Part shown: in pieces, positions 1 through 59,017 of the stretch | Layout of the letters: every line of letters starts with the position of its first letter | How positions within the stretch are numbered: the first letter of the stretch is position 1 | DNA from: a virus | Virus record (IMG/VR): IMGVR_UViG_3300027666_000002 | Length of the DNA: 59,017 nucleotides | Strand: one strand, 5' to 3' | Notes under the pieces: generated by a model | Databases searched by the model: none | What the model was told of the DNA's origin: nothing | The model's input: the letters and a program-made list of their open reading frames with translations, nothing else | Translations under genes and position numbers: made by a program

Positions 1-127
1 CGGCCTGCGCGAGCCCGCCTGCTGCGTCGACCACGCTGGCGGTTGAGGCGTTGAGGCCACGAACCAGGCCGGCGCCGATCTGCTCACCGATGGTGTGGAA
101 CACCTTGGACGGGGAGCCGATGCCCAG
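1..127. repeat. terminal overlap identical to 58891..59017 (circular assembly closure)
   Basis: nt 1-127 (cggcctgcgcgagcccgcctgc...ggagccgatgcccag) recur verbatim as the last 127 nt. The overlap lies inside one uninterrupted minus-strand ORF. Confidence 0.9.
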
Positions 128-2278
128 GGCGCTGGTGACGGAGTCGATGGCCTGGGAAACAAGGTTCTTGAAGAAGTTGAGGACCGAGCTGACCGCCGAC
201 TTCAGGCCGTTGATCAGCCCCTGGATGACGCGCTTGCCGGCGTCGAACAGCCAGGACCCGACGTCGCCGAGGGCACCCAGGACCCTGCCGGGCAGGTCGA
301 GGAACCACTGCACAGCGTTACCGATGCCGTCACCGATGGAGCTGACGAATCCGGCCATGGTGTCGCGGATGGAGCCCAGGACGTTGCCAGCCCAGTTCAC
401 CACCGTGTCGAACATGTGACTGAACCCGCCGCTGAAAAAGTCAGCGATAGGGCCCAGGAAGTTCTGGAAGGTGGCTACGGTGTCCTGCCAGAATCCAACG
501 AAGAAGTCGCCTATGGCGCCGAACACCGTCGTGATCGTGTCCCAGACTTTGCCGACGACAAAGGAGACGACCTCCCAAATTCCGCCGATTACCGTGGACA
601 GGAACTTGATAATCGGAATGAAGATGTCAGCGAGGAACCCGACAATATCCGTGAAGATCGGGATCACGGTCTTCATGATATCCACGAAGCCTTCGATGGC
701 CGGCATCAGCGCCTTAATCAGGTCGATGAAGTCCGGCATCAAGTCCGTAACCATCTGGATGAACGGCGGCAGAATGGGCAGCACGGCTTCGAGCAGGTCC
801 ACGAACACAGGCGCCAGCGGCACCATGGCCTCGAACAGGTCCGCGAGCGATTGGGCGATATCCTGAATCACCGGCCCGAGGGTGGGCATGGCGCTATCTA
901 TAGCCTTCGCCAGCGCGTCGAAGAATGGGATCATTGACTTCAGCACGGTGCCGAAGGCTTTGGCTAGCTCGACGATCAGTGGACGCAGCGCCTGCAGTAG
1001 TTGACCGAATACCTCGAATAGCGGCCGCAGGACGGGTCCGAGCACCTCTGCCACATCGGCGAGAATGGGGATAAAGTCTCGCCCGATGATGGTGATCAGC
1101 TCGAAGAATGCCGGCCCGAGGGCTTTCATAACGCGGCCCATGGATTCGAAGAATCCGCCGAACGCTTCTTGCCCGGCAACACTCCCAGTGAAGTCCTGGA
1201 ATCGCTGCGTGATCTCCTGGATACGCTGCAGGAATCCGCCACCCTCGGTGCTCGCCGCGCCGATGATGTTCCGGATGGCCCCGAACACGTTCCCCGCGAT
1301 GTCGCCCAAGGTCTTCAGGGAGTCGATGGCCCGCTGGAAGAACGCGGCGAGCTCGCCGGACTTGGCAGCCTCGGAGATGCGCTGGGAGAACGCGGTGGCC
1401 CAGTCGTTGAGTCCAGCAGTCAGACCGGGAAGGAAGTTCGAGCCGGTCGTCACCAGGTCCAGTAGGGCGCTCACGGCAGGCTGCAGCGCGCCGGCCAGGT
1501 TGCCCCACGTGACCTGCAGGTTGGCGGAGAACTGGCTGACCTTCTGCACCTGCGCGCCCTGCAGCAGGAAGTCGGCCACGCTGCGCGCCGCGATGCTGGT
1601 TTGCCGCGCGACCCCCTGGAAGCCCGCTGTGGCGATGGGTAGGTACGTGTTGGCGAGCGGCTTCACCACGTCGGCCAGGCCCTGGAAGAGCGCCTCCTGG
1701 ACGTCCAGGCGCATCTCATCGAAGGCAGGCTTGACGTCGCGTACGGCTCGCGCGAAGTCGCGCGCCGAGGGCGACAGGTTCTTCAGAGCCTCATCGAAGG
1801 CGGCCGCGTCGCCAGAGGCCACGGCGGACATCGCGTCACCCATGCCCTGCAGCCCGAGACTGATCGCGGCCGTGCCCGCCTTGAAGGTGGCGAAGACGGC
1901 AGGGAGCAGCCCGAGCACGCCTGCTGCCTGCGCGGCAGCTTGCACGAGGGCGCCGACGCCGAGGGCGAGCTGCGTGACACCGGCCAAGGCGCCGATCGCG
2001 GCCGTGCCGATGAGCAACAGCTTGCCGCCGGAGACGGCCGCCCCGGCGATGTCACGCGCCACGCCGAGCACGCCAGAGCTGATCTTCTTGAAGTTGGCGG
2101 TAAGCCGTCGCGTGTCGTTGTCGCTGTCGTCGGCCATCTTCTTGGTGGGCGACTTCAGGTCGACCTGCGTGGCGGCCGCCTCCTGCATGGCCTTACGGAT
2201 GACGGTGCGGATCTCCAGGGCCAAGCCTTTGCCGTCCACCCGCAGGCGGACGGCGGCTTCCGCGATCACCCTGGCCAC
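1..2278 (-). CDS. tape measure protein, N-terminal ~759 codons (continues across the contig junction into 58625..58890)
   Basis: GTG at 2278 preceded by AGGGAGG. Hand translation VARVIAEAAVRLRVDGKGLALEIRTV... stays open to nt 1; it is absent from the ORF track because it runs off the edge. Ala/Gly/Ile-rich helical repeats, positioned after the chaperone pair. 2278+266 nt = 2544 nt = 848 codons in frame. Confidence 0.85.
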   Translation of the reverse strand, partial: MARVIAEAAVRLRVDGKGLALEIRTVIRKAMQEAAATQVDLKSPTKKMADDSDNDTRRLTANFKKISSGVLGVARDIAGAAVSGGKLLLIGTAAIGALAGVTQLALGVGALVQAAAQAAGVLGLLPAVFATFKAGTAAISLGLQGMGDAMSAVASGDAAAFDEALKNLSPSARDFARAVRDVKPAFDEMRLDVQEALFQGLADVVKPLANTYLPIATAGFQGVARQTSIAARSVADFLLQGAQVQKVSQFSANLQVTWGNLAGALQPAVSALLDLVTTGSNFLPGLTAGLNDWATAFSQRISEAAKSGELAAFFQRAIDSLKTLGDIAGNVFGAIRNIIGAASTEGGGFLQRIQEITQRFQDFTGSVAGQEAFGGFFESMGRVMKALGPAFFELITIIGRDFIPILADVAEVLGPVLRPLFEVFGQLLQALRPLIVELAKAFGTVLKSMIPFFDALAKAIDSAMPTLGPVIQDIAQSLADLFEAMVPLAPVFVDLLEAVLPILPPFIQMVTDLMPDFIDLIKALMPAIEGFVDIMKTVIPIFTDIVGFLADIFIPIIKFLSTVIGGIWEVVSFVVGKVWDTITTVFGAIGDFFVGFWQDTVATFQNFLGPIADFFSGGFSHMFDTVVNWAGNVLGSIRDTMAGFVSSIGDGIGNAVQWFLDLPGRVLGALGDVGSWLFDAGKRVIQGLINGLKSAVSSVLNFFKNLVSQAIDSVTSALGIGSPSKVFHTIGEQIGAGLVRGLNASTASVVDAAGGLAQA

Positions 2279-2280
2279 TG

Positions 2281-2826
2281 CTACCTCCCTGTCTGCCCAG
2301 GCCCTCGTGGCGCCTCCGGCACGGGCGCGAAGCCCGGTATCCGTGCACGTACCTCGGGCGCCGTGCCGGCCTGTGTTCCGGCTTCCAGGCCGGGCCCGCG
2401 TCCCAGGTGTCCGGCCATCGCGATGTGTTCAGGCCGTCTGCCCCAGGTTTCGCGAGCGCCCTCGGGGTCGATCATGGCTTCCTTGATGGCCATCTGTTTG
2501 GTGATCTCTTGCAGCATCTGGTGCGGTGCCTCGGCGTATGCCGCATACACGGCATCCAGCCACAGGGTGGCCGGCGTTGTCGACCCGATGTCCGCAAAGG
2601 CGAGTCGGCCACGCACGTAGGCTCCAGCTATGGGGTCCTCGGTAATCCTGAAGATCAGGACTACCGCCGCGTAGGGCGGCCTCCCGCCTTCCCCACAAGC
2701 CTCTTCCAGACCGTTTCGAGCTGGTCTGCCTGCAGGGTCAGATCCTCGTCCTCGTCCATCAGGTAGGCGAAGCGGCGGCGTGACGATCCGCTCTCGAACT
2801 CCATCGCCTTGCTGATGTACTCGCGG
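2281..2826 (-). CDS. tail assembly chaperone, -1 frameshift extension (T part of G/GT)
   Basis: The frame -1 relative to 2661..3254 is open from the TGA at 2827..2829 to the TAG at 2281. ORF track 2281..2616 is its 3' part. It ends 2 nt before the tape measure start. Confidence 0.55.
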   Translation of the reverse strand, partial: PRVHQQGDGVRERIVTPPLRLPDGRGRGSDPAGRPARNGLEEACGEGGRPPYAAVVLIFRITEDPIAGAYVRGRLAFADIGSTTPATLWLDAVYAAYAEAPHQMLQEITKQMAIKEAMIDPEGARETWGRRPEHIAMAGHLGRGPGLEAGTQAGTAPEVRARIPGFAPVPEAPRGPGQTGR

Positions 2827-3254
2827 TCATGCGGTTCGCCGTCGGGCCCCACGAGCAGGTCATCCTCTGACTCGTCGAAGTCGTCCGGGGGATCGGGGGT
2901 GAGATCGCGTCGGGTGTCGTTTCCGTTGGCGCCCTCGGGCAGGTGTCCGTGCCACTCCGGCTCCACGTCCGGCTCAGGTGGCGTGTACCGGGCGGGCTGG
3001 TAGTCCTTGGGCGTGCCGTCGTCGTCGGCCAGCATCTTGCGAATGGTGCGCACCATGCCTTGGATGGCACGCTCGGCGTGCTGCGCTGCGGACAGGGTGT
3101 AGTTGAGGCTGCCGGCGTCGAGCACGGGGTAGGCCGTGAACTGGTGTACCTCTGGGTTCTTGCCTCGCATGAACTCCAGGGCGAACGTGTACGGCTGTAC
3201 TGCCGGCCCCGTCTGCTTTCGGGTCTTACTTCGGATGATCTCAACTTCTGCCAT
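2661..3254 (-). CDS. tail assembly chaperone (G)
   Basis: 197-aa ORF with an acidic C-terminal half, immediately upstream of an overlapping -1 frame and the tape measure gene (canonical synteny). Confidence 0.75.
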   Translation of the reverse strand: MAEVEIIRSKTRKQTGPAVQPYTFALEFMRGKNPEVHQFTAYPVLDAGSLNYTLSAAQHAERAIQGMVRTIRKMLADDDGTPKDYQPARYTPPEPDVEPEWHGHLPEGANGNDTRRDLTPDPPDDFDESEDDLLVGPDGEPHDREYISKAMEFESGSSRRRFAYLMDEDEDLTLQADQLETVWKRLVGKAGGRPTRR

Positions 3255-3267
3255 GGTGGCCCCTTAG

Positions 3268-3693
3268 TTAGATACTTCCTCCGTCGTAGAGACTTCTGGT
3301 TAGGAAGCCACTACCACGGGTGCCGGGGTGGTTGACCTGCCGGCGGAACACAACCTTGCCGTTGACTACGAAGCGTAGCGCCTTCTTGCGCTTCGCCCTG
3401 ATCACGTGCGGACGCGACCCCTTGTCCAGGATCTCCGGGACCGTGCGCTTGCCCGACCTACCTGCGATGACGTCACCGTACGGGTAGCGCTTCACGTTCC
3501 TGTTGAGGCTGTCACGGATAGTGGTCAGCGTGAATCCAGACCTCACCTGGACGCGCGACTTCGCCAGGCCACCGATCAGGAACAGCCGATACCGCAGGTC
3601 GTAGACGATGCCGGCGTGCGGGTCGTTCGCCAGCGCCTGCGGCTCGCCGGGGAGCAGCTTCACCGAGCCGGGAGCCCATCGGAAGTCGGCCAC
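3268..3693 (-). CDS. HK97 gp10-like head-tail joining / tail completion protein
   Basis: 141 aa. The motif run ...IRAKRKKALRFVVNGKVVFRRQVNHPGTRGSGFLTRSL resembles the gp10 family (recalled). Lies in the connector block. Confidence 0.6.
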   Translation of the reverse strand: MADFRWAPGSVKLLPGEPQALANDPHAGIVYDLRYRLFLIGGLAKSRVQVRSGFTLTTIRDSLNRNVKRYPYGDVIAGRSGKRTVPEILDKGSRPHVIRAKRKKALRFVVNGKVVFRRQVNHPGTRGSGFLTRSLYDGGSI

Positions 3694-3696
3694 GGT

Positions 3697-4245
3697 CTAC
3701 TCCAGGCTCGCGCAGGTGACGATGGCGCTCGCGGACATCCCCACGAATCCGCCCGCAGCTTCGCCGGGCTCGATCACGCCGAGCTGCACCGAGCTGGCGC
3801 CGTCGCCGGGCAGCAGTTCCTTCTGGGTGCGGGCGGCCCAGCGCACCAACGCCTGGGACAGCATGCCGGCATCGACCATGTATCGCTCGCCTGCCTCGTT
3901 GAGCGTCTCGACGCTGGGCGGCGTGGCGGTGCGCCCGGTCGGCCCCGGGATGCACCGGACAAGGGCGATGTCGAACACGGCATGCCGGATGGACAGAACG
4001 CTGGCCGGCGTGCCTGCTCGCGGCGTCGAGGGTGGCGCCGAATCCTGGGCGGGCCCGAATCCGATACCGGCCAGGGAGATCACCAACTGCTCGCAGTCCC
4101 AGGCCTGGCTTCCGGGATCTCCGGCGGCGACGTAGCGGCGTGCCGGCAGCGGCTCGGCAGCACTGGGTATCCAGTGCGCCTCGATGGCGTGCTGGATGTC
4201 GAGCGCGAGCTGCCGGACGGCGATGCCGCGCCCGATGGTGCTCAC
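3697..4245 (-). CDS. head-tail connector (neck/stopper-like) protein, putative
   Basis: GTG at 4245 overlaps the upstream TGA (GTGA). The N-terminal part of ORF-track 3697..4362 was trimmed. Function inferred from position only. Confidence 0.45.
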   Translation of the reverse strand: MSTIGRGIAVRQLALDIQHAIEAHWIPSAAEPLPARRYVAAGDPGSQAWDCEQLVISLAGIGFGPAQDSAPPSTPRAGTPASVLSIRHAVFDIALVRCIPGPTGRTATPPSVETLNEAGERYMVDAGMLSQALVRWAARTQKELLPGDGASSVQLGVIEPGEAAGGFVGMSASAIVTCASLE

Positions 4246-4808
4246 GCGCCCTCGCCGGGGATGACCAGGTTGGCCTCCAGGTGGGCGATGATCTCCGTGC
4301 GGGACATGGTGGCCCACTCGGACGGCTCGGTGTTGGTGGCGGCCACGGCGTACGCACGCCACGAGTCGGTGTCGGAGCCGGGCCCGTTGCGGGGCGGGAC
4401 CGGGTGGGCGTCTACCGGGTCGCCTTCGGCTGGCTCGCCGATGTAGCGCCAGCCGCTCGATGTCTCGCCGTCTGGCTGGCCACTCGGCTCGCCCGGGTCA
4501 TCCTCGGTGCGGTCGCCTTCGTTCCACTGGTACAGCTCACCCGTGATGTCCTCCAGGGTGGGCAGCTCGGCGTCGGGACCTTCGGTGGCCAGCTGCTCCC
4601 GGAACTCGTCCACGAGCGTCTGACGTCGCTCCAGCTCCTCGGTGGAAGGCGCCTGGCCGGGCGGGTCCTCGTCCATCCAGGCGCGTTCGTGATCGGTAGC
4701 GTGCAGGCTGATCAGCTTCAGCCAACGGGTGTCGACCTCAGGTTCCGGATCGCGCAGGTTTCGGATGTGACGTGGGCTGTTGGCCGGGGCGAAGGGGTCA
4801 GACTTCAC
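4242..4808 (-). CDS. acidic hypothetical protein (connector block)
   Basis: ORF track 4242..4820. I prefer the GTG at 4808, with GGAG 7 nt upstream. Asp/Glu/Pro-rich. Confidence 0.6.
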   Translation of the reverse strand: MKSDPFAPANSPRHIRNLRDPEPEVDTRWLKLISLHATDHERAWMDEDPPGQAPSTEELERRQTLVDEFREQLATEGPDAELPTLEDITGELYQWNEGDRTEDDPGEPSGQPDGETSSGWRYIGEPAEGDPVDAHPVPPRNGPGSDTDSWRAYAVAATNTEPSEWATMSRTEIIAHLEANLVIPGEGA

Positions 4809-5610
4809 GGGTTGCTCCAAGGCGGGCGAGTCGAGGTACGTCAGGTGACCATACCTGCGCTGACTGTGGGGCTCGATAGGGATTGACGGCTTCCAGCCAC
4901 ATGTCCACCAGCGGCAGGCCGGTGCGGAACTCTGGCCGGTCCGTGGTGAGCAGTTCCATCGTGATGCCCTGTCGGGTCACCGACACGGTGTTCGGTGGCA
5001 GTCGACACTCTTCGCTGCCGGCGGCGTCCAGCGCGATCTCGATGCCGAGTTCGATGGCCGCGTCACGGCCGCCTGCGGGCGGTGGGTCGCCGAACGTGTA
5101 CGTGACCTGGGTGTCGCCGCCGCACACGTTCCACGCCTGGCCGTCGGTGCGCTGCAGCCAGCCGGACGGACGCAGCACGTAGGCCACGAACGGATCCCCG
5201 CCAACGGTCACCTCGACGATGCCGGTAACCGGGCGGCGCGGTAGCTGCACGGCGATCGGAGCCGCGATGTGCGCGCCACCGAACGGGATCCGCAGGCCGG
5301 AGACCAGGCCCGACCAGTCGGGCGCCCAGGCCCAGCACTGACAGCGACCCCACGTCGAGCTGTACGGCCACGCTCCGGTCCCGGGGAGCGGCTCGGCACT
5401 GCGCAGTACCGCGTCCTCTTCACAGCCGCCACCGAGCCACTGGCGGCCCGAGAAGGCCCACAGCATCTCACTGGCCCGCAGCAAGGCGGCGTTGATCTCG
5501 TCGAGGGTGATGCCGAGTGCGGTCAGCCGGTCGAGCTGCTTGGCCGACATGTCGTCGGTGGTCGCCCAGGGCGAGCACAGGACATCAGAGGTGGGCGTCG
5601 GTGTGGTCAT
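4798..5610 (-). CDS. head-to-tail adaptor, putative
   Basis: 270 aa, RBS GAGGAG. The N-terminal ...CSPWATTDD... and overall layout resemble actinophage adaptors (recalled). First gene after a terminator. Confidence 0.55.
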   Translation of the reverse strand: MTTPTPTSDVLCSPWATTDDMSAKQLDRLTALGITLDEINAALLRASEMLWAFSGRQWLGGGCEEDAVLRSAEPLPGTGAWPYSSTWGRCQCWAWAPDWSGLVSGLRIPFGGAHIAAPIAVQLPRRPVTGIVEVTVGGDPFVAYVLRPSGWLQRTDGQAWNVCGGDTQVTYTFGDPPPAGGRDAAIELGIEIALDAAGSEECRLPPNTVSVTRQGITMELLTTDRPEFRTGLPLVDMWLEAVNPYRAPQSAQVWSPDVPRLARLGATREV

Positions 5611-5626
5611 CGGATCTCCTCAGGAC

Positions 5627-5670
5627 GTGGGGGCGGCCCCGTGCAGTCGCCGTCACGGTGCCGCCCCCAC
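5627..5670 (-). terminator. stem-loop terminator after the capsid-operon genes
   Basis: 11-bp perfect inverted repeat gtgggggcggc (5627..5637) / gccgcccccac (5660..5670), 24 nt downstream of the stop at 5694. Confidence 0.6.
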
Positions 5671-5693
5671 AGTTTCCCTGGGGCCACCAGGGG

Positions 5694-6653
5694 TCAGGGG
5701 ATCGTCACGAAGCCAGGCGACAGGTCCGGCAGGGCGGCGACCCGGGCGAACTGCCACACTCGATCAGAGATGTAGGGCCAGTCGGCCGCCGGGCCGGTGC
5801 CCCAATTCTGGTTCTGCTCGGTCCAGCCCTGGAAGCCAGGCAGCAGCGGGTTCTCCCCGTTGAGCGTCCAGGCGTCCGACGGGGACAGCTTGGCGCGCGG
5901 CAGTACCCAGTGGAAGTACGGGAGCTGGGCCGCGTACGCGCCGCCCTCGATGGCGGCCGTCCAGAACTCCAGGCCGACGCCGTTGGGCACGGCCTCGGCG
6001 CCGACCTCGGGCGCCGCGTAGCCGATGTCCGTCAGGTTGTTGCCTGGCGTGGTGGTGGCGATGGTGACGCCCGGAGTGGTGCCGCCGGTGAGGCCGGCGC
6101 CGTCCGCCGTCATCTGCGGGACGTTGCCCAGGCTGGTGCTGAACGTGGCCGTGTACGGGCCGCCGGCTGAACCGGTGACCGCCACGCCGCCTACGCCGAC
6201 GTTGTCGAGCGCCTCCAACGCGGTGTCCACGGCAGTCGATGCGGCGTTGTAGGCGATGGGCGCCGTGGTCTCGCCGTCGAACGTGAGCGTGAAGGTGCCG
6301 CCGGTCGGCGTGCCGGTGATCGTGATCGTCTGGACCTCGGCGACGGCCGCCCCGGTGCTGATGACGTCGCCGCCGATCATGAATTCCAGGACGTTCGGGT
6401 CTGGGGTACACACCTGAAAGTCGCTGATCGTGCCGCGCTTCAGCGTGTCGGGGGCCCGGTAGGTGAGGCACACCCGACCGGAGCCGGCCTTCTGAATGAA
6501 CTCGGTGCCTTCCTCGTACTCCAGGCCGATGCTGACCGCGACCAGGGCGTCCGACACGTAACAGGTGTCCGAGCCCGCGATCGGCGCGCCGAGCACGTCG
6601 ATCTTGGTCATCCGCATCCCGAGGGCGAAGAGGCTGCCCGCGCCGTCGTACAT
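5694..6653 (-). CDS. virion structural protein, candidate major tail (tube) protein with an inserted ~99-aa display domain
   Basis: 319 aa, RBS AAGGAGG, followed by a strong terminator. No other tail-tube candidate exists between the connector genes and the chaperones. Residues 106-204 are paralogous to residues 220-316 of 6672..7820. Confidence 0.45.
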   Translation of the reverse strand: MYDGAGSLFALGMRMTKIDVLGAPIAGSDTCYVSDALVAVSIGLEYEEGTEFIQKAGSGRVCLTYRAPDTLKRGTISDFQVCTPDPNVLEFMIGGDVISTGAAVAEVQTITITGTPTGGTFTLTFDGETTAPIAYNAASTAVDTALEALDNVGVGGVAVTGSAGGPYTATFSTSLGNVPQMTADGAGLTGGTTPGVTIATTTPGNNLTDIGYAAPEVGAEAVPNGVGLEFWTAAIEGGAYAAQLPYFHWVLPRAKLSPSDAWTLNGENPLLPGFQGWTEQNQNWGTGPAADWPYISDRVWQFARVAALPDLSPGFVTIP

Positions 6654-6671
6654 GCTGTTACCTCCTTGTCC

Positions 6672-7820
6672 TCAGGGTGCCGGCGTCGGGTCGTCCACCT
6701 CGATCGCGTGCAGGTTGCACGGATCGAAGTAGGCGGCGAAGAGACGGTCGGCGAAGTAAGTGACCTCGTTCAGGCCGTGCGTGATGATGCGATCGACCTG
6801 GATGGTGTCGAGTCGCACGATGACCGGGCCAGTGGCGTACATCCACAGGCCTGTGTCGACAGACGGGTTCACGCCCGGGGTGACGGTGGCGACCGTGACG
6901 CCCGGGGTCGTGCCGCCGGTGAGGCCGGCGCCGTTGCCCGTCATCTGGGCCACGTTGCCCATGTCGGCCGGGAAGGTGACCGTGTAGGGCCCGCCGGCCA
7001 CACCGGACACGGTGACACCGTCCAGGTTCGACAGGTTGTTCAGCGCGGTTTGCACGGTCGCGGCTGCCGCGTTGTAGGCGATGGCCGCTGTGGTCTGCGC
7101 GCTGAACGTGAGCGTGAAGGTGCCGCCGGTGGGGGCGCCGGTGATCGTCACCGACTGCACCTCGGAGGTGCCCGGCACGTCGGGGCCACGGCCCGAGTAG
7201 CCAGCGTCCGCGACCACACGCGCGCCCGTGCGGGTGCGTAGTAGCTGTCCCTCCGCGACCAGCGCTCCGGCGGCGTCGAGCGCCACGGCGAGCCGCAGCG
7301 GCATGTGGATGAACACGTCCATGCCGAGGGAGGTCTGCCGCGCCTCCTGCTCCAGCGCGCCGAGGCCGTTCAGGACATCCCACGAGCCGGCGATCACGTC
7401 GGCCGCAGGCGAGGCCAGGTAGGCGTTGGACTGCTCGGCGCCGAACGGCGTGGCGTACGGGTTGAGCAGCGTCTGTGCGCCGATCTCCAGCTCACGCGCC
7501 ACCATGTAGGAGGTGACGGCGCCAGCCTGTCGGCGAACGCGTCCCAGGCCGTCATCGGCCTGGGAGCCGCGCGTAGTGCAGACGTCCTCGACCCGGAACG
7601 CGGGCGGCATGTAGTAGGCCAGCCCGCCGTCCCCGTCGCCGATCGGCGGATCTTCGAACGCTCCGCCGCACGGCTCGAACGTGCGCGCCTGCGGACACCG
7701 CTCGGGCCGCCACGAGATGCCGTTCTGCCAGCGAGCCCCGTCGCTCGGGGTGATCGCTGCGGCCACGAGAGTGCCGTAGGTGGGTGGCGCTGCCGGGACC
7801 GGCTCAACGGGAGCGAACAT
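6672..7820 (-). CDS. virion structural protein, capsid-like (possible second/pentamer-type capsid protein) with an inserted ~97-aa display domain
   Basis: 382 aa, RBS AAGGAG. The C-terminus ...LNEVTYFADRLFAAYFDPCNLHAIEV resembles HK97-fold capsid C-termini (recalled). Co-oriented directly after the major capsid gene. Confidence 0.4.
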   Translation of the reverse strand: MFAPVEPVPAAPPTYGTLVAAAITPSDGARWQNGISWRPERCPQARTFEPCGGAFEDPPIGDGDGGLAYYMPPAFRVEDVCTTRGSQADDGLGRVRRQAGAVTSYMVARELEIGAQTLLNPYATPFGAEQSNAYLASPAADVIAGSWDVLNGLGALEQEARQTSLGMDVFIHMPLRLAVALDAAGALVAEGQLLRTRTGARVVADAGYSGRGPDVPGTSEVQSVTITGAPTGGTFTLTFSAQTTAAIAYNAAAATVQTALNNLSNLDGVTVSGVAGGPYTVTFPADMGNVAQMTGNGAGLTGGTTPGVTVATVTPGVNPSVDTGLWMYATGPVIVRLDTIQVDRIITHGLNEVTYFADRLFAAYFDPCNLHAIEVDDPTPAP

Positions 7821-7854
7821 GCGTCACTCCTTTCTCCTCCGTCGGGGTGGAGAA

Positions 7855-7908
7855 CCGGGCGCCTCACGAACCGAGTGGACGGATCCACGGAACGAGTGAG
7901 GCGCCCGG
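7855..7908 (-). terminator. stem-loop (attenuator/terminator) downstream of the major capsid gene
   Basis: 13-bp perfect inverted repeat ccgggcgcctcac (7855..7867) / gtgaggcgcccgg (7896..7908) with an inner gtgga/tccac helix. Confidence 0.55.
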
Positions 7909-7915
7909 TCGCCGG

Positions 7916-9772
7916 TCACGTGGTGCTGGTGTCCGTGGTCGCCGCGCTCTCGCCGGTCGGCCGGAGCTGCATCACCAGGTGGATGGACTCGATGCCCCGG
8001 AACGCCGTGGTCTCGAAGTTCTCCGAGAACGTCTGGAAGCGGTTCTGCCCGTTGAGGGTCGAGTCGCGCACGACGCCCAGGTCCAGGGTGCCGCCGTCGA
8101 GGTAGAGCCAGTCGCCCTCGCGGAACAGGAGGGTGGACACCACGGCGGTCTGGTGGCCGGCGCCGGTGATGCCGCCGTTGTTCGGCCAGTCCGGCACCTT
8201 GCTGTTGGTGGCCAGCAGCGTGTAGACCTGCGACGGCGTGACGATGTCGGTCGTCAGGTCCACGTCCGGCGGGTTGATGCCGTCGAGGTGCCACGTCACG
8301 TTGACGTTGCGCACCGCGAACCAGCGCGCCAGGTCGGCGTCCGCCGTCTCCAGGGAGGCCAGCGTGTCGCCCACCATCTGCATGGTGATGTCGGCGCGCA
8401 TCAGGTCGCGCATCCATGCCGGCGCGATGAGGCGCAGCGGCGCGTTGTCGTTGAGCCGGTGCACGCTGCGGTAGTACGCGACCATCTGGTCCATGGTGAC
8501 CAGCGCGTCGCGCGTCGCACCCAGGAGCTGCGTCGAATACACGTTCTTGGACGCGGTGGTGAGCTGGGTCAGCAGCCGATTCTCGGCGAACCGAGCATGC
8601 GCGACGTTCTGCGCCTGGATGGTCGAGTCCATCCACTCCGGGTCAAACCGGGTGCTCATGTTCGAGAACGTGAGGCACTGGTAGACCGCGTCGACCTCGG
8701 CGGTAAGCACACCAGGGCAGTCGATCTCCACGCAAGTCTTGGGGACCAGTGGGTCAGCCTCGTCGTTGGCCGGCGTCCACACGCCGATGCCGCCAGTCTG
8801 GGTGACGCCGTCGAGGGCCGGGCGGTACTGGATGCCGCCACGCTCGGCGCCGAAGCGGACCAGCGCGTCGCGGACCGGGCGGTCCACGTCGCCGATCGTC
8901 TCGATGTCGTACAGCGTCTGCAGCGGCGCACACAGGCCGGCAGCGGTCAGCGCGTCCTCGGAGTCCGGGCCCTGCGCGACGACGACCTTGTTGGCCATGT
9001 TGTCGAGGGCGTGGGTCCGGCGAGCTTCGCGGCTGGCCGCGTCCACCAGCTCCATGTTCGCGAACGCCGTCGCGCCGCGCCGCAGCGTCCGGTTCTCCGG
9101 GTAGTCGGAGCGGATCGTGGCGACCGCGTACCGCTCGTAGCCTCGGACGTTCAGGCCCGAGACGGCGCGGCCCTTGACGGCGAACGCGGTGGCGAGCTGC
9201 TCACGGGTGAGCTGCGAGCCGGGCGCGTAGTCGTCCAGGCCGCCGGAAGCGGTGGTCTTCAGCGTGACCTGCCCGAGGGCCGGGACGGCGGGCGCTGCTG
9301 GCTTGTTGGTGCCGCCGAGCGGGCGGCGACCGGATGCGGTCACGGCGGACTCCCCGGTGTCGGTGGGGCCGGCATCGCCCGAGTCGCCGGAATCGGTGCT
9401 GTCGCCCTCGGGGGCGTCCTGGTTCTCGGGGGCCTTGTCCGCCGGGGCGTCCTCGTCTGCAGGCGCCGCCTCGGGCTCGGGGGCCTTGTCCGCCTCCGGC
9501 GCGGCCTCGGGCGCGGTCAGTTCGTCCAGCTCGGTGAAGTGGGCGACCTGCTGGCCGGCGAGCTCGGCGCGGTGCGTCTTCTCGGCGTTCAGCTTGCGAG
9601 CCGCGTCGAGCAGCTCGCTGTAGCGGGTGACGCTGGCTTCGGTGGCGGGCTTGCCGTCGTGCTCGGCGCGAAGGGCTTCGGCCTCGGTGCGGATCGCGGC
9701 GAGGGCTTCGTTGATGGCCTCGGGAGTCGCGTCGCCGAGGTTGCCCAGAATGTCCGCATTGAACGCGGTCAT
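7916..9772 (-). CDS. major capsid protein with N-terminal scaffold-like (coiled-coil, Pro/Glu/Ala-rich) region
   Basis: 618 aa. N-terminal ~170 aa are low-complexity and coiled. The remainder is capsid-like (recalled family resemblance). Has its own promoter and the GGAAGGACC SD, and a hairpin downstream. Confidence 0.7.
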   Translation of the reverse strand: MTAFNADILGNLGDATPEAINEALAAIRTEAEALRAEHDGKPATEASVTRYSELLDAARKLNAEKTHRAELAGQQVAHFTELDELTAPEAAPEADKAPEPEAAPADEDAPADKAPENQDAPEGDSTDSGDSGDAGPTDTGESAVTASGRRPLGGTNKPAAPAVPALGQVTLKTTASGGLDDYAPGSQLTREQLATAFAVKGRAVSGLNVRGYERYAVATIRSDYPENRTLRRGATAFANMELVDAASREARRTHALDNMANKVVVAQGPDSEDALTAAGLCAPLQTLYDIETIGDVDRPVRDALVRFGAERGGIQYRPALDGVTQTGGIGVWTPANDEADPLVPKTCVEIDCPGVLTAEVDAVYQCLTFSNMSTRFDPEWMDSTIQAQNVAHARFAENRLLTQLTTASKNVYSTQLLGATRDALVTMDQMVAYYRSVHRLNDNAPLRLIAPAWMRDLMRADITMQMVGDTLASLETADADLARWFAVRNVNVTWHLDGINPPDVDLTTDIVTPSQVYTLLATNSKVPDWPNNGGITGAGHQTAVVSTLLFREGDWLYLDGGTLDLGVVRDSTLNGQNRFQTFSENFETTAFRGIESIHLVMQLRPTGESAATTDTSTT

Positions 9773-9778
9773 GCTCTC

Positions 9779-9909
9779 GGTCCTTCCAGGTTGGGGTGCG
9801 GAGAGCGTGACGCGGCTGGGCCGGCGGGCGCTGCGGCGCGACTGGGTCGGCGCGGCGTGGGGTGTTCTCCGTTAGCGCGAGGCTACGGGGCGGCGAGTAG
9901 GGGTGTCAC
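9779..9909 (-). promoter_or_regulatory. variant copy of the phage promoter plus long leader for the capsid operon
   Basis: Minus strand: GTGACA (9909..9904), 18-nt spacer, TAGCCT (9885..9880), then GGAGAACACCCC and SD GGAAGGACC (9787..9779) before the ATG at 9772. Confidence 0.5.
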
Positions 9910-9928
9910 GTGAGGTGTGCACACATGC

Positions 9929-9987
9929 GCGAAACCCCGGTCGCCTAGCCTCTTTCAGGCGGTGTGGCTCGCGTGCCGGGGTTTCGC
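9929..9987 (-). terminator. extended stem-loop after the 10657->10043 operon
   Basis: 12-bp perfect inverted repeat gcgaaaccccgg (9929..9940) / ccggggtttcgc (9976..9987) with an inner cgcct/aggcg helix. Confidence 0.5.
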
Positions 9988-10042
9988 TGTGGGGGCCCGC
10001 CGCACTGGGGGTTCAACGGCGTGCGCCGGCTCCGAGGGTAGC

Positions 10043-10351
10043 TCAGGCTAGGGACTTCCGGGCCCGCTTGAACTCCTCAGCCTTCGGACAGGTCTTGTAG
10101 TGGTTGGTGTGCAGCCCGACTCCGGCGGCCTTCATTCCTTCGCGCTGCCCTCGGGCCTTGATGGGTCCACCGCGCAGGGCTGGCCGGTCGGCGGTGGGGT
10201 CCAGCTCGACAAAGTAGGTTCCGACCGGGATGGCGACCGGGTCGAGCAGGGTCCACTTGGTGGTACCGACGCGGTCGCCGGGCACCTTCACGAAGATCAC
10301 GTCTCCCTTGCATCCCTTGCAGGTGCGGATGAGCTGGGTGGGGATGTCCAT
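10043..10351 (-). CDS. hypothetical protein, possible zinc ribbon (CxxC ... HxxxC)
   Basis: 102-aa ORF, RBS GGAGGTGAAGTAG before the ATG, GC3-rich. Confidence 0.7.
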   Translation of the reverse strand: MDIPTQLIRTCKGCKGDVIFVKVPGDRVGTTKWTLLDPVAIPVGTYFVELDPTADRPALRGGPIKARGQREGMKAAGVGLHTNHYKTCPKAEEFKRARKSLA

Positions 10352-10356
10352 CTACT

Positions 10357-10491
10357 TCACCTCCGGAAGGGGATGCCCCACCAGCGGTGAGTGCGGTCGT
10401 GCTTGTGGTCCCAGCCTGGCCAGCCTGGTCCAGTGCAGCGGACGTGCGGCCAGCGGCGTCGTCTGACGCTGCAGCGGTTGAGCGGGGGCAT
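10357..10491 (-). CDS. small Arg/Trp/His-rich hypothetical protein (44 aa)
   Basis: Hand-found ATG at 10491 with GAGGAGATGACC upstream. GC3-rich. Below the ORF-track size cutoff. Confidence 0.4.
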   Translation of the reverse strand: MPPLNRCSVRRRRWPHVRCTGPGWPGWDHKHDRTHRWWGIPFRR

Positions 10492-10501
10492 GGTCATCTC
10501 C

Positions 10502-10657
10502 TCACGGTCGGACGGCGTTCCACCAGTGGCCCCAGGCAGCCAGCCCGAGGGATCCGTAGAGCCCGAGGTGTAGCCAGAATCGGGTCCACAGGGCGAGGCC
10601 GGCGGGGCGCTGGCCGTGGGGCCAGGCCCAGCGGGTGGCGCGTCGTAGGGTGGTCAC
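10502..10657 (-). CDS. small membrane protein (51 aa), apparently leaderless
   Basis: The GTG at 10657 lies 6 nt after the -10 TACAGT, so it sits at the predicted +1. Hydrophobic core LALWTRFWLHLGLYGSLGLAAW. Confidence 0.4.
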   Translation of the reverse strand: MTTLRRATRWAWPHGQRPAGLALWTRFWLHLGLYGSLGLAAWGHWWNAVRP

Positions 10658-10663
10658 AGACGC

Positions 10664-10692
10664 ACTGTACCCCATGGTGACGGTGGGGTCGA
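10664..10692 (-). promoter_or_regulatory. variant phage promoter, divergent from 10738
   Basis: Minus strand: TCGACC (10692..10687), 17-nt spacer CCACCGTCACCATGGGG, TACAGT (10669..10664). Same spacer/-10 architecture as the canonical copies. Confidence 0.45.
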
Positions 10693-10737
10693 CTAGATGC
10701 AGTTATCCACAAGTCATCCACAGGTGTGGACTGCCAC

Positions 10738-10806
10738 TTGACACCCACTAGCACATGGGGTAGCGTTCTACCTGTCAGCAAGGAACAACCCCCCGAGGGA
10801 AGGACC
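10738..10806 (+). promoter_or_regulatory. phage promoter + conserved leader cassette
   Basis: TTGACA (10738), 17 nt, TAGCGT (10761). Leader AGGAACAACC (10781) and SD GGGAAGGACC (10797) before the ATG at 10812. Confidence 0.7.
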
Positions 10807-10811
10807 ACACG

Positions 10812-11303
10812 ATGGCCACCTACACCGCTTCCGACTTCTGCCAGGGCCACGGCGGCGGGCGCGAATGCACCTACTCCCCCGAGGTGGACGGGTGCCTGCA
10901 GCACGGCGAGGACTTCGATCACGGCGTGATCTCCTACTGCGACGGAACCTGCACCGAGGCCATCGAGGAGTACCGCCGCTACCTGGAGGCTCACGGCCTC
11001 TTCGACTCCCTGCGCGCTAGCACCAGCTACATCACCCTGGAGGTCTGGGACTCCACGTTGTCCTATCGGGTCGTGTTCGAGGGCGCGGACGCGGAGGAGT
11101 GGGCCCTGGCCTACATGGCGGCGCGGCCGTCGCTGCACTTCACCGAAGCGCCCGAGGCTCCCAACCACCTGCCGGCCTTCCCTGGACTGGCGGCCAAGCT
11201 GTACCCGACGTGCCACCACGGCCTGGCTCTGGACCTGTGCATGGACCCATACGGGGAGAACCACTTCGGCACCCGTGAGCAGGAGCTTGCCCAGGGCTGG
11301 TGA
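10812..11303 (+). CDS. hypothetical protein (Cys/His-rich N-terminus)
   Basis: 163-aa ORF directly behind a promoter/leader cassette. Confidence 0.8.
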   Translation: MATYTASDFCQGHGGGRECTYSPEVDGCLQHGEDFDHGVISYCDGTCTEAIEEYRRYLEAHGLFDSLRASTSYITLEVWDSTLSYRVVFEGADAEEWALAYMAARPSLHFTEAPEAPNHLPAFPGLAAKLYPTCHHGLALDLCMDPYGENHFGTREQELAQGW

Positions 11304-11321
11304 CTTCCCGGACTACCCCCC

Positions 11322-11382
11322 TTGACACCCACGGTCGAGGGGGGTAGTTTCATGTCAACGGAACAACCTCCTCGGAAGGACC
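11322..11382 (+). promoter_or_regulatory. phage promoter + leader cassette inside a 9-bp hairpin
   Basis: TTGACA (11322), 17 nt, TAGTTT (11345). Arms CTACCCCCC (11312..11320) / GGGGGGTAG (11339..11347). GGAACAACC (11360), GGAAGGACC (11374). Confidence 0.7.
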
Positions 11383-11388
11383 GACATT

Positions 11389-11643
11389 ATGCCCACCTTC
11401 GCTACCGCCCAGTCCGCCACTGTCGCCGTCAAGCGTGTCCTGCGCGAGAACAACATCAGCACCCAGAGCGTTCGCAGTTCCCGTACCGCGAATGACAAGT
11501 ACCTGTCCCACATCTTCATGTCAGAGGGTACGAGCGATGCCACCTACGCGAAGATCGCCACTGTGTTGATCGAGGCCGGCTACAAGGTCACTGCATACAC
11601 CAGCCAGGCGTGGGTCTCCGCCGTCGCTGACGCCACCGTCTGA
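11389..11643 (+). CDS. hypothetical protein
   Basis: 84-aa ORF behind a cassette; somewhat lower GC than its neighbours. Confidence 0.8.
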   Translation: MPTFATAQSATVAVKRVLRENNISTQSVRSSRTANDKYLSHIFMSEGTSDATYAKIATVLIEAGYKVTAYTSQAWVSAVADATV

Positions 11644-11660
11644 CCTCGGAATACCCCCTG

Positions 11661-11723
11661 TTGACACCCACGGTCGGCAGGGGGTATTCTTGTCCCTGTA
11701 GGAACAACCACACCGGAAGGACC
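11661..11723 (+). promoter_or_regulatory. phage promoter + leader cassette inside a 10-bp hairpin
   Basis: TTGACA (11661), 18 nt, TATTCT (11685). Arms ATACCCCCTG (11651..11660) / CAGGGGGTAT (11678..11687). GGAACAACC (11701), GGAAGGACC (11715). Confidence 0.7.
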
Positions 11724-11728
11724 AGCTC

Positions 11729-12130
11729 ATGAACACCACCCCCACCAGCCTCGGGATGCGGGAGATCAGCCCTGGCGTTGCCGAGGTGTACGACGGTGAC
11801 CGGCAGGTCGGCATGATCACGTGGAACCCGGACGGCATCATCAGCGCCTGGTACGCCACATACGCCAACTCGGACGAGACCGTGCGGTGCGCCTGCCGGC
11901 CCGACGCGCTGGAGTGCATCCGACTGCAACACGCGGCCGTACAGCGCCTGACCCGTTCCATCCGTTCCATCCGTCCGGCCACCGGAGCAGCGTCCCAGGA
12001 CCCCCGTGGCGTCTCGTGGGACAACGGATACAACACGTCACTGCGGGACGTCGAGAAGGTCCTGCAAGAAGCGGTGGGCCTCGCCCGCAAGGGCGAGGGC
12101 TACACCGCCATCACCGGTACGACCGACTGA
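11729..12130 (+). CDS. hypothetical protein
   Basis: 133-aa ORF behind a cassette. Confidence 0.8.
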   Translation: MNTTPTSLGMREISPGVAEVYDGDRQVGMITWNPDGIISAWYATYANSDETVRCACRPDALECIRLQHAAVQRLTRSIRSIRPATGAASQDPRGVSWDNGYNTSLRDVEKVLQEAVGLARKGEGYTAITGTTD

Positions 12131-12139
12131 GGGAGAGAG

Positions 12140-12344
12140 ATGGCGAAGGGGAAGTCCAAAGGTGGCGACGGGGAAGAGGTCGACACCTGGACCAAGCGGA
12201 AGGGAGCCCTCCGGGGGCAACACGCCCCCGAAGGGCGGGAAGACCACCAGCAGCAACAAGAAGTGCGCCAACGACCACGTCGCGAACAGCGAGGGCAAAT
12301 GCTTCACCGACTGGTGCCCCTACTACGTCCGGGCAGGTGGGTGA
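12140..12344 (+). CDS. small Lys/Cys-rich protein with an apparent frame switch (ATG 12140 frame -> frame ending TGA 12342..12344); alternative simple start GTG 12162
   Basis: The ATG at 12140 has RBS GGGAGAGAG and a high-GC3 frame up to ~12215. From there GC3 is ~93% in the +1 frame (...NTPPKGGKTTSSNKKCANDHVANSEGKCFTDWCPYYVRAGG*) versus ~56% in the ATG frame. A G5 run sits at 12213..12217. Confidence 0.4.
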
Positions 12345-12526
12345 CCGTGGGCGAGAGTCCGGAAGCCCAGCGGCTCCGCGAGCAGATCGAGGAGCAGGAG
12401 CGTATCGACGCGGCCCGTCGGGAGCAGGTGAGCGCGCAGAGGCGAGCCGAGCTGGACCGTAAGCAGAACGAGCGTGACCGCGAACGAGAGGCGGAGCGCC
12501 TGCGCGAGGCAGCCGGCGAGGAGTAG
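12341..12526 (+). CDS. coiled-coil Glu/Arg-rich hypothetical protein
   Basis: GTG at 12341 overlaps the upstream TGA (GTGA). This is the 3' part of ORF-track 12140..12526, where GC3 recovers. Confidence 0.5.
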   Translation: MTVGESPEAQRLREQIEEQERIDAARREQVSAQRRAELDRKQNERDREREAERLREAAGEE

Positions 12527-12660
12527 TGAGCGACCGGCCCGAGGAGGCGAAGCCGTCTCAGGACACAACGCGGGACTGGGCCGCCGAGGAAGCCGAAGCC
12601 AAACGCATCGAGGCGGCGCGCGAGGAGGCGCTGCGTCAGCAGCAGCGCGAGAGAGAGTGA
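12526..12660 (+). CDS. small charged hypothetical protein (44 aa)
   Basis: Hand-found GTG sharing the G of the upstream TAG. GC3-rich frame. Confidence 0.4.
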   Translation: MSDRPEEAKPSQDTTRDWAAEEAEAKRIEAAREEALRQQQRERE

Positions 12661-12664
12661 CCTC

Positions 12665-12772
12665 GTGGGGAAGGACGAACGCGAGGAGAAGCCGTGCCCG
12701 AAGTGTCAACGCAAGATCAAAGATCACACGATTGAGGAGCTGATGGAATGCGCCGGACTACTCCGGTCCTGA
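12665..12772 (+). CDS. small hypothetical protein (35 aa, CPKC motif)
   Basis: Hand-found GTG at 12665. GC3-rich frame VGKDEREEKPCPKCQRKIKDHTIEELMECAGLLRS. Confidence 0.4.
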   Translation: MGKDEREEKPCPKCQRKIKDHTIEELMECAGLLRS

Positions 12773-12885
12773 TCACGAGCTATCAGGAATGCACTGACCC
12801 AGGTGGCCACAGCTGGCAGGACGGGGTGTGCAAGCACTGCGGCCTGGGCGGTGGCGCGGCGACCGACGCCCGCAAGAAGAAGTGA
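12748..12885 (+). CDS. small Cys-containing hypothetical protein (45 aa)
   Basis: ATG at 12748 with GAGGAG 9 nt upstream. MRRTTPVLITSYQECTDPGGHSWQDGVCKHCGLGGGAATDARKKK. Confidence 0.45.
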   Translation: MRRTTPVLITSYQECTDPGGHSWQDGVCKHCGLGGGAATDARKKK

Positions 12886-13046
12886 CGCGCCGGCCCTGCC
12901 TGATCTCCGCGCAGGCGCTGATCGGCGCGTTCCTGTTGATCGCGCTGTCTGCCATCGCCAATGACCCGGCGATCATGTATTCGGCCGGCGTGATGCTGCT
13001 GGTGCAGGCGCTCTATCAGCATGTGATCAACAAGGTTGGGAGGTGA
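12882..13046 (+). CDS. small membrane protein (54 aa)
   Basis: GTGA overlap with the upstream stop. Hydrophobic LIGAFLLIALSAIA and VMLLVQAL segments. 3' part of ORF-track 12828..13046. Confidence 0.55.
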   Translation: MTRRPCLISAQALIGAFLLIALSAIANDPAIMYSAGVMLLVQALYQHVINKVGR

Positions 13047-13070
13047 TCTATCGACAGTTCGAGGGCAGAC

Positions 13071-13106
13071 AGCCCGCCTGGTCGCGTTGGGGTGCCCAGG
13101 CGGGCT
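13071..13106. terminator. bidirectional stem-loop terminator between convergent genes
   Basis: 11-bp perfect inverted repeat agcccgcctgg (13071..13081) / ccaggcgggct (13096..13106) between the stops at 13046 (+) and 13115 (-). Confidence 0.65.
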
Positions 13107-13114
13107 CTCGCGTG

Positions 13115-15820
13115 TCACACCGCGCCGGGGCGGTCCTTCTTCCACTGGGCCACGGCGGCGCACGCCTCGGCGCGGCTGCCGGGGTTGACGTCCTGGTGGC
13201 CGGGGAAGTTGAGGTCGCCGGTGGCGCACATCTTCTTGGCCGCGTTGACCGCCGAGGCGATGGCGTGCGATTCGGTCATGCCCTTCGCGCGCAGGTGTTT
13301 CGAGATGCGCTTGATGAACGGTGGCAGGTGCAGCTTCTTCTTGCCGGCGGCCGTCAGCGTGTCGCCGTCGCCGTACTCGGTGAGCTGGGCGTTGAACCAC
13401 GGGTGGTCGCCGTCGAGCGCGAGCACCAGGTTGGCGATGTGGTCGTCCTGGATGTCGCCGAGGCTGGGCACGATCTGGTCCAGCTCGATGGCGAACACGC
13501 TCTGCACCTCCGCGCACACGCGGGCCAGGGCGGCGTCCGCGCGGTCCTGCTGCATCTGTGGGCTCTGCTGCAGGCTTCCGGCGGCCAGGATCACCTGCGG
13601 CTCGCCCGAGGCCACCAGCGCCTTGAAGGGCACCGGGTAGCCAGGTGCGTTGACGGCGAGCGCGGCCAGCAGCTCCATCGATCCTCGGATACGGCGCCAG
13701 TCGCCCGACAGCGCGGCGCCGCGCGCCTTGTATTCGGTGTCGGCGTCCAGGCCGGGCATCAGCCTGCCGGCCACCCAGATGCCGTGCTCATCCTCGCCTG
13801 CGGCGAGTTCCATCGCGGCCGTACAGGTGTTGTCGTAGTGGGCGGCCACCTCCGCCAGCGACATGCCGCCACGAGCAGGGGCGTGCCCCCCGACGCCGAG
13901 CGCCTTGGACACCGAGCCGTAGCCGACCGGGACCGTGACCACCTCACCGTCAGCGGTGCGGGCCCGGCATGGGTGCACCCGGAAGTATGCGTAGTTGGCT
14001 GCCGACCGGGGCGCCGTCCGGCAGCGATCGACGATGCCAGTGTGGCAGGTGTTCCACGCGGCCAGGTGGCCGACGATACGGCCGTCGTCGTCGATGGTGA
14101 TCGGCGTGGGCTCGGTCAGCCCGGGATCGGCGAACCACTCCGCTGGCGGCAGGTCGGCAGCGCTGGCCACCAGGACGGTGGAGCCGCCACCCAGCGGGTA
14201 GTCCGTGACGTCGTCGCCGATCGCGACGCGCAGGCGATCGAAGGTGACCGGGCCCGTGTAGGTGAGCTGGGACGGGTCCAGACCGTAGCCGGCGGTCACG
14301 TGCGGGACGTAGGGCTCATGCTGATCGGGGAAGGTGACGTCACCGATGGCGTTGCGGACCTGGCTGACGACGTCGTTGCGCAGCCAGTCGATGTCGATGC
14401 GGTCGCCGGTGCCGTCGAGCAGGTAGACGGTGGCCGGCTGGTGACCGTCGTCGCCGTTCGGGTTGAACACCGCCCACGAGAATATGCCGGCGTCGAGCGG
14501 GCCCTTCTGGGCCGCGCTCTTGGACATGCTGGTGACGCCGCCGGCCTCGTCCGGGTCCTGGCCGGCGGCGCGCATGCGCTCCGCCTCCTCCTGCGCGGCC
14601 GCCTCGAAGTCGGTCAGCCGGCGGGCGACGCGGTGCACGGCCGCGATCATGTCGGCGTCCCAGGTGTCGATCTGGTCGCCGAGGTAGGCCAGGGTGAGGT
14701 GCAGTTCGCTGGCAGGGTCTCCGCCGGGGGCCACCAGCATCTGCGGATTGGCGGGCACCAGCGCGACCATGCCGGATGTGGAGTAGTCCTGGACGGCCGG
14801 CGGCTCGCCGGGGTCGAACACGCCGTCGTCCTCGAAGTCGAACCAGGCGCGGTCGCCGGTGGCGGCCTGCTTGCCGGCAGTCTTCAGGGTGCCGTCGGAG
14901 TTCCACGAGTCGGGGATCTTGTCGGTGAGCTTCAGCCGCTTGGCCTGCTTGATGATGTGGCGGCGCACCGCGTCGCGGTCTTCTTCGGTGCCGGATGGCC
15001 CACCTGCGCGACCCACCGCCTTGATGGCCTTGTCCAGGTCGGCCTCGGTGTCGATGGGGTATCGGCCGCCCGGCATGGCGTGACCTGCCTCGGCAGAGGC
15101 CTTCCGCTTGGCCGCCGAGACAAACTCGTGCAGGCCGTCCACGCTGAACATGTCGTCGACCTGGCACGTGTGGCAGAGGTCGCCGAGTTCGCTGGACAGC
15201 CACCCGGGTGCGCGCACGCCTGCGGCGACCATGGCGTCCTGGCCGTCATCCGGGGTGAGCGTCTCGCCGTCGAGGGTGATGTAGGCCCCGGCGAACGCGG
15301 GGATCCCCACCAGCGTGGTGGCGGCGATGACGCCGCGCTGCATCGAGATGCGGCTGTAGTCGGACTGGTCGGCCAGCTCGCCGTTGGGGCCCTGGAATTC
15401 GGCCACGACCTCGGTCATGTCGACGCTGTTGCCGCGTAGGGCCCGGTCGTACACGAGCTGGTAGGCGCTCTTCGCCGGGGCGGCTGGCACGTCCTTGTAC
15501 ATCCAGCCGCGCCCGACCCACACGAACGTGCCTTCGGGCAGCGTCTCGTCACCGTAGAGCTGCGCTTCGGGGCCCGGGATGCGCTCCGCGCTGGTGATGG
15601 CGCCGACGTGCCAGGTGGCGGCGTCGCCGGTGTCGCCGTGCGTGGACCGGGTGGCTGCGAACAGCGGGATGGGCAGGTCGCGGACTTCGATGGTGCCGGG
15701 CTCGATGTATCGGCGGTCGGAGGTTTCGAGGCCTTCGATCACCATGACGGGCAGCACGATGGGCGCGGCGTCGGCCGGGATGTCGCCGGGTGGCGCGGTG
15801 TCGATTGCTGGGGCGCTCAT
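13115..15820 (-). CDS. capsid maturation (prohead) protease / scaffold-like multidomain protein with embedded 2H-phosphoesterase-like motifs
   Basis: 901 aa. N-terminus LPVMVIEGLETSDRRYIEPG...LPIPLFAATRSTHGD...HVGAI and a later GHLAAWNTCH block are protease-like (recalled). Two HxT motifs: LHLTLAYLG (~14690) and PHVTAGYG (~14290). Confidence 0.65.
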   Translation of the reverse strand: MSAPAIDTAPPGDIPADAAPIVLPVMVIEGLETSDRRYIEPGTIEVRDLPIPLFAATRSTHGDTGDAATWHVGAITSAERIPGPEAQLYGDETLPEGTFVWVGRGWMYKDVPAAPAKSAYQLVYDRALRGNSVDMTEVVAEFQGPNGELADQSDYSRISMQRGVIAATTLVGIPAFAGAYITLDGETLTPDDGQDAMVAAGVRAPGWLSSELGDLCHTCQVDDMFSVDGLHEFVSAAKRKASAEAGHAMPGGRYPIDTEADLDKAIKAVGRAGGPSGTEEDRDAVRRHIIKQAKRLKLTDKIPDSWNSDGTLKTAGKQAATGDRAWFDFEDDGVFDPGEPPAVQDYSTSGMVALVPANPQMLVAPGGDPASELHLTLAYLGDQIDTWDADMIAAVHRVARRLTDFEAAAQEEAERMRAAGQDPDEAGGVTSMSKSAAQKGPLDAGIFSWAVFNPNGDDGHQPATVYLLDGTGDRIDIDWLRNDVVSQVRNAIGDVTFPDQHEPYVPHVTAGYGLDPSQLTYTGPVTFDRLRVAIGDDVTDYPLGGGSTVLVASAADLPPAEWFADPGLTEPTPITIDDDGRIVGHLAAWNTCHTGIVDRCRTAPRSAANYAYFRVHPCRARTADGEVVTVPVGYGSVSKALGVGGHAPARGGMSLAEVAAHYDNTCTAAMELAAGEDEHGIWVAGRLMPGLDADTEYKARGAALSGDWRRIRGSMELLAALAVNAPGYPVPFKALVASGEPQVILAAGSLQQSPQMQQDRADAALARVCAEVQSVFAIELDQIVPSLGDIQDDHIANLVLALDGDHPWFNAQLTEYGDGDTLTAAGKKKLHLPPFIKRISKHLRAKGMTESHAIASAVNAAKKMCATGDLNFPGHQDVNPGSRAEACAAVAQWKKDRPGAV

Positions 15821-16278
15821 TGCGGCCTACCTCCCCATCCGTGCCTACGGATGCTGTCGCCGATGGTTTCCGGGCTATCCGGACGCTGATCTTGGCTTGG
15901 TTGAGCCGAGTTCTGTTCCTGTGTGGACTGTCGCATACTGGCGGACAGCTCGGACAGGGCCGCGCCGAACGGGTCGTGCGGCTGGGCGATCGCACGCACC
16001 ATGGCGCTGATGCCGTCTTCGATGTGGTCGCGGGCGCGCACGCACCAGCGCACGTCCACGCCGGGCCGCAGGCGCACCGAGGCCCAGACGCGGGCTATCT
16101 GCTCCTGCAGCGCCTTGATGGCGTTGATGGTGTCGACGTCGTCGGCCGGCAGGTCGCGGTAGCCGCGTACGCCCTGCGCGGTGGGGCTGGGCCCGTAGCT
16201 CGGCTGGCCGGCTGGCTCGGTTGGCGGTTCGTCGACTGGGCGAATGGGTTGACCGTGCCCGTCGGTCAGGTACGTCAT
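15817..16278 (-). CDS. hypothetical protein
   Basis: ATG at 16278 overlaps the upstream TGA (ATGA). N-terminal part of ORF-track 15817..16467 trimmed. Confidence 0.65.
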   Translation of the reverse strand: MTYLTDGHGQPIRPVDEPPTEPAGQPSYGPSPTAQGVRGYRDLPADDVDTINAIKALQEQIARVWASVRLRPGVDVRWCVRARDHIEDGISAMVRAIAQPHDPFGAALSELSASMRQSTQEQNSAQPSQDQRPDSPETIGDSIRRHGWGGRPQ

Positions 16279-16643
16279 CCGGTGCTCCTCAGCTTGGCCA
16301 GCGTGTCGAGGGCCTGCGTCCAGTTGCTGAAGCGGACACCCCGGTCGTCGAGGTAGACCCAGGCGGGCAGCTTGCGGTTGGTCACGAGCAGGGTGCCCAT
16401 CTCGTCCCAGAAGAGCAGGCCTGGCGAGTCGAGTCGCACTCGGAAGCCGCCGCGTTCCTGCAGCCACATGGCGACGGACTGCGGGTCGCGAGCGGTGAAG
16501 ATCATGGTTGGACCTTCGGCCATCAGCTTGCGCAGGCCGTCGAACGCGCCGGGGATCTCGTCACCGTAGATGGTGCCGTCCTTCCATCCCTGGTCGTAGG
16601 TGTGGACGACGCCGTCAAAGTCGACGGCGGTTGCGCTAGCCAC
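16275..16643 (-). CDS. HAD-superfamily phosphatase / nucleotidase-like protein
   Basis: 122 aa. HAD motifs DFDGVVH (I), IFTAR (II), NRK (III), YLDDRG (IV). RBS GAGGTGA. Confidence 0.7.
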   Translation of the reverse strand: MASATAVDFDGVVHTYDQGWKDGTIYGDEIPGAFDGLRKLMAEGPTMIFTARDPQSVAMWLQERGGFRVRLDSPGLLFWDEMGTLLVTNRKLPAWVYLDDRGVRFSNWTQALDTLAKLRSTG

Positions 16644-16739
16644 GGTCGGTCACCTCGGATGTCTGTTTGCAGTCGGGAATGCCAGCACGGGGGCACGCGC
16701 CGTCCCCTACCGTATTCATCGGACCTTTGCCGCTGCGGA

Positions 16740-16832
16740 TCACCACGGCGCCCCGTTCGCGGCCATGAACGTCAGGCCCATCAGCGCCAGGAAGACCACC
16801 AGCACGAGAGCGCTCTTCAGCCACATCATCAT
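16740..16832 (-). CDS. very small membrane peptide (30 aa)
   Basis: Hand-found MMMWLKSALVLVVFLALMGLTFMAANGAPW with GGGGAGG upstream. Confidence 0.35.
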   Translation of the reverse strand: MMMWLKSALVLVVFLALMGLTFMAANGAPW

Positions 16833-16916
16833 CGCTTCGGCCTCCCCTCGGGCTTCTTGATGATCCGCAAGGGGGCCTTCTCGTCGGCCTCCCAACGCTT
16901 CTGAATCGACTCGGGC

Positions 16917-19900
16917 CTACCGCTCCCAGGGGTCGTCGCCGTTGCGGGCATGGCTGGTCACCTCCACATCCACGTTCCGGATGCCGTTCGCGTCCTTGCC
17001 GTGGTCAGCGACCACGCGCAGCGTGAAGCCGCGTCCGCCGAGCAGCTCCGCCTCGGGACTGGCACTGGTCAGCGGCTGGTCGGCCGGGGCGAAGCCTGAC
17101 AGTTTGAGCATCGGCGCGCCCTTGCCGACCTTGATGTTCATGACCAGGCCGCCGTCCGGGGAGTCGGTGTGCTCGGCGAAGTCCTGGGCGATGCGCGGGT
17201 CCGCCGAGGTGGACAGGTAGGCGTCGTCGATCCACTCCAGGCCGGTTAGGTCGCCGTCGATCAGGTCGCCCATGATCGCTCGCGGGTTCTTGATTCCCCG
17301 GTACACGATGACGTCGCTGGTCAGCTTGGACTTGCCGATGGCGGAGTCGATCTTCTCGACGGCTTCGCGCAGGAAGGATCCGCTGCCGTTGCGCAGGTAG
17401 CCGTTGGTGTTGGAGTAGGCGACGCCCTTGTATTGCTGCACCTGGTCGCGTTCGCTGTCGATCCCGATCAGGCCGTTGACCTGCAGCTTGGCGTCGTTGA
17501 TGTCGAGTGGCGCGGCGGCCAGCGCGGCTTCCCCGGTCTTCGCCGTGGTGGGCCTCGCCTTGACGACCTGGGGGGCGAACAGGTCGCCGGAGTGGGTGCC
17601 ACCTTCCAGGTACTCGCGCTGCAGCGCCTCCAGCTCGCCCTGATTCACATCCTGCGGGGAGAACACGGCCGTCGGGGTGCCGCCACCCTCCGGCAGGGCG
17701 TAGACGGTCATGTAGCTGCACAGGCAGCCGTTGTGGTCCCCGACGTAGAAGCGGGGCCCGATCCACGCGTACTCGGGACTGGTGGCCAGCACGTCGTCCG
17801 ACCAGGACAGGAAGCGCTGGCCGTCGAGGCTCTCGTGCGGGGGGAACGTGTTGCGCGGCAGGTAGCCGTAGCGCCACTCCAGCCCGACGTGGATGGCTCC
17901 ACGGTCACCGAGCGCACCGCGCACGGTGGAGCCGGAGCCGAGGCCGGCGACCGGCGTGCCCTCGTGCTGGCTGTCGCCGCCGATCTCGGCGAGCGCGTCA
18001 CGGACCAGGCGGGGTGGGATGTCGAACTCGGGTATCTCACCCTGCGGGGGCTCGGGGGCGTCGAACAGGGTCTTCTCCAGGTAGGCGTCCAGGCCGTCTT
18101 CGAGGTGGGCCCACGCGGTGTCGATGCGGGCTTCCATCTCGGCGCGCATCGACCGGGTCACGGCCTGACCTTCGATGCTGTCGGCGCGCAGCTTCAGCAT
18201 GCGCAGGACGCGACGGGTCACCTTGTTGATGCCTTCCCCGACCCACTGCCGGAACTTGCCGGACACGGCCTGCCAGGCCCCGGAGAGGAGGAAGCGCTGG
18301 TCGGCGTTGAGCTTCAGGCATTCGTCACGGCCGATGTGTGCGGCCCAGGCGCCCACGGGTAGCTGGCGCAGCTCGGCGCGCAGCGTGTCGGCCAGCCTCG
18401 GACTGGTGGCCTTCGAGCGCAGGCGGTTGCCGGCGACGCGCAGGGCTTCCTTGGCTGCCTTGTCGGCTGCCTGCAGGATCTGCTCGCGCAGCGCGGTGTC
18501 GATGTCGGCCAGGTCGCGGGCGGCTGTCTCATCGACCCGGTAGCCGTCCGTGACCGGGACGAGGCCATTCTGCAGGTTCGCGCGGCTGGCCAGCATCGGC
18601 CAGGTGTTGACCGGCCCGGCGAACGCGCACTGCGCGTGTCCCAGCTTGCCTCCACCGCACGGACAGATCACCTGGTTGTCGCCTCGGAACGGCTCGGGCA
18701 GGCCCAGGAGGGCGGCGTGGGCGCTCGGGCTGGACACGCAGGCGCCAGCCTGGTCGAGGCCGGAGCCGCAGGCGCACACGCCCGAGTAGCCGTACAGGCG
18801 GGCCCGCTGATCTGGGGTGAGCGCGCTGGCGGCGATGCCGTCGGGCGCGGTCTTCGGCACGCCGGTGCCACCCGTGCCGGTCGGGTCGGGTGCCGCCTGA
18901 CCGTCGGGGGGCACCGTGGCGCGGGCAGGCGGAAGCTGTGCGATCGGCGTCGGTTCGCCCAGGGTCGGGGGCAGGTCCTCGACTCCGTCTTCGCGAGCGG
19001 CCCAGGCCAGGATGGCGGCCGCCGTGGACTGGTCGATGCCGTTCTTGGCGGCGATGAGCTGCAGCGCCTCCTCTGAGGTGGGCGCGTCGCCGTCGTTGAA
19101 ACCGAGCGCCTCACGGCCAGCCTTCGGTCCGATGAGGATGCGGTCCAGCGCGTCGAGGGCGTCCTGTCGACGGTTGGGGTTCTCGGTGATCTGGCCGGCG
19201 TCGTACCAGATGCGAACGCGGCGGATCTCCTCCGGCGGGAAGCCTTGCTTGGCGAGCGCGGCACGCAGGAACGAGCTGGTGAGGGAATCCACCATCAACC
19301 GGATGGAGGGCTCCAGGTGGTGGCGGAAGGTGCTGTTGTCGATCTGCCAGGCGGACCAGTGGTTGGCGTCGGCCATGCCGGTGAGGATCTCGGGCGGGAT
19401 GTCGAGGCTGTTAGCCATGCGTCCGAGGGCTCGGGACAGCTTGTCGGCCAGGTCGCCGGAGTCGGCGCGCTCGAACTTCTCGTAGCGGACGGCCTCGATC
19501 TCCTCGGCGGTGCCGGTCTGCACGAGCGGCACGACGGAGCCGGGCTCGCCTTCGTTGGCGATCGGAGCGAGCATCGCGGCGGTGAAGTCGGCCATCCACT
19601 GCTGGCGGCGTTCGAGCGGGGTGTTGGCGTCTTCGCGGGTGTTGCGCTGTTCGGCCATCGAGGACGGCATGAACAGGACGCCGTTGCGCATGATGCGGGA
19701 GCGGGACACGGAGCGCTGCTCGCGGCCGTACAGGCAGATCTCTTCGAGCAGGTCCTGCATGGCGTTCAACGCCGAGTCGCCGAGGTGCGGGTAGGCGGGG
19801 TGTTCGATCCAGAGCCGGTACAGCTCTTCGGTGTCGAGGTCGATGCGGCGCGGCTGCCCGAGTTCGTTCTTGACGGTGAGCTGGGAGCCTTGCACGTCGA

Positions 19901-20474
19901 TGGCCTCGACGGAGCGGATCTTCCACACCTCCTCATTGGTGATCTTGTCGGTGAAGCCGTGCAGCCAGCAGTCTCCGGCAACGTCGTAGTTTTCCGACCA
20001 GATGCCGAGGAAGCTGTAGCCGGAGTCGAGGGGGAGCCGGTCCAGTTCGTCCTCGGCGGCCCGACACAGCTCCTCGGAGAGGGTGACGCGGCTGGCCTTC
20101 TCGGTGTCCTTGTCGTTGCGCATGGACACGGGGATGGGCTCATCGTCATCGTCGATGATCTCGGCGGCGTAGAACCTAACCTTGCTGATCGCGTTGGCGC
20201 GGAAGCGAAGGGCCTGCCGGAGCTCGGGCACCATGTCGCGGTAGCGCCAGGCGAGGCCTTGCCAGGGCTGGCGGTTGCCGGCGACGATGCGCAGGTTCTC
20301 CGCGCTCATGCGAACGATCTTGATGCCGGCGGCGCGCAGAATGGACGGATTGGCTCGGGCGTCCTTGACCCGGTCGAACGTGGCGCCCAAGTAGCTGAGC
20401 TGGTCATCGCTGAGGCCTAGGCCTCGGGCGGGCTGCCGGTCGACAACGTCGGCTAGCTGGCGCCAGCGGTTCAT
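16917..20474 (-). CDS. portal - MuF-like head morphogenesis - ADP-ribosyltransferase fusion protein
   Basis: Single uninterrupted ORF; ATG at 20474 with AAGGAG upstream. Portal-like N-terminal ~480 aa. MuF signature HESLDGQRF...GDHNGCLCSY. C-terminal R-S-E ART motifs YSNTNGYLRNG, VYRG, YLSTS, PEAELL. Confidence 0.8.
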   Translation of the reverse strand: MNRWRQLADVVDRQPARGLGLSDDQLSYLGATFDRVKDARANPSILRAAGIKIVRMSAENLRIVAGNRQPWQGLAWRYRDMVPELRQALRFRANAISKVRFYAAEIIDDDDEPIPVSMRNDKDTEKASRVTLSEELCRAAEDELDRLPLDSGYSFLGIWSENYDVAGDCWLHGFTDKITNEEVWKIRSVEAIDVQGSQLTVKNELGQPRRIDLDTEELYRLWIEHPAYPHLGDSALNAMQDLLEEICLYGREQRSVSRSRIMRNGVLFMPSSMAEQRNTREDANTPLERRQQWMADFTAAMLAPIANEGEPGSVVPLVQTGTAEEIEAVRYEKFERADSGDLADKLSRALGRMANSLDIPPEILTGMADANHWSAWQIDNSTFRHHLEPSIRLMVDSLTSSFLRAALAKQGFPPEEIRRVRIWYDAGQITENPNRRQDALDALDRILIGPKAGREALGFNDGDAPTSEEALQLIAAKNGIDQSTAAAILAWAAREDGVEDLPPTLGEPTPIAQLPPARATVPPDGQAAPDPTGTGGTGVPKTAPDGIAASALTPDQRARLYGYSGVCACGSGLDQAGACVSSPSAHAALLGLPEPFRGDNQVICPCGGGKLGHAQCAFAGPVNTWPMLASRANLQNGLVPVTDGYRVDETAARDLADIDTALREQILQAADKAAKEALRVAGNRLRSKATSPRLADTLRAELRQLPVGAWAAHIGRDECLKLNADQRFLLSGAWQAVSGKFRQWVGEGINKVTRRVLRMLKLRADSIEGQAVTRSMRAEMEARIDTAWAHLEDGLDAYLEKTLFDAPEPPQGEIPEFDIPPRLVRDALAEIGGDSQHEGTPVAGLGSGSTVRGALGDRGAIHVGLEWRYGYLPRNTFPPHESLDGQRFLSWSDDVLATSPEYAWIGPRFYVGDHNGCLCSYMTVYALPEGGGTPTAVFSPQDVNQGELEALQREYLEGGTHSGDLFAPQVVKARPTTAKTGEAALAAAPLDINDAKLQVNGLIGIDSERDQVQQYKGVAYSNTNGYLRNGSGSFLREAVEKIDSAIGKSKLTSDVIVYRGIKNPRAIMGDLIDGDLTGLEWIDDAYLSTSADPRIAQDFAEHTDSPDGGLVMNIKVGKGAPMLKLSGFAPADQPLTSASPEAELLGGRGFTLRVVADHGKDANGIRNVDVEVTSHARNGDDPWER

Positions 20475-20525
20475 GGGCCGCTCCTTTCGCACTGCCTGAT
20501 GATGGGGTACAGGTCGGTTTCGGCT

Positions 20526-20909
20526 CTACTCGGCGAGCGAGGCGAGCAGACCGGCCACAGTGGAGAAGGCGAGCGGGACGGCGAGCCACAGCCACCAGGT
20601 GCCGGTGGCGGCGAGCACGGCGACCACCGGGGCGATCCACATGGACATGCACCAGGGGCAGTGGAGCAGGTAGGACAGCGGCGCCTGACCGTCGTAGACA
20701 GACACCTTGTGAGCGATGATGCCGCGTCCGGCGAAGCGTTCGGTGAGCGGCGCCGCGTTGGGGGCATATCGGTCGTTGGCCCACTCGGCGACACGCTTAC
20801 GCAGGACGCCGAACGGGAAGGCGTCAATGGTGACGAGTCGGGCGAGGCGCGTGACGGCGAGCGCGGACACGATCAGCACGGCCGGGTGGGTGAGCAGGTC
20901 GAGGTGCAC
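20526..20909 (-). CDS. DUF1360-like membrane protein
   Basis: GTG at 20909, 2 nt after the upstream TGA. VTRLARLVTIDAFPF...CPWCMSMWIA motif recalled from DUF1360. TM segments. Confidence 0.65.
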   Translation of the reverse strand: MHLDLLTHPAVLIVSALAVTRLARLVTIDAFPFGVLRKRVAEWANDRYAPNAAPLTERFAGRGIIAHKVSVYDGQAPLSYLLHCPWCMSMWIAPVVAVLAATGTWWLWLAVPLAFSTVAGLLASLAE

Positions 20910-20911
20910 GG

Positions 20912-21568
20912 TCAGCGTCCTTCGGCAGGGACGCTGGGGAGAGTCAGGGCGGTCTCCCAGGTGATGCGGTTCCGGGACCAGTCGGGCAGCCAATGCTTCA
21001 TGCGGGAGCCGCAGCCACAGCCGCCCGAAGGCTGGACGATGACCTTGCCGACGGAGGTCATGATGGGGATGCCGGCGTTGCGCGCCGTGGTGCCGGTGAC
21101 GGGCTTCACGGTCTCGTCCCACAGAACAACCGCGTACCGGTCGGGCTGGGCGCCGTCGGTGAACGTCTCGGGCTCGGTGGGCCGCTTCTTGTAGACGTAC
21201 AGGCCCTGCGGGGTGAGGAACACCTTGCACAGGTTGAGCACCATGTCCTCACCGGGCCAGCGCACGAAGGCGGGGAACCACCGATCGATGACGGCGGTGG
21301 GGATGGGGATGCGCGTCAGCGCCTTCAGCGTGCGCACGGTCTCCGGACTGACGTTGCTGGCGTCCACGTCGTAGCTGACCGACCGGATGGGCGCGGGCGC
21401 CTCGAAGTACTCGGGCACCTCGGGAGACAGCTCGATGGTGACGTTGGTGTCCGGCAGGATGCGACGGTCCGCAAGCCGTGGCGCACCGTCCTCGCCCAAC
21501 GGCGTCAGCGTGATCCCGGTGGCCTTCACGGTGGTGTTGTCGCTGGTCTTACGTCGGCGCGCTGGCAT
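20912..21568 (-). CDS. hypothetical protein
   Basis: ATG at 21568 with AGGAGG 6 nt upstream (trimmed from ORF-track start 21607). Confidence 0.7.
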   Translation of the reverse strand: MPARRRKTSDNTTVKATGITLTPLGEDGAPRLADRRILPDTNVTIELSPEVPEYFEAPAPIRSVSYDVDASNVSPETVRTLKALTRIPIPTAVIDRWFPAFVRWPGEDMVLNLCKVFLTPQGLYVYKKRPTEPETFTDGAQPDRYAVVLWDETVKPVTGTTARNAGIPIMTSVGKVIVQPSGGCGCGSRMKHWLPDWSRNRITWETALTLPSVPAEGR

Positions 21569-21618
21569 GGAAGCCTCCTGATGACGGGCGGCGTGCGTGT
21601 CCGCCATGCTACAAGACT

Positions 21619-21652
21619 GGACCCCCGACCGTCGTGGGGTAGTCGGGGGTCC
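21619..21652 (-). terminator. stem-loop terminator closing the small-ORF island
   Basis: 11-bp perfect inverted repeat ggacccccgac (21619..21629) / gtcgggggtcc (21642..21652), downstream of the stop at 21730. Confidence 0.6.
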
Positions 21653-21729
21653 AAATGCGCGGGGTCAGGCTCCCTGACCAATTCCGTGCGGGGTGAGTTC
21701 CTTTGGGGAACTGTCTGCCTGTGTGACGG

Positions 21730-22344
21730 TCAGTCGGTGGCGCCGTCGATGGTGGCTTCTTCGTCGGAGCGCCAGGTTCCGGGTGGTGGTGGTTGGGCGT
21801 TCTTGGTGGGGAGTGTGACGTAGCGGCGGTGGCATTCGCTGCGGCTGGTGTCGCAGGCTCGCGGGTAGCAGGTGGGACAGCTGTCGATGAGGTTGACGGT
21901 GAGGGGAGCGGCGTCGGTCCAGTGGTCGGGCATGCCGTCGGGGCTGGGACCGGTAAGGGCCGCCTGCGGGATGTCGAGGGCTCTGGCGAGATGTTCCCTG
22001 GTGTCTGCGTGCTCTTGTTCGCTGTCGTCCTCGGCGGTGAGGCCGGCGGTCTTCATGGCTGCGGCGAGTGCGCGGAAGGCCTGGATGGCGTTGGCCATCG
22101 CGGTGTGCACGTCCTGCAGGTTGGTCAGGTTGCTTGACGGTGGGGTTTCGGGCATGGCGTCCTCGACGGGTGGGCGTTGGCTGCCGATGCAGCGGGTGAC
22201 GGTGGTTTTGCCACCGATCTTGAGTCGGTGGGTGACGATCAGGCGGTGAGTGTCGATCACCTGCGAGGTGAGGCAGTAGTTGCAGGTGGCACGCGGCCTG
22301 GGCCCGTAGGTCCAGCCGGTGCGCTGGTGGTGTCGGCCGCTCAT
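21730..22344 (-). CDS. hypothetical protein
   Basis: ATGA overlap at 22341..22344. 3' part of ORF-track 21730..22788. Confidence 0.65.
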   Translation of the reverse strand: MSGRHHQRTGWTYGPRPRATCNYCLTSQVIDTHRLIVTHRLKIGGKTTVTRCIGSQRPPVEDAMPETPPSSNLTNLQDVHTAMANAIQAFRALAAAMKTAGLTAEDDSEQEHADTREHLARALDIPQAALTGPSPDGMPDHWTDAAPLTVNLIDSCPTCYPRACDTSRSECHRRYVTLPTKNAQPPPPGTWRSDEEATIDGATD

Positions 22345-22541
22345 GTCTCGGGTTCCTCGGCGGGACACAGGTGGCGGGTGCTGGTGGCGGTCCAGCCGGC
22401 GGGCTCGGCGACTTCGGTCCAGGTGCGACACATGGCGTGGAACTGGGTTTCGCCGGGGTTGAGGTCGGTCCGGATGTACTTGGGGCAGTCGTCGCCGTTG
22501 CAGGTGAGCCTGACGCTGTAGATGGACGTCACCCAGGTCAT
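22341..22541 (-). CDS. hypothetical protein (66 aa, Cys-containing)
   Basis: ATGA overlap at 22538..22541. 3' part of ORF-track 22341..22847. Confidence 0.6.
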   Translation of the reverse strand: MTWVTSIYSVRLTCNGDDCPKYIRTDLNPGETQFHAMCRTWTEVAEPAGWTATSTRHLCPAEEPET

Positions 22542-22813
22542 GACTGCTCGCAGGCGATGCCGGCGCGGTCCTGGTCGAGCTGCAGGCCGTAGCCTGCCTC
22601 GCCCTCGCGCAGGGGTGCCGCGCCTGCCGAGCTGGCGGCCGCGCAGCTTCGGAACGGGTTGTCGGTGTCGTCGCATCCGGACAGCGCCACGGCGAGCAGG
22701 AAGGCCAGGACGAGGGCGGCGACCTTGCCGGCGCGGAGGTTGCCGGCGTTGCAGACCGGGCAGGGCTCCTTCTTGCCGTGCAGTCCACACCAGCCCGGTT
22801 TGAGTGCGGTCAC
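22538..22813 (-). CDS. putative lipoprotein
   Basis: GTGA overlap at 22810..22813. The sequence ...RAGKVAALVLAFLLAVALSGCDD gives a hydrophobic h-region plus lipobox LSGC. Confidence 0.5.
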   Translation of the reverse strand: MTALKPGWCGLHGKKEPCPVCNAGNLRAGKVAALVLAFLLAVALSGCDDTDNPFRSCAAASSAGAAPLREGEAGYGLQLDQDRAGIACEQS

Positions 22814-23082
22814 TTCGCGCTCCTGGGCGCCACGCCGAAGCGGGCATGGTTGACGGCGGTGGCCATCAGGCCGACGCCTACCCAGCCGATGAAGGCGACG
22901 GAGAGCGGCAGCCACCAGGGGCTGATGAACAGGGCGCCGAGGCCACCGCCGAGCACGGCGGCGCCGGTGAGCGCACCCATGGCGGTGGCGTTGGCCTTGC
23001 GTTTGCGGGCTTCGGTCAGCTCGGCACTGGTGGCATAGATGCCGGGCTTGAGACTGACGGGTTGCCGGGCAGGCTCGTTCAT
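22810..23082 (-). CDS. membrane protein
   Basis: 90-aa ORF, RBS GAGGAG. Gly/Ala-rich TM segments (GALTGAAVLGGGLGALFISPWWLPLSVAFIGWVGVGLMA). Confidence 0.7.
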   Translation of the reverse strand: MNEPARQPVSLKPGIYATSAELTEARKRKANATAMGALTGAAVLGGGLGALFISPWWLPLSVAFIGWVGVGLMATAVNHARFGVAPRSAK

Positions 23083-23110
23083 GATCGTTTCTCCTCGGGT
23101 CGGTCCAAGA

Positions 23111-23323
23111 TCACTTCGGTTGCAGGATCCAGGTGTGCTCGATCTTCTGCTCGCCGTCGCGCTGCAAGGTGACAGTCAGCTCGGCGCGGATCGCGTTCCC
23201 GCTGGCGGCGTTGCGCACCTCGGTGACATCCCAGCCGAAGTAGGCGTCGATGCCGTCGTTGTAGTCGGCGCCCGCACCCTCGCCAGCCTCGGAGAGCTGC
23301 TGCAGCAGTTCGCTCGGGGTCAC
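23111..23323 (-). CDS. hypothetical protein
   Basis: 70-aa ORF. GTGA overlap with the upstream stop. Confidence 0.65.
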   Translation of the reverse strand: MTPSELLQQLSEAGEGAGADYNDGIDAYFGWDVTEVRNAASGNAIRAELTVTLQRDGEQKIEHTWILQPK

Positions 23324-23547
23324 GACGTCATCGCCTCATCCTGATCGAGCCGGGCCAAGGCGAGCCGCAGGAACGCGCGCAGAACGGCGCGATCCCGGTC
23401 GGAGTCGACCCTGGCCGCCACGTCCCCCGACAGGTCGCACACGATCGGGCGGTCGGGTTGGGTCGAAGCCGCCACGAACAGCAGCGCGTCGGCGCGCGGC
23501 AGTTGGAGGTGGACGGCCGACTCCACGTCCGGACGGTCGCCCATCAC
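23320..23547 (-). CDS. hypothetical protein
   Basis: GTGA overlap at 23544..23547 (ATG at 23544 is also in frame). 3' part of ORF-track 23320..23820. Confidence 0.55.
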   Translation of the reverse strand: MMGDRPDVESAVHLQLPRADALLFVAASTQPDRPIVCDLSGDVAARVDSDRDRAVLRAFLRLALARLDQDEAMTS

Positions 23548-23945
23548 GCCACCACCGGGAACTGGTTGGCCGACGCCGCTCGCAGCTCGCGGCCACCCGA
23601 CCGGCTCGGCACCGTGTAGTTGGCGACGATGCGGGCCAGCTCGACGCCGTACCGGTACACGTACAGGGTGCCTCGGTCGAACATGTAGGACCACGGCGTG
23701 CCCACGCTGTCGGTACGGGACGTCCACGGCCAGGTGGTGTGGTTGACCAGCTGGGCGACCTCGGCGCGGTAGGTGTCGTCGGTGACCGGTTCGTTGTCGA
23801 GGGACTGGAAGAGCAGCCACACGTCGATGTCCTCGGGTGCCGCGTTGACGGCGGTCACGCTGCCCAGGTACTCGGCGTTCTCGCCACGACCCAGGTAGAA
23901 GTCCGCCTGCTGGTTGACGCCGAGCGAGCGCTTGTCGGTGCTCAT
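23544..23945 (-). CDS. hypothetical protein
   Basis: ATGA overlap at 23942..23945. 3' part of ORF-track 23544..24221. Confidence 0.65.
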   Translation of the reverse strand: MSTDKRSLGVNQQADFYLGRGENAEYLGSVTAVNAAPEDIDVWLLFQSLDNEPVTDDTYRAEVAQLVNHTTWPWTSRTDSVGTPWSYMFDRGTLYVYRYGVELARIVANYTVPSRSGGRELRAASANQFPVVA

Positions 23946-24286
23946 CGCTGGTGCCTTTCGTGAAGTCGGGGGATGCCGGGACTGCAGAGGGGGCAGTCGC
24001 AGCGGGGTGGCCGGTGTTCGTTCAGGTTGTGGATGACCGCCCGCGCAGCCTCGTATTGGCGGGTGCCGGAGCCGTGCTGGGCGAGCTGCTGACCCCACCA
24101 GGTGAGCGTGGTCAGCCAGTGCACGTAGGCCGCGTGGGCGACCTGCTGGCGCCTGTGGTCGCGGCGCGCCTTGACGGTGTCCACGAGCCGGCGGCCACCG
24201 GGGGTGCACCAGATGGCCCATGCCAGGGCGGCGAGGCCGGACAGGCCGCCTGCGACCTGTCCGAACGCCTGCTGTGTCGCGCTCAT
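23942..24286 (-). CDS. hypothetical protein (N-terminal TM, C-terminal CDCPLC)
   Basis: 114-aa ORF starting 4 nt after the upstream stop. Confidence 0.65.
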   Translation of the reverse strand: MSATQQAFGQVAGGLSGLAALAWAIWCTPGGRRLVDTVKARRDHRRQQVAHAAYVHWLTTLTWWGQQLAQHGSGTRQYEAARAVIHNLNEHRPPRCDCPLCSPGIPRLHERHQR

Positions 24287-24289
24287 CGA

Positions 24290-24640
24290 TCAGTCCGTGA
24301 TGTACACGGCCACGCGGTACGTGGCGTGGTCCGTGTCGAGCAGGGACACCTCGACGTTGCGGCGGCCGTCGACCTCGACCGGCCAGGCGACCTCACGCAC
24401 GAGCAGCCAGCCGCAGGGCTGCGCCTCGGCGCGCACCCGCAGGGCGTGGTTGCGTGCTGGCTGGCCGGGGAACACCATGTCGACGGTGATGGTCTCGTCC
24501 TGGACCAGCGCTGCGGCCACGCGGGGCGGCAGGCGAAGCTGGTCGTCCTCGATGTCGGCGTCGGTGATGCGGATGACGGCGGTGACGTGCGAGTCCTGCA
24601 CGTAGGTGAACTGGGGCATTGCCTGCAGGTTCTCGATCAT
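24290..24640 (-). CDS. hypothetical protein
   Basis: 116-aa ORF behind a promoter/leader cassette. Confidence 0.8.
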   Translation of the reverse strand: MIENLQAMPQFTYVQDSHVTAVIRITDADIEDDQLRLPPRVAAALVQDETITVDMVFPGQPARNHALRVRAEAQPCGWLLVREVAWPVEVDGRRNVEVSLLDTDHATYRVAVYITD

Positions 24641-24646
24641 GATCTG

Positions 24647-24721
24647 GGTCCTTCCCGAAGGTTGTTCCGAATGAGGTAAGACTACCCCGGACGGCAGTGG
24701 GTGTCAAACCGTCCGGGGTAG
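24647..24721 (-). promoter_or_regulatory. phage promoter + leader cassette embedded in a 13-bp hairpin
   Basis: Minus strand: TTGACA (24707..24702), 17 nt, TAGTCT (24684..24679). Arms 24709..24721 / 24682..24694 (CTACCCCGGACGG/CCGTCCGGGGTAG). GGAACAACC (24668..24660), GGGAAGGACC (24656..24647). Confidence 0.75.
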
Positions 24722-24725
24722 TCCC

Positions 24726-24932
24726 TCAGAGCCAGTAGGTCAGGTAACCGATGTAGGCACCCTCGGGGGTGTTGACGGGGATATTGAAGGACTGCTTGTC
24801 AGTGCAGACGTAACCGGTGGCTGCGGTGATGATGCGCCGGCACTTGTCTGCGCGGGCCGCCAGCTCGGCGCGCTGATCGGCGGAAAGCTCGACACCCTGG
24901 GCGGTGAGCATGTCGCGGGCGGTGATGATCAT
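24726..24932 (-). CDS. hypothetical protein
   Basis: 68-aa ORF behind a cassette. Confidence 0.8.
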   Translation of the reverse strand: MIITARDMLTAQGVELSADQRAELAARADKCRRIITAATGYVCTDKQSFNIPVNTPEGAYIGYLTYWL

Positions 24933-24936
24933 TTCG

Positions 24937-25019
24937 GGTCCTTCCCCTCGGGGTTGTTCCTGGCTGATAAAACCATGCTAGCCCCCTGCGGTAGTGGGTG
25001 TCAACCGCAGGGGGCTAGC
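24937..25019 (-). promoter_or_regulatory. phage promoter + leader cassette embedded in a 15-bp hairpin
   Basis: Minus strand: TTGACA (25004..24999), 18 nt, TAGCAT (24980..24975). Perfect arms 25005..25019 / 24977..24991 (GCTAGCCCCCTGCGG). GGAACAACC (24960..24952), GGGAAGGACC (24946..24937). Confidence 0.75.
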
Positions 25020-25031
25020 AACCTTCCCCGG

Positions 25032-25739
25032 TCAGGCCTTGGGACACTCGGCGCAGGTCATGTAGGCGAACAGGCCACGGTGCCACGGGTTCTCGCACAC
25101 ATCGGCCTGCGAGGCCGGCGCGTCGTACTGGGCAGGGAACTTCGCGTGCATCCGAGCCTGGCGCATGCAGCCCTGGGCGCGGCACTCCTCCAGCTTGTAC
25201 GTCCAGAATCCGCGCTTGCCCCACCGGTCAGCGAAGTGCGGGTTTCCCGTGGACGGCGTGTAGGTGACGGCGACCTCGCTGTAACCCACGTCCGTGGTCC
25301 AGACACCCCAGTCGTGCCCCTCAGCCTTGCCGTGCTGGGCCTGGGCCAGCTCGACGGCATAGGACGCCTCGTCAGCGTAGGAGCGCGTCATGGCCCACTT
25401 GGCGTCGTGGGCGGCCAGGGGGACGATGGTGTCTCCGATGTTGTCCAGCCGGTGCCAGATGGTGGAGCCAGAGCCGTCGGAGAAGGCGGAACGGATGCCG
25501 ACCTCGTAGCCGCAGCCGCCCCATCCGGTGCGCAGTCCGACCAGGATCACGTTCACCATGGTGTGGCCGGTTTGCCTGTCGGTGCAGATGATGACGGGCG
25601 TCTCGCCGAGGGCGGCCAGCGCGTGGCGCATCTTGCCACCAGTCCAGCGGTAACGGTCGTCGTCGGTGATCCGCTCGCTGAGATCCTGGGCGCGCAGGAT
25701 GCAGGTTGTCCCGCTGGTGGTCTCGGTGGCCTTGATCAT
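25032..25739 (-). CDS. hypothetical protein (Cys-rich C-terminus)
   Basis: ATG at 25739 behind a cassette. 3' part of ORF-track 25032..26021. Confidence 0.75.
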   Translation of the reverse strand: MIKATETTSGTTCILRAQDLSERITDDDRYRWTGGKMRHALAALGETPVIICTDRQTGHTMVNVILVGLRTGWGGCGYEVGIRSAFSDGSGSTIWHRLDNIGDTIVPLAAHDAKWAMTRSYADEASYAVELAQAQHGKAEGHDWGVWTTDVGYSEVAVTYTPSTGNPHFADRWGKRGFWTYKLEECRAQGCMRQARMHAKFPAQYDAPASQADVCENPWHRGLFAYMTCAECPKA

Positions 25740-25745
25740 GTCCTG

Positions 25746-25810
25746 GGTCCTTCCCTCGGTGGGTTGTTCCTGATGAGAGAAGACTATCCCACTGCGACCA
25801 TGGGTGTCAA
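25746..25810 (-). promoter_or_regulatory. phage promoter + leader cassette
   Basis: Minus strand: TTGACA (25810..25805), 18 nt, TAGTCT (25786..25781). GGAACAACC (25770..25762), GGGAAGGACC (25755..25746). Confidence 0.7.
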
Positions 25811-26140
25811 TACCGAAGTCCGGACAGTTCGCGCGGCGGCCACCTCGGCACGGCGCCGCATACCCACCTCGCCGCCCTGGTGCGCCTGACAGGGAACGCA
25901 GCTCGGCTGGATGTTGCCGCGCCGGTAGCTTCCGCCGTCCACGCCGAGGTGCAGGCGGTCCGGCGAGACGTTGTCGACGTCGAGCACGTACAGGCAGTGC
26001 GGGGAGCGCTGCAGGAAGCACGCCACGAACTCGCCGTCGCCGAAGTGCTCAACCAGCCACTCCCTGCGGCGCCTGCGGCTGTAGCTGGATCCGCGATCGT
26101 TGCGGTTGGACCGGGATCGCCGGTCGGCAGGCCTGGTCAT
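25784..26140 (-). CDS. HNH-like (beta-beta-alpha-Me) protein with a degenerate motif
   Basis: 118 aa, RBS GGAAGGTGAGAC. ...DRLHLGVDGGSYRRGNIQPSCVPCQAHQG resembles DHI..GG....N...C..CN..K but lacks the first His. The stop TAG lies in the -10 of the next promoter. Confidence 0.4.
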   Translation of the reverse strand: MTRPADRRSRSNRNDRGSSYSRRRRREWLVEHFGDGEFVACFLQRSPHCLYVLDVDNVSPDRLHLGVDGGSYRRGNIQPSCVPCQAHQGGEVGMRRRAEVAAARTVRTSVLTPMVAVG

Positions 26141-26143
26141 GTC

Positions 26144-26317
26144 TCACCTTCCGTGTAGCGAGTTGAGCAGCTCCACGAACGCGGGGCCACCGAGGAACGC
26201 CGCCCCGAACGCCAGGACGGCCAGGAGGAGCACGAACGCGCTGGCGCCGACCAGAATGGCCACGGCGGCGCCAGCGCGGCGCAGGAGCCGCCTAGGGGCG
26301 CTCGATGGAGTCTTCAC
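26144..26317 (-). CDS. small membrane protein (57 aa; start uncertain)
   Basis: Hand-found frame ...AVAILVGASAFVLLLAVLAFGAAFLGGPAF..., GC3-rich. GTG at 26317 overlaps the end of 26292..26480. Confidence 0.35.
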   Translation of the reverse strand: MKTPSSAPRRLLRRAGAAVAILVGASAFVLLLAVLAFGAAFLGGPAFVELLNSLHGR

Positions 26318-26480
26318 CGCGCCTGGCCTCTTGGGCTTCGTCCCGGTCCTGCGCCTTCGCCATCTGCTCGGCGGTCCTGTTGCGCGCGCCGGTGCCCATG
26401 AGGCCGGCGGCGATGGACGCGGCCGCGTCCAAATTGACCTTGTCGCGCGCTGCCTGCACCTGCTTGTTGGAGTGACCCAC
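26292..26480 (-). CDS. hypothetical protein
   Basis: 62-aa ORF, GTG start with AAAGGA upstream. Confidence 0.6.
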   Translation of the reverse strand: MGHSNKQVQAARDKVNLDAAASIAAGLMGTGARNRTAEQMAKAQDRDEAQEARRGEDSIERP

Positions 26481-26483
26481 TGT

Positions 26484-26765
26484 TCAAGATCCTTTCTGTT
26501 GGGTTGCCCGGCTTCCCGGGACGTCGGGACGGCCGTTGTGCACGTGCACCGCCAGGAGGCCGTTGGCCACCGAGGTCAGGCAGTCGGCCGGGATAGTGAC
26601 GTCGCCGTCGTCAGACTGCAGCACGACGGACCCGTCATCGTCGAGGCGCCACGCCCAGAGGGCCCCGTAGGGCCGTGGGCCGCCAACGCGAGGATTGTGA
26701 GGCTGGACCCGCCAGGGCTCGGTCCCGGTGGCCTGCGGGAGCGGATGCTGTCCGGAGGGAATCAC
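26484..26765 (-). CDS. hypothetical protein
   Basis: 93-aa ORF. GTGA overlap with the upstream stop. Confidence 0.65.
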   Translation of the reverse strand: MIPSGQHPLPQATGTEPWRVQPHNPRVGGPRPYGALWAWRLDDDGSVVLQSDDGDVTIPADCLTSVANGLLAVHVHNGRPDVPGSRATQQKGS

Positions 26766-27052
26766 TTGGTCCCCTGCACAGCGATGGCGAGACCCAGCAG
26801 TGTGGCGGTGTCGTCCAGGGCGTTGGCGCCGAGGGCGACACGGGCGGCGTGCGCGCGGCCGTCGGACTGCTCCGCGTCGAGCACGATGGCATCCCCCAGG
26901 GGGCCCATCTCGCCCTGCGTGTCGACCACGCCGAAGGACTTCAGGTTGGAGCCGGGCAGTCGGGTCCAGTACACGCGATAGCGGGCATTGGGCAGGTCGG
27001 CGTCTCCCAGGCTCATGCTGTCGAGCAGGTTGATTTTGTGGGTCACTCTCAT
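26762..27052 (-). CDS. hypothetical protein
   Basis: ATG at 27052 with GGAG upstream. 3' part of ORF-track 26762..27229. Confidence 0.65.
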   Translation of the reverse strand: MRVTHKINLLDSMSLGDADLPNARYRVYWTRLPGSNLKSFGVVDTQGEMGPLGDAIVLDAEQSDGRAHAARVALGANALDDTATLLGLAIAVQGTK

Positions 27053-27104
27053 GATCGTCTCCGGGGGTGTGCGTTGAAACGTGTCAAGGTGATCTAGGGG
27101 GGCG

Positions 27105-27139
27105 GTGGCCGGCGCCCAAGGAAGCGGGGCGCCGGCCAC
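27105..27139 (-). terminator. stem-loop terminator
   Basis: 13-bp perfect inverted repeat gtggccggcgccc (27105..27117) / gggcgccggccac (27127..27139), 6 nt after the stop at 27145. Confidence 0.65.
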
Positions 27140-27144
27140 GAGGT

Positions 27145-27429
27145 CTAGCGCGGGACGGCGTACCAGCCATCGGGGGTCGGCTGGTCGTTGTCGTCGATGA
27201 GCAGCACGTGACGCGGCATCCTGTTCCACGAGGGGGTCTGGTTGGGGCCCTTGATGGCGGCCGTCACCGTGCCGTGCACCGAGATGATCCAGCGCTGTCG
27301 ACCCTCCGCGTCCGCCTCGAACGGCCGGACGTCGAGCGCGCGGACGGCGCCCACCTGGCGCTTGGGGCCGACGTTGACGGACAGCGGCGTGCCGTCCGGG
27401 GCGGTGAAGTTGATCGTCCGCTTGGCCAT
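27145..27429 (-). CDS. hypothetical protein
   Basis: ATG at 27429 behind a cassette. 3' part of ORF-track 27145..27657. Confidence 0.75.
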   Translation of the reverse strand: MAKRTINFTAPDGTPLSVNVGPKRQVGAVRALDVRPFEADAEGRQRWIISVHGTVTAAIKGPNQTPSWNRMPRHVLLIDDNDQPTPDGWYAVPR

Positions 27430-27436
27430 GATCTTG

Positions 27437-27504
27437 GGTCCTTCCCCTCGGGGTTGTTCCTGGCTGATGGGAGAACTGTACCCCACCAGATGGGTGGGTG
27501 TCAA
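27437..27504 (-). promoter_or_regulatory. phage promoter + leader cassette
   Basis: Minus strand: TTGACA (27504..27499), 18 nt (CCCACC/GGTGGG dyad), TACAGT (27480..27475). GGAACAACC (27460..27452), GGGAAGGACC (27446..27437). Confidence 0.7.
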
Positions 27505-27507
27505 CGG

Positions 27508-27539
27508 GGGAGGGGCCCCAGTTTCCCGGGGCCCCTCCC
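27508..27539 (-). terminator. stem-loop terminator abutting the next promoter
   Basis: 12-bp perfect inverted repeat gggaggggcccc (27508..27519) / ggggcccctccc (27528..27539), between the stop at 27542 and the -35 at 27504. Confidence 0.7.
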
Positions 27540-27541
27540 GG

Positions 27542-27754
27542 CTAGCTGTAGATCCACTCTTGGCAGAGGTCGTGGGCGTCGCGCAGGGTGAGGATCTCGT
27601 TGCCGTCCTGGTCAGCCACCCACTCGGCGAGCTCATGATCCCGGACGCTGTAGCCACCGTCCTGGCGGAGATCCACGGTGTAGCGGGCGCTGCCGGTGAG
27701 CGTGGCGGCGGCGATCTGGGCGGCCTGCTCGGCGGGGGTCAGCATGTTAGCCAT
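27542..27754 (-). CDS. hypothetical protein
   Basis: 70-aa ORF flanked by its own cassette and terminator. Confidence 0.8.
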   Translation of the reverse strand: MANMLTPAEQAAQIAAATLTGSARYTVDLRQDGGYSVRDHELAEWVADQDGNEILTLRDAHDLCQEWIYS

Positions 27755-27757
27755 GGT

Positions 27758-27827
27758 GGTCCTTCTCTCTGTGGAGTTGTTCCTTGCTGATGAGAGAAGA
27801 TTACCCCACGGCGGACATGGGTGTCAA
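27758..27827 (-). promoter_or_regulatory. phage promoter + leader cassette
   Basis: Minus strand: TTGACA (27827..27822), 18 nt, TAATCT (27803..27798). GGAACAACT (27783..27775), GAGAAGGACC (27767..27758). Confidence 0.7.
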
Positions 27828-27850
27828 CCCCCTCGGGCACTCCGAGGGGG
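27828..27850 (-). terminator. stem-loop terminator directly fused to the -35 of the next promoter
   Basis: 9-bp perfect inverted repeat ccccctcgg (27828..27836) / ccgaggggg (27842..27850), 5-nt loop. Confidence 0.65.
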
Positions 27851-27872
27851 AGTTCACTCGAACGGACCAACG

Positions 27873-28232
27873 TCACGCGGGCAGGGCGACCGCCTTCGCC
27901 TCGACCAGGCACACCGCGAGCAGGTGGTAGCAGGTGCGCCCGTTCTGTCCGGCCAGGCACGTGCACAGGGTCCGGTCCGTGCGGTAGCGGCCGCCGTCGG
28001 TGGTGACCGTGTAGAAGCTGTCCTGCGCGTTCTTGACCACGGCACCGTTCGCCAGGGCGGTCAGCGCGCGGCCCACCAGGCCGGTCGAGGTGCGCTGGAC
28101 GGCCTCGGCGATGGCCGCGTCGTACTTGCGCTGACAGACCGGGCCACGGCCACGCTCGATGCTCTTGGGGTCCTTCAGCGCACGGTGGCAGCGCTTGCAC
28201 GTGGCGTTCACGGGGGCGGTGGTCTCGGTCAT
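27873..28232 (-). CDS. zinc-finger protein: N-terminal CxxC..GxGPxC (DUF6011-like) plus C-terminal SWIM (CxC..CxH)
   Basis: ATG at 28232 behind a cassette. ATCKRCHRALKDPKSIERGRGPVCQRK and CTCLAGQNGRTCYH motifs (families recalled). Confidence 0.6.
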   Translation of the reverse strand: MTETTAPVNATCKRCHRALKDPKSIERGRGPVCQRKYDAAIAEAVQRTSTGLVGRALTALANGAVVKNAQDSFYTVTTDGGRYRTDRTLCTCLAGQNGRTCYHLLAVCLVEAKAVALPA

Positions 28233-28238
28233 CTCGGT

Positions 28239-28302
28239 GGTCCTTCCCTGGCGGGTTGTTCCTGACACGCACGAAGTTACCCCATGCAGCAGTGGGTGTC
28301 AA
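28239..28302 (-). promoter_or_regulatory. phage promoter + leader cassette
   Basis: Minus strand: TTGACA (28302..28297), 17 nt, TAACTT (28279..28274). GGAACAACC (28262..28254), GGGAAGGACC (28248..28239). Confidence 0.7.
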
Positions 28303-28336
28303 CACCGGGTTCCGGAGAAGGTCATCTTGGGACGTT

Positions 28337-28804
28337 TCAATGCCGGCTCTGCCGGCAGGTCCAGCCAGCCGGCGCATGCCACATCGGCCACCCACAGCAG
28401 TCCGGCACCGTGGCCGGCACGGCGGAGTGGTCGCACCAGCTCGGACACTGGGCGGGCGTGTGCGTGTGGAACGTGGACATGGCTGGGTAGGCCGGCGAGG
28501 ACCAGGGGACCGTCCAGCCGTAGAAGTTGCGCCGGAAGTAGTCTGCCCGGTCGCGCTCCGCCTGGTTGCGCGCCGAGCCCCACATCGCCAGGTAGGTCTC
28601 CAGGTCATACTCGGGCTTGTCGTTCGTGCCGGTGGTGCGCCCGTCGGAGACGCCTGCGTAGGCCCATTCCCGAGGCCCAGGGATGCGCTCCAGGCCCACG
28701 CCGCACACGTGGCACACGAGAGGCGTGCCACCGGCGCAGACGGCCGCAGGGTGGTCTGGGACGGGCGGAAGGCCCCGCCGGCTCGACAGGGCCTTCACTG
28801 TCAC
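28337..28804 (-). CDS. Cys/His/Trp-rich hypothetical protein
   Basis: GTGA overlap at 28801..28804. 3' part of ORF-track 28337..28993. Confidence 0.6.
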   Translation of the reverse strand: MTVKALSSRRGLPPVPDHPAAVCAGGTPLVCHVCGVGLERIPGPREWAYAGVSDGRTTGTNDKPEYDLETYLAMWGSARNQAERDRADYFRRNFYGWTVPWSSPAYPAMSTFHTHTPAQCPSWCDHSAVPATVPDCCGWPMWHAPAGWTCRQSRH

Positions 28805-28926
28805 TCGCTCCCCGGAGTGGTCTTCTTGGCCATCTCGGCCTGCAGTCTCTCGCGCAGGGCGCGCACTTCCTCGGTCTTCTCGGCTGGCGTCTGTTCGTCC
28901 CGGTCTGGCTTGGGCGTGTCGGTCAA
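28801..28926 (-). CDS. small charged hypothetical protein (41 aa)
   Basis: Hand-found TTG at 28926 with GAGAAGGGA upstream. GC3-rich LTDTPKPDRDEQTPAEKTEEVRALRERLQAEMAKKTTPGSE. Confidence 0.4.
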   Translation of the reverse strand: MTDTPKPDRDEQTPAEKTEEVRALRERLQAEMAKKTTPGSE

Positions 28927-28989
28927 CTTGGTGATCCCTTCTCGACGGAGCGACGGGGCCAACCTGGCGCGCAGGCCCCGTCAGGTTGG

Positions 28990-29352
28990 TCACCGCTTGC
29001 GGCTCTGGGCCCAGCGGTGCGAGGTGGCGGACGTCGCGATGCCGATCGCGGCACCCAGGCCCCGTGTCCGACCGGCCTCGACGCGAACGCCGTCGCGGTC
29101 GCAGTAGTCGACCACGTAGCGCAGCTCGGCGCGGTCGAACCAGATGGCCGCCGAGGTGCCGGCCTCGGAGCCGTCGGTGAAGGCGTTCCGCACGTCGCGG
29201 GTGACGACATTCCAGTACTGGTCTGCCGCGCGGTAGAGCACGGTGACGGTGCCCGCGTAGTCGGCGGAGGTGGCCACCTGGCGGCGACCGATCGACTGGG
29301 TGCCGGTGAGGCCATGGAAGTTGGGGGCCTGGTTGAGGATCGCGACGCTCAT
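28990..29352 (-). CDS. hypothetical protein
   Basis: ATG at 29352 behind a cassette. 3' part of ORF-track 28990..29529. Confidence 0.75.
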   Translation of the reverse strand: MSVAILNQAPNFHGLTGTQSIGRRQVATSADYAGTVTVLYRAADQYWNVVTRDVRNAFTDGSEAGTSAAIWFDRAELRYVVDYCDRDGVRVEAGRTRGLGAAIGIATSATSHRWAQSRKR

Positions 29353-29359
29353 GGTGGTG

Positions 29360-29424
29360 GGTCCTTCCCGGTTGGGGTTGTTCCTGATGACGTGAACATC
29401 ACCCACCACGGAAGTGGGTGTCAA
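29360..29424 (-). promoter_or_regulatory. phage promoter + leader cassette (weaker -10)
   Basis: Minus strand: TTGACA (29424..29419), 18 nt containing the CACCCAC/GTGGGTG dyad, GATGTT (29400..29395). GGAACAACC (29384..29376), GGGAAGGACC (29369..29360). Confidence 0.6.
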
Positions 29425-29666
29425 CCCTCTGCGCGTAGTTTCTGAAGAAGTCCCACCAGTGCGCCGGTCGGCGTGGACGCGTAGACCCCGGCGAACCGCC
29501 TCGGTGTGCGCGCCGGATACCTTGCGCAACTGGCGTACCAGCTACTTCCTGACCAGTGCAGGCCCAGGCCGATGTGGTCCGACGTGGGACGCCAGGTGCA
29601 GCGACGGTGGCCGGTCCAGATTCTGGTGGCCTGCTCGATGATGTCCTGCTCGATGCGTGCGCTCAC
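29421..29666 (-). CDS. hypothetical protein
   Basis: GTGA overlap at 29663..29666. The stop TGA lies inside the TTGACA of the next promoter. Confidence 0.6.
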   Translation of the reverse strand: MSARIEQDIIEQATRIWTGHRRCTWRPTSDHIGLGLHWSGSSWYASCARYPARTPRRFAGVYASTPTGALVGLLQKLRAEG

Positions 29667-29872
29667 GGGTGTGTCTCCAGTAGGTCGCGGTCTTCGAGCG
29701 CCAGCAACGTGGCCAGCGTCTCGTGCATGTGGTCGATGGCGTCCAGCCACACGTCCTCGCGGTGGACCCGATCCAGCCAGAGCAGGCCGGGGATGGCGTC
29801 GGTCCAGGCGTAGGCGGTGGTCCACATGCTGGCCGCCAGGGTGACGGTCAGCATGATCAGCGCCCCGATCAT
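29663..29872 (-). CDS. hypothetical protein with N-terminal TM segment
   Basis: 69-aa ORF. ATGA overlap with the upstream stop. Confidence 0.65.
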   Translation of the reverse strand: MIGALIMLTVTLAASMWTTAYAWTDAIPGLLWLDRVHREDVWLDAIDHMHETLATLLALEDRDLLETHP

Positions 29873-30285
29873 CGCGTGGCCGCCTGTCGTGCATCGCGCA
29901 CGGCCGCGCCGAGCTCGGTCAGGATGTGCTGCGGCCGGCTGAATTCGTCGTAGGTTGGCGCCTTCTCCAGCAGCCCGCGATTCATGAGCGCGAGCACGGT
30001 GCCCACCTTGACGGTGTCGCTCGTGCGAACGTGCAGGACGTCGGGGTCAGGGGTGCGCTCGGCGCGGTAGGCGTCCACGGCCTGCTTGCAGACGCGGGAT
30101 CCCTCGCAGTAATCGCTGGCGCCCATCCGGTCGCCGCGCAGGCTCTCGTGTCCTGGGCAGTAGTCGGCCACGGTGTCGCCGGTGAGGTCGTCTCGGTTGA
30201 CGGTGCCCTGGGCGGCGAGCAGGACTGCGGCCATGGGGACTGTGAGCTTGCTGGCGAGTAGCTGGGCGCTGATGGCCTGGCTCAT
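29869..30285 (-). CDS. hypothetical protein
   Basis: ATG at 30285 behind a cassette. 3' part of ORF-track 29869..30381. Confidence 0.75.
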   Translation of the reverse strand: MSQAISAQLLASKLTVPMAAVLLAAQGTVNRDDLTGDTVADYCPGHESLRGDRMGASDYCEGSRVCKQAVDAYRAERTPDPDVLHVRTSDTVKVGTVLALMNRGLLEKAPTYDEFSRPQHILTELGAAVRDARQAATR

Positions 30286-30292
30286 GATCTTT

Positions 30293-30356
30293 GGTCCTTC
30301 CCGGGTGGGTTGTTCCTGGCATCCACAACAGTACCCACCGCGACGGTGGGTGTCAA
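30293..30356 (-). promoter_or_regulatory. phage promoter + leader cassette
   Basis: Minus strand: TTGACA (30356..30351), 17 nt = CCCACCG-TCG-CGGTGGG dyad, TACTGT (30333..30328). GGAACAACC (30316..30308), GGGAAGGACC (30302..30293). Confidence 0.7.
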
Positions 30357-30373
30357 GTAGTTGGGGCGGCCGC

Positions 30374-30501
30374 GTCAGCAACGGCCAACCCGCTGTCCCC
30401 CGCCACGTGACCCGCGTGCAACGGGTCCGCCGAGCTTTCGCGGCGACCCCTCGCGGGGTGGGCCACTACTCCTCACGGCGTGCACGGCGTGGCGTGCTGA
30501 C
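30374..30501 (-). ncRNA. ~128-nt multi-helix rod domain (3' module / terminator of the ncRNA locus)
   Basis: Nested closing helices: 30374..30380/30495..30501 (7 bp), 30401..30407/30488..30494 (7 bp), 30415..30420/30481..30486 (6 bp). Inner hairpins include ACCCC-GCGA-GGGGU at 30446..30459. No ORF. Confidence 0.45.
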
Positions 30502-30506
30502 GTACG

Positions 30507-30577
30507 CGCTTGGGGCCGGAGTCGAACCGGCGTCCCGGGGGGTGAGCCCGTGCATGAACCACTCTGCTATCCCAAGC
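30507..30577 (-). tRNA. tRNA-like element (anticodon loop CUCACCC, nominal CAC/Val; non-canonical)
   Basis: 7-bp perfect acceptor GCUUGGG/CCCAAGC. T arm GCCGG-UUCGACU-CCGGC. GG in the D loop, U33. But the D stem is 3 bp, the anticodon stem is 4 bp plus an A.G pair, position 37 is C, the variable region is 3 nt, and no CCA is encoded. Confidence 0.5.
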
Positions 30578-31368
30578 TCCCGGTCGCTACGGCAGTCCAC
30601 GCCTCACGTGGCCGGGTTTTTCCATGATCTGGAAGACGACACGCCTGGCAGGGACAGGCCCAGGCGGTGTCGATGCCGCCTGGTTATGGCGTCGCTTGGC
30701 CGATCTCGACCCAGCCGCCCTTGCGCCACACGATCGAGAGGTGACTTGGCATGCCGTCAAGCTGTGAGCCCGGAGTGGCCGGTTCCCTGCGGCCCGACCA
30801 CTCCGGCAGGACCGTTTTTTCACCGTGGAGTCCCGCCGCCACGGGCGCAACCCCTGACCTCTCCGACGGGGTATGCGCCTCTCCTCGGGGAAGTAGGCGC
30901 ACCGGGGGAAAGGAAGGGGCGCCCGCTGGAGGTGGGAGAGTTCAGGGCCCGGTAGCTGCCAGCTTGTACCGGGCAACCCCCGGCTTCCAGCGCTCACGCG
31001 CTCGTAGCTGGCAGGGGAGCTGTGGATGGTCCGTCGGCACGCCCGGCGACTTGCGCTCCAGGGCCCTGTTTCACTTCAGGGAGAGGTGTAGCGACGGGGG
31101 TTCAACCCGCACCTGGAGACCATCACTCGATCCCTCGATCAACGTGCCGGGCTCATTGCCAGCGGGTCCTACTCGTGTGAGCGACAGCAGGCCTTCGCGG
31201 TGTGACCCGACCCCGTCCGTAGGGATCTTGTCGCGGACGGGGGGTCGGGACCGATGGCGATCGACCAGACCGTTTGGTCCCGTCCGCTGATCTTGAAGTT
31301 GTCAAGTTCCGGGCGCCGGAGGGGTACCTGACTCGGTCCCCATCGAGGATTGAGTTTCCCCTCCGGCA
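30578..31368 (-). ncRNA. candidate large (~790 nt) structured non-coding RNA, family unknown
   Basis: Driven by promoter 31375..31403. No SD/ATG context and no GC3-biased ORF. Many long nested helices (10, 14, 9, 9 and 8 bp; coordinates given in findings). Ends at the tRNA-like element. Confidence 0.5.
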
Positions 31369-31745
31369 TGACCGACATTACCCATGGCTGCATGGGGTGT
31401 CAAGCCGTCACGCTGATTCGCTGGCACCAACTTCGCCACGACCAGCCCCACCAGGTGGTCCTGTATATCCAGGAGGACCACCAGTCGCCCGAGGCACGGT
31501 GGGCACCAGTACCTCTCGCCGGTCATCTCGCTGCCGGCCCAGGTCGGACGCACGTGCGTCCACAGGCGCGCGACGTCGAGCCGCACCTGGTTCAGCCCCC
31601 TGTGCACGAACACTCCACACAGAGGTGCGTTGTCCTGGCTGCGCTCCTTCCGGCCTGGCCGGAAGCCCGGCAGGTGCAGGTGAATGCGACCCGGTCCCGG
31701 CGGCTCCAGGGCAACCAGGGCCTCTAGGCCAGGCGTGGGGTTCAC
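31302..31745 (-). CDS. hypothetical protein (last ~30 codons are probably incidental read-through into the promoter/ncRNA)
   Basis: GTGA overlap at 31742..31745. GC3 is high down to ~31400 and drops after the embedded promoter. Confidence 0.55.
   Translation of the reverse strand: MNPTPGLEALVALEPPGPGRIHLHLPGFRPGRKERSQDNAPLCGVFVHRGLNQVRLDVARLWTHVRPTWAGSEMTGERYWCPPCLGRLVVLLDIQDHLVGLVVAKLVPANQRDGLTPHAAMGNVGHAGGETQSSMGTESGTPPAPGT
31375..31403 (-). promoter_or_regulatory. phage promoter driving the ORF-free locus
   Basis: Minus strand: TTGACA (31403..31398), 17 nt with the CCCATG-CAGC-CATGGG dyad, TAATGT (31380..31375). Not followed by the GGAACAACC/GGAAGGACC leader. Confidence 0.65.
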
Positions 31746-32050
31746 GTCGTATCTGCCTGGTCCTCGGCTACCAGCTTCTGCAGAATGGCCTGGCGCAGCC
31801 ACTCCTGTCCGGCGAGGATCTCTTGCATGGCCAGGTGGTGCGCCTCGGCGGCGAGGCCATCCAGGTAGTACGGGTGCACCTCGATGCGTGGCGGCATCTG
31901 CGGACCTGCTGCCTCGCGGATAGCGTCGTGAGCGTCCTGCGTGCACTCACGACAGTAGCCATATCCACCGTTCAGGCAGGCCGACGGGCATGGGACCGGC
32001 AGACATGGTTTGAGGGCCAGGATGCTGCGGGTGAAGTCGACTTCGTCCAT
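31742..32050 (-). CDS. hypothetical protein (Cys-rich)
   Basis: ATG at 32050, 2 nt after the upstream TGA. 3' part of ORF-track 31742..32377. Confidence 0.65.
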   Translation of the reverse strand: MDEVDFTRSILALKPCLPVPCPSACLNGGYGYCRECTQDAHDAIREAAGPQMPPRIEVHPYYLDGLAAEAHHLAMQEILAGQEWLRQAILQKLVAEDQADTT

Positions 32051-32052
32051 GG

Positions 32053-32523
32053 TCAGATGGTTCCGAAGCGTCCGAAGTCCGGCAGCACGCGCTCTCCGTC
32101 GGCCCGTCCGAACAGGTGCAACACGTTGCTGTTGATGTTGATGTGGTCGCGTGGCGGGGCGAATACCTGGTAGGCCCAGCCGTCCGCGAACACGGCGGCG
32201 TGCAGGAGCTTCAGATCCTCGTAGGTGGCCATGCTGCCTCGGCGTGCGATGGATGCATGGACCCAGTTGACCTTGTCGGACTGGTGGTCGCCGGTGAGAA
32301 TGATGCGCGCCAGGTGACCGTTGCTGACGCCTTCGATCACCCAGCCGCAGCAGCCGTACTGTTCGGCCGGGGCCCACTGCTTTCGTCCGAGGCGTTTGCG
32401 GAGCAGCAGGCCGTTGACGATCGGGTCGCCGTCGCAGGCGATGGCCGGCTCGGCGTTGTGCGCTTCGAGCGCGGCCGTGATGACTGCGGCGTCCAACGTG
32501 ATCCGCTGTTCGTCTCTGTTCAC
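32053..32523 (-). CDS. hypothetical protein
   Basis: 156-aa ORF. GTGA overlap with the upstream stop. Confidence 0.7.
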   Translation of the reverse strand: MNRDEQRITLDAAVITAALEAHNAEPAIACDGDPIVNGLLLRKRLGRKQWAPAEQYGCCGWVIEGVSNGHLARIILTGDHQSDKVNWVHASIARRGSMATYEDLKLLHAAVFADGWAYQVFAPPRDHININSNVLHLFGRADGERVLPDFGRFGTI

Positions 32524-32795
32524 GTGGTGTCCTCCCAGGGCTCAGGATGCGGGGCGAGTGGGCAGCAGTGGTGTGGCGGTGCGTGGAACTGGTGCCAGTG
32601 TGCGGTGGCTCCGCGCATGCAGCGCACGAAGGCGTGGTCGTCCGGGTCGTTCCTGTCGGCTCGCACCCAGTCGGTCCAGCGTTCGAGCTGGTGGTGACCG
32701 GAGTGGCGCGGGTGGTCGCGGCAGGTCCAGCGCCACCCGCGCTTGCCGGACTCGGTGACGTGGGGCTTAACCCTGATCGGGCGCTGACTCGTCAT
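32520..32795 (-). CDS. His/Trp/Arg-rich hypothetical protein
   Basis: ATG at 32795 (trimmed from 32846); overlaps the upstream gene end by 29 nt. Start uncertain. Confidence 0.5.
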   Translation of the reverse strand: MTSQRPIRVKPHVTESGKRGWRWTCRDHPRHSGHHQLERWTDWVRADRNDPDDHAFVRCMRGATAHWHQFHAPPHHCCPLAPHPEPWEDTT

Positions 32796-33126
32796 CGATC
32801 GGTACCGGGTGAGGCTTCTCATCGATCTGTCGAGCCAGGGCCGCACGGGCGAGTCGGCCGCGTTCGCGTCGCTGAACCAGGTCGGCTACCCACGGGACGA
32901 GTTGCTCCGCGCTCTTCACTACTGGCGCGTTGTCGATCTTCCCGACGAATCCTGAGTATGCATTGCTGCCGCTCTCGTATGCGGTCCACTCTTCGCTGTG
33001 GCGACCCATCACCTGCCGGATAACGACGATGCTGTCGCCACACTGGACGTCCAGGATGCGGGCTACCACCTCGACGCCTGGCACCTCGATGACCAGTCCG
33101 ATGCCCTCTTCGCGCGCCTCGGTCAT
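32767..33126 (-). CDS. hypothetical protein
   Basis: 119-aa ORF. ATGA overlap at 33123..33126. Confidence 0.7.
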   Translation of the reverse strand: MTEAREEGIGLVIEVPGVEVVARILDVQCGDSIVVIRQVMGRHSEEWTAYESGSNAYSGFVGKIDNAPVVKSAEQLVPWVADLVQRRERGRLARAALARQIDEKPHPVPIDDESAPDQG

Positions 33127-33701
33127 GACATGGCCTCGGTGGTGTCGAGGTAGGCGTCATAGCAGACGTGCAGGTAGGTTGCGGCGGGGTAGGTGGCGAT
33201 GACGTTGTTGTCCACGTCGTAGATCTCCAGTATCCGGTCCTGACTGAAGTCTTCTCCGTGCGTTTCCCAGCTCAGGCCGCGCCCGTCACGGTAGGTGTGC
33301 CGCTCGGGGTCGCTGCCCATCAACCGCGCGGTGCGCACGGTGATGGAGGTGTGACGAGGGTCGGGCGCGGGCTTGGGGATGCCGGGCAGCAGGGCCGTCC
33401 CGTGCTGCGTCCGCTTCAAGCCCTCGGCGAAGTCGAGAGAGGCTTTGCGGATCGCGGCTGCCAGGTCGCCAAGGGTAGGCGTTTGACGGGTGGGCACCAC
33501 GCTGGTCGCCTGGACCATGAGCGCGCCTCGCCCGTCGCCGGTTTCTACCCAGGCCGCGTCGTCGGGCGGTACCGCGTCCGGGAAGTCGTCGCGCGGCATG
33601 TAGGTGCCGGCGACGATGCCGTCGCCTCCCTCGTCCGGGTCGAATCCGTACAGGACGGCGGTGACATGGTCGCCGCGTGCAGGGGTGTGGTCGTTGGTCA
33701 T
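33123..33701 (-). CDS. hypothetical protein
   Basis: 192-aa ORF, RBS GAAAGGA. Confidence 0.75.
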   Translation of the reverse strand: MTNDHTPARGDHVTAVLYGFDPDEGGDGIVAGTYMPRDDFPDAVPPDDAAWVETGDGRGALMVQATSVVPTRQTPTLGDLAAAIRKASLDFAEGLKRTQHGTALLPGIPKPAPDPRHTSITVRTARLMGSDPERHTYRDGRGLSWETHGEDFSQDRILEIYDVDNNVIATYPAATYLHVCYDAYLDTTEAMS

Positions 33702-33714
33702 GACGTCCTTTCGG

Positions 33715-33924
33715 TTACGCGGGCTGCGCCAGCACGCGCTCTGAGTTGTCCTGTGCGGGCCCCAGTCCGTCCTGGGCGGTGAGGCCTAGGACGTCGAGCA
33801 GTTGGGCCGCGTCCGTCGGGCTGGTGGCCGTGCTGGCCACCAGCCGCGCGGCGCGGCGTCGCTCCTCCGCACTGGTCTGCGGGAGAGCGAACAGCGCGTC
33901 GTCCACCCAGCTCGCGATGGTCAT
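33715..33924 (-). CDS. hypothetical protein
   Basis: 69-aa ORF. ATGA overlap at 33921..33924. Confidence 0.65.
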   Translation of the reverse strand: MTIASWVDDALFALPQTSAEERRRAARLVASTATSPTDAAQLLDVLGLTAQDGLGPAQDNSERVLAQPA

Positions 33925-34466
33925 CGGGGTTTGGCCAGCTCTTTGGTGACCTTCTCCGTCAGGACCTCCTGGACGCGAGCTGCCACGACCTTCCTGGCCT
34001 CCCTCACGGTGTCCGCGAACGGGCCGCGCATGGTCTCGTTGGCAACCTGACCGATCAGTTCGGCCAGGTTGTTGGGGGTCTGGTCATAGCTGTCGTGGCG
34101 CCGGTTGGTTTTGGTGCCGCTGAGGAAGGCCTCCAGCTCGATGCGGATCAGCTCGCGGACCGTGACCACCTCGCCACGCTTCTCGCCCCATTGGGTGGTG
34201 CGCTGTATGGGTAGCTCGAAGGCCGCGTTGATCTCCTGGACCAGGCGTTCACGGACCAGTTCGTTGCGGACGCGGTGGACTTCCTGTCGCAGCTCGTGCA
34301 GCTCCTCGTAGTTGAAGCCGGCGATCAGCTTCGAGGCTGCGGCATCGACCACGGCGGTGCGCATCAGGGTGCGCACGTCCACGGGGTCGCCGTCGAGCTG
34401 CGGCGACTCGACGAACAGGGCGTCGATGTCGAGGGCGATGTTGACGGTCGGGTTCTGGTCGGACAT
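33921..34466 (-). CDS. hypothetical protein
   Basis: ATG at 34466 with GGAAAGTGAG upstream. 3' part of ORF-track 33921..34619. Confidence 0.7.
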   Translation of the reverse strand: MSDQNPTVNIALDIDALFVESPQLDGDPVDVRTLMRTAVVDAAASKLIAGFNYEELHELRQEVHRVRNELVRERLVQEINAAFELPIQRTTQWGEKRGEVVTVRELIRIELEAFLSGTKTNRRHDSYDQTPNNLAELIGQVANETMRGPFADTVREARKVVAARVQEVLTEKVTKELAKPR

Positions 34467-34474
34467 GGGTGGTC

Positions 34475-34558
34475 TCACTTTCCGGGGTGGATGCCGCCGG
34501 TGGCCGCCAGGATGATCAGCACGGCGACGATGACGATCAGGAGAGTTCGGGCGCTCAC
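34475..34558 (-). CDS. very small membrane peptide (27 aa)
   Basis: GTGA overlap at 34555..34558. VSARTLLIVIVAVLIILAATGGIHPGK. Confidence 0.4.
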   Translation of the reverse strand: MSARTLLIVIVAVLIILAATGGIHPGK

Positions 34559-35202
34559 GTGGTCTGCTCTCTGGCGCGTTGGGCGCCGTGGTCGGATGCT
34601 TGACGCAGGGCGGCGACACGTCGGGTGATCTCGCCGAGCACGGCGGACACGCCGTACCTGGCGCCGTGGAGCCGGCACATCATGGCGATGAAGTCGCCGA
34701 GGCCTTCGAGTTCTCCGGCGGCGCCGAGCTGCGCGGAAGGAAGGGTGCGCAGTAGGGCCTCGTGAAAGCCGGCGTTCTCGCCGTGCTGCCAGACGAGGAC
34801 TGCGGCTTGCCGAAGTGGCTCACGGAACGGTTCGGGGACGTCGTCCCAGGACTTCTGCCCGTACTGACGGACCGGCTCGGGGAGGGCGGCGTGCCAGCCC
34901 TGGTAGGCGAGGGCGCCGAGCCGGTTGGCTTCGGAGGGTTTGGTGGCCACGTCGTGGCGGGCCGCAGTGGTGGGCCTGGTCGCGAGGGCCGGCGCGTAGG
35001 CGTCTTCCCAGCCTGGGATGACCTCCAGGTGACGGCCACGAACCTGGCCGTCGATACCGAAGGAGATGACCCAGCGCAGGCCGGGGATGGGCGGGTGCAG
35101 GGCCGTCCACCGTTCGCGTTCCTGTTTGGCGCGCTCGCGGGTGAGAACGGGCTCTCCGCCCTGGTAGATGGCCTCGGGCTGGACGTCGACATCGTCAGGC
35201 AT
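34555..35202 (-). CDS. hypothetical protein
   Basis: 215-aa ORF, GCGGAG upstream. Confidence 0.75.
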   Translation of the reverse strand: MPDDVDVQPEAIYQGGEPVLTRERAKQERERWTALHPPIPGLRWVISFGIDGQVRGRHLEVIPGWEDAYAPALATRPTTAARHDVATKPSEANRLGALAYQGWHAALPEPVRQYGQKSWDDVPEPFREPLRQAAVLVWQHGENAGFHEALLRTLPSAQLGAAGELEGLGDFIAMMCRLHGARYGVSAVLGEITRRVAALRQASDHGAQRAREQTT

Positions 35203-35221
35203 AGGTGGCTCCGCAGGTAGA

Positions 35222-35365
35222 TCAGGACGGTGGCGGTGAGGGCCAGGCCGGTTCGGGCGGCTGCTCGGGCCCTGTGTCGTCCTCGGTGTCGGGTGGGCAT
35301 GGCTGCTCCAGTTCTCGTAGCAGCTGGTCGTAGATGGGGGTGACGGGGAAGGTCGGGTCGGTCAC
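35222..35365 (-). CDS. small Pro-rich hypothetical protein (47 aa)
   Basis: Hand-found GTG at 35365 with AGAGGAG upstream. A competing frame exists (ORF-track 34680..35300). Confidence 0.35.
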   Translation of the reverse strand: MTDPTFPVTPIYDQLLRELEQPCPPDTEDDTGPEQPPEPAWPSPPPS

Positions 35366-35382
35366 GGCCGGCTCCTCTGGAT

Positions 35383-35424
35383 CCAGGCCCCGCGTCGGGC
35401 TCCGGTGCTCGGCGCGGGGCCTGG
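35383..35424 (-). terminator. stem-loop terminator
   Basis: 12-bp perfect inverted repeat ccaggccccgcg (35383..35394) / cgcggggcctgg (35413..35424), 5 nt after the stop at 35429. Confidence 0.6.
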
Positions 35425-35428
35425 CGGT

Positions 35429-35602
35429 CTACGTCTTCTTCCAGGAAATCGTCCGGTTGCGCCGGCGGATCTGTTCGGCGATGCGCGCAGCCAGCTCGGG
35501 GTCATGTGGCGGTGGACCGTCGCCAAAGAACCGGTCCCTGATCTCGGCGACTTTGTCGCTGGGCGGTGGCCCGTACCCGTCCGATCCGTACTTGTCGGAC
35601 AC
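35429..35602 (-). CDS. small hypothetical protein (57 aa)
   Basis: Hand-found GTG at 35602, 2 nt after the upstream TAG. GC3-rich VSDKYGSDGYGPPPSDKVAEIRDRFFG... Confidence 0.4.
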   Translation of the reverse strand: MSDKYGSDGYGPPPSDKVAEIRDRFFGDGPPPHDPELAARIAEQIRRRNRTISWKKT

Positions 35603-35604
35603 GG

Positions 35605-35748
35605 CTATTCGCAGGTGTAGGTGACGAGTTCGAGCGTGTTGGGATCGATCTTGGTCGCGGTGTGCGGCTTGCCGCTGTCTCGCAGCGACCGGGCGATCAT
35701 GGTGCCGCAGCCGCGTGGACAGTTGACGAGGGGGTCATCCTTGGCCAT
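35605..35748 (-). CDS. small zinc-ribbon-like protein (47 aa)
   Basis: ATG at 35748 behind a promoter. MAKDDPLVNCPRGCGTMIARSLRDSGKPHTATKIDPNTLELVTYTCE. Confidence 0.5.
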   Translation of the reverse strand: MAKDDPLVNCPRGCGTMIARSLRDSGKPHTATKIDPNTLELVTYTCE

Positions 35749-35750
35749 CT

Positions 35751-35810
35751 GGTCCTACTTCCTGCTCGGGTGTACCCCTGAATTCTACCCCCAACGAACA
35801 GGGGTGTCAA
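35751..35810 (-). promoter_or_regulatory. phage promoter with variant leader
   Basis: Minus strand: TTGACA (35810..35805), 17 nt, TAGAAT (35787..35782). SD GGAAGTAGGACC (35762..35751). No GGAACAACC box. Confidence 0.65.
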
Positions 35811-36165
35811 CGTCGAGAACGGCCAGCATCTCCAGCGCCTCGCGGGCAACCTGCCACGGCTCGGAGCTGAAGCGCGCCGGCAGTTGAACACGCCTCCACT
35901 TGCGCGGCTGCCCGTCGGCCTCGCGCTGCGCCATCTCCAGCACGGCTTTCTGCCGGACCACGGTGACGCGGAGCGCGAACACGCCGACCAGGCGCACCAG
36001 CGCAACGCCTATCGGCTGGTCGGCGTGGCGAACGAAGCCGTTGCAGTCCAGGGCCATGAACACGTCGGCCAGGCTGCGGGGTTGCGTCCAGTCGCTGCGG
36101 GGCGAGCGCGCTGACGCCTCGGTGACGGTGACGACGCCGTTGTTGGGTCGCCCTGCGCGTCTCAC
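35785..36165 (-). CDS. hypothetical protein
   Basis: GTGA overlap at 36162..36165. The stop TAG is the TAG of the next -10 (..GGGGTAGAAT). Confidence 0.6.
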   Translation of the reverse strand: MRRAGRPNNGVVTVTEASARSPRSDWTQPRSLADVFMALDCNGFVRHADQPIGVALVRLVGVFALRVTVVRQKAVLEMAQREADGQPRKWRRVQLPARFSSEPWQVAREALEMLAVLDVDTPVRWG

Positions 36166-36641
36166 CTGTCGCTCGCGGGCGGGGCCACGTGGTCCATAGT
36201 GGCCTGCTTGGTGGACTGGGTGACGTCGAGTTCCTGGCCGGCGTGCTCCGTGTAGAAGACGAAGGTGACCACGATCTGACTGGCGTTGTTCTTGCTGACG
36301 CGGAACGTGTGTGCGCCAGCCGCTGCGGAGTTCTTCTGGGCCCACCGCCGAACGGTGTCGTCGTTGTGCTTGTGCACGTTGAAGCGGCGTTGGGTGGTGA
36401 AGCTGTTCTTGCCGAGCGCGTGGCGATCCTCGGGCTCGATGAGCCACGCGGGGATACCGCTGACTCCGCCGATCTGGCTGCTACTGAGTAGCTCCATCAG
36501 ATGCTCGGGCAGCAGCTCGAACTCGGCGATCCGGCGGCCACTGGTGATGTCTACGATGACCAGGGACATGTACCGGTAGGGCTCCATGTTGGAGACGACG
36601 GGCGAGAGGCGCATGGTCAGGTGCGCGTTGGGGTCTGGCAT
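36162..36641 (-). CDS. hypothetical protein
   Basis: 159-aa ORF behind a cassette. Confidence 0.8.
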   Translation of the reverse strand: MPDPNAHLTMRLSPVVSNMEPYRYMSLVIVDITSGRRIAEFELLPEHLMELLSSSQIGGVSGIPAWLIEPEDRHALGKNSFTTQRRFNVHKHNDDTVRRWAQKNSAAAGAHTFRVSKNNASQIVVTFVFYTEHAGQELDVTQSTKQATMDHVAPPASDR

Positions 36642-36647
36642 GGTCTC

Positions 36648-36709
36648 GGTCCTTCCAGGGGGGTTGTTCCGGAGACCTCAAGCTACCCCATCCTGTCGGT
36701 GGGTGTCAA
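36648..36709 (-). promoter_or_regulatory. phage promoter + leader cassette
   Basis: Minus strand: TTGACA (36709..36704), 18 nt, TAGCTT (36685..36680). GGAACAACC (36670..36662), GGAAGGACC (36656..36648). Confidence 0.7.
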
Positions 36710-37148
36710 CCTTGGCTTGCAGCTTCGCCACCACCCGCTGCACCTGCTGCGAGTCCGGGGGGAATCGCCGTCCCGCCGGGGAGCGCCAGTAGCCGTCGTC
36801 CTGCAGCGTCCAGGCCTCGGGCGGGTGCGCGGCCCGACGCTGCACGGGCCCGCGTCGCCGCTGCATCTTGGTGCCGGCCAGCACGTCGTCCGGCACATGC
36901 TCGGTGAGCCGGTCCTGGTCGTAGTTCTGGCCCTTCAGCATCGCGTAGGAGGCAACCTCGACCTCCACGAAAGCATGTGCCAGCGCGGTGGCCAGCTCGG
37001 TGGCCGTGCGCGCGTGCCCTGCCCAGCCGCGCGCAAGCGGGCTGGAGATGCGCACACCACCCTCGGGAAGGATCTCCGCCTGCAGAGGGATCATGCGGAC
37101 GCGCTGGCCGCGCCGCAGGCCGGGCAGACGCTGGTTTTCGTACATCAT
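36678..37148 (-). CDS. hypothetical protein
   Basis: ATGA overlap with the terminase stop at 37145..37148. The C-terminus ..VDTHRQDGVA* is encoded by the next promoter. Confidence 0.65.
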   Translation of the reverse strand: MMYENQRLPGLRRGQRVRMIPLQAEILPEGGVRISSPLARGWAGHARTATELATALAHAFVEVEVASYAMLKGQNYDQDRLTEHVPDDVLAGTKMQRRRGPVQRRAAHPPEAWTLQDDGYWRSPAGRRFPPDSQQVQRVVAKLQAKVDTHRQDGVA

Positions 37149-38758
37149 CGCCCCCTGCTGTAGGCACTGGTGGTGACCATCTGTTGGCCGCGCCCGAACT
37201 GGTGGCGTGGGATGTTGGTGGACTGGGCGGTGAGCAGTTCGCTGCCGAGGCCGTGGCCGTCGAGGTAGAGCACGCAGTAGACAACCGCGTCCATGCGGTC
37301 GGGGGATTCGGCCTCGTCGGTGGTCCAGACGCACAGGGTGTCTTCGAGCTTGGTCAGGCTGCCGACGTGGTGTGCGCGCCCCTGCTCGTAGACGGCTGAC
37401 ACGGGCTCGGCGCGGACCCGCTTGCCCTTCTTGGCGCGGATGGCCTCGACGGGCAGGGCGGGGTGGTTGATGTGCCGGCAGGCGGTGTGGATGCTGTTGG
37501 GGATCCATTCGCCGCCGTTGTTGACCTCGACGATGACGGTGCTGGCTTCCCAGTCGTCGTAGGCCTGAATGATCTTGGAGACAACCATGTCCGGCGTGTC
37601 GCGGATGGTGTAGTCGGCCAGGACGTAGAAGTCGCCGTTGGATGCCGCCCCGGTGACGATGATGCCACTCTCATCGGCGTCCTCGGTGCTGGTGACGGCC
37701 GGGTCCACGCCGATCACCACACGGGTGATCGTGATGTTGAGCAGCTCCAGCGCGGCGATGATGGCTCGTGCCGTCTCGCGGCACTCCCTCATCGAGCGTT
37801 CGAGCGTCTCCGGATTCGTGTCCGACCAGTTGGCCTTGTGGTCGAGGTGGATGCGGTCACGGTCGATCTGCTCGCGCTTCCACAGGGCGCCCGGCATGTC
37901 GTCCAGGAGGTCGCCGCCGAGTTCCTGCCTGCCCAGCCGAGTGCCGTCGTACTTCTTGTGGAGGCTGCGCAGGGTGACGTCGGGCAGGTTGGCTGCGTTG
38001 TCGTCGGTGGTGCCTCGGCTCTTGGCGCAGCGCGGGTCCGCCAGCATGTCCTTGATGACCTGCAGCGGCAGTGGGGTGCTGGACGCGACCAGGCGGGGAT
38101 GCTTTCCGAGGCGCAGGCCGAAGCGCAGCATGTCGATGGCGTCGAGGGCCTTCTTGACGACCTGGGCGAGTTCTTCCACCCAGGCCATGTGATGTTGGGG
38201 TCCCCGCAGGCGGGCGGGCTTCTCGCCGCTGAACAGCTTGGCGCGTGACTTCGAGGCGGTGATGATGAGCTCGCCGATGGACCGGTTCCACGTGTAGTCG
38301 CGGTCTACGACCAGGCCCCACCGGTCGAAGATCGCCAGCAGCCCTGACTCGCCCTCGACGCAGGTGTCACGCGCGTCGGCGTAGGTGGGGGCGAGGATGG
38401 CGATGCGCCACCGCTTGTTGAGCACCAGCGCGGCGGCGACCTCTTCGGCGCAGGCGCGCGTCTTCCCGGTGCCTCGACCGCCGAGGTACAGCCAGTCATC
38501 CCAGTCGCCGGAGGGGGCCCGCTGCTCGGGTCGACAGGCCGCGCAGGCGTGGCACTTGTTGCAGAGCGCGCCGTGGATGTGACAGGGCTGGTCGGGCCCC
38601 TGCCAGTTGGGGGCCATCGACGGGTCGGGGTGTTTGGTGGTGTCGGGGTTCTGGCAGTCGGCGTCACGCCACTGGCCGATGTACTTCAGGAACGGTGGCC
38701 GGATGCGCTTCTGGCTGGAGACGGCGAACCGGTCAGCGAGTCCGGCGAAGGTGGCCAC
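37145..38758 (-). CDS. terL: terminase large subunit
   Basis: 537 aa. Walker A LGGRGTGKT. Terminase-like nuclease half. Follows the small subunit. Confidence 0.85.
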   Translation of the reverse strand: MATFAGLADRFAVSSQKRIRPPFLKYIGQWRDADCQNPDTTKHPDPSMAPNWQGPDQPCHIHGALCNKCHACAACRPEQRAPSGDWDDWLYLGGRGTGKTRACAEEVAAALVLNKRWRIAILAPTYADARDTCVEGESGLLAIFDRWGLVVDRDYTWNRSIGELIITASKSRAKLFSGEKPARLRGPQHHMAWVEELAQVVKKALDAIDMLRFGLRLGKHPRLVASSTPLPLQVIKDMLADPRCAKSRGTTDDNAANLPDVTLRSLHKKYDGTRLGRQELGGDLLDDMPGALWKREQIDRDRIHLDHKANWSDTNPETLERSMRECRETARAIIAALELLNITITRVVIGVDPAVTSTEDADESGIIVTGAASNGDFYVLADYTIRDTPDMVVSKIIQAYDDWEASTVIVEVNNGGEWIPNSIHTACRHINHPALPVEAIRAKKGKRVRAEPVSAVYEQGRAHHVGSLTKLEDTLCVWTTDEAESPDRMDAVVYCVLYLDGHGLGSELLTAQSTNIPRHQFGRGQQMVTTSAYSRGR

Positions 38759-38771
38759 GGGTGGGCCCTGT

Positions 38772-39470
38772 TCAGGCAGGGATCACCGAGAGGTGCTTGG
38801 CGAACGCCACGGCGCACTTCTCGCGTGTGTCCAGGTTGAGGACGGGGACGCCAGCTTCATCGAGGGCCGCGAAGAAGCCCTCTTCGATCATCGCCAACTG
38901 GCGTTCGGTGACGGCGGCGAGCCGCTCATCGATGTTGAGCCGGGCGATCTTGAACAGGAAGTCGCCGGCCCGGTCCATGGCGCGCTCGAACAACTGGACG
39001 ATCGCGCGGGCGGTCTCCCCGTAGTCGGTGGAGTACTCCAGGCTGTCAAGTTCCTCGACCTTGACGCGCATGGCGTCTTTCCAGGCGATGACCTCTCCCG
39101 CGATGGCTTTGAGGGCGTTCAGCGGGTCGTGGACCGGGCCCATGTCGAACTGGGACACCATGCCCTGCAGCTCCTCGTGGACGCGCTCGCGGGATTCACG
39201 CTTCTTGGCCTGCGGGCTGGTGCCGCCGTGCATACGGCACCGCTTCTGGTTCTTGACGGGGGAGCTGTGGCAGATACCGCCGGGCGCCTTGCGCGCCTTG
39301 GCGCTGCACCGAGGCTTCCCGTTGGGTCCGTACAGCACGCTGTCGAGCACGCGGTAGCCGTCTCGGATGGGCTCGCCGCTGCGGTCGGGGAACTCGATGC
39401 GATTGCGGTGGGCGTCGAGGTCGATGGGCTCGGGGAGTTCGCCAGGGTCCTGGTCGTCGTGGTCGCTCAA
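38772..39470 (-). CDS. terS: terminase small subunit
   Basis: 232 aa, TTG start with AGGAGG upstream. The ...KNQKRCRMHGG... motif is recalled from actinophage small terminases. Directly upstream of terL. Confidence 0.65.
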   Translation of the reverse strand: MSDHDDQDPGELPEPIDLDAHRNRIEFPDRSGEPIRDGYRVLDSVLYGPNGKPRCSAKARKAPGGICHSSPVKNQKRCRMHGGTSPQAKKRESRERVHEELQGMVSQFDMGPVHDPLNALKAIAGEVIAWKDAMRVKVEELDSLEYSTDYGETARAIVQLFERAMDRAGDFLFKIARLNIDERLAAVTERQLAMIEEGFFAALDEAGVPVLNLDTREKCAVAFAKHLSVIPA

Positions 39471-39473
39471 CGT

Positions 39474-39536
39474 GGTCCTCCTGGCTTGATGGTCAACTTC
39501 TTCAGATCATGCTACCCCGTTGAGCGTGGGTTACAA
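39474..39536 (-). promoter_or_regulatory. variant phage promoter for the terminase genes
   Basis: Minus strand: TTGTAA (39536..39531), 16 nt, TAGCAT (39514..39509). SD AGGAGGACC (39482..39474). Confidence 0.5.
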
Positions 39537-39865
39537 CAACCTGGGAGCGGCTGCTTTCTAGTAGCGGAGCGTGATAGTTCCACCACAACGGCATCCCAGT
39601 CAGCCGGCCTCCAGACCCGACCCTGGGATCCGATGGCCGCCAGCCACTTCTTCTGCTCGGCGGTTGGCTTGCCGTCGTCCGACTTCAGCTCGGCGAGGAT
39701 AACGACGCCGTCGCGGGCCAGCGCCAAATCCGGGAACCCTGCGTGCCCCTCCAACGGCGTCGCCCACCTACCGCTGGGTAGCTTCGCCGGTCGGAAGTGG
39801 GTGACCATCCAGCCGTTGAGCTTGGCGTACCCGATGACGCGGCCCTTGAAGTCGTCCTCCGACAT
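39512..39865 (-). CDS. VRR-NUC domain nuclease
   Basis: GWMVTHF...GFPDLALARDGVVILAELKSDDGKPTAEQKKWL matches the PD-(D/E)xK VRR-NUC pattern. I chose the start at 39865 because GC3 is poor in the 23-codon N-terminal extension. Confidence 0.7.
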   Translation of the reverse strand: MSEDDFKGRVIGYAKLNGWMVTHFRPAKLPSGRWATPLEGHAGFPDLALARDGVVILAELKSDDGKPTAEQKKWLAAIGSQGRVWRPADWDAVVVELSRSATRKQPLPGCCNPRSTG

Positions 39866-39869
39866 GGGC

Positions 39870-39899
39870 AGGGCCCCGGTTCGCGGTGACCGGGGCCCT
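39870..39899 (-). terminator. stem-loop after the endolysin gene
   Basis: 11-bp inverted repeat agggccccggt (39870..39880) / accggggccct (39889..39899). Confidence 0.5.
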
Positions 39900-39940
39900 T
39901 GACCACTTTGCCGGCCACTCGGCGGAATGGCCATCGTAGC

Positions 39941-41197
39941 TCAGCCGTTGTCGGGGGTGAGCTGGTTGGGGATGGCCAGGACCACGCTGTCGTTCTTGCC
40001 GACGGTGGCGCCAGCGGCAGGGGACTGGCTGACCACGGTGTTGATGCGTGACGCGTCGTTGGTGCCGCCGTACTGGATGGTCATCTGGCCGGTCCAGCCG
40101 AGCGCGTGCAAGGCAGCGTTGGCGTCGTTGGCGTTCACGCCCTCCAGGTTGGGCATGGTGAACGTGGAGTCGCCGGCCGACACCTGGGCGGAGAGCTTCT
40201 CGCCGAGCTTGACGACCACCTGGTCGGCCATCTCCGCAGGTACGACGTCGCGGATGAGCTGCTCCAGGATCTCGCCCTGCGCTGCAGCCACCTGCTCAGC
40301 GGTGGGCATGTTGTCCCGGACGGCGGTGGAGAGCGCTTCCTTGACCGTGTCGGCGGTGACGTTGGGATCGTTGGTGACGGCCTCCAAGATCTGGGCGTTG
40401 ACGGCCACGATGCTCGGGATCATGTTGGCATACCAGTTGGTCCACATCAGCCAGGTGGCGGCGTTGTAGACGATCGGGTCGCCGCCGGTGGGCGGGGTGA
40501 AGCTCAGGTTGTCAGTCCAGCTCACGTCGTCGTCCTCACTTCCGTTGATCAAACTCAGGAGCTGCGCGGTCGTTCCCCGGAACGCCGAGCAGTCGATGGC
40601 CTTGCCCGCCATGGATGCCTTGTTGGTGAACTGCCAGAGCGCGGTGGAGCGGCCGCCGTAGTCGATCCAGCCGTTGCCGGAGTCGCCCTTGGCGGCAGCG
40701 TAGATCTGGGCCGGCGTGCCCGAGGCGGTGGAGTAGCGCGAGTTCACCAGGGGGGGCCCGCATCGCAGGTCGCTGCGACCCATCGCGCCCGACCAATACC
40801 AGTTGGGTACGTAGCCGAGGATGACGCGCAGACCTCGGGCCCGGAACGCCTCGACGGTCCGGCAGTAGAAGGCGCCGTCGCCGGACGCGTCTTCGTGGTC
40901 GAGCATCCACGGGATCGTCTTGTCGCCCACCCAGGCTTCGGCCAGGCGGGCGTTCTCCTCCGGGGTGATCAGGTTGCCGATGTACCAGTAGGCCACGAGC
41001 GGCAGCGCGACGCGGCGTGACTCGTCTCGGTGGCGCGGCCACTCCCGGTCTTGGGTGGTGCTGTACTGGGCGCCGTTCGTGCGTCGTCCGGCGCCCTGGC
41101 CGACGCGTGCGATGAGCGCGGCGGCGCCCTGGTTCTTCAGGGCCTGGATGTCGATGCCGGCCTGGTGGTGGCTGATGTCAGGGATGAACAGGGTCAC
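39941..41197 (-). CDS. endolysin: GH25 muramidase domain + C-terminal PASTA-like wall-binding domain
   Basis: 418 aa. N-terminus FIPDISHHQAGIDIQALK... is GH25-like. C-terminus TMPNLEGVNANDANAALHALGW...VVSQSPAAGATVGKNDSVVLAI is PASTA-like. GTGA overlap with the upstream membrane gene. Confidence 0.75.
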   Translation of the reverse strand: MTLFIPDISHHQAGIDIQALKNQGAAALIARVGQGAGRRTNGAQYSTTQDREWPRHRDESRRVALPLVAYWYIGNLITPEENARLAEAWVGDKTIPWMLDHEDASGDGAFYCRTVEAFRARGLRVILGYVPNWYWSGAMGRSDLRCGPPLVNSRYSTASGTPAQIYAAAKGDSGNGWIDYGGRSTALWQFTNKASMAGKAIDCSAFRGTTAQLLSLINGSEDDDVSWTDNLSFTPPTGGDPIVYNAATWLMWTNWYANMIPSIVAVNAQILEAVTNDPNVTADTVKEALSTAVRDNMPTAEQVAAAQGEILEQLIRDVVPAEMADQVVVKLGEKLSAQVSAGDSTFTMPNLEGVNANDANAALHALGWTGQMTIQYGGTNDASRINTVVSQSPAAGATVGKNDSVVLAIPNQLTPDNG

Positions 41198-41628
41198 GAT
41201 GTGGACGCCTCCTGGTCAAGCTGGGCGTGGACGGCGGGGCCGGCAGATTCCCAGCCGGTGGGCCCGTACACGAAGCGGTGCGCGTCGCCGTGCTTGCACT
41301 GGACTTCGGCGACGCGGGGCGCACCCGTGGGCTTGGCCGCGTTGGTGCGCAGCATGGCGGCGTGCGAGATCCTCAGGTTCTCGCGCAGGATGACCGCGTC
41401 CGCGAGCACAGGTGGGACCAGCAGCACCGCCACGGTGGCGGTAACGATGAACGTGATCCACAGGTAGGACGAGTCGGGGATCGCGATCACCAGGAAGAGG
41501 ACGCCCACGAGTAGGCCGATCAGCGCGCCGGTCAGGCGGATCTCGGGTCCGGTCAGGCGTCGGAAGGTTTGGCGTGCTCTGGCTGCGGTGGATCGCAGCC
41601 AGAGCAGCGTGGCGTCGGTCAGGGTCAT
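41194..41628 (-). CDS. membrane protein, holin candidate
   Basis: 144 aa, RBS GGAG. Two adjacent TM segments (LTGALIGLLVGVLFLVIAI, LWITFIVTATVAVLLVPPVL). Immediately precedes the endolysin. Confidence 0.55.
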   Translation of the reverse strand: MTLTDATLLWLRSTAARARQTFRRLTGPEIRLTGALIGLLVGVLFLVIAIPDSSYLWITFIVTATVAVLLVPPVLADAVILRENLRISHAAMLRTNAAKPTGAPRVAEVQCKHGDAHRFVYGPTGWESAGPAVHAQLDQEASTS

Positions 41629-41644
41629 GGTCGTCTCCGGTTGG

Positions 41645-42463
41645 TCAGAACGGCATGGCGCGACGGGTGGGTCCAGTGATCCGCACGAGCTGGGAGCCGC
41701 CGAACAGGCGCTCGATCAGCCGCTCGTTGTAGCGCTTGCGGATCTGCGGACCGTCCAGGTTGGTGGTGATGATGCAGGGGCGGCCGTTGTGGCTGCGGTA
41801 GTGCCCGAGCCGGTACAGCTGATCTCCAGCCCACTCGGTGAGCCGCTCGGCGCCGAAGTCGTCCAGCACCAGCACCGGGGCCACCTCGAACTGGGCCATA
41901 TCGACGTCGAGGCCACCCTGTGCAGGCTTGACGGCGTCGATCATCTGCTGAGTCGTGACGAATGTGACCGGCACAACGTCCTCGGTGAGCAGGATGCGGG
42001 TCAGCGCTGCGGCGGCCCACGTCTTTCCGGTGCCCACCGGGCCCATCAGGACCAGCGTGCGCGGCGGCGCACCGCTCTGGCGTGCCTGCCGGTAGTGGGC
42101 CAGCCAGGACAGCACGTCGTCGGTCCATGGCTCATCGGGCAGGCGTGCGTTCTGGTACTCGGCGGGCAGGCGCGACGTCAGGATGTCGGCCTGCCTCTGC
42201 AGTCGATCTTGCCGGAGCTGGGCTTCCTTGTCGGCCAGGAGCTTGTCCGCGCGGGCGCGGTTCTCTGACTTGCTCATGTCGAGCAGCTCGGGATCCACGC
42301 CACCGTGCCGGCGGGCCAGGTCGCTGACGGCGTCCGCGATGGCGTTACGACGTGCGGCAGAGGCGCGTGCAGCGGCTCGCCGTTCTACCTCGGCACGTAG
42401 CCGGGCGCTGTCGTCCATGCTCCAACCGTACCCATTATCGCTGTGGGGGGCAAGGCCGTTCAT
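41645..42463 (-). CDS. DnaC/IstB-like AAA+ helicase loader
   Basis: 272 aa. Walker A GPVGTGKT, Walker B VLVLDDFG. ATGA overlap with the upstream initiator-like gene. Confidence 0.8.
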   Translation of the reverse strand: MNGLAPHSDNGYGWSMDDSARLRAEVERRAAARASAARRNAIADAVSDLARRHGGVDPELLDMSKSENRARADKLLADKEAQLRQDRLQRQADILTSRLPAEYQNARLPDEPWTDDVLSWLAHYRQARQSGAPPRTLVLMGPVGTGKTWAAAALTRILLTEDVVPVTFVTTQQMIDAVKPAQGGLDVDMAQFEVAPVLVLDDFGAERLTEWAGDQLYRLGHYRSHNGRPCIITTNLDGPQIRKRYNERLIERLFGGSQLVRITGPTRRAMPF

Positions 42464-43458
42464 GCCACCGAGCCCTGCACATACTGTGCCCGAAGTGCCT
42501 TGACCTCGTCCGACACACCCTCTGCTGCACGCCGGGCCGCATCCTCGGCGGCTCCTCGCGTCCAGCCCTCGTAGTCCGCCGGCAGGGGGATGCTGTGACC
42601 CAACACGACGCCGCGACGACTGCCGCGCCGGTGGATGCTCAACTGCACCGCCAGGTTGGAGAACGGGGTGGACGCCATCGCCTGGACGGCCGCCACCAGC
42701 TCCTCCTCGGTGGCCTCGCCCTTGGACAGCAGGGCCTTCGCGTCACGTGCGATGCGGCCCTTGTGCGCCTTCAGCGGCTCGCCGTCGGGGTTGTTCTCGC
42801 GCCACGCCTCGACGTATGCGGCGAGCACGGCCTGAGCTCCTGCGGGCTTCCTGGCTTCCGCCGAAGGCGGCTCGGGAGCCGGGAGATCGAAGAGGGGGGC
42901 CTGCGCGGGGTCAGTGCGGGTGGGCATCGGTTCCTCCTGAACGGGTGAGGGGGGTTCTTCTACAGGGGTACCAGCATGCGCCTGCGGAGCGGCGGAGCCG
43001 TCTCCCCCGGAGGGGTGGTCTTCCTTGGGAGTGTTGTCCTTCGGACTGGTCTTCTTATGGTGCCCGCTGACCGGCGCCCGATCCACCGGTGCCCGGCCAT
43101 CCGGTCGCAGGTCTGAGCTGGGCGTTTCCTCGTTTTGCGCCGGCGGGAAGGGGGAGCATCGGATCTCGTAGACCATGCCGCCCAGGTGGCCGTTGTCAAG
43201 ACGGACGCGTGTCCGGCGAAGGTAGCCGTAGTGCTCCAGCTCAACCAGCCAGTTGCGCACCTGGTTGCGTCCGACACCTGCCTGCCGGGCGATGCTCACC
43301 GAGGTGACCTGGAAGCCGTCAGCGTGAGAGAGCAGCCAGCCGCCGAGGCCGCGCGCAGCGAAGGACAACCGCATGTCGCGGTGGAACGCGTTGGAGATGA
43401 GGGTGAACCGGTCGGCCGGTCGATCGACACGGCGGATGACAGCCCCTGATATAGTCAA
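42460..43458 (-). CDS. winged-helix DNA-binding, replication-initiator-like (DnaD/Rep-like) protein
   Basis: TTG at 43458 with AAGGAG 6 nt upstream (alternative in-frame ATG upstream, MACQPP...). wHTH-like N-terminus, Pro-rich linker. Coupled to the DnaC-like loader. Confidence 0.5.
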   Translation of the reverse strand: MTISGAVIRRVDRPADRFTLISNAFHRDMRLSFAARGLGGWLLSHADGFQVTSVSIARQAGVGRNQVRNWLVELEHYGYLRRTRVRLDNGHLGGMVYEIRCSPFPPAQNEETPSSDLRPDGRAPVDRAPVSGHHKKTSPKDNTPKEDHPSGGDGSAAPQAHAGTPVEEPPSPVQEEPMPTRTDPAQAPLFDLPAPEPPSAEARKPAGAQAVLAAYVEAWRENNPDGEPLKAHKGRIARDAKALLSKGEATEEELVAAVQAMASTPFSNLAVQLSIHRRGSRRGVVLGHSIPLPADYEGWTRGAAEDAARRAAEGVSDEVKALRAQYVQGSVA

Positions 43459-43556
43459 GGCCACTCCTTGATGTTGAGACCCGGGTGGCTGGCAGGCCAT
43501 AAGCCCGGGTCTTTTCCTTTTCGCTTGTCCGATCAGGCTAGCACCTGGTGATCGAT

Positions 43557-43976
43557 TCACTCCGCGCCAGGATGGGCGGCCGCGTACCGGACGTTCTGCA
43601 GGTAGCGGTGGGGTGGCGCCCAGTAGCCACCTTCGCCGCCGAGCAGCACCCAGCGTTGGACGTGGGCGGGCACCAGGCCGTGCAGGTAGACCGGCCACAG
43701 CACCACCTCGTCAACATGCTTGGGCACCAGGTAGCCGTGGCGCTCGGACCATTCGCGACGCCCGTGCACGGACAGCGGGCCGCCGTTGTGCACCTCGGGG
43801 TCGAGGGCGAGCAGGTTCCACAGCTCGTGCACATCGTCGCGGCTAGTGCCCCCCATGCCCTTGTTGCGCCGGTGGTGCATGTCGAAGGTGTCGTAGTCGA
43901 GCGGTCGGCCGGAGATCTCGCAGCGGCCGCCGCAGCGATCCCAGAGGGGTTGACGCTGGTCGGTGAGCTTGGGCAT
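43557..43976 (-). CDS. HNH endonuclease
   Basis: 139 aa. CGGRCE...DMHHRRNKGMGG...WNLLALDPEVHN fits the HNH pattern. Confidence 0.75.
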   Translation of the reverse strand: MPKLTDQRQPLWDRCGGRCEISGRPLDYDTFDMHHRRNKGMGGTSRDDVHELWNLLALDPEVHNGGPLSVHGRREWSERHGYLVPKHVDEVVLWPVYLHGLVPAHVQRWVLLGGEGGYWAPPHRYLQNVRYAAAHPGAE

Positions 43977-44005
43977 GTGGTCAGCGTAGACTCCGCGTCG
44001 CCCAC

Positions 44006-44053
44006 TTGCTACCCCATCTCGATGTGGGGTAGATTGACCTCAGCGAAGGGAGG
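44006..44053 (+). promoter_or_regulatory. dyad-symmetric divergent control region; variant promoter for the plus-strand early block
   Basis: TTGCTA (44006), 18 nt, TAGATT (44030), SD GAAGGGAGG (44045). Palindrome CTACCCCA (44009..44016) / TGGGGTAG (44025..44032). Read on the other strand it gives AATCTA-18-TAGCAA. Confidence 0.55.
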
Positions 44054-44058
44054 CGAAC

Positions 44059-44697
44059 ATGGCCCCACAGACACACAACATCGACGTCGGCATACGCACG
44101 ATCGTGATGCAGGACGCCAAGCGGCGCGTCGCCAAGATCCGGCGACACGAGCGGCTCACCATCGGCGTGCCCACCACCACCATGGCCAGCGTCGGACGAG
44201 ACATCCTCACCAACTGGAAACCCGAGTACACGCAGGCCGTCGGAGAAGTGGAGGGCCTGCCGGTCGATGCCGCCGGCAACCGGCTCACCGAACGCGGCCA
44301 CCGCAAGTACGCCAAGGACGACCGGGACAAGGTGCCCGAGCGCGGCCGTGACGCCCCGAACTTCGTGCGCGCCACGCAGCTACTCGACCACCTGCGCACC
44401 GTGGCCGATCCCCGCCGGGGCACCACGCTGGGTCCCATCGCGGCCGTGCGCAAGGCCGCGAAGGCGGACGGCCTGCTGAACTACGAGATCGAAGGTAAGA
44501 CGCTGCTGCGGCACATCGGCGCCGCTGAACGCGCCGTGCTGAAGCCGCTCCGGTTCACGCTGCCCATGCGCGTCTACGAGACGATCACCAAGCGCCTGGC
44601 CGACGCCGGATGCACGGTCACCCGAGCGCTAGAAGTGGGCCTGGAAGAGTTCGCCCGGACTGGCGAGACCACCCCGAAGACCGACCCGGAGGGATGA
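44059..44697 (+). CDS. hypothetical protein, possible C-terminal ribbon-helix-helix
   Basis: 212-aa ORF. C-terminus LRFTLPMRVYETITKRLADAGCTVTRALEVGLEEFA is RHH-like by eye. Confidence 0.7.
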   Translation: MAPQTHNIDVGIRTIVMQDAKRRVAKIRRHERLTIGVPTTTMASVGRDILTNWKPEYTQAVGEVEGLPVDAAGNRLTERGHRKYAKDDRDKVPERGRDAPNFVRATQLLDHLRTVADPRRGTTLGPIAAVRKAAKADGLLNYEIEGKTLLRHIGAAERAVLKPLRFTLPMRVYETITKRLADAGCTVTRALEVGLEEFARTGETTPKTDPEG

Positions 44698-46202
44698 CAC
44701 ACCCGATGCCCGACCAGACCGACACGCCGACCACCAAGCGCATGACCACCGCCGAGGTGGCGGCCCTCGCCCAGCAGATCGATGGGCGACTCGATGACCT
44801 GTCCGCCGTCGTGACCGATGTGGCCACCCAGGTGCAGGACCGTGCGGTGGCCCACGCCGAGTTGCGCGACGAACTCATGGGCCGCCTGTCCGGCGCCCGC
44901 CCGGACGACACGCCCAATCGCGACCAGGTGGACGGCCGCATCCACGAGGCCCTGGCGCCCCTGCATGACGAGGTGCACGAGCTGCGCCGCAGCCTGCAGA
45001 ACCCCGCCACCAGCGGGAACCTGGACTCCATTCTGGCCCGCCTGGAAGAGGCGGAGCGCAAGGTGGCCGGCGTCGACACGAACGGCCTGACGGCGACCGT
45101 GGCGCAGGAACTGCACCCTGCCCTGTCGGACCTGCGGCACCGGCTGGCCGCCATCGAGTCCGTCACCCCGGCATCGGTCACGCTCGCCGAGGACGACCTG
45201 GCCGCTCGTGTCGAGCACGCGACCGACCGGAAGGTCGCCAGCATGTTCGAGGACGCCGACCTGACGCCCGCACGCCTGGCTGGCCTGGCGCGCGAGGTCG
45301 ACACTGTCCAGGCCCGACTCGGCGACCTGACCGACTACGTACGCCGCCTGGACGGCGCGGTCGCGGTTACCGGCACAACGGAGACGTTCCTCAGCTCTGG
45401 ACTCGGAGCCGCGAAGAAGGTGCTGCAGTTGATGCGCACCGTCACGCACATCGGCAAGGAGCAGGAGGCGAACCTGGGCGAGCGCGGCGGCCGATTCATG
45501 TTCCGTGGCATCGATGACGCCATGGACGCGGTGGGCCACGCGATGCGAGAGGTGGGCCTGATCCTGGCCCCGGAGGTGCTGAAGGACGAGACCACCCAGA
45601 ACGCCATCACCAAGAGCGGCGTCGGCCAGAACGGCCGCCCCTACGAGAACACCGTCATCTGGACCACCACCAAGCTGACGATGCGCTACACCTTCATCGA
45701 CCCCGATGACGGCTCTACCCACCCCATCGAGATGGTGGGCGAGGGCCGCGACGCCTCCGACAAGTCGACATCCAAGGCCGGCTCGATGGCGTTCAAGTAC
45801 GCCCTGCTGCAGGCCCTGTGCATCCCGGTGACCGGCCTGGACGACAGCGATGCCGCGCCGCCGCAGTACATGCAGCAGGAGCGCGCGCCGGCTGCCACGG
45901 CACCCACCGCCCCGCCCCCCGACCCGCAGGCGCTGGAGCGCGCGCAGGCCCGCGACAAGCATCAGCGCGCAGGCGAGGCCCTGACCGCCCTACGCAACGT
46001 CTACCAGGTTCCGGGCGGCGCGCAGGCCCAGTACAACCGGGTCGTCGCGATTATGAACCAGGTCAAGCAGGAAGGCCTCCTGAACTTCGAGCTGGAGGGC
46101 GCCACCCTCAACCATCACGGCCAGTCAGTGCTGCACACCCTGCAAGCTCCACCGCCCGACGACGCTCGCGCCTCGACCGAGCCGCCAGAGGACTACCGGT
46201 GA
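44694..46202 (+). CDS. erf: ERF-family single-strand annealing recombinase with long coiled-coil N-terminus
   Basis: ATGA overlap at 44694. FRGIDDAMDAVGHAMREVGL...EGRDASDKSTSKAGSMAFKYALLQALCIPV matches the recalled ERF signature. Confidence 0.7.
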   Translation: MTHPMPDQTDTPTTKRMTTAEVAALAQQIDGRLDDLSAVVTDVATQVQDRAVAHAELRDELMGRLSGARPDDTPNRDQVDGRIHEALAPLHDEVHELRRSLQNPATSGNLDSILARLEEAERKVAGVDTNGLTATVAQELHPALSDLRHRLAAIESVTPASVTLAEDDLAARVEHATDRKVASMFEDADLTPARLAGLAREVDTVQARLGDLTDYVRRLDGAVAVTGTTETFLSSGLGAAKKVLQLMRTVTHIGKEQEANLGERGGRFMFRGIDDAMDAVGHAMREVGLILAPEVLKDETTQNAITKSGVGQNGRPYENTVIWTTTKLTMRYTFIDPDDGSTHPIEMVGEGRDASDKSTSKAGSMAFKYALLQALCIPVTGLDDSDAAPPQYMQQERAPAATAPTAPPPDPQALERAQARDKHQRAGEALTALRNVYQVPGGAQAQYNRVVAIMNQVKQEGLLNFELEGATLNHHGQSVLHTLQAPPPDDARASTEPPEDYR

Positions 46203-46903
46203 GCCACGACCAGGAGCAGGCCGACACCGCGCAGGACTACGCGGCCCTACTCAAGCGCGAAGCCATGAAGATCCTCGCCGAGGCTGGCCACGCCGACTGC
46301 TCAATGCTGGCCTCGGCGAGATACGTGCCCGAGTCGGGCGCCGTGGTGTGTGGCTGCGGCGAGTTCGAGCCGTGGTCGGACAGCCCGGACAGCCCGCCCT
46401 GGGAGCCAACCGCCGATGACGATCGGGCCGCGTTCAGCGAGCCGCCGGCACCCAGGCCTGGCGGCGCACTCACCTACGAGGCCCAGGACCCGATCCGCTC
46501 CACGCTGGCGCTCATCGACCCGAGTCAGATCTACACGCCCGAGGAGGTGGAGCGCCACATCCTCGACACGCTCTACCGGCTGGAGACCGGCCAGCTCGCC
46601 GAGCGCAAGTCGGTGGAGCTGCTGTTCAAGACCAAGCAGGCCTTCGACCTGAAGTTCAACGCCTGCATCGCCACCAGCTCAGGAGGCGCGGCCGACATCC
46701 GCAAGGCCATGGCCATGAACGACTGCTCCGACGAATACGCGGCGATGCTGGAAGCGGAGATGGTGGCCAAAGCCATCAAGGCGACCATGCACAACCTGCG
46801 GTCGGTCATCACTGGCTACCAGTCGGTAGCAAAGTCGGTGACCGCCTCCTATCAGGCCGGCGGATCCCAGGGCGGCCCACCGCAGTCAGGGCGCCCATGG
46901 TGA
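46199..46903 (+). CDS. hypothetical protein
   Basis: GTGA overlap at 46199. 3' part of ORF-track 45818..46903. Confidence 0.65.
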   Translation: MSHDQEQADTAQDYAALLKREAMKILAEAGHADCSMLASARYVPESGAVVCGCGEFEPWSDSPDSPPWEPTADDDRAAFSEPPAPRPGGALTYEAQDPIRSTLALIDPSQIYTPEEVERHILDTLYRLETGQLAERKSVELLFKTKQAFDLKFNACIATSSGGAADIRKAMAMNDCSDEYAAMLEAEMVAKAIKATMHNLRSVITGYQSVAKSVTASYQAGGSQGGPPQSGRPW

Positions 46904-46943
46904 CCCAGGGCCGCCTGGACCGACTCGCCGAGCTGGCGGCGAC

Positions 46944-47087
46944 ATGCTGAAGGCCCTGAGGAAGCGGCTACGCCGCCGCTGGCTGTTCTACCGCCACCGA
47001 TCGCGCTGGCTGCTCGAAGTCACGGCGGAGGGACTCCAGCGCATGCAGGACGAGATGACACCCGAGAACGACCGGAAAGAAGGCTGA
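46944..47087 (+). CDS. small Arg-rich hypothetical protein (47 aa)
   Basis: Hand-found ATG at 46944. Weak RBS. Confidence 0.3.
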   Translation: MLKALRKRLRRRWLFYRHRSRWLLEVTAEGLQRMQDEMTPENDRKEG

Positions 47088-47091
47088 CCCC

Positions 47092-47448
47092 ATGGGATGG
47101 TGCAGCGCAACCCAGATCATGGGCACCGTGCTCAGGACAGCACTGGGCGAGGTGGAGCCGTTCATCAAGGGCGTGTCCGCCGAGCACCTGTGTTGCTACA
47201 ACCCTGCCGAGGCGCCGCTGGCAGCCGAGGTGCTCTTGCGGCCGATGGTCCGCAGCCTCGCCGAGCAGCTCCGCGCCGAGGACTGGGATTGCGTCAGCGA
47301 CTCCGTCTACTACGAACGGTTCGGGCCCGAGCTGCGAGGCATGACCGACGATGAGTTCCGCGAGTACCAGGCGCGCCACTACCAAGACGACCCGGAGGGT
47401 TTCGCCTCCTGGCTGAAAGTATGGGAGGCACAACACCGTGGCCGGTGA
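47092..47448 (+). CDS. hypothetical protein
   Basis: 118-aa ORF, GGAAAGAAGG upstream. Confidence 0.75.
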
Positions 47449-47959
47449 CACGTATGTGACCGTGATAGGCAACCTGACCGCTGATCCGGAGCTGCGCTTC
47501 ACGCAGTCCGGGGCGGCCGTCGCGAACTTCACCGTGGCCTCGACGCCGCGCTTCCTCAACAAGAACACCAACCAGTGGGAGGACGGCGACGCGCTGTTCC
47601 TGCGCTGCAACATCTGGCGCCAGGCCGCCGAGAACGTAGCCGAGTCGCTCACCAGAGGCGCCCGCGTCATCGTGTCGGGCCGACTCAAGCAGCGATCGTT
47701 CGAGACCCGCGAGGGCGAGAAGCGCACGGTGGTGGAGCTGGAGGTGGACGAGGTTGGTCCGTCCCTCAAGTACGCCACGGCGAAGGTGAACAAGGTCACC
47801 CGCGAGGGCGGTAACGCAACGAGCTACTCCAACCAGTCGGCCCCGCCGGCCAACGACCCGTGGGGCTCCGCGCCACCTCCGCCTGCGGGCGGTGGACAAC
47901 ACCCGTCCCCATCACCGCAGGGCTGGGGTGGCGGCTACAACGATGAGCCGCCGTTCTGA
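47438..47959 (+). CDS. ssb: single-stranded DNA-binding protein
   Basis: 173 aa. OB-fold signature [29 protein letters not shown]...[15 protein letters not shown] and an acidic tail ...YNDEPPF. Confidence 0.9.
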
Positions 47960-47997
47960 TCGCGCAGTTCTGGTCGTGGCTGCTGGCCGCCGGAGGC

Positions 47998-48198
47998 TTG
48001 ACGATGCTCTGGCTGGCCGGCAGCGGCCGACGGTCCGGATGGATCGTCGGCCTGTGCATTCAGGCCCTCTGGCTCTCCTACGGGATCGCCACGCAGCAGT
48101 GGGGGTTCCTGGTGTCGGCCTGCGCGTATTCGCTGGTCATCGGCAGAAACTTGGCGAAATGGAAGCCGCCCGTGGAGTCCGGCACACCGCCCGGTTGA
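47998..48198 (+). CDS. membrane protein (start may lie upstream at a non-ATG codon)
   Basis: 66-aa ORF with TM segments. The frame is open from 47956. The stop TGA lies inside the TTGACA of the next promoter. Confidence 0.6.
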   Translation: MTMLWLAGSGRRSGWIVGLCIQALWLSYGIATQQWGFLVSACAYSLVIGRNLAKWKPPVESGTPPG

Positions 48199-48258
48199 CA
48201 CCCATCTCGCCCATGGGGTAGCCTTCGTGTCACAGGGAACAACGACCACGGAGAACCC
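48195..48258 (+). promoter_or_regulatory. phage promoter + leader cassette
   Basis: TTGACA (48195), 18 nt (CCCAT...ATGGG dyad), TAGCCT (48219). GGAACAACG (48236), GGAGAACCC (48250). Confidence 0.7.
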
Positions 48259-48259
48259 G

Positions 48260-48394
48260 ATGCCAGAGACCAACGCCCAGGCCACTGACCAGGCCCCCAT
48301 CTGCATCCGAGCCCGCGTCCACCCGGCGCACGAGAACTGCGCCGGCCTGGACTTCGACACCTGGTTCGAGCGCACCCAGGACGCGCGGTCATGA
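48260..48394 (+). CDS. small hypothetical protein (44 aa)
   Basis: Hand-found ATG directly behind a cassette. ATGA overlap with the next gene. Confidence 0.55.
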   Translation: MPETNAQATDQAPICIRARVHPAHENCAGLDFDTWFERTQDARS

Positions 48395-48714
48395 GCACCG
48401 GCGAGCGGGTAGCCCGCCAGTACCGTGGCCTCTCGACCGGCAACCTGCGCCAGCTCCTCGCGCTGATGCGAAACGAACGCCGCAAGGCCGCCGTCCGCAT
48501 CGTGCTGACCGAACGCGAGGAGGCCTACCAGCGCGGCGAGCAGGCCGCCAACCTGACGCTCACCATCTCGGGCCAGCCAGGTCAGAACTCCTGGATGCGG
48601 GCCGTTGCCACGCTGGCCCGCGCCGAGCGTGCCGGGGACTGGGACCTGCACGAGATGACGCAAGGCTGGATGAACGCGGTACGCGACCGGGCTGGCGAAC
48701 AGGCAAGCCTGTGA
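48391..48714 (+). CDS. hypothetical protein
   Basis: 107-aa ORF. Confidence 0.7.
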   Translation: MSTGERVARQYRGLSTGNLRQLLALMRNERRKAAVRIVLTEREEAYQRGEQAANLTLTISGQPGQNSWMRAVATLARAERAGDWDLHEMTQGWMNAVRDRAGEQASL

Positions 48715-48983
48715 TCAGGCACCGCCGCTTCTCCGCCGGCTTCTCCGCCGAGGCGAGCAAAGGCGTGCAGACGCTCATCGGCAAACTGACCGCCGAGGAG
48801 CGGGACGCCCTGGTCACGGCTATCTGGTTCGGCCGTGGCCGGTGGCGCATCGCCGAGGACGGCGCCACCGTCGCCACCGAGATGGAGCTACGCCGCAAGT
48901 GCCTGCTCCGGCACTCGACCGACTACCTGACCAGCCTCGGCGCGCAGGTGCGGTACGTGATGCTGATGCAGGAGCTGGGTTGA
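48711..48983 (+). CDS. hypothetical protein
   Basis: 90-aa ORF. GTGA overlap. Confidence 0.7.
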   Translation: MIRHRRFSAGFSAEASKGVQTLIGKLTAEERDALVTAIWFGRGRWRIAEDGATVATEMELRRKCLLRHSTDYLTSLGAQVRYVMLMQELG

Positions 48984-49084
48984 TGTTCGTCACCAACCTG
49001 CACCTTGACCTGGCGGCGTGGTCGGTCGTGTCGTTCGCGATCGGCTACGCCACCTGTTGGATTCGCACCCGACGAAAGAGATGA
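48983..49084 (+). CDS. very small membrane protein (33 aa)
   Basis: ATG shares the A of the upstream TGA. MFVTNLHLDLAAWSVVSFAIGYATCWIRTRRKR. Confidence 0.45.
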   Translation: MFVTNLHLDLAAWSVVSFAIGYATCWIRTRRKR

Positions 49085-49290
49085 TCATGACCGACACCAC
49101 GCAGGTCCGAGACCGGGACCTGATGCTTGCCGGCGACGGCCGCGAGCACACCCGAGAGTGCGTCGAGCACGGCTGGTGGCTGCTGGACTGGGAGACCGCC
49201 TGCCTGGACCAGGGTGTTCCGCCGGGCGGTCCGGTGGCCTCGCACGAGGAGATCCACGCGTTCGTGCTCACCCTGACGGGCGGTGCCTGA
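49081..49290 (+). CDS. hypothetical protein
   Basis: ATGA overlap at 49081. 3' part of ORF-track 49018..49290. Confidence 0.6.
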   Translation: MIMTDTTQVRDRDLMLAGDGREHTRECVEHGWWLLDWETACLDQGVPPGGPVASHEEIHAFVLTLTGGA

Positions 49291-49291
49291 C

Positions 49292-49687
49292 ATGGGCGGA
49301 GCAGCAATCCTGCCCTCGGTGGTCGACTACCTGTCGGCCCGACCGGGCGAGCCCGTGACGTTGCAGCGCCTGGCCACGGACCTGCGCATGGACCCCGTGA
49401 AGATCCAGAAAGCCCTGTCCAACATGCTGCGAGACGGCGGCTACGGCGACTCCATCGAGGTCGTCCACCGAGGCCAGGTGTGGCGTTGGCGATCAGACTC
49501 CGACCCGCACTACCGAACGCCGGAGATCAACGGCCGGCAACGACCGGCCAGGGCGCCCGCCGCGTCGCCCACGCCCACGCCAGCGCTGGACGTGGGCGAC
49601 GTCGTCGAGGTCATGGGCATCACCCAGAGCGGCGAGGCCGTGGCACGCGACGGAGATGGCCGCCTGTACCGCGTGAGCCCGCTGTGA
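49292..49687 (+). CDS. winged-helix DNA-binding protein, putative
   Basis: ATG at 49292 (GTG at 49283 is an alternative). VVDYLSARPGEPVTLQRLATDLRMDPVKIQKALSNMLRDG is wHTH-like. Confidence 0.55.
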   Translation: MGGAAILPSVVDYLSARPGEPVTLQRLATDLRMDPVKIQKALSNMLRDGGYGDSIEVVHRGQVWRWRSDSDPHYRTPEINGRQRPARAPAASPTPTPALDVGDVVEVMGITQSGEAVARDGDGRLYRVSPL

Positions 49688-49887
49688 CCCGCCTGCTGCA
49701 GCGGCGGTGGATCCGCAACAACGGATACCCGCGCAGGATGGGTGACGGCGGCCTGCTCGGGCTCATGCACGCACACAAGGACGGCAGTCCCGTGCTTATC
49801 GGCGACTCGTCCTGGCGCACCGTGAACGGCATTTACATGAACACCCCGTGGGGTCACGGCTGGATCCTGTTCAGGAGGCATTCGTGA
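49684..49887 (+). CDS. hypothetical protein
   Basis: GTGA overlap at 49684. 3' part of ORF-track 49480..49887. Confidence 0.6.
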   Translation: MTRLLQRRWIRNNGYPRRMGDGGLLGLMHAHKDGSPVLIGDSSWRTVNGIYMNTPWGHGWILFRRHS

Positions 49888-50303
49888 ACCCACGCCCGCC
49901 GGCCCGGGTCACCCTGCTGTGGTGCCCGGCCTGCGGTCGCGACGACCGCTACAACGACCTGAAGAGGGGTGCTGGCCGACACTTCGCCGATGGGTCGAAG
50001 TGCCTGGGCGAACCGGAAGAGGTGGAGTACCGAATCCCGTTTGCTCCACAGCCGCCTGTCGGCCAGCAGGACGGTGCCTACCGTGCTGCGGTCGCCGTCC
50101 AGGTGGCGATCCGCCCCGGGCCGCAACACCTCACCGACGACGCTCGCATGGCCTTCGTAGGCCAGACGCAACTGCTGTACGCGGACACCGTGGAGGAACT
50201 CGCACTGCTGGTGGAGTCCTTCGCCGAGCTGATCACCAACCACCTGGGCGACCAGATCGCCATACATCCACGCCCCACGCCGCCACCGGGATGGCCGACA
50301 TGA
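49884..50303 (+). CDS. hypothetical protein (CPACG zinc-ribbon-like N-terminus)
   Basis: GTGA overlap at 49884. 3' part of ORF-track 49848..50303. Confidence 0.6.
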   Translation: MNPRPPARVTLLWCPACGRDDRYNDLKRGAGRHFADGSKCLGEPEEVEYRIPFAPQPPVGQQDGAYRAAVAVQVAIRPGPQHLTDDARMAFVGQTQLLYADTVEELALLVESFAELITNHLGDQIAIHPRPTPPPGWPT

Positions 50304-50974
50304 CGAACGAGCTGGACCGCCTGCTGTCGAACGAGCTGGTTGACGGCCTGCCCGACCCGCAGGCGCTGAAGCGCACCGTCAAGGAACGCATCGAACAGGC
50401 CTACGCGGACCTCCACAAGGCCCGTGGCGAAGTCCTCAAAGCTGAGGACACCTACGACCTGCATCGGCGCCTGCAGGCCACCAGGGAGCAGATGGAGGCC
50501 TACTCGCGCGGCTTCGCCGAGGTCGCCAAGCTGATCGCACAGCTCCAACAGGAAGAGCTGGTCGAGGCGGTGGGCGAACAGGACGGCGTGCCACTGTCCG
50601 GACTCACCATCCCCACGGCCGGCGGCGACATCGTCGTGAAGCCGTCGTTCAAGCGCGTCAACGACATCGGGCCCGAGGCTGTGCAGACCGCGATCGTGCA
50701 CGGCCTCGTCGAGGCGTGGATAGAGTCCATCGAGCACGCCGCCGTGCACTCCGCCGACACGCTGGAGGAGAACCTGCGCGAGCTGGTGCAGCAGGCCCTG
50801 ACGGTGCTCATCGGCACCGGCAAGTGGGAGCCGCAGGTAACGAAGCTGAAGGTGACCGCGCAGGAGTGGGCTCGCGCCGGCCACGACGACCTGGCCGGCA
50901 GGCTGATGGCCGCACACACGGTACGTCAGCAGTACCAGGACAAGGTGGATGTCAGCCGGAAGGAGCCGAAGTGA
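50300..50974 (+). CDS. hypothetical coiled-coil protein
   Basis: ATGA overlap at 50300 (ATG at 50291 is also in frame). 3' part of ORF-track 49919..50974. Confidence 0.65.
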   Translation: MTNELDRLLSNELVDGLPDPQALKRTVKERIEQAYADLHKARGEVLKAEDTYDLHRRLQATREQMEAYSRGFAEVAKLIAQLQQEELVEAVGEQDGVPLSGLTIPTAGGDIVVKPSFKRVNDIGPEAVQTAIVHGLVEAWIESIEHAAVHSADTLEENLRELVQQALTVLIGTGKWEPQVTKLKVTAQEWARAGHDDLAGRLMAAHTVRQQYQDKVDVSRKEPK

Positions 50975-51195
50975 TCGAGCCGACCGGCTACCGGGTCCGT
51001 TGCGAGCACTACGACTGGGTGGGCGGTGCTCGCCGCCGATGCAGGGCAGCCCTGCGGGCCACGTCGCTGTATGGGCCCGCAGGGCTGTGGCAGGCGATGG
51101 AGCTGGACGGCTGGCAGCACGCCGTCAAGGTCAACGGGGAGAGGGCAAGGCAGGGCGGACGCGACTACTGCCCACGACACAGGAGGCCGAAGTGA
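50971..51195 (+). CDS. hypothetical protein
   Basis: GTGA overlap at 50971. 3' part of ORF-track 50716..51195. Confidence 0.6.
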   Translation: MIEPTGYRVRCEHYDWVGGARRRCRAALRATSLYGPAGLWQAMELDGWQHAVKVNGERARQGGRDYCPRHRRPK

Positions 51196-51341
51196 AGCAA
51201 TCCACCCTGGTCATGGCGCTGCAGATGGTGCGTGACGACGACCTGATGCGCGCTCTGGGTCGCGAGATCCTGAAGCGGATGGCGGCCGCGCTTGTCCTCG
51301 GGCTCATCCTCGGCGTGCTCCTCGGCTGGATGTTCCTGTGA
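51192..51341 (+). CDS. small protein with C-terminal TM segment (49 aa)
   Basis: GTGA overlap at 51192. ...AAALVLGLILGVLLGWMFL. Confidence 0.5.
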   Translation: MKQSTLVMALQMVRDDDLMRALGREILKRMAAALVLGLILGVLLGWMFL

Positions 51342-51874
51342 ACGCCACCCAGTCGGCGATCCTTCGGGCGCTCGAACTCGCCAAGATCCTCGACGTCGAG
51401 CACACCGAGCCAGGACTGCACGCGTCGTTCCGCGCCGTCCGGCACGAGCTGCGGACCCTGCGGGACATCCACTGCCCGCAGGCGGAGACGGAGAAGGCGC
51501 CCGAGCTGGCCTCGGCGCACACGGGTCGGGCGACTCGTCCGGGCAGCCTGCGGCACACGATCTTGAACGAGCTGTCGTTCAGGCCGCTGGCCGACTTCCA
51601 GGTGCGCGATGAGCTGGCCCGGACGCGCCCCGACGGACCGGACTGGCCCACCATGTCGCAGGTCCGGCGGCGCCGGCACGAGCTGATGGCAGCCGGCTGG
51701 GTCGAGCCCGTTCAGGTGGGCGACGGCACGCGCAAGGTTCGCCACGGCGATGACGGCCGGTACGTCACGGTGTACCAGATGACCGACCTCGGGGGAAGAG
51801 CCCTGTTGCGCCTGCGCTCGGGTCAGGAGGTGCTGTTCTCCGACGGCGAACTTGGTAACAAGTCGGTCACGTGA
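51338..51874 (+). CDS. winged-helix (MarR/PadR-like) DNA-binding protein, putative
   Basis: 178-aa ORF. GTGA overlap. LRHTILNELSFRPLADFQVRDELAR...RRRHELMAAGWVEPV. Confidence 0.55.
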   Translation: MNATQSAILRALELAKILDVEHTEPGLHASFRAVRHELRTLRDIHCPQAETEKAPELASAHTGRATRPGSLRHTILNELSFRPLADFQVRDELARTRPDGPDWPTMSQVRRRRHELMAAGWVEPVQVGDGTRKVRHGDDGRYVTVYQMTDLGGRALLRLRSGQEVLFSDGELGNKSVT

Positions 51875-51957
51875 CCGGACAATGTGCGGGGTTGCGACGT
51901 CAGGACCACCTATTACCCAGCGGGCTACAACGATCAGACCCCGCCCACGGACGATAG

Positions 51958-52022
51958 TTGACACCCATCTCTGAGGTGGGGTAACATCGTGCCATCAGGA
52001 ACAACCCGGACCGGGGAGGACC
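51958..52022 (+). promoter_or_regulatory. phage promoter + leader cassette
   Basis: TTGACA (51958), 18 nt (CCCATCTC/GAGGTGGG dyad), TAACAT (51982). GGAACAACC (51998), GGGGAGGACC (52013). Confidence 0.7.
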
Positions 52023-52029
52023 ACCAGAG

Positions 52030-52371
52030 ATGCTCAAGTTCTCGAAGATCGAGGCAGGCCACTACCAGGCCGACACCGACACCCGCCGCTACGTGATCAC
52101 CAAGTGCGAAGGCGATTGGGTAGTCCGCGTCTGGAAGCTCATGGAGACCGCCGGCATCAAGCACACCATCGGCCTGGGCCTGGACGACGCCGAGGCGACC
52201 GGCAACGGCTTCGACACCAAGCGGTTGGCCGTGGACGTCGCCGCCCGCTACGAACAGCTTGTCACCGAGGGCTACGGCAAGTTGTTCATCCACATGCGGC
52301 CGATGACCCGCGCCATCATCGAGGCCTACAACGCCGAGAGCGTCCAGGCCCTGAACGTCGAGCACTTCTGA
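52030..52371 (+). CDS. hypothetical protein
   Basis: 113-aa ORF behind a cassette, followed by a terminator. Confidence 0.8.
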   Translation: MLKFSKIEAGHYQADTDTRRYVITKCEGDWVVRVWKLMETAGIKHTIGLGLDDAEATGNGFDTKRLAVDVAARYEQLVTEGYGKLFIHMRPMTRAIIEAYNAESVQALNVEHF

Positions 52372-52376
52372 CATGC

Positions 52377-52412
52377 GTAGGCCCCGCCGGGGACCATGCC
52401 GGCGGGGCCTAC
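52377..52412. terminator. bidirectional stem-loop terminator between convergent blocks
   Basis: 14-bp perfect inverted repeat gtaggccccgccgg (52377..52390) / ccggcggggcctac (52399..52412), 8-nt loop. Confidence 0.75.
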
Positions 52413-52469
52413 GTCGCTACACCCGTTGTCAGACCGACGTCCTACGAGAGACGATCGATCGCGACCGTA

Positions 52470-52790
52470 TCACGCGGCGCCGTCGATGTGTTCCACCGTC
52501 GAGCGCAGCACCTGGCCCTCGACGTACGTCGGCGCGGTGTTGGCGCCGAGCACGAACCGGGTCAGCCACGCTGGCAACTTGTGTTCGATCTTGCGCATGA
52601 TCGCGTACCAGAGCAGGGCGACCGCGCCGACCACGGCGGCCTGCACCTGCGGCTGGTTGAGCAGGGCGTACAGGTCCGGCACGCGGGTGGCCAGGAAGGT
52701 CAGCGCGTAACCCCACAGGATGGGGACGCCAGTGCGGATCCACGACAGGCCCCAGTCCTTCACGGACGCGGGCGCTTCGGGTGTGGTCAT
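52470..52790 (-). CDS. membrane protein (second holin-like candidate)
   Basis: 106-aa ORF with two or more TM segments (VPILWGYALTFLA, AAVVGAVALLWYAIM). Last gene of the tail block. Confidence 0.5.
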   Translation of the reverse strand: MTTPEAPASVKDWGLSWIRTGVPILWGYALTFLATRVPDLYALLNQPQVQAAVVGAVALLWYAIMRKIEHKLPAWLTRFVLGANTAPTYVEGQVLRSTVEHIDGAA

Positions 52791-52805
52791 CTCGTTCTCC
52801 TCGGT

Positions 52806-53159
52806 TCAGCTCGGGCGCTGCTGCTGCAGTGCCTCGCGCGCGGCCTGCAGGGCGATCTCCCGCAGCTTCTCCTCTGCCGGGTCCACCTCGGGCAGCGTGG
52901 TCACCTCGACGCCGACCCGGTGGTCGCACGGCCACGTCTTCCGGCACCCGCCGCACAGGTCCGGCACGTCCGCGTCCGGGGTGATCAGCAGGAAGTGTGC
53001 GACGCCGTCGTCGTCCACGTTGTCGCCGATGACGGCGCGCGGCGCCTTGCCGGACTCCAGGGCGAGCAGTTCAGACAGATCCTCGACCACCTGAGCCTGC
53101 GGGTACAGCGCGTCCAGGTCATCCGAGGGGTCGTGGTAGCTGGGTATGTCGAGTCTCAC
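52806..53159 (-). CDS. acidic hypothetical protein
   Basis: 117-aa ORF. Confidence 0.7.
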   Translation of the reverse strand: MRLDIPSYHDPSDDLDALYPQAQVVEDLSELLALESGKAPRAVIGDNVDDDGVAHFLLITPDADVPDLCGGCRKTWPCDHRVGVEVTTLPEVDPAEEKLREIALQAAREALQQQRPS

Positions 53160-53162
53160 GGT

Positions 53163-53918
53163 TCACTCCTGGGTGCAGTCGTAGTGTGGCGGCTGGGCGT
53201 CCGGGTCGCGCAGCACGCAGTGTTCGGTGACCGGACCCGTCAGGCCCTGGAAGGTGCGGTCGTACTCGGGCAGCACGGGGCCGGGGAGCCCCTGAGGTCC
53301 CATCGGCCCGACGCACGGCGAGGGATTGGCTTCGCAGTAGGCGCTGATGGCCGCCTGGATCTCGCCGTCGGTGGGCAGGCAGCCGTTGTGCTCGCCGCAG
53401 TAGGCGGCCACCTGTGCGGCCACCTGGTCGTCTGTGGCGTCCGCGCCGTCGGTCCCATCGGTCCCGTTGTCGCCGTTGGTCCCGTTCGCGCCATCGGCTC
53501 CTCTGCAACCGAGGTCTCCGCATACGCGGGCAACGGCCGCCTCGACCTCGGCAGCGGTGGGCGTGCGGCCGTCCTGCGGTGGACGCTTGTCCAGGTAAGC
53601 GGCGACGGCGGCGCGGACCTGGTCATCGGTGGCGACCTGCGTTACCGGCTGCTCGGTGGCCGTCGAGCCGGCGGCGACGGTGGCCGCCTTCTGGCAGGCG
53701 CCGATGGCCTCCAGTTCGCGCTCTGCGGCGCCGTCAGCGCTACAGGCGGCAGATACCTGCTGGGCCAGGTTGCGGCCCTCCTGGGCGTCGTCCTGCGATG
53801 AGAACACCTGCCACACGAGCAGGCTCAGCAGCACCACCGCGACGATGCCGATGAGCAGGCGGGCCTTGTCGAGCTGTCCGTCACTGCGCTTCCGCTGCGC
53901 CTGCTGCTCGATGCTCAT
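53163..53918 (-). CDS. membrane-anchored protein with short collagen-like Gly-X-Y runs
   Basis: 251 aa. N-terminal TM LLIGIVAVVLLSLLVWQVF. GADGANGTNGDNGTDGTDGAD and GPMGPQGLPGP runs. Repeated AAYxxxxxxC motifs. Confidence 0.65.
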   Translation of the reverse strand: MSIEQQAQRKRSDGQLDKARLLIGIVAVVLLSLLVWQVFSSQDDAQEGRNLAQQVSAACSADGAAERELEAIGACQKAATVAAGSTATEQPVTQVATDDQVRAAVAAYLDKRPPQDGRTPTAAEVEAAVARVCGDLGCRGADGANGTNGDNGTDGTDGADATDDQVAAQVAAYCGEHNGCLPTDGEIQAAISAYCEANPSPCVGPMGPQGLPGPVLPEYDRTFQGLTGPVTEHCVLRDPDAQPPHYDCTQE

Positions 53919-54196
53919 AGGCCCGCGCCTCCCGTGAGGGCTTCCAGCCGGGCGGTGGCCCGGTCCGCCCGTAGTCTCTCATCGCGCAGTTCGGTTTCCA
54001 GCCGGTCGAGGCGCTTGCGCAGCTCGGTCAGTTGCCGGTCGTGCGCCTCCTGCTGGGCCTTGAATCGGGTGTCCCATTCCTGGCGATCTGAACGGTGTTC
54101 TTTTCGGTCTTGTCTATTCGCGTTGAGCAAATAGCCGATGACAACGGCAAGCAGCACCGCAATACCCGCTGATGCGAACGGCGACAGACTGGTCAC
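53915..54196 (-). CDS. membrane protein with N-terminal TM and coiled-coil tail
   Basis: 93-aa ORF (GTG start). FASAGIAVLLAVVIGYLL followed by a heptad-like Arg/Glu/Leu region. Confidence 0.6.
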   Translation of the reverse strand: MTSLSPFASAGIAVLLAVVIGYLLNANRQDRKEHRSDRQEWDTRFKAQQEAHDRQLTELRKRLDRLETELRDERLRADRATARLEALTGGAGL

Positions 54197-54290
54197 TCAC
54201 CATCATCATCCCTGCTCCCCCACTCGGCGTTACGCCTGGTGTCAGACGTATTCGACTGGAATGCTACGGCATGATCCGACCCCCTTCTGT

Positions 54291-55079
54291 CTAGCCGTTG
54301 AATGGTGAGTAACAGCGGCACCGGTATATGCGGGGCAGGAACGAGCCGGTGCCGGCGGAACGCCACATGTGCCATTCCACGTTCACGTAGTTGGAGGCGT
54401 CGAATATCGTTTCGATGTCCAACGTATAGCTGATGTTCTGGCTTCCGACCAGCGCGGACGTCGCCGTGTTGATGGTGACGCCGCCCCCGGAGACGCGCAG
54501 GAAGCTGCTGATCGTGTCGGTGCCTACGCTGCAGGTGTAGGCGGCCGTGAAGTCGAGGCGGGTGCCGGTGAGATTGCCCTCACCGGAGTAGGCGGTCCGG
54601 TCACTCGTCCAGGTGGCGGCAGGGTTCTCGAAACTCTCCCGCTGATACATCACGATCGACGCGTCAGGAAACGCGCGGCCACCGCTGTAGCCCTCGGAGA
54701 GGAGAAGCTTGCCGTCCGCATCGTTCATGTACAGCCGCTGTCGCAGCGGCACGCCCACCCGGGGATCGAAGTCGTACATGGCGAATGCCTGGTTGTGCAG
54801 CGGGTCATCCCGCCAGAACACAACACCGCGTTGTGGAAGCTTCTGCCCGAAGTCGTCGAGGAGGTTCTGGTCGTAGGGCTGGAATTCGCCGAACCACGCG
54901 TAGTCGCCGCCGTAGTTGCCGACGAATCGGGTCAGGCCCTTGTTGACCACTGCGTTGGTCATCGGGTTGTTGCGCATCATCTGGTCGGCGATGCGGCGTG
55001 TCTCGGCGACCGCGTCGACCACCGTGGACTCACGGGGCGTGTAGGGCGCCGACAGGCTGCGCGGATCGACGTCAACCAA
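54291..55079 (-). CDS. minor tail protein, putative (C-terminal part is in a low-GC patch)
   Basis: 262-aa ORF (TTG start) in the tail block. Function from position only. Confidence 0.5.
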   Translation of the reverse strand: MVDVDPRSLSAPYTPRESTVVDAVAETRRIADQMMRNNPMTNAVVNKGLTRFVGNYGGDYAWFGEFQPYDQNLLDDFGQKLPQRGVVFWRDDPLHNQAFAMYDFDPRVGVPLRQRLYMNDADGKLLLSEGYSGGRAFPDASIVMYQRESFENPAATWTSDRTAYSGEGNLTGTRLDFTAAYTCSVGTDTISSFLRVSGGGVTINTATSALVGSQNISYTLDIETIFDASNYVNVEWHMWRSAGTGSFLPRIYRCRCYSPFNG

Positions 55080-56631
55080 CGTCTACCGCCTCCCCTCCGC
55101 CAGCCAGCACCAGGTCCACCGTTTCGCTGTTGGACCCCTCGGGCGGGGTCACGGTCCACCCCATTATGCGCGTGAGGTACGTCAGGTCTCGGTCACCGTT
55201 CGGCCCGTCCTCGTTGGTCCAGGCGTCCGAGCTGTAGAGCGCGTCGTCACCCAAGCTGTAGGTGCCGAAGAAGGGCGGCTTGTCGCCGCGCACGGTGACG
55301 CTCTTCAGGAACTGCTCGTTGGCGTAGGTCTGCACCATCGCGGCGACCGTGTAGTCGTCCAGGGTGTCGCTGCGGGACACGTCCGGGTTGCTGTAGCGGT
55401 CCTCGGCGATGAGGAAGCCGTTGGCCCAGTCGCTGCTGTTGGTGGCCAGGGAGCGCAGCGCGTCGGTGTCGTAGCCCGCACCCTGCCCCCACATCGCGTT
55501 GGCGACACCTTCGCCGTTGTAGGTGGGGCTGGCCTTCACCACGTTGCCCTGACCGCTGACGCGGAACACGAAACGGGGGATCTCGTCCACCCCGTACTGG
55601 CGCCCCAGACGCGGGTAGCCGAGCACGAAGCGGCAGCGGAACACCGAGGCCTCCAGGGCGTTCGCGCCGGTGGCGACCCGCACGTCGGTGTACCAGTCGT
55701 AACCGTCCCCAACCTTGCTGCGGTCCTGGTGGGCGGTGAGTAGGTTGGTCTGCTGATCACGCTTGTAGCTGAAGTCGTGCAGCCGCAGCGTCATGTTGGC
55801 GGGCTTGTCGACGGTGATCCATCCGGGCCACAGGTTGATGACCTCGACCGTGTCGCCGGTGAGCGAGTTGCTGGCGAAGTTGGGCGTGACGACGACCGCC
55901 GTCGTGGCGCCTGCCGGCACCAGGCTGGTGACGTTGAAGATGTTGGTGGTCCCGGCGGCGTCCGCCTTGTAGATCCCACCGAGATCCTTGACGCGCACAT
56001 AGGCGCCGACGGGGATGTCTCCGACGTCAGCGGTGGCCACGTTGACCCGGTCCGGTGTGCCCGCGCCCGAGGTGGCCACGGCGGTGCCGTAAGTACTGGG
56101 CGGCCCGAGCTGCGAGAACTTCTCGGGAGTGAGCAGGTCTTGGACGATGACGGTGCGGTCCTTCTGCGCCCAGATCAGGTCGCCGCCGGCCATCGGCCCG
56201 GTGATGAGCCGGCGCGCCCACGAGTACTCGACGGTGCGGGCAGTGATCTCCCAGCGCCCCGTTTCCTCGACCGGGTCGCGTGTCCACACCACGCCGTGCC
56301 AGACGGCCGCGTGTTCGTAGGTGCCCGCTTCCTCGTCGACCAGCACGGAGCGCACCACCACGATGCCGGTCTTCCGTGGCAGCACCAGCTCCCACGGGTT
56401 CATGGCGCGTACGTCCGGGTCGGCCAGTTGCAGCGACGCCTTCAGCTCGCCAACACCTTTGAGCTGGCTGGAGAAGGACACGCCCGACAGCGGCAGCGGC
56501 GCGTTGGAGATGACCGTGGGGTCGCCCAGGTAGTAAACGACCGGCCAGTACGTGTAGCTGACGATCTGCTCTTCGGGCAGATCGTAGCTGGAAGCGGCCA
56601 GCACGGCCGCCAGCGATACGGGCCCTGTCAC
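55072..56631 (-). CDS. minor tail protein (Tal / baseplate-hub-like), putative
   Basis: 519-aa ORF in the tail block downstream of the tape measure and Dit-like gene. Confidence 0.5.
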   Translation of the reverse strand: MTGPVSLAAVLAASSYDLPEEQIVSYTYWPVVYYLGDPTVISNAPLPLSGVSFSSQLKGVGELKASLQLADPDVRAMNPWELVLPRKTGIVVVRSVLVDEEAGTYEHAAVWHGVVWTRDPVEETGRWEITARTVEYSWARRLITGPMAGGDLIWAQKDRTVIVQDLLTPEKFSQLGPPSTYGTAVATSGAGTPDRVNVATADVGDIPVGAYVRVKDLGGIYKADAAGTTNIFNVTSLVPAGATTAVVVTPNFASNSLTGDTVEVINLWPGWITVDKPANMTLRLHDFSYKRDQQTNLLTAHQDRSKVGDGYDWYTDVRVATGANALEASVFRCRFVLGYPRLGRQYGVDEIPRFVFRVSGQGNVVKASPTYNGEGVANAMWGQGAGYDTDALRSLATNSSDWANGFLIAEDRYSNPDVSRSDTLDDYTVAAMVQTYANEQFLKSVTVRGDKPPFFGTYSLGDDALYSSDAWTNEDGPNGDRDLTYLTRIMGWTVTPPEGSNSETVDLVLAGGGEAVDVG

Positions 56632-57704
56632 GCTGGCACCATCTCGGCACTCAGCACCGTGTCATCGGCTGCTGCGGGGATACTGAAGGCGATGCCGGCG
56701 AAGTTGTGCACGATCAGTCGCAGCGTGTGCGCGCCGGTCTGGGCAGCCGTCGAGTCGGTGGCGACATGCGCGGTGGGTTGAGTGAAGTTGCTGCCGATGC
56801 TGGCAGAGGTCTGGTAGCCGCGCTGGATCTGGCCCGAGCTGAGAGCCGTGGAGTCCAGCGTGGTGCCGGCAGCGATCAGCAGGTTGGGAGAGGTGGCGGT
56901 GGGGATGGTCCAGGCCGCCGAGCCGTTGACGCGGAGCTTGTAACTGAAGCCAGGATCGGGCACCGACAGGGACGCCAGGATCATCTCGGCGCCCGACGCG
57001 AGCGCGCCCGAGCCGGACTGGGCCGGCGTGTCGAACGAGTAGGGCGTGACGCCTTTCCAGGCGGAGCCGTCCCAGACGCGCAGGCGCATCGGGTAGGGCG
57101 CGGTCGCGGGGATGATCTGCATCTCGCCCACGACGGTCCCCGCGTCGGAGAGCTGCGCGGTGAACGGCGCGTACACGGCGCCCGCCAGGCCGGTGCGCTT
57201 GCGCAGGTCGGTCAGCACGCCAGTGGTGGAGGCCGCGTTCACGGTGACCTGCACGATGGGGAGGAAGCTGGCCGGCAGCGCGGGCACCGCCGGTGCGCCA
57301 GCGGACGGGGTGCCCTGAACGATCGCGAGATCGGCGGAGTTCACCACGCCCGTGTAGAAGGCGTCCTGGACGCGGACGCCGATGACGTCGATTCGGTTGG
57401 TAGTCGGGGATGAGGCGGTGACGGTGAGCGTCTGGTTCTGCAGGTTGATGACGCTGTAGTCGCCAGGCTGGGAGCCGAACGTGTTCTCGACGACGCCCAC
57501 GCCCTTGCCGACGGTGACATCCCAGGTAGTCATGCTGAACGCGAAGGCGCGCGCGCCTTGGCCGGGGAGCACGCCGCTGCGGCACGCGGTGTCCGAGGTG
57601 TTCAGCGCGGTGGGCACGAATCGCGCGCTGATCTGGTGCAGGCGGTCCAGGGCTGCGGGGTAGGTGCCGGCCTGCAGGTATGCCGGCGGGTTGCTGATGG
57701 CCAT
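56628..57704 (-). CDS. minor tail protein
   Basis: 358 aa. The N-terminus MAISNPPAYLQAGTYPAALDRL... resembles actinophage minor tail proteins (recalled). Ser/Thr/Ala-rich. Confidence 0.55.
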   Translation of the reverse strand: MAISNPPAYLQAGTYPAALDRLHQISARFVPTALNTSDTACRSGVLPGQGARAFAFSMTTWDVTVGKGVGVVENTFGSQPGDYSVINLQNQTLTVTASSPTTNRIDVIGVRVQDAFYTGVVNSADLAIVQGTPSAGAPAVPALPASFLPIVQVTVNAASTTGVLTDLRKRTGLAGAVYAPFTAQLSDAGTVVGEMQIIPATAPYPMRLRVWDGSAWKGVTPYSFDTPAQSGSGALASGAEMILASLSVPDPGFSYKLRVNGSAAWTIPTATSPNLLIAAGTTLDSTALSSGQIQRGYQTSASIGSNFTQPTAHVATDSTAAQTGAHTLRLIVHNFAGIAFSIPAAADDTVLSAEMVPA

Positions 57705-57707
57705 GGA

Positions 57708-58628
57708 TCACTCCGAGGTCGAGCGCCAGATGACGCGCAGGTTGGCGGACGGGTCGAACGAGCCGGACGAGGCGCGCCACCGGATGTTGTTGATCCCCGG
57801 CGCGAGCGTCCAAGGCCTCCCTACCAGCCGGTAGCTTCCGGGATCGACGCGGCCCGTGCGCGAGTCGATCGTCACCACGGCAGCAGCGGGGACGGTGCCG
57901 GAGACCATGAACGTGCGACCGGTGGTCTGGTTGTCCAGGATCGGAGAGGCGACCGGACCGGTGATCTCGAACAGCGGCCACGCGTCGAGGTCGCCGGTGT
58001 TCTCCGCCTGACCGATGCCACCCGGGTTAGTAGACGCTCCGTAGTTGTATGAATACGTCTTGTTGTAGGTGCGCCCGGACACGGTGTCGACCGGCAGGCC
58101 GATGTCCACGAAGTCGGGCGAGCCGCTGGACAGCTTCCAGGGCGGGTTACTGGCCATGAGGGTGAACTGAAACTGCACGGCGACGCCGCCGAGCTGGTAA
58201 CCCATCTCCGGCGTCGCGCGGAAGTCGCCCGAGGCGCGGCAGATCATCGCCAACCGGCGACCCTGCCCCCAGTCGAACTGCTCCCAAATCACCCGCTTGC
58301 GAGGGCCCAGCTTGCGCCTGAGGGCCGCGATGTTGCGTCGCAGGGTCGCGGCATCCGGACAGACCATCGCGCCCTTCACGGGCAGAGTGCGCGGCCCGAC
58401 GGACTGCGGACCGTCAAGACCGCCGTCACGGGAGCCGGCGGTGTCCATCGGGGTAATGAACTCTAGACCCTCCCAGCCGTCCGGCTCCCCCGCCACGATG
58501 TGCGTGCCGTCTGCCCACGTGGTGTTGATCCAGATGTCCGCGCTGTCGGTCACGAAGTCGTCGCCGAGCCGATACTGGCCCTCGGTGTCGACGGTCGGCA
58601 GCGACGCGTACGGATTCGGTGCGGTCAC
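57708..58628 (-). CDS. distal tail protein (Dit-like), putative
   Basis: GTGA overlap with the tape measure stop at 58625..58628 (ORF-track start 58640 is an alternative). First gene after the tape measure. Confidence 0.55.
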   Translation of the reverse strand: MTAPNPYASLPTVDTEGQYRLGDDFVTDSADIWINTTWADGTHIVAGEPDGWEGLEFITPMDTAGSRDGGLDGPQSVGPRTLPVKGAMVCPDAATLRRNIAALRRKLGPRKRVIWEQFDWGQGRRLAMICRASGDFRATPEMGYQLGGVAVQFQFTLMASNPPWKLSSGSPDFVDIGLPVDTVSGRTYNKTYSYNYGASTNPGGIGQAENTGDLDAWPLFEITGPVASPILDNQTTGRTFMVSGTVPAAAVVTIDSRTGRVDPGSYRLVGRPWTLAPGINNIRWRASSGSFDPSANLRVIWRSTSE

Positions 58629-59017
58629 AGGCTCACCCACTGGTCGTCGACACCGGCCTGCACGGGGTTGCGCCGGACGCCGAGGATGGACGCCCCGGCG
58701 AGCACGTCACCGAATCCGCGCTGCATCACCGTGTTGGCGAACTGCTGCACGTCGGTTCCGGGGCGCATGACGTTGGTCTGCTGGATGACGGTGGCGGCTA
58801 CCGGCGTGGCGGCCGCCGTGGCGAGCCCTGCGGCCAGGTCGGGCGTGGACAGGCTGACTCCGGCGCCATCGATGCTGGCTGCACTGAGGGCGGCCTGCGC
58901 GAGCCCGCCTGCTGCGTCGACCACGCTGGCGGTTGAGGCGTTGAGGCCACGAACCAGGCCGGCGCCGATCTGCTCACCGATGGTGTGGAACACCTTGGAC
59001 GGGGAGCCGATGCCCAG
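58625..59017 (-). CDS. tape measure protein, C-terminal part (58891..59017 duplicates nt 1..127)
   Basis: ORF-track 58625..58993 (...QIGAGLVRGLNASTASVVDAAGGLAQAA...) is in frame with the open minus-strand frame at nt 1..2278. Confidence 0.85.
   Translation of the reverse strand: MGIGSPSKVFHTIGEQIGAGLVRGLNASTASVVDAAGGLAQAALSAASIDGAGVSLSTPDLAAGLATAAATPVAATVIQQTNVMRPGTDVQQFANTVMQRGFGDVLAGASILGVRRNPVQAGVDDQWVSL
58891..59017. repeat. terminal overlap identical to 1..127
   Basis: Verbatim 127-nt repeat of the window start. Confidence 0.9.

What the first reader, a model, noticed from the sequence alone, without database searches (positions are those of the whole stretch)
24647..31403. About 20 copies of one promoter, 14 with a conserved 5' leader (start-associated cassette)
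The consensus is (G)TTGACACCCA(C/T)-N-GGGG-TAnnnT with a 17-18 nt spacer. Canonical minus-strand copies have their -35 at 24707, 25004, 25810, 27504, 27827, 28302, 29424, 30356, 31403, 35810 and 36709. Canonical plus-strand copies are at 10738, 11322, 11661, 48195 and 51958. Variants are at 9909 (GTGACA, capsid operon), 10692, 39536 (terminase) and 44006. In 14 copies the -10 is followed by (C)ATCAG..GGAACAACC, a C-run, 3-6 nt, then GGGAAGGACC and the ATG 5-7 nt later. The capsid gene uses the same SD context. The hexamers look like host sigma70/HrdB-type. The extra invariant positions (CCCA after the -35, GGGG before the -10, the GGAACAAC box) are not needed for that. They suggest a phage-specific factor or a translational control element, comparable in spirit to the start-associated sequences described in cluster K mycobacteriophages. 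The C-run can pair with the G-run of the SD.
Basis: partly seen in the sequence, partly recalled or inferred. Interest (0 to 1): 0.7.

Follow-up and report, generated by a model that had tools for sequence, protein, structure and literature searches.

The report
Repeated phage promoter–leader expression cassette
An uncultivated high-GC phage puts one near-identical bacterial-type promoter, fused to a fixed 5' leader and ribosome-binding site, in front of about 14 small genes of unknown function; this is a real, selected expression cassette of a kind already described in other phages, with some new details.

Summary
The window holds 16 canonical TTGACA-CCC(A/C)…GGG(G)-TAnnnT promoters with 17-18 nt spacers, plus 5 variants. 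Fourteen carry the leader: GGAACAAC(C), 5-9 C/A-rich nt, GGAAGGACC, 3-9 nt, ATG.

The same cassette occurs about 70 times in some 12 related IMG/VR phage contigs that are only 67-78% identical to the window. Conserved blocks stay invariant while the interspersed blocks and flanks are at random identity. This points to selection, not recent duplication. The leader motif is not enriched in bacterial genomes.

The best reading is a portable expression module: a host sigma-A/sigma-70-type promoter with a G-run extended -10, an unstructured A/C-rich 5'UTR, a 7-nt Shine-Dalgarno, and ATG. It drives small accessory genes that are gained, lost and swapped between relatives.

About a quarter of family sites lie inside 10-19 bp perfect hairpins whose arms track each site's own -10 letters. 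These are probably 3'-end or terminator hairpins of the upstream gene.

The closest known systems are cluster K ESAS+SAS and T4-type PeSLs.

The proposed C-run/SD pairing is not supported: the leaders fold worse than shuffles. What recognises the invariant GGAACAACC box is unresolved.

The parts
10738..10814 (+). Full cassette: -35 10738-10743, -10 10761-10766, box 10782-10789, SD 10798-10806, ATG 10812. Drives a 163-aa protein with no family match.
11322..11391 (+). Full cassette driving an 84-aa protein with no family match. The promoter lies inside a perfect hairpin, 11310-11350.
11661..11731 (+). Full cassette driving a 133-aa protein with no family match. The promoter lies inside an 18-bp hairpin, 11648-11690.
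48195..48262 (+). Cassette with variant box GGAACAACG and weaker SD GGAGAACC. Drives a 44-aa ORF.
51958..52032 (+). Full cassette with SD GGGAGGACC. Drives a 113-aa protein (phrog_22530, function unknown).
24638..24707 (-). Full cassette driving a 116-aa protein with no family match. An 18-bp hairpin, 24678-24725, encloses the -35, and its 3' arm runs into the -10 (GGGGTAGTC).
24930..25004 (-). Full cassette driving a 68-aa protein (phrog_25686, function unknown). A 16-bp hairpin, 24977-25019, encloses the -35.
25737..25810 (-). Full cassette driving a 235-aa protein with no family match. The stop codon TAG of upstream ORF 25784-26140 is the first three bases of the -10.
27427..27504 (-). Full cassette driving a 94-aa protein. 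A separate 14-bp GC hairpin, 27508-27539, lies just upstream.
27752..27827 (-). Cassette with box GGAACAACT and SD GAGAAGGACC. Drives a 70-aa protein. A 9-bp hairpin, 27828-27850, abuts the -35.
28230..28302 (-). Full cassette driving a 119-aa protein.
29350..29424 (-). Full cassette with -10 GATGTT. Drives a 120-aa protein.
30283..30356 (-). Full cassette driving a 138-aa protein.
36639..36709 (-). Full cassette driving a 159-aa protein. The TGA stop of upstream gene 36678-37148 starts at the last T of the -10.
35746..35810 (-). Promoter module (TTGACACCCC, -10 TAGAAT) without the GGAACAAC box. SD is AGTAGGACC. Drives a 47-aa ORF.
31375..31403 (-). Promoter module only, with no leader, SD or ORF. 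It heads about 1 kb of non-coding sequence, 31374 down to 30380, that includes a tRNA-like gene at 30506-30577.
9770..9909 (-). Variant promoter (GTGACA-N18-TAGCCT) of the major capsid gene. A box-like GGAGAACAC sits 9 nt after the -10. About 75 nt of extra leader follows, then GGAAGGACC-N6-ATG.
10664..10692 (-). Variant promoter (TCGACC-N17-GGGG-TACAGT), back-to-back with the 10738 cassette.
39468..39536 (-). Variant promoter (TTGTAA-N16-TAGCAT) before gene 38772-39470. The leader CCAGGAGGACC reads like the box and SD fused. The start codon is TTG.
42425..42453 (-).
44006..44061 (+). Variant promoter at the divergent region, heading the rightward operon (ERF, SSB). It contains the palindrome CTACCCCA-N8-TGGGGTAG. 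There is no box, and the SD is GGGAGG.

Best explanation
Each copy is a portable expression module that is conserved across a family of uncultivated high-GC (actinobacterial-type) phages.

(1) Promoter. It is read by the host principal-sigma holoenzyme: -35 TTGACA extended by CCCA(C/T), a 17-18 bp spacer, and a G-run extended -10 (GGGG-TAnnnT).

(2) Leader. Transcription probably starts about 7 nt after the -10, in the (C)ATCAG or GTCAG region. The 35-40 nt leader is kept free of structure. It carries CA-GGAACAAC-C a few bases from the 5' end, then a tract of only C and A.

(3) Ribosome-binding site. The SD GGAAGGA can form 7 pairs with the 16S 3' tail CCUUUCU. It is followed by an invariant CC and then an ATG 3-9 nt downstream.

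The module gives about 14 small accessory genes, and in modified form the capsid gene, their own strong transcription and translation start.

Where a co-directional gene ends just upstream, its 3'-end hairpin is placed beside the promoter or around it. In the latter case the -35 sits in the loop or 5' arm and the first bases of the -10 sit in the 3' arm.

Because the same roughly 75-bp module flanks many genes, it also marks the places where genes are inserted or swapped between relatives.

Shown here: the motif, its statistics, its conservation pattern, its position relative to genes, the lack of leader structure, the site-specific hairpins and the gene turnover.

Inferred: promoter activity, the transcription start point, host RNA polymerase usage, the translational role of the leader and the terminator role of the hairpins.
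For: Statistics and layout.

Orientation and position: every copy is co-directional with an ATG-started ORF 60-75 nt downstream, and all 70 family cassettes start with ATG.

Family conservation: the leader pattern occurs in 44 IMG/VR loci from about 12 contigs of 50-60 kb that are 67-78% identical to the window. Of 107 unique TTGAC[AC]-N16-19-TAnnnT sites, 102 start the spacer with CC and 80 carry the box.

Selection rather than duplication: conserved blocks are 98-100% identical, while internal variable blocks and flanks are 28-48% identical against about 28% expected at random. Orthologous genes keep the cassette, but its variable parts differ. The nearest neighbours of window cassettes are weakly similar copies in other genomes.

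Not a host feature: 89 single hits in 596 Gb of bacterial genomes is about the chance number, and no genome has more than one.

The leader is tied to protein expression: the box and SD block occur together (90 of 94 cases) and never on promoter-less internal genes. The promoter that drives non-coding RNA and tRNA lacks the leader.

Unstructured leader. The segment between the box and the SD is composed of C and A only.

The G-run plus -10 is kept where the -35 is weak.

No phage RNA polymerase or sigma factor was found among the large ORFs that were scanned.

Hairpins: 10-19 bp perfect stems occur at about 25 of 107 sites. A site's own -10 letters are mirrored upstream at 11 of 107 sites against 0.38 expected, p = 3e-13. 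Window examples fold with z of -3.6 to -5.0.

Gene turnover: cassette-preceded genes are replaced or inserted between relatives, while backbone genes stay in place.
Against: No transcript data exist, and the host is unknown. Promoter use, the start site and timing are therefore inferred from consensus alone.

Invariance of all 8-9 box bases and of the CC after the SD is more than an unstructured-leader requirement or the anti-SD pairing needs. A specific reader, protein or RNA, is implied but not identified.

The capsid leader keeps the box-like element next to the -10 while the SD is about 75 nt further on. This suggests the box is tied to the transcript 5' end or to promoter escape rather than to the ribosome-binding site.

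The hairpins lack U-tracts. A standard terminator scan finds none on the gene strand in 24-37 kb.

The turnover contrast is small in number: 3 of 9 cassette genes against 7 of 11 backbone genes are shared with L007. This is not statistically significant.
Confidence: 0.7

Rival explanations
1. The conserved box and SD block (GGAAcaACC and GGAAggACC, 13-17 nt apart) form a two-part RNA site for a trans-acting factor. The factor would be a phage- or host-encoded translational repressor or activator, or an endoribonuclease. It would co-regulate all cassette mRNAs, in the manner of T4 RegA/RegB or CsrA-type two-site binding.
For: The two blocks share 7 of 9 bases, and both are invariant in 70 cassettes from genomes that differ by 22-33%. 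The CC after the SD cannot pair with the 16S tail. The spacing between the blocks is flexible (5-9 nt gap), which suits RNA rather than duplex DNA. The blocks occur only together. A recurrent weak fold, GG..C..CCC-loop-GGG..G..CC, with purine internal loops appears in 8 of 14 leaders.
Against: No candidate RNA-binding protein was identified: the cassette-linked and neighbouring proteins have no informative family matches. The same SD and box-like element serve both small accessory genes and the capsid gene, which argues against a temporal-class-specific repressor. There is no covariation, because the blocks never vary.
Confidence: 0.25
2. The GGAACAACC box acts at the DNA or transcription level as a downstream promoter element. 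It would be an initially transcribed sequence that speeds promoter escape, like the downstream regions of coliphage T5 early promoters (recalled from the literature, not checked here).
For: The box starts only 9-16 nt after the -10, at about +3 to +10. It is found only with promoters and never on internal genes. In the capsid leader the box-like element stays 9 nt from the -10 while the SD moves about 75 nt away.
Against: Four promoters lack it: 31403 (RNA-only), and 35810, 39536 and 44006. The distance to the -10 is bimodal, at 10-11 and 13-14 nt, which is loose for an element read within the polymerase.
Confidence: 0.2
3. The spacer palindrome CCCAC-N7-GTGGG is an operator for a dimeric phage or host repressor that switches all about 20 promoters off together. 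Comparable cases are the cluster A stoperators and the phiC31 conserved inverted repeats (both recalled from the literature).
For: CCCA-N9-TGGG has fixed spacing in 47 of 52 sites. The pattern occurs 11 times against 0.6 expected, almost only in promoters. Lineages differ in the arms (CCCAC/GTGGG, or TACCCCCC/GGGGGGTA) but keep the symmetry, as reported for the cluster K ESAS (PMC3203893).
Against: About a third of sites lack the right half (they read ...CAGGGGG) yet keep CCCAC. There are no operator copies away from promoters. Complementarity beyond CCCA/TGGG is at the null level, 0.90 against 0.85 +/- 0.11. Where long symmetry exists it follows each site's own -10 letters, which indicates base pairing rather than a fixed protein site. 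No repressor or integrase was found among the proteins scanned.
Confidence: 0.15
4. The repeats are a selfish or recently amplified sequence with no role beyond its own spread.
For: The sequence is multicopy, sits at gene boundaries and is associated with gene turnover.
Against: Internal variable blocks and flanks are at random identity while the conserved blocks are invariant. The same pattern holds across genomes that are 67-78% identical. The sequence is always oriented with, and correctly spaced from, an ATG. No transposase-like gene or terminal repeats are present.
Confidence: 0.03
5. GGAAC in the box is the -35 of a second promoter of the ECF-sigma type (GGAAC-N16-17-CGTT class).
For: The only support is the GGAAC letters themselves.
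Against: No conserved -10-like element lies 16-17 nt downstream. That position falls in or after the SD, and both the box-to-SD and SD-to-ATG distances vary. A start there would remove the SD from the mRNA.
Confidence: 0.02

Closest known systems
Cluster K mycobacteriophage ESAS + SAS (Pope et al. 2011, PMC3203893; Freeman et al. 2024, PMC11373665)
   Same: Both have many copies per genome in the non-structural parts, and both are absent from the host. A SigA-like -35/-10 pair 17-18 bp apart carries an inverted repeat (ESAS). It is followed by an invariant asymmetric block that contains the SD but is conserved beyond what 16S pairing explains, 3-9 nt before a start codon that is nearly always ATG (SAS). 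Orthologous genes keep the element across subgroups, and the inverted-repeat arms differ between lineages. The function is still unproven in cluster K too.
   Different: There is no sequence similarity: GGAAGGACC against GGGATAGGAGCCC. Here the SD block almost never occurs without the promoter, whereas about half of the SAS lack an ESAS. Here there is an extra invariant 5'-proximal box, GGAACAACC. The phages are unrelated at the nucleotide level, and the capsid protein is at most 37% identical to any cultured phage.
PeSLs, promoter-early stem-loop cassettes of T4-type phages (Arbiol et al. 2010, PMC2839356; Comeau et al. 2014, PMC4122927)
   Same: Both are composite motifs of a stem-loop, a near-consensus sigma-70 promoter (TTGACA-N17-TATAAT in RB49/phi1), an SD and a start codon. 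Both are repeated between small genes of unknown function in variable regions. Cassette-flanked genes are the ones inserted, deleted or replaced between relatives.
   Different: The hosts and phages differ (Gram-negative myoviruses there). In PeSLs the stem-loop lies upstream of the promoter. Here it often encloses the -35 and overlaps the -10, and only 6 of 16 window copies have a strong hairpin. PeSLs have no invariant leader box. Mini-circle excision was shown for PeSLs and is untested here.
Repeated intergenic regions of Gordonia cluster DR phage CaiB (PMC9302106) and the 50-bp motif of cluster DJ phage Vardy (PMC9671010)
   Same: Actinobacteriophages of about 60 kb with several copies of a conserved block set ending 4-11 nt before the start codon. 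CaiB has GAGAGGAC at -4 to -11, with conserved blocks further upstream.
   Different: The sequences differ, the copies are fewer (5-6), and no comparative or structural analysis has been published. CaiB's blocks form a GCGGG/CCCGC pair, which this leader lacks.
Cluster A mycobacteriophage stoperators and phiC31 conserved inverted repeats (recalled from the literature, not read here)
   Same: Many copies of one short site spread over a phage genome and tied to transcription control.
   Different: Those are repressor-binding sites of temperate phages, and many of them lie away from promoters. Here every copy is a promoter, no repressor or integrase was found, and the long symmetry is site-specific base pairing.

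Membership tests
Cluster K SAS | 13-bp asymmetric consensus GGGATAGGAGCCC (at most 2 mismatches) | tested here: not met
   The block here is GGAAGGACC. Only the general SD-containing character is shared.
Cluster K SAS | Lies 3-9 bp upstream of the start codon, which is mostly ATG, and is conserved beyond the 16S-pairing bases | tested here: met
   The SD-to-ATG gap is 3-9 nt. All 70 cassettes start with ATG. The invariant CC after GGAAGGA cannot pair with the 16S tail.
Cluster K SAS | Occurs with or without the upstream ESAS (about half each) | tested here: not met
   Ninety of 94 GGAAGGACC-plus-start sites have the box and promoter upstream. The exceptions are the capsid leaders, one variant box and one chance hit.
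Cluster K ESAS | A 46-47 bp motif with SigA-like hexamers 17-18 bp apart plus an imperfect 15-17 bp inverted repeat | tested here: inconclusive
   The hexamers and the 17-18 bp spacing are met. The inverted repeat here is short (CCCAC/GTGGG) or, in about a quarter of sites, a long perfect site-specific one. There is no sequence similarity.
PeSL (T4-type) | Near-consensus sigma-70 early promoter followed by an SD and a start codon | tested here: met
PeSL (T4-type) | Stem-loop (terminator of the preceding gene) immediately upstream of the promoter | tested here: inconclusive
   Six of 16 window copies have strong hairpins (z -2.3 to -5.0): two are adjacent to the promoter and four enclose the -35. 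About 25 of 107 family sites have such hairpins. The others have none, and the upstream ORF can end inside the promoter.
PeSL (T4-type) | Concentrated in variable regions rich in genes of unknown function, next to indels and replacements between close relatives | tested here: met
   Synteny map: F10/F11 against F12/F22, F19 against F23, and F20/F21 against F25/F16 are swapped between cassettes, while the backbone genes stay. The numbers are small. The cassette-driven proteins have no assigned function.
PeSL (T4-type) | Recombination between tandem cassettes (mini-circle excision or integration) | not testable with these tools
   This needs PCR or long-read detection of circles or deletions in phage stocks.
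Sigma-70/sigma-A promoter | -35 TTGACA and -10 TAnnnT, 16-19 bp apart, upstream of and co-directional with a gene | tested here: met
Sigma-70/sigma-A promoter | Transcription starts 5-9 nt downstream of the -10 | not testable with these tools
   No RNA data exist and the host is unknown. The window comes from the ENA metagenome assembly ERZ27247767.
Intrinsic terminator | GC-rich stem-loop followed by a U-tract | tested here: not met
   The stems are strong, but the tails have few T. The scan that requires 5 T in 8 bases finds none on the gene strand in 24-37 kb.
Known RNA families (Rfam 15) | Match to a curated covariance model | tested here: not met
   There are no matches at gathering score in the whole window.

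The most novel reading that the evidence does not exclude
The invariant pair GGAACAACC … GGAAGGACC may be a dedicated tag on the mRNA 5' end. A specific trans-acting factor, phage-encoded or a host ribosome-associated component, would read it to set the translation or stability of all cassette transcripts. This would be the same unsolved logic as the cluster K start-associated sequences. Separately, the hairpins that enclose the -35 and pair with the -10 may couple the end of one transcription unit to the start of the next.
Probability: 0.25. Interest if true: 0.6.

Novelty: new variant of a known kind. Interest (0 to 1): 0.4.

Why it matters
The cassette gives a clean, comparative example of a repeated promoter-plus-leader module in actinobacterial-type phages: about 80 copies across a dozen or more genomes.

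The positions under selection can be read off directly: the CCCA after the -35, the G-run before the -10, a 5'-proximal box, and the SD plus CC.

The role of conservation beyond the Shine-Dalgarno in cluster K start-associated sequences has been open since 2011. This family offers an independent system in which to test it.

The module is also a candidate strong, compact expression part for high-GC bacteria.

It also marks where accessory genes enter and leave these genomes.

Tried and rejected
- Leader RNA structure, including C-run/SD pairing. Leaders are not more stable than shuffles, and mostly less stable. Rfam finds nothing.
- Extended palindrome in the spacer as an operator or hairpin. 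There is no complementarity beyond CCCA/TGGG above the null.
- Host origin of the leader. The scan of 185,579 species genomes gives only chance-level single hits.
- Close cultured relatives. Megablast finds none. Weak blastn hits go to Gordonia phages. The capsid protein is at most 37% identical to any cultured phage.
- Recent duplication or intragenomic homogenisation. Variable blocks are at random identity, and nearest neighbours are weakly similar copies in other genomes.
- Bidirectional promoter reading of the long palindromes. The mirrored -10 lacks the final T in 13 of 14 sites, which is not different from base composition.
- ECF-type promoter reading of GGAAC. There is no conserved -10 partner.
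- tblastx synteny comparison. It was swamped by high-GC noise and was replaced by called proteins and blastp.
- Literature string search for the motifs. It returned only unrelated primer matches.
- phiC31 literature. It is not in the library.
- Promoter-only pattern scan of viral contigs. It gave mostly unrelated low-GC coding hits, but also revealed a sister lineage.
- 16S complementarity of the box. It could not be tested because the host is unknown.

Full report
**What the window is.** The window is a 59-kb sequence with 64-71% G+C from an ENA metagenome assembly (ERZ27247767, contig k141_899108, 59,031 bp). It encodes:
- a large terminase, 37145-38758(-);
- a major head protein, 7916-9772(-) (phrog_777, E=2e-64);
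- a portal fused to an ADP-ribosyltransferase domain, 16917-20492(-);
- an endolysin with a PASTA domain;
- a replication initiator and a DnaC-like loader;
- ERF and SSB proteins;
- tail genes.

It has no near match among 50,697 deposited phage genomes. Its capsid protein is at most 37% identical to those of Gordonia, Arthrobacter or Microbacterium phages. It is therefore an uncultivated actinobacterial-type siphovirus with an unknown host.

**Checking the observation.** TTGACACCCA with up to one mismatch occurs 16 times against 2.6 expected, and none of 100 shuffles reach this.
- All 16 have a TAnnnT (once GATGTT) 17 or 18 nt downstream.
- A loose scan for -35-like hexamers followed by TAnnnT shows that all TTGACA-N16-19-TAnnnT sites in the genome belong to this family.
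- GGGGTAnnnT alone occurs 14 times against 2.2 expected, every time at one of these sites. This includes three whose -35 is degenerate.
- Fourteen copies carry GGAACAAC 9-15 nt after the -10, then a C/A tract, then GGAAGGACC or a close variant, then ATG.
- GGAAGGACC occurs 12 times in the window: 11 in cassettes and once before the capsid gene.

The description is correct. The stated span simply covers only 9 of about 21 sites.

**Selected motif or recent duplication?** Within the window, the conserved blocks of 11 strictly parsed copies are 98-100% identical. The three middle letters of the -10, the -10-to-box and SD-to-ATG segments and 30 nt of upstream flank are 28-30% identical, which is the random level for this composition. 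The spacer centre, the 30 nt downstream and the C/A-only box-to-SD tract are 39-48% identical.

The leader pattern GGAACAACC-N4-10-GGAAGGACC picks up 44 loci from about 12 IMG/VR contigs of 50-60 kb. These align to the window at only 67-78% identity. They contribute most of the 70 distinct full cassettes found in the window plus these loci (11 of the 70 are the window's own), all with the same invariant blocks and different variable blocks.

Among 107 unique TTGAC[AC]-N16-19-TAnnnT sites in the family, 102 begin the spacer with CC and 80 carry the box. Orthologous genes carry the cassette in different genomes, but with different variable segments and even different hairpin arrangements. The nearest neighbour of each window cassette is a weakly similar copy in another genome, so there is no sign of intragenomic homogenisation.

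The same leader pattern in one genome per bacterial and archaeal species gives 89 isolated hits spread over all phyla. That is about the number expected by chance for 18 fixed bases in 596 Gb, and no genome has more than one. The leader is therefore specific to this phage family, not a host feature.

**Anatomy.**
- Upstream of the -35 there is no information, apart from a G at -1.
- TTGACA is followed by C, C, C (93-97%), A (83%) and C/T.
- The middle of the spacer is free.
- The four bases before the -10 are G (84%, 99%, 93%, 70%).
- The -10 is TAnnnT.
- A pyrimidine-rich stretch follows. It often ends in CATCAG or GTCAG, which is where a start about 7 nt after the -10 would fall.
- The box is really CA-GGAACAAC-C. 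It begins 9-16 nt after the -10, with modes at 10-11 and 13-14 nt.
- The 5-9 nt between the box and the SD are almost only C and A, usually ending in G.
- GGAAGGA can form seven pairs, one of them G-U, with the 3' end of 16S rRNA (CCUUUCU-3'). This rests on established knowledge of the actinobacterial anti-SD, not on a test here.
- The invariant CC that follows the SD cannot pair with that tail.
- The start codon is ATG in all 70 cassettes.

**Leader RNA.** Predicted leaders from the putative start to 15 nt past the ATG are not more stable than shuffles. Mean z is +0.28 over 70 cassettes with mononucleotide shuffles. For the 14 window leaders with dinucleotide-preserving shuffles, z ranges from -0.86 to +1.98, and 13 of 14 are at or above -0.01.

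The leader therefore appears to be kept free of structure, which fits its G/U-poor composition. A weak fold recurs because the two conserved blocks are partly complementary (GG..C..CCC-loop-GGG..G..CC). It has no energetic support and, because the blocks never vary, no covariation support. The two blocks are also a direct repeat sharing 7 of 9 bases (GGAAnnACC).

**Which part belongs to what?**
- The box and the SD block occur together in 90 of 94 family sites. Neither occurs on promoter-less internal genes.
- The promoter at 31403 has no leader. It is followed by about 1 kb without codon periodicity that contains a tRNA-like gene. Its first 200 nt are strongly structured (z = -2.88). Relatives have tRNA-Glu and tRNA-Val genes at that place.
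- The promoter module is therefore separable, and the leader goes with protein-coding targets. This favours a post-transcriptional role for the leader.
- Against that, the capsid gene keeps a box-like GGAGAACAC (GGAGAACAAC in relatives) 9 nt after its -10, while GGAAGGACC sits about 75 nt further on next to the ATG. The box thus follows the transcript 5' end rather than the ribosome site.
- Use of the same SD and box-like element by small accessory genes and by the most abundant virion protein argues for a general high-expression signal rather than a class-specific switch.

**The spacer symmetry.** CCCAY-N7-RTGGG occurs 11 times against 0.6 expected, 10 of them in promoters, and the CCCA-N9-TGGG spacing is fixed in 47 of 52 sites. 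However, complementarity does not extend beyond the conserved CCCA/TGGG more than in cross-paired controls: 0.90 against 0.85 +/- 0.11 extra pairs. About a third of sites have ...CAGGGGG instead of ...GTGGGG while keeping CCCAC. A fixed dimeric operator is therefore not well supported.

At about 25 of 107 sites, a perfect inverted repeat of 10-19 bp encloses the -35.
- The right arm is the G-run plus the first 3-5 bases of the -10.
- The left arm lies just after the stop codon of the upstream gene.
- In some sites TTGAC itself is paired with GTCAA in the spacer, leaving a 7-nt loop ACCCACG.
- The window examples are 11310-11350, 11648-11690, 24678-24725 and 24977-25019. They fold with z of -3.6 to -5.0.
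- Two more copies (27504, 27827) have separate GC hairpins directly upstream.

The left arm follows each site's own variable -10 letters. The reverse complement of the two bases before the -10 plus TAxyz is found upstream at 11 of 107 sites, against 0.38 expected from cross-site controls (p = 3e-13), with nine different xyz triplets. More distant lineages keep the symmetry with different arms (TACCCCCC/GGGGGGTA, CTCTACCCC/GGGGTAGAG).

This is base pairing, not a protein site. From their position, these are most likely the 3'-end hairpins (terminators or stabilisers) of the upstream gene, compacted onto the next promoter. They lack U-tracts, and a standard terminator scan finds none on the gene strand, so the terminator role is inferred.

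Where there is no hairpin, the upstream ORF can end inside the promoter. TAG at 25784-25786 is the start of the -10. TGA at 36678-36680 begins at the last T of the -10.

**What the cassettes drive, and gene turnover.** The downstream proteins are 44-235 aa. Ten have no family match, and five match only PHROG families of unknown function.

A map of called proteins across the window region 22.8-37.2 kb and the syntenic loci of six relatives shows a stable backbone: F9-F4-F1-F2-F5, F3-F6 and F7-F8-F0. Most of the cassette-preceded genes differ between genomes:
- F10/F11 against F12/F22 after F5;
- F19 against F23 after F6;
- F20/F21 against F25/F16 after F0.

One genome holds both F12 and F10 in tandem. 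The replaced units are bounded by cassettes on both sides. The numbers are small: 3 of 9 cassette genes against 7 of 11 backbone genes are shared with L007. This is suggestive, not proven.

**Comparison with known systems.**
- Cluster K mycobacteriophages have a 13-bp SAS (GGGATAGGAGCCC) 3-9 nt before mostly ATG starts. It is conserved beyond what 16S pairing explains and is absent from the host. Upstream of about half of the SAS sits an ESAS (PMC3203893). The ESAS is now described as a 46-47 bp motif with SigA-like hexamers 17-18 bp apart plus an imperfect inverted repeat. The role of both elements is still unknown (PMC11373665, PMC12699233).
- T4-type PeSLs are composite motifs of a stem-loop, a sigma-70 early promoter, an SD and a start codon. 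They sit between genes of unknown function in variable regions and are implicated in modular shuffling (PMC2839356, PMC4122927).
- Similar but unanalysed repeats were noted in Gordonia phages CaiB and Vardy (PMC9302106, PMC9671010).

The present cassette has the same architecture as ESAS+SAS and PeSLs but shares no sequence with them. It differs in four ways:
- the tight coupling of the SD block to the promoter;
- the extra invariant 5' box;
- hairpins that enclose the -35 rather than precede the promoter;
- its occurrence in an uncultivated phage family.

A sister lineage (L142, L143) has the same promoter (gtgTTGACACCCAC…GG-TAnnnT, then TTGTCAG) with a looser A/C-rich leader (…ACAGCCCCGA(A/G)GGAG). 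The exact box is therefore lineage-specific, while the leader style is general.

**Verdict.** It is best filed as a new variant of a known kind of phage regulatory cassette.

The most likely mechanism is a host principal-sigma promoter with a G-run extended -10, plus an unstructured leader with a strong SD. Together they give autonomous, strong expression of accessory genes. The module also serves as a boundary for gene exchange.

What reads the invariant GGAACAACC and the CC after the SD remains open. The main alternatives are a trans-acting RNA-binding factor, a promoter-escape element and a spacer operator. They are ranked in the rivals section with the experiments that would separate them.

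Noticed in passing
window 30380-31374 (-), tRNA-like 30506-30577 (-): About 1 kb has no codon periodicity. It is driven by a canonical cassette promoter that lacks the translation leader. The first 200 nt (31368-31170) fold far better than shuffles (z = -2.88, 0 of 200), with a 10-bp GC stem. Patches are conserved in relatives, which carry tRNA-Glu and tRNA-Val genes at this place. ARAGORN calls tRNA-Val(CAC) in the window, but Rfam scores it weakly. This may be a structured non-coding RNA plus a decaying tRNA cluster.
   Followed up: partly
window 16917-20492 (-): A 1191-aa protein has an N-terminal portal domain (phrog_776, E=1e-81). Its C-terminal ADP-ribosyltransferase domain matches Pfam ADPrib_exo_Tox (E=2e-13) and, weakly, the PHROG for Alt-like RNA polymerase ADP-ribosyltransferases. 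An injected RNAP-modifying enzyme could bear on early promoter use. This was not examined.
   Followed up: no
window 9770-9873 (-) and orthologues in L022, L003, L032, L036: The capsid gene has a C-rich leader of about 110 nt between the box-like GGAGAACAC and the SD. It is conserved in relatives. It is not more structured than shuffles (z = -0.41). Its role is unknown.
   Followed up: partly
window 25784-25786 and 36678-36680 (-): The stop codons of upstream genes lie inside the next promoter. TAG forms the first three bases of the -10 at 25786-25781. TGA begins at the last T of the -10 at 36685-36680. This is very tight packing of coding and regulatory signals.
   Followed up: partly
L142 (IMGVR_UViG_3300044693_000184) and L143 (IMGVR_UViG_3300001686_000011): A sister phage lineage has the same promoter (gtgTTGACACCCAC…GG-TAnnnT, then TTGTCAG). 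Its A/C-rich leader is less rigid (…ACAGCCCCGA(A/G)GGAG). It would be useful for asking which leader positions co-vary with which phage genes.
   Followed up: partly
window 39468-39536 (-): In the variant promoter before gene 38772-39470, the leader reads ATCAAGCCAGGAGGACC. The box and the SD block look fused at their shared GGA, as a deletion between the two direct repeats would produce. The start codon is TTG.
   Followed up: no
window 13115-15820 (-): A 901-aa protein combines matches to head maturation protease and portal-associated PHROGs with a 2'-5' RNA ligase-like segment (Pfam PF13563, borderline). It is the only part of the window with detectable nucleotide similarity to Gordonia phages.
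   Followed up: no
window 43976-44061: The divergent region lies between the leftward replication genes and the rightward ERF/SSB operon. It holds an 8-bp perfect palindrome, CTACCCCA-N8-TGGGGTAG, spanning the spacer of the rightward promoter. The palindrome is conserved in L005, L017 and L020. It is a candidate control point for the early operons.
   Followed up: no

Follow-up and report, generated by a model that had tools for sequence, protein, structure and literature searches.

A probable uncatalogued family of large, modular RNAs resembling GOLLD and ROOL in a lineage of metagenomic phages

To our knowledge, structured RNAs longer than about 500 nt are very rare outside ribosomal RNA, introns and RNase P. 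GOLLD, ROOL and OLE have recently been found to form unprecedented RNA-only assemblies. Processing of non-coding RNA punctuated by tRNAs is also established, as in MALAT1-mascRNA or where RNase P and RNase Z cleave transcripts linked to a tRNA. Both GOLLD and ROOL are encoded by phages near tRNA islands, and their variable linker sometimes carries tRNAs (PMC12286853). Among the more than 10,000 structured RNAs from viruses surveyed in one study, motif length averages about 67 nt, and the passages retrieved from that study describe no large RNA of the kind reported below (PMC10690425).

The window analysed here is a stretch of 59,017 nucleotides of viral DNA (IMG/VR record IMGVR_UViG_3300027666_000002), in which an earlier note had proposed a large structured non-coding RNA on the minus strand. 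This proposal holds. The same locus is found in 13 distinct relatives, all metagenomic phage contigs of about 58-60 kb, with compensatory covariation, a strand signal in the G-U pairs and no coding signal. Based on conservation, covariation, strand, the lack of coding signal and absence from Rfam, all read from sequence comparison, we consider it probable that the locus represents a so far uncatalogued family of large phage RNAs, modular in build and rich in pseudoknots, similar to GOLLD and ROOL but not a detectable member of either.

The resemblance raised in that note is borne out by the tRNA neighbourhood, the phage contigs and the conserved domains around a variable linker. With GOLLD (RF01998), the locus shares a phage or prophage origin, a length of about 0.8 kb or more, many helices and pseudoknots, adjoining tRNA islands, and conserved domains split by a variable linker, which here is made of optional modules, measures 138-567 nt among the relatives and has the tRNA-Glu genes after the core. 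Its genomic setting is also that of GOLLD, which sits by tRNA genes in phage or prophage DNA and may hold tRNAs in its linker; here tRNA-Glu genes and tRNA-like elements occur inside or behind the array. However, the universal part of GOLLD is the 3' region only, whereas here a 5' domain and a 3' core are both conserved; the sequence blocks are unrelated, and hosts or habitats differ, the present phages being high-GC soil phages. ROOL (RF03087) is likewise a large and ornate phage or prophage RNA, often near tRNA islands, with multiple pseudoknots, an unconserved internal linker and no known protein partner. It differs in length (about 580 nt) and in distribution (low-GC Firmicutes and rumen samples), and its sequence and helix pattern are unrelated.

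Neither the GOLLD nor the ROOL covariance model recognises the locus. With Rfam 15, nothing beyond tRNA was found at gathering score in the window or the 13 relatives, and the models for GOLLD, ROOL, tmRNA, RNase P and introns gave no match at E<=10 in positions 30200-31600 of the window, or at E<=5 in seven relatives. There was no Rfam match for 6S, HEARO, OLE or raiA, and ARAGORN called no tmRNA. Lax thresholds returned noise (Tymo_tRNA-like at E 0.017, flavivirus xrRNA at E 0.28, and miRNAs). The first impression that the locus could not be assigned to a known family therefore persists after cmscan, even at lax E-values and with tRNA set aside.

No other stretch of the genome lacks codon-position GC bias over such a length as the minus strand between 30357 and 31368. 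Here the GC frame plot runs flat between about 30300 and about 31340; the flat stretch amounts to 930 + 360 nt, and the runner-up in the genome to 570 nt. Two promoter copies belong to this region:

31375..31403, minus strand: phage sigma-70-type promoter, TTGACA-17-TAATGT, with motif copies and position kept in relatives.
30328..30356, minus strand: next phage promoter copy, followed by the conserved leader and Shine-Dalgarno of the downstream gene.

The former had been taken for a canonical phage promoter, and rightly so: its motif, TTGACACCC..GGGTAnnnT, occurs 8 times in the window where chance would give 0.53, and a copy stands at the equivalent position in 13/13 relatives. Transcription would start at about 31368 on the minus strand. 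The latter copy is the 3' limit of the non-coding array, and the ATG of the downstream gene lies at 30285. No minus-strand intrinsic terminator was found at the locus. In every related contig, one and the same gene is followed by about 0.9-1.8 kb free of genes, measured from its end to the next called gene. The conserved upstream protein, with an HxH...C...CxxC motif, has no match in Pfam or PHROGs, and its AlphaFold model (mean pLDDT 62) was too poor for a fold search.

Each relative has the promoter, the conserved 5' domain, the variable linker, the conserved pseudoknotted 3' core, and tRNA-Glu and/or tRNA-like elements. The window is without the tRNA-Glu genes and several modules found in relatives. 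The contigs of the family carry phage genes, for example terminase. BLASTN of the locus against 50,697 GenBank phages gave no match; terminase identity to any of these phages does not exceed 41%, so no cultured relative is found among those compared. An exact scan with the 17-mer CCGTCGGAGAGGTCAGG returned 112 metagenome and 93 genome stretches. Only four lineages, in viral and metagenome collections, are real, and the genome matches are all due to chance, with no prophage copy found by this search among 185,579 genomes. In IMG/VR, the J1-J2 gapped pattern, the J2 15-mer and the tRNA-like pattern added nothing new. One contig (L043) covers almost exactly the RNA array; we rejected it as transcript evidence, as its ends fall on the promoter and leader cassettes, which are repeated and at which assemblies break.

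As for coding potential, the locus had been described as free of real ORFs. The five ORFs named in that description all exist, and none is kept in the relatives or has a coding signal; the description fails in that an upstream ORF (31745..31302) formally runs into the locus, crossing the promoter, P1 and part of J1. We rejected the tail of this ORF as real coding sequence, since it is merely translated promoter and is missing from shorter homologues. The marks of protein-coding sequence are missing from the locus: no ORF is conserved across the relatives, most of which have stops in every frame; variability by phase is 0.19/0.20/0.23, compared with 0.19/0.20/0.31 in the upstream control gene; and most indels among relatives are not multiples of 3. 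Homologous loci had been suggested as a way of setting covariation against codon periodicity, and the 13 relatives have compensatory changes and no 3-nt periodicity.

The 5' domain contains the following elements:

31315..31367, minus strand: M1/P1 hairpin, GCCGGAGGGG (31358-31367) with CCCCUCCGGC (31315-31324); the loop holds a conserved GUCAGG.
31298..31310, minus strand: J1, invariant single-stranded block GGAACUUGACAAC, from the alignment of 13 sequences.
31233..31287, minus strand: M2/P2 domain, closing helix of 9-10 bp, GCGGACGGG/CCCGUCCGC (31279-31287/31233-31241), with conserved interior loop CCGAUCGCCA.
31129..31227, minus strand: J2-M3-J3, P3 formed by GAUCCCU (31221-31227) with AGGGAUC (31129-31135) around P4/P5 and a variable hairpin.

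All the complementary segments listed in the earlier note are present in the sequence. The one at 31358..31367/31315..31324 is P1, which forms in the minimum-energy fold and is compensated in one relative (GUCGGAGGGG/CCCCUCCGAC in L002); nine relatives have a second hairpin type in its place. Within J1, CUUGACAA is invariant and the flanking bases nearly so. The GUCAGG motifs of M1 and the 3' core are complementary to J1, a candidate pairing between invariant partners. P2 has both sides changed in 6 of its 10 pairs, 96.9% of cells paired and eight different helix sequences. The complementarity at 31234-31249/31206-31219 also exists, but it competes with the conserved P2 and is missing from relatives. 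P3 is 94.5% paired and P4 92.3%, the latter with CG<->UA compensation and G-U pairs; the J2-J3 interior has diverged in the window. Pairing over the whole 5' domain amounts to 94.5% and drops to 33-47% with partners slid. By the measure of pairs with a change on both sides the domain reached only 52/500 shuffles; kinship inflates the shuffle statistics here, the 13 related sequences being all of one phage lineage. G-U pairs occur at P5 in 10/13 sequences and at P4 in 5/13, and they fit the minus-strand reading only, so we assigned the RNA to that strand. The fold of the sense strand has z = -4.3, compared with -3.0 for the antisense.

Two optional modules make up the linker annotated in the window:

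31025..31124, minus strand: M6, optional, a multi-branch domain closed by GAUGG/CCAUC.
31094-31110, minus strand: T-arm-like hairpin in M6, GCGGG-UUGAACC-CCCGU, with a covarying stem.
30947..31014, minus strand: M7, optional, with S1 (31006-31014 with 30956-30964) and GUGA-loop hairpin H1 (30989-31003).
30967-30974 with 30947-30954, minus strand: pseudoknot S2 of M7, with covariation.

M6 is present in 10/14 aligned sequences, and the stem of its T-arm-like hairpin varies as GCCGG/CCGGU, GCGGG/CCCGC and GCAGG/CCUGC. M7 has 22 pairs, pseudoknot included, 9 of them with both sides changed; the module is 96.6% paired, and the covariation score is 0.315, compared with at most 0.042 with partners slid. 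A three-way junction had been drawn at 31006-31014/30956-30964. Its stem and GUGA hairpin stand, but the hairpin at 30969-30983 is unconserved, and the conserved pairing is pseudoknot S2. Three relatives (L217, L221 and L231) have tRNA-like modules within the linker. Module M8 has an 11-nt identity to what we take to be the 16S decoding-site sequence, which on a rough estimate is within chance for this amount of sequence.

The 3' core is the most compact conserved part of the locus:

30848..30946, minus strand: universal 3' core, with helices Pa, Pc and Pd and pseudoknot Pb.
30935-30940 with 30879-30884, minus strand: Pa, CUCUCC/GGAGAG, 100% paired.
30929-30933 with 30857-30861, minus strand: Pb pseudoknot, ACCUC/GAGGU, 100% paired.
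30919-30924 with 30895-30900, minus strand: Pc, GGGCGC/GCGCCU, of variable helix sequence.
30868-30871 with 30851-30854, minus strand: Pd, CCCC/GGGG, 100% paired.

Pa, Pb and Pd together have two compensatory pairs, and the helix sequence of Pc differs among the 12 sequences folded. Searched with a covariance model of the core, 14 family loci yield a single copy each (80-132 bits), and 61 GC-rich control loci nothing above 20.7 bits. The model-fitted alignment has 97.1% of its cells paired and a covariation score of 0.385. The segments CACCUCC and GGAGAGGU resemble what is presumably an anti-SD/SD pair; we discarded this likeness as within chance, by a rough estimate.

Downstream of the core, the window contains:

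30617..30847, minus strand: window-specific 3' extension, with helices 30794-30807 with 30770-30783 and 30675-30683 with 30660-30668 in the minimum-energy fold.
30579..30616, minus strand: hairpin CCCGG...GGCGUGGAC...CCGGG, directly 5' of the tRNA-like element, conserved and with a covarying stem.
30506..30577, minus strand: tRNA-Val-like element, anticodon CAC, no encoded CCA, called by ARAGORN.
30374..30501, minus strand: trailer domain, whose T1, T2 and T3 are seen again with compensatory variants in 8 relatives.
30495-30501 with 30374-30380, minus strand: T1 of the trailer, GUCAGCA/UGCUGAC.
30488-30494 with 30401-30407, minus strand: T2 of the trailer, CGCCACG/CGUGGCG.
30411-30425, minus strand: T3 hairpin of the trailer, CCCG-UUGCACG-CGGG.

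No segment homologous to the extension was found in relatives, so its helices have no comparative support. This includes the previously listed pairings 30798..30806/30769..30777 and 30676..30683/30660..30667, which do appear in the minimum-energy fold. The stem of the hairpin at 30579..30616 occurs in six sequences as CCCGG/CCGGG, CCAGG/CCUGG or CCCUG/CAGGG. The RNA had been described as running straight into a tRNA-like element; the ARAGORN call, tRNA-Val(CAC), agrees with this, but conserved structure goes on 3' to about 30374. We counted as canonical tRNAs those with RF00005 at or above the gathering threshold of 29 bits, a 7-nt anticodon loop with U33 and a purine at 37. The element at 30506-30577 falls outside this class: RF00005 has no match in the window at gathering score, the best clan match is tRNA-Sec at 22 bits, and the anticodon loop, CUCACCC, has a C instead of a purine at 37. 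In L216, L221 and L225 the Val-like element scores 34-42 bits as an Rfam tRNA, and in some relatives it may still be a decoding tRNA-Val. Among six relatives, conservation and covariation extend over its acceptor, D and T arms, but its anticodon loop varies. Relatives have genuine tRNA-Glu genes or tRNA-like elements 3' of the core. A long structured RNA bordered at its 3' end by a cloverleaf recalls the MALAT1-mascRNA type; judging by its sequence, the tRNA-Val-like element probably serves as an RNase P/RNase Z processing site that sets the 3' end of the large RNA.

These features suggest the following course of events. The host RNA polymerase would start at the promoter at 31375-31403 and transcribe about 1 kb of the minus strand without an intrinsic terminator. 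The transcript would carry, in order, the 5' domain P1-P5 (31129-31367), the module linker (M6 and M7), the pseudoknotted core (30848-30946), the lineage-specific extension, the tRNA-Val-like element (30506-30577) and the structured trailer (30374-30501). RNase P and RNase Z most likely recognise the tRNA-like element and, in relatives, the tRNA-Glu at the equivalent place, and their cuts would set free a large RNA about 790 nt long. By analogy with GOLLD and ROOL, it may then act in trans as a folded particle, an RNA-only scaffold, perhaps multimeric, linked to the biology of tRNA or translation in infection. The analogy is drawn because of the two conserved domains, the hypervariable linker able to carry tRNA-like modules, the phage origin and the tRNA neighbours. 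We infer the transcription, the processing and the action in trans, as well as any quaternary assembly or target.

The locus could instead hold several small structured RNAs and tRNA-derived elements, independent of one another, co-transcribed as an operon and then cut, with no single large RNA. Such an operon would account for modules that are optional, mosaic and locally folding, several of them tRNA-like or with T-arm hairpins (M4, M6 and the Val-like element), and for the H-type pseudoknot module M9, which recurs between tRNA genes. It also agrees with our search for long-range pairing, which brought up no covarying pair between the 5' domain and the 3' core; the only candidates for such contacts are invariant, so a single particle is no more than likely. 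We nevertheless regard the operon as unlikely, since the 5' domain and the 3' core occur together and in fixed order in 13/13 relatives, with no canonical tRNA or recognisable processing site between them in 10/13. Furthermore, P3 and P4 hold together a domain of several helices, with about 100 nt between their strands, and GOLLD and ROOL have the same layout of conserved ends and variable linker. That the RNA is a highly divergent GOLLD or ROOL, beyond the reach of the Rfam covariance models, appears very unlikely: genomic setting, size class, the many pseudoknots and the domains split by a variable linker would all fit, but neither RF01998 nor RF03087 matched the window (E<=10) or seven relatives (E<=5), and no conserved block was recognised by any model.

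A role in replication of phage or prophage DNA, as an RNA-based origin or primer, has a precedent in non-RepA cluster A mycobacteriophages, where a promoter-driven non-coding RNA of about 0.4-0.5 kb beside parABS serves replication; the present locus is also promoter-driven and non-coding, and the passages retrieved of that work mention no ornate conserved structure or tRNA link in these actinobacteriophage loci (PMC7157519). We hold this to be highly improbable here. No ParA or Rep domains were found with Pfam among 30 ORFs scanned, including 10 flanking the locus, and these scans place no parABS, RepA or integrase beside it. The recombination and replication genes ERF and SSB are on the opposite strand at a distance of about 13 kb, GC skew does not switch at the locus, and a primer leaves the conserved pseudoknots, tRNA genes and tRNA-like modules unexplained. 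Lastly, a cis-acting leader (riboswitch or attenuator) of the downstream gene, or a small-protein locus, is the least probable explanation of all. It would suit a position upstream of a same-strand gene with no terminator between, and high-GC shadow ORFs of 70-260 aa do exist. However, a promoter and a conserved leader of its own precede the downstream gene, tRNA genes intervene in relatives, the frames and indels described above speak against a protein, and the sole apparent conserved 'peptide', LTP...MGNV, is translated promoter.

We thus return to a large RNA of its own family. With unrelated sequence and a shared genomic logic (phage-borne, tRNA-linked, with a swappable linker), it would be a third data point for such RNAs. 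The compact conserved core of about 100 nt, with its pseudoknot, and the natural module-swap variants are useful for structure and function studies. Going further, and only tentatively, analogy suggests another independent class of giant phage RNA beside GOLLD and ROOL, a self-assembling RNA-only particle with tRNA or tRNA-like cargo; we would not yet bet on it. If true, 'ornate RNA plus tRNA' would be a recurrent, convergently evolved phage strategy, here in its high-GC soil phage version, with a role that may be, for example, shielding, delivering or decoying tRNAs against host tRNA-targeting defences.

The window (59,017 nt, 68% G+C) looks like the complete genome of an uncultured tailed phage, and its large terminase (37145-38782, minus strand) is at most 41% identical to that of any GenBank phage. 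Contigs near-identical or related to it measure 58-60 kb. Because the genes around it are on the minus strand, the locus was read on that strand; by BLASTN it has no match among GenBank phages. Relatives were gathered through flanking proteins, through an invariant RNA 17-21-mer and by tracing upstream-protein homologues back to the contigs that encode them. Combined, these three routes gave 13 distinct versions, window included, the relatives coming from viral and metagenome contig collections (L-numbers below). Matches to the 17-mer in genome collections were all due to chance, so no host or prophage was identified. The RNA family is rare, with one soil-phage lineage carrying all versions found.

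Every relative shares the same gene order: a DUF7694 gene, a small gene and a conserved zinc-motif gene, then about 0.9-1.8 kb free of genes, measured from the end of one gene to the next one called. The protein constantly found just upstream of the RNA (31302-31745, minus strand) has invariant H22, H24, C43, C81 and C84 (HLHLPG...C...WCPPC), which suggest that it may bind zinc. It has no family in Pfam or PHROGs, and its AlphaFold model has a pLDDT of only 62.

The canonical promoter that an earlier note had placed at 31375..31403 opens the gap in every relative. Its motif, TTGACACCC-N-GGGTAnnnT, occurs eight times in the window versus 0.53 expected (10738+, 11322+, 24707-, 28302-, 29424-, 30356-, 31403- and 35810-), and the array is bounded by the minus-strand copies at 31375-31403 and 30328-30356. 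For the two copies read, 30356(-) and 29424(-), and for the equivalent ones in relatives, the next element is a conserved leader, AACAACCCA..GGGAAGGACC..ATG. These look like repeated promoter-plus-leader cassettes, somewhat in the manner of the start-associated sequences known in certain mycobacteriophages. Such repeats probably break metagenome assemblies, for example at the ends of contig L043.

Between the two bounding copies the codon-position GC plot is flat, and this stretch (30196-31125 and 31111-31470) is the longest of its kind in the genome, the next being 570 nt. Column variability by phase is 0.19/0.20/0.23 in the locus alignment, with no third-position excess, versus 0.19/0.20/0.31 in the adjacent gene. 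Indels among relatives are mostly not multiples of three, and in most relatives every one of the six frames is interrupted by stops. The region is thus non-coding, as had been proposed, and the five ORFs listed as shadow-type frames exist with no coding signal in any. Formally, the upstream ORF (31745..31302) extends through the promoter, helix P1 and part of block J1. This tail was rejected as real coding, being the translated promoter (LTP...MGNV) and absent from shorter homologues. No intrinsic terminator was found on the minus strand.

Elsewhere, 9872-10763 ranks second in length among the stretches that lack codon-position GC bias (9661-10200 and 10306-10875). It is flanked by divergent genes, with promoter copies at 10738(+) and 11322(+), and could contain a further non-coding element or the ends of the genome.

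The structured non-coding array runs from about 31368 to 30374, past the 3' limit first assigned to it. Its parts are as follows.

Parts of the array (minus strand; P, helices; J, conserved blocks; M, modules)
Hairpin M1/P1: every version
Block J1, GGAACUUGACAAC: invariant, every version
Domain M2, closed by P2: every version
J2 (CAAGAUCCCUACGGGGCGUGGACAGACUGG) and J3 (GAAGCGGUGCGCCYGUCCGAGGGAUC), forming P3, P4 and P5 around a variable hairpin: every version
3' core of four helices, far downstream of the 5' domain: every version
Pa, core: CUCUCY/RGAGAG
Pb, core pseudoknot: ACCUC, located between Pa and Pc, pairs with Pd-loop GAGGU
Pc, core: closing helix, sequence varies between sequences
Pd, core: CCCC...GGGG
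M4, linker: tRNA-like (L217, L221, L231)
M5, M8, M10: optional linker modules
M6, linker: T-arm-like hairpin inside
M7, linker: stem, hairpin and pseudoknot
M9, linker: H-type pseudoknot
30617-30847, minus: lineage-specific segment downstream of the core, window
30579-30616, minus: hairpin 5' of the cloverleaf, window

The linker between 5' domain and core spans 138-567 nt and carries optional modules, M6 and M7 in the window. A recurrent H-type pseudoknot module, ACUCUC-S1-GCCGCCGG-S1'-GUGAUCGAC-A-GGCGGC, has a covarying S1 (CCCUGG/CCAGGG, CCCGCGC/GCGCGGG, CUCGUCC/GGGCGAG). It lies inside the large RNA, in the linker of L002, L077, L220, L223, L227, L230 and L231, and between both tRNA-Glu genes in L217 and L221. 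The motif GGCGUGGAC occurs in the relatives' J2 and within the hairpin that directly precedes the tRNA-like element (approximately 31205-31215 and 30592-30602, minus strand), and is possibly a protein-binding or tertiary-contact site common to both.

Across the homologous loci, helices vary in a compensatory manner with no codon periodicity. The folding z-score of the 791-nt sense RNA is -4.3, and that of the antisense strand -3.0.

Pairing and covariation by alignment
5' domain (MAFFT, 13 sequences): 28 pairs; 94.5% of cells paired (33-47% slid); 7 pairs changed on both sides; covariation score 0.269, slid partners <=0.062
Core Pa/Pb/Pd (MAFFT, 12 sequences): 15 pairs; 100% paired; 2 changed on both sides; score 0.135, slid <=0.071
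M7 (MAFFT, 8 sequences): 22 pairs; 96.6% paired; 9 changed on both sides; score 0.315, slid <=0.042
Core Pa/Pc/Pd (model-fitted, 14 sequences): 15 pairs; 97.1% paired; 5 changed on both sides; score 0.385, slid <=0.067; counts less independent than in the other alignments because the fit leans to the model structure

In P2, 6/10 pairs changed on both sides, with eight different helix sequences, and Pa has two compensatory pairs (UA<->GC, UA<->CG). The Pc segment alone folds into a terminal closing helix in all 12 sequences folded, with differing helix sequences. Read directly, Pb in L225 is ACCCUC/GAGGGU in place of ACCUC/GAGGU, each strand carrying a matching insertion. The number of compensatory pairs in M7 (two of them in pseudoknot helix S2) was reached in 0/500 shuffles and that of 5'-domain pairs with a change on both sides in 52/500, counts that overstate significance because all sequences come from one phage lineage. 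The slid-partner controls and the helix diversity of P2, Pc and M7 are stronger evidence. The core covariance model finds exactly one copy per family locus (14/14, 80-132 bits). In 61 control loci, GC-rich and all with the same 17-mer, its score never exceeds 20.7 bits. G-U pairs (U-G at P5 in 10/13, G-U at P4 in 5/13 and in M7-S2 in 4/8) would be A-C mismatches on the opposite strand, which makes the minus strand of the window the functional one.

All complementarities listed in the earlier note are present in the sequence, and those forming P1, the outer stem of M7 and the GUGA-loop hairpin are correct and conserved. The helix 31234-31249/31206-31219 shares bases with the 3' strand of the conserved P2 and is missing from the relatives; the hairpin 30969-30983 is unable to form in most of them. 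The supposed three-way junction gives way to a pseudoknot, with 30967-30974 pairing conservedly with 30947-30954. Two 3' helices (30798/30769 and 30676/30660) are present, but in window-specific sequence.

The conserved RNA element is always followed by tRNA or tRNA-like elements. The one proposed in the window is called by ARAGORN as its single tRNA (Val-CAC, 30506-30577, minus strand), but the Rfam tRNA model stays below threshold there. This cloverleaf and the covarying hairpin 5' of it occur in 6/13 versions.

Val-like cloverleaves
Window 30506-30577, minus strand
L002:7245-7315
L005:3090-3160
L216:5365-5436
L221:5579-5650
L225:5709-5780

Their acceptor, D and T arms are conserved and covarying, while the anticodon loops all differ (CUCACCC, UACCCG, CUAACCC, CGACAA, CUAACAC, CCACCAG). 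Most have a NAC anticodon, in two the loop is not of 7 nt, and position 37 is C in the window. The element is a tRNA mimic or else a tRNA-Val undergoing drift; judged from its conserved arms and drifting loop, a processing or mimicry role would fit better than strict decoding. Relatives also carry further structured modules and up to two genuine tRNA-Glu genes (TTC, CTC; 52-61 bits) downstream of the core.

Oversized tRNA-like elements, with an acceptor stem, a T arm and about 100 nt inserted in the body, occur at L002:7330-7480, at the array 3' ends in L217, L223 and L225, and mid-array in L220, with no call by ARAGORN or Rfam. M4 has a similar oversized fold with a 10-bp acceptor-type stem. 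A three-helix trailer (30374-30501, minus strand), outside the extent first described, lies 3' of the tRNA-like element (GUCAGCA/UGCUGAC, CGCCACG/CGUGGCG and a hairpin with invariant loop UUGCACG). It is found in 8/13 versions, with compensatory variants in eight relatives. Separately, a 903-aa protein (13115-15826, minus strand) gives a borderline hit to PF13563 of the 2H / 2'-5' RNA ligase superfamily (E 4e-6; 27.3 bits versus a cut-off of 27), which might bear on the repair of RNA or tRNA ends.

At curated thresholds, Rfam 15 gives only tRNAs in the window and 13 related loci. Lax searches (window E<=10; seven relatives E<=5) returned only weak matches far below gathering scores, which were rejected (tymovirus tRNA-like element, flavivirus xrRNA, plastid ycf2 leader, sX12, Acido-Lenti-1, some miRNAs), and none to GOLLD, ROOL, OLE, HEARO, raiA, tmRNA, RNase P, 6S or introns. 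The family is therefore no detectable member of any curated family, in line with the earlier note, which could assign it to none by eye, and no RNA like it is described in the literature searched. The earlier finding is real and its interpretation correct in outline.

The array is a conserved, strand-specific, non-coding and highly structured element behind a conserved promoter, and probably a new family of large structured phage RNA. The main alternative, an operon of separate small RNAs, seems improbable. It draws on the finding of no covarying contact between 5' domain and 3' core, the sole candidates, J1 CUUGAC with GUCAGG in M1 or the core, being invariant. An RNA-based prophage origin, suggested by actinophage biology (PMC7157519), fits poorly, because a scan of 30 ORFs, including the 10 that flank the locus, showed no partition or replication genes there, and ERF and SSB are some 13 kb distant.

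For the large structured RNA, the closest resemblances by analogy are GOLLD and ROOL. Both are encoded by phages or prophages, often near tRNA islands, with many pseudoknots and conserved regions split by a non-conserved linker that in GOLLD sometimes holds phage tRNAs, and both form nanocages made of RNA alone, whose function is unknown (PMC12286853). The array follows the same plan: its 5' domain and 3' core are conserved, the linker between them is hypervariable and holds tRNA-like inserts, and tRNAs lie close by. Its sequence is unrelated. Most likely, host RNA polymerase would transcribe the array from the consensus promoter, RNase P and RNase Z would cut at the cloverleaf and free the large RNA, and this would operate in trans as a folded particle, perhaps a multimer, tied to tRNA or translation biology. 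A mode of action like that of GOLLD and ROOL is a tentative and rather doubtful prospect. The array RNA belongs with the large ornate tRNA-linked phage RNAs, and is directly testable in vitro.
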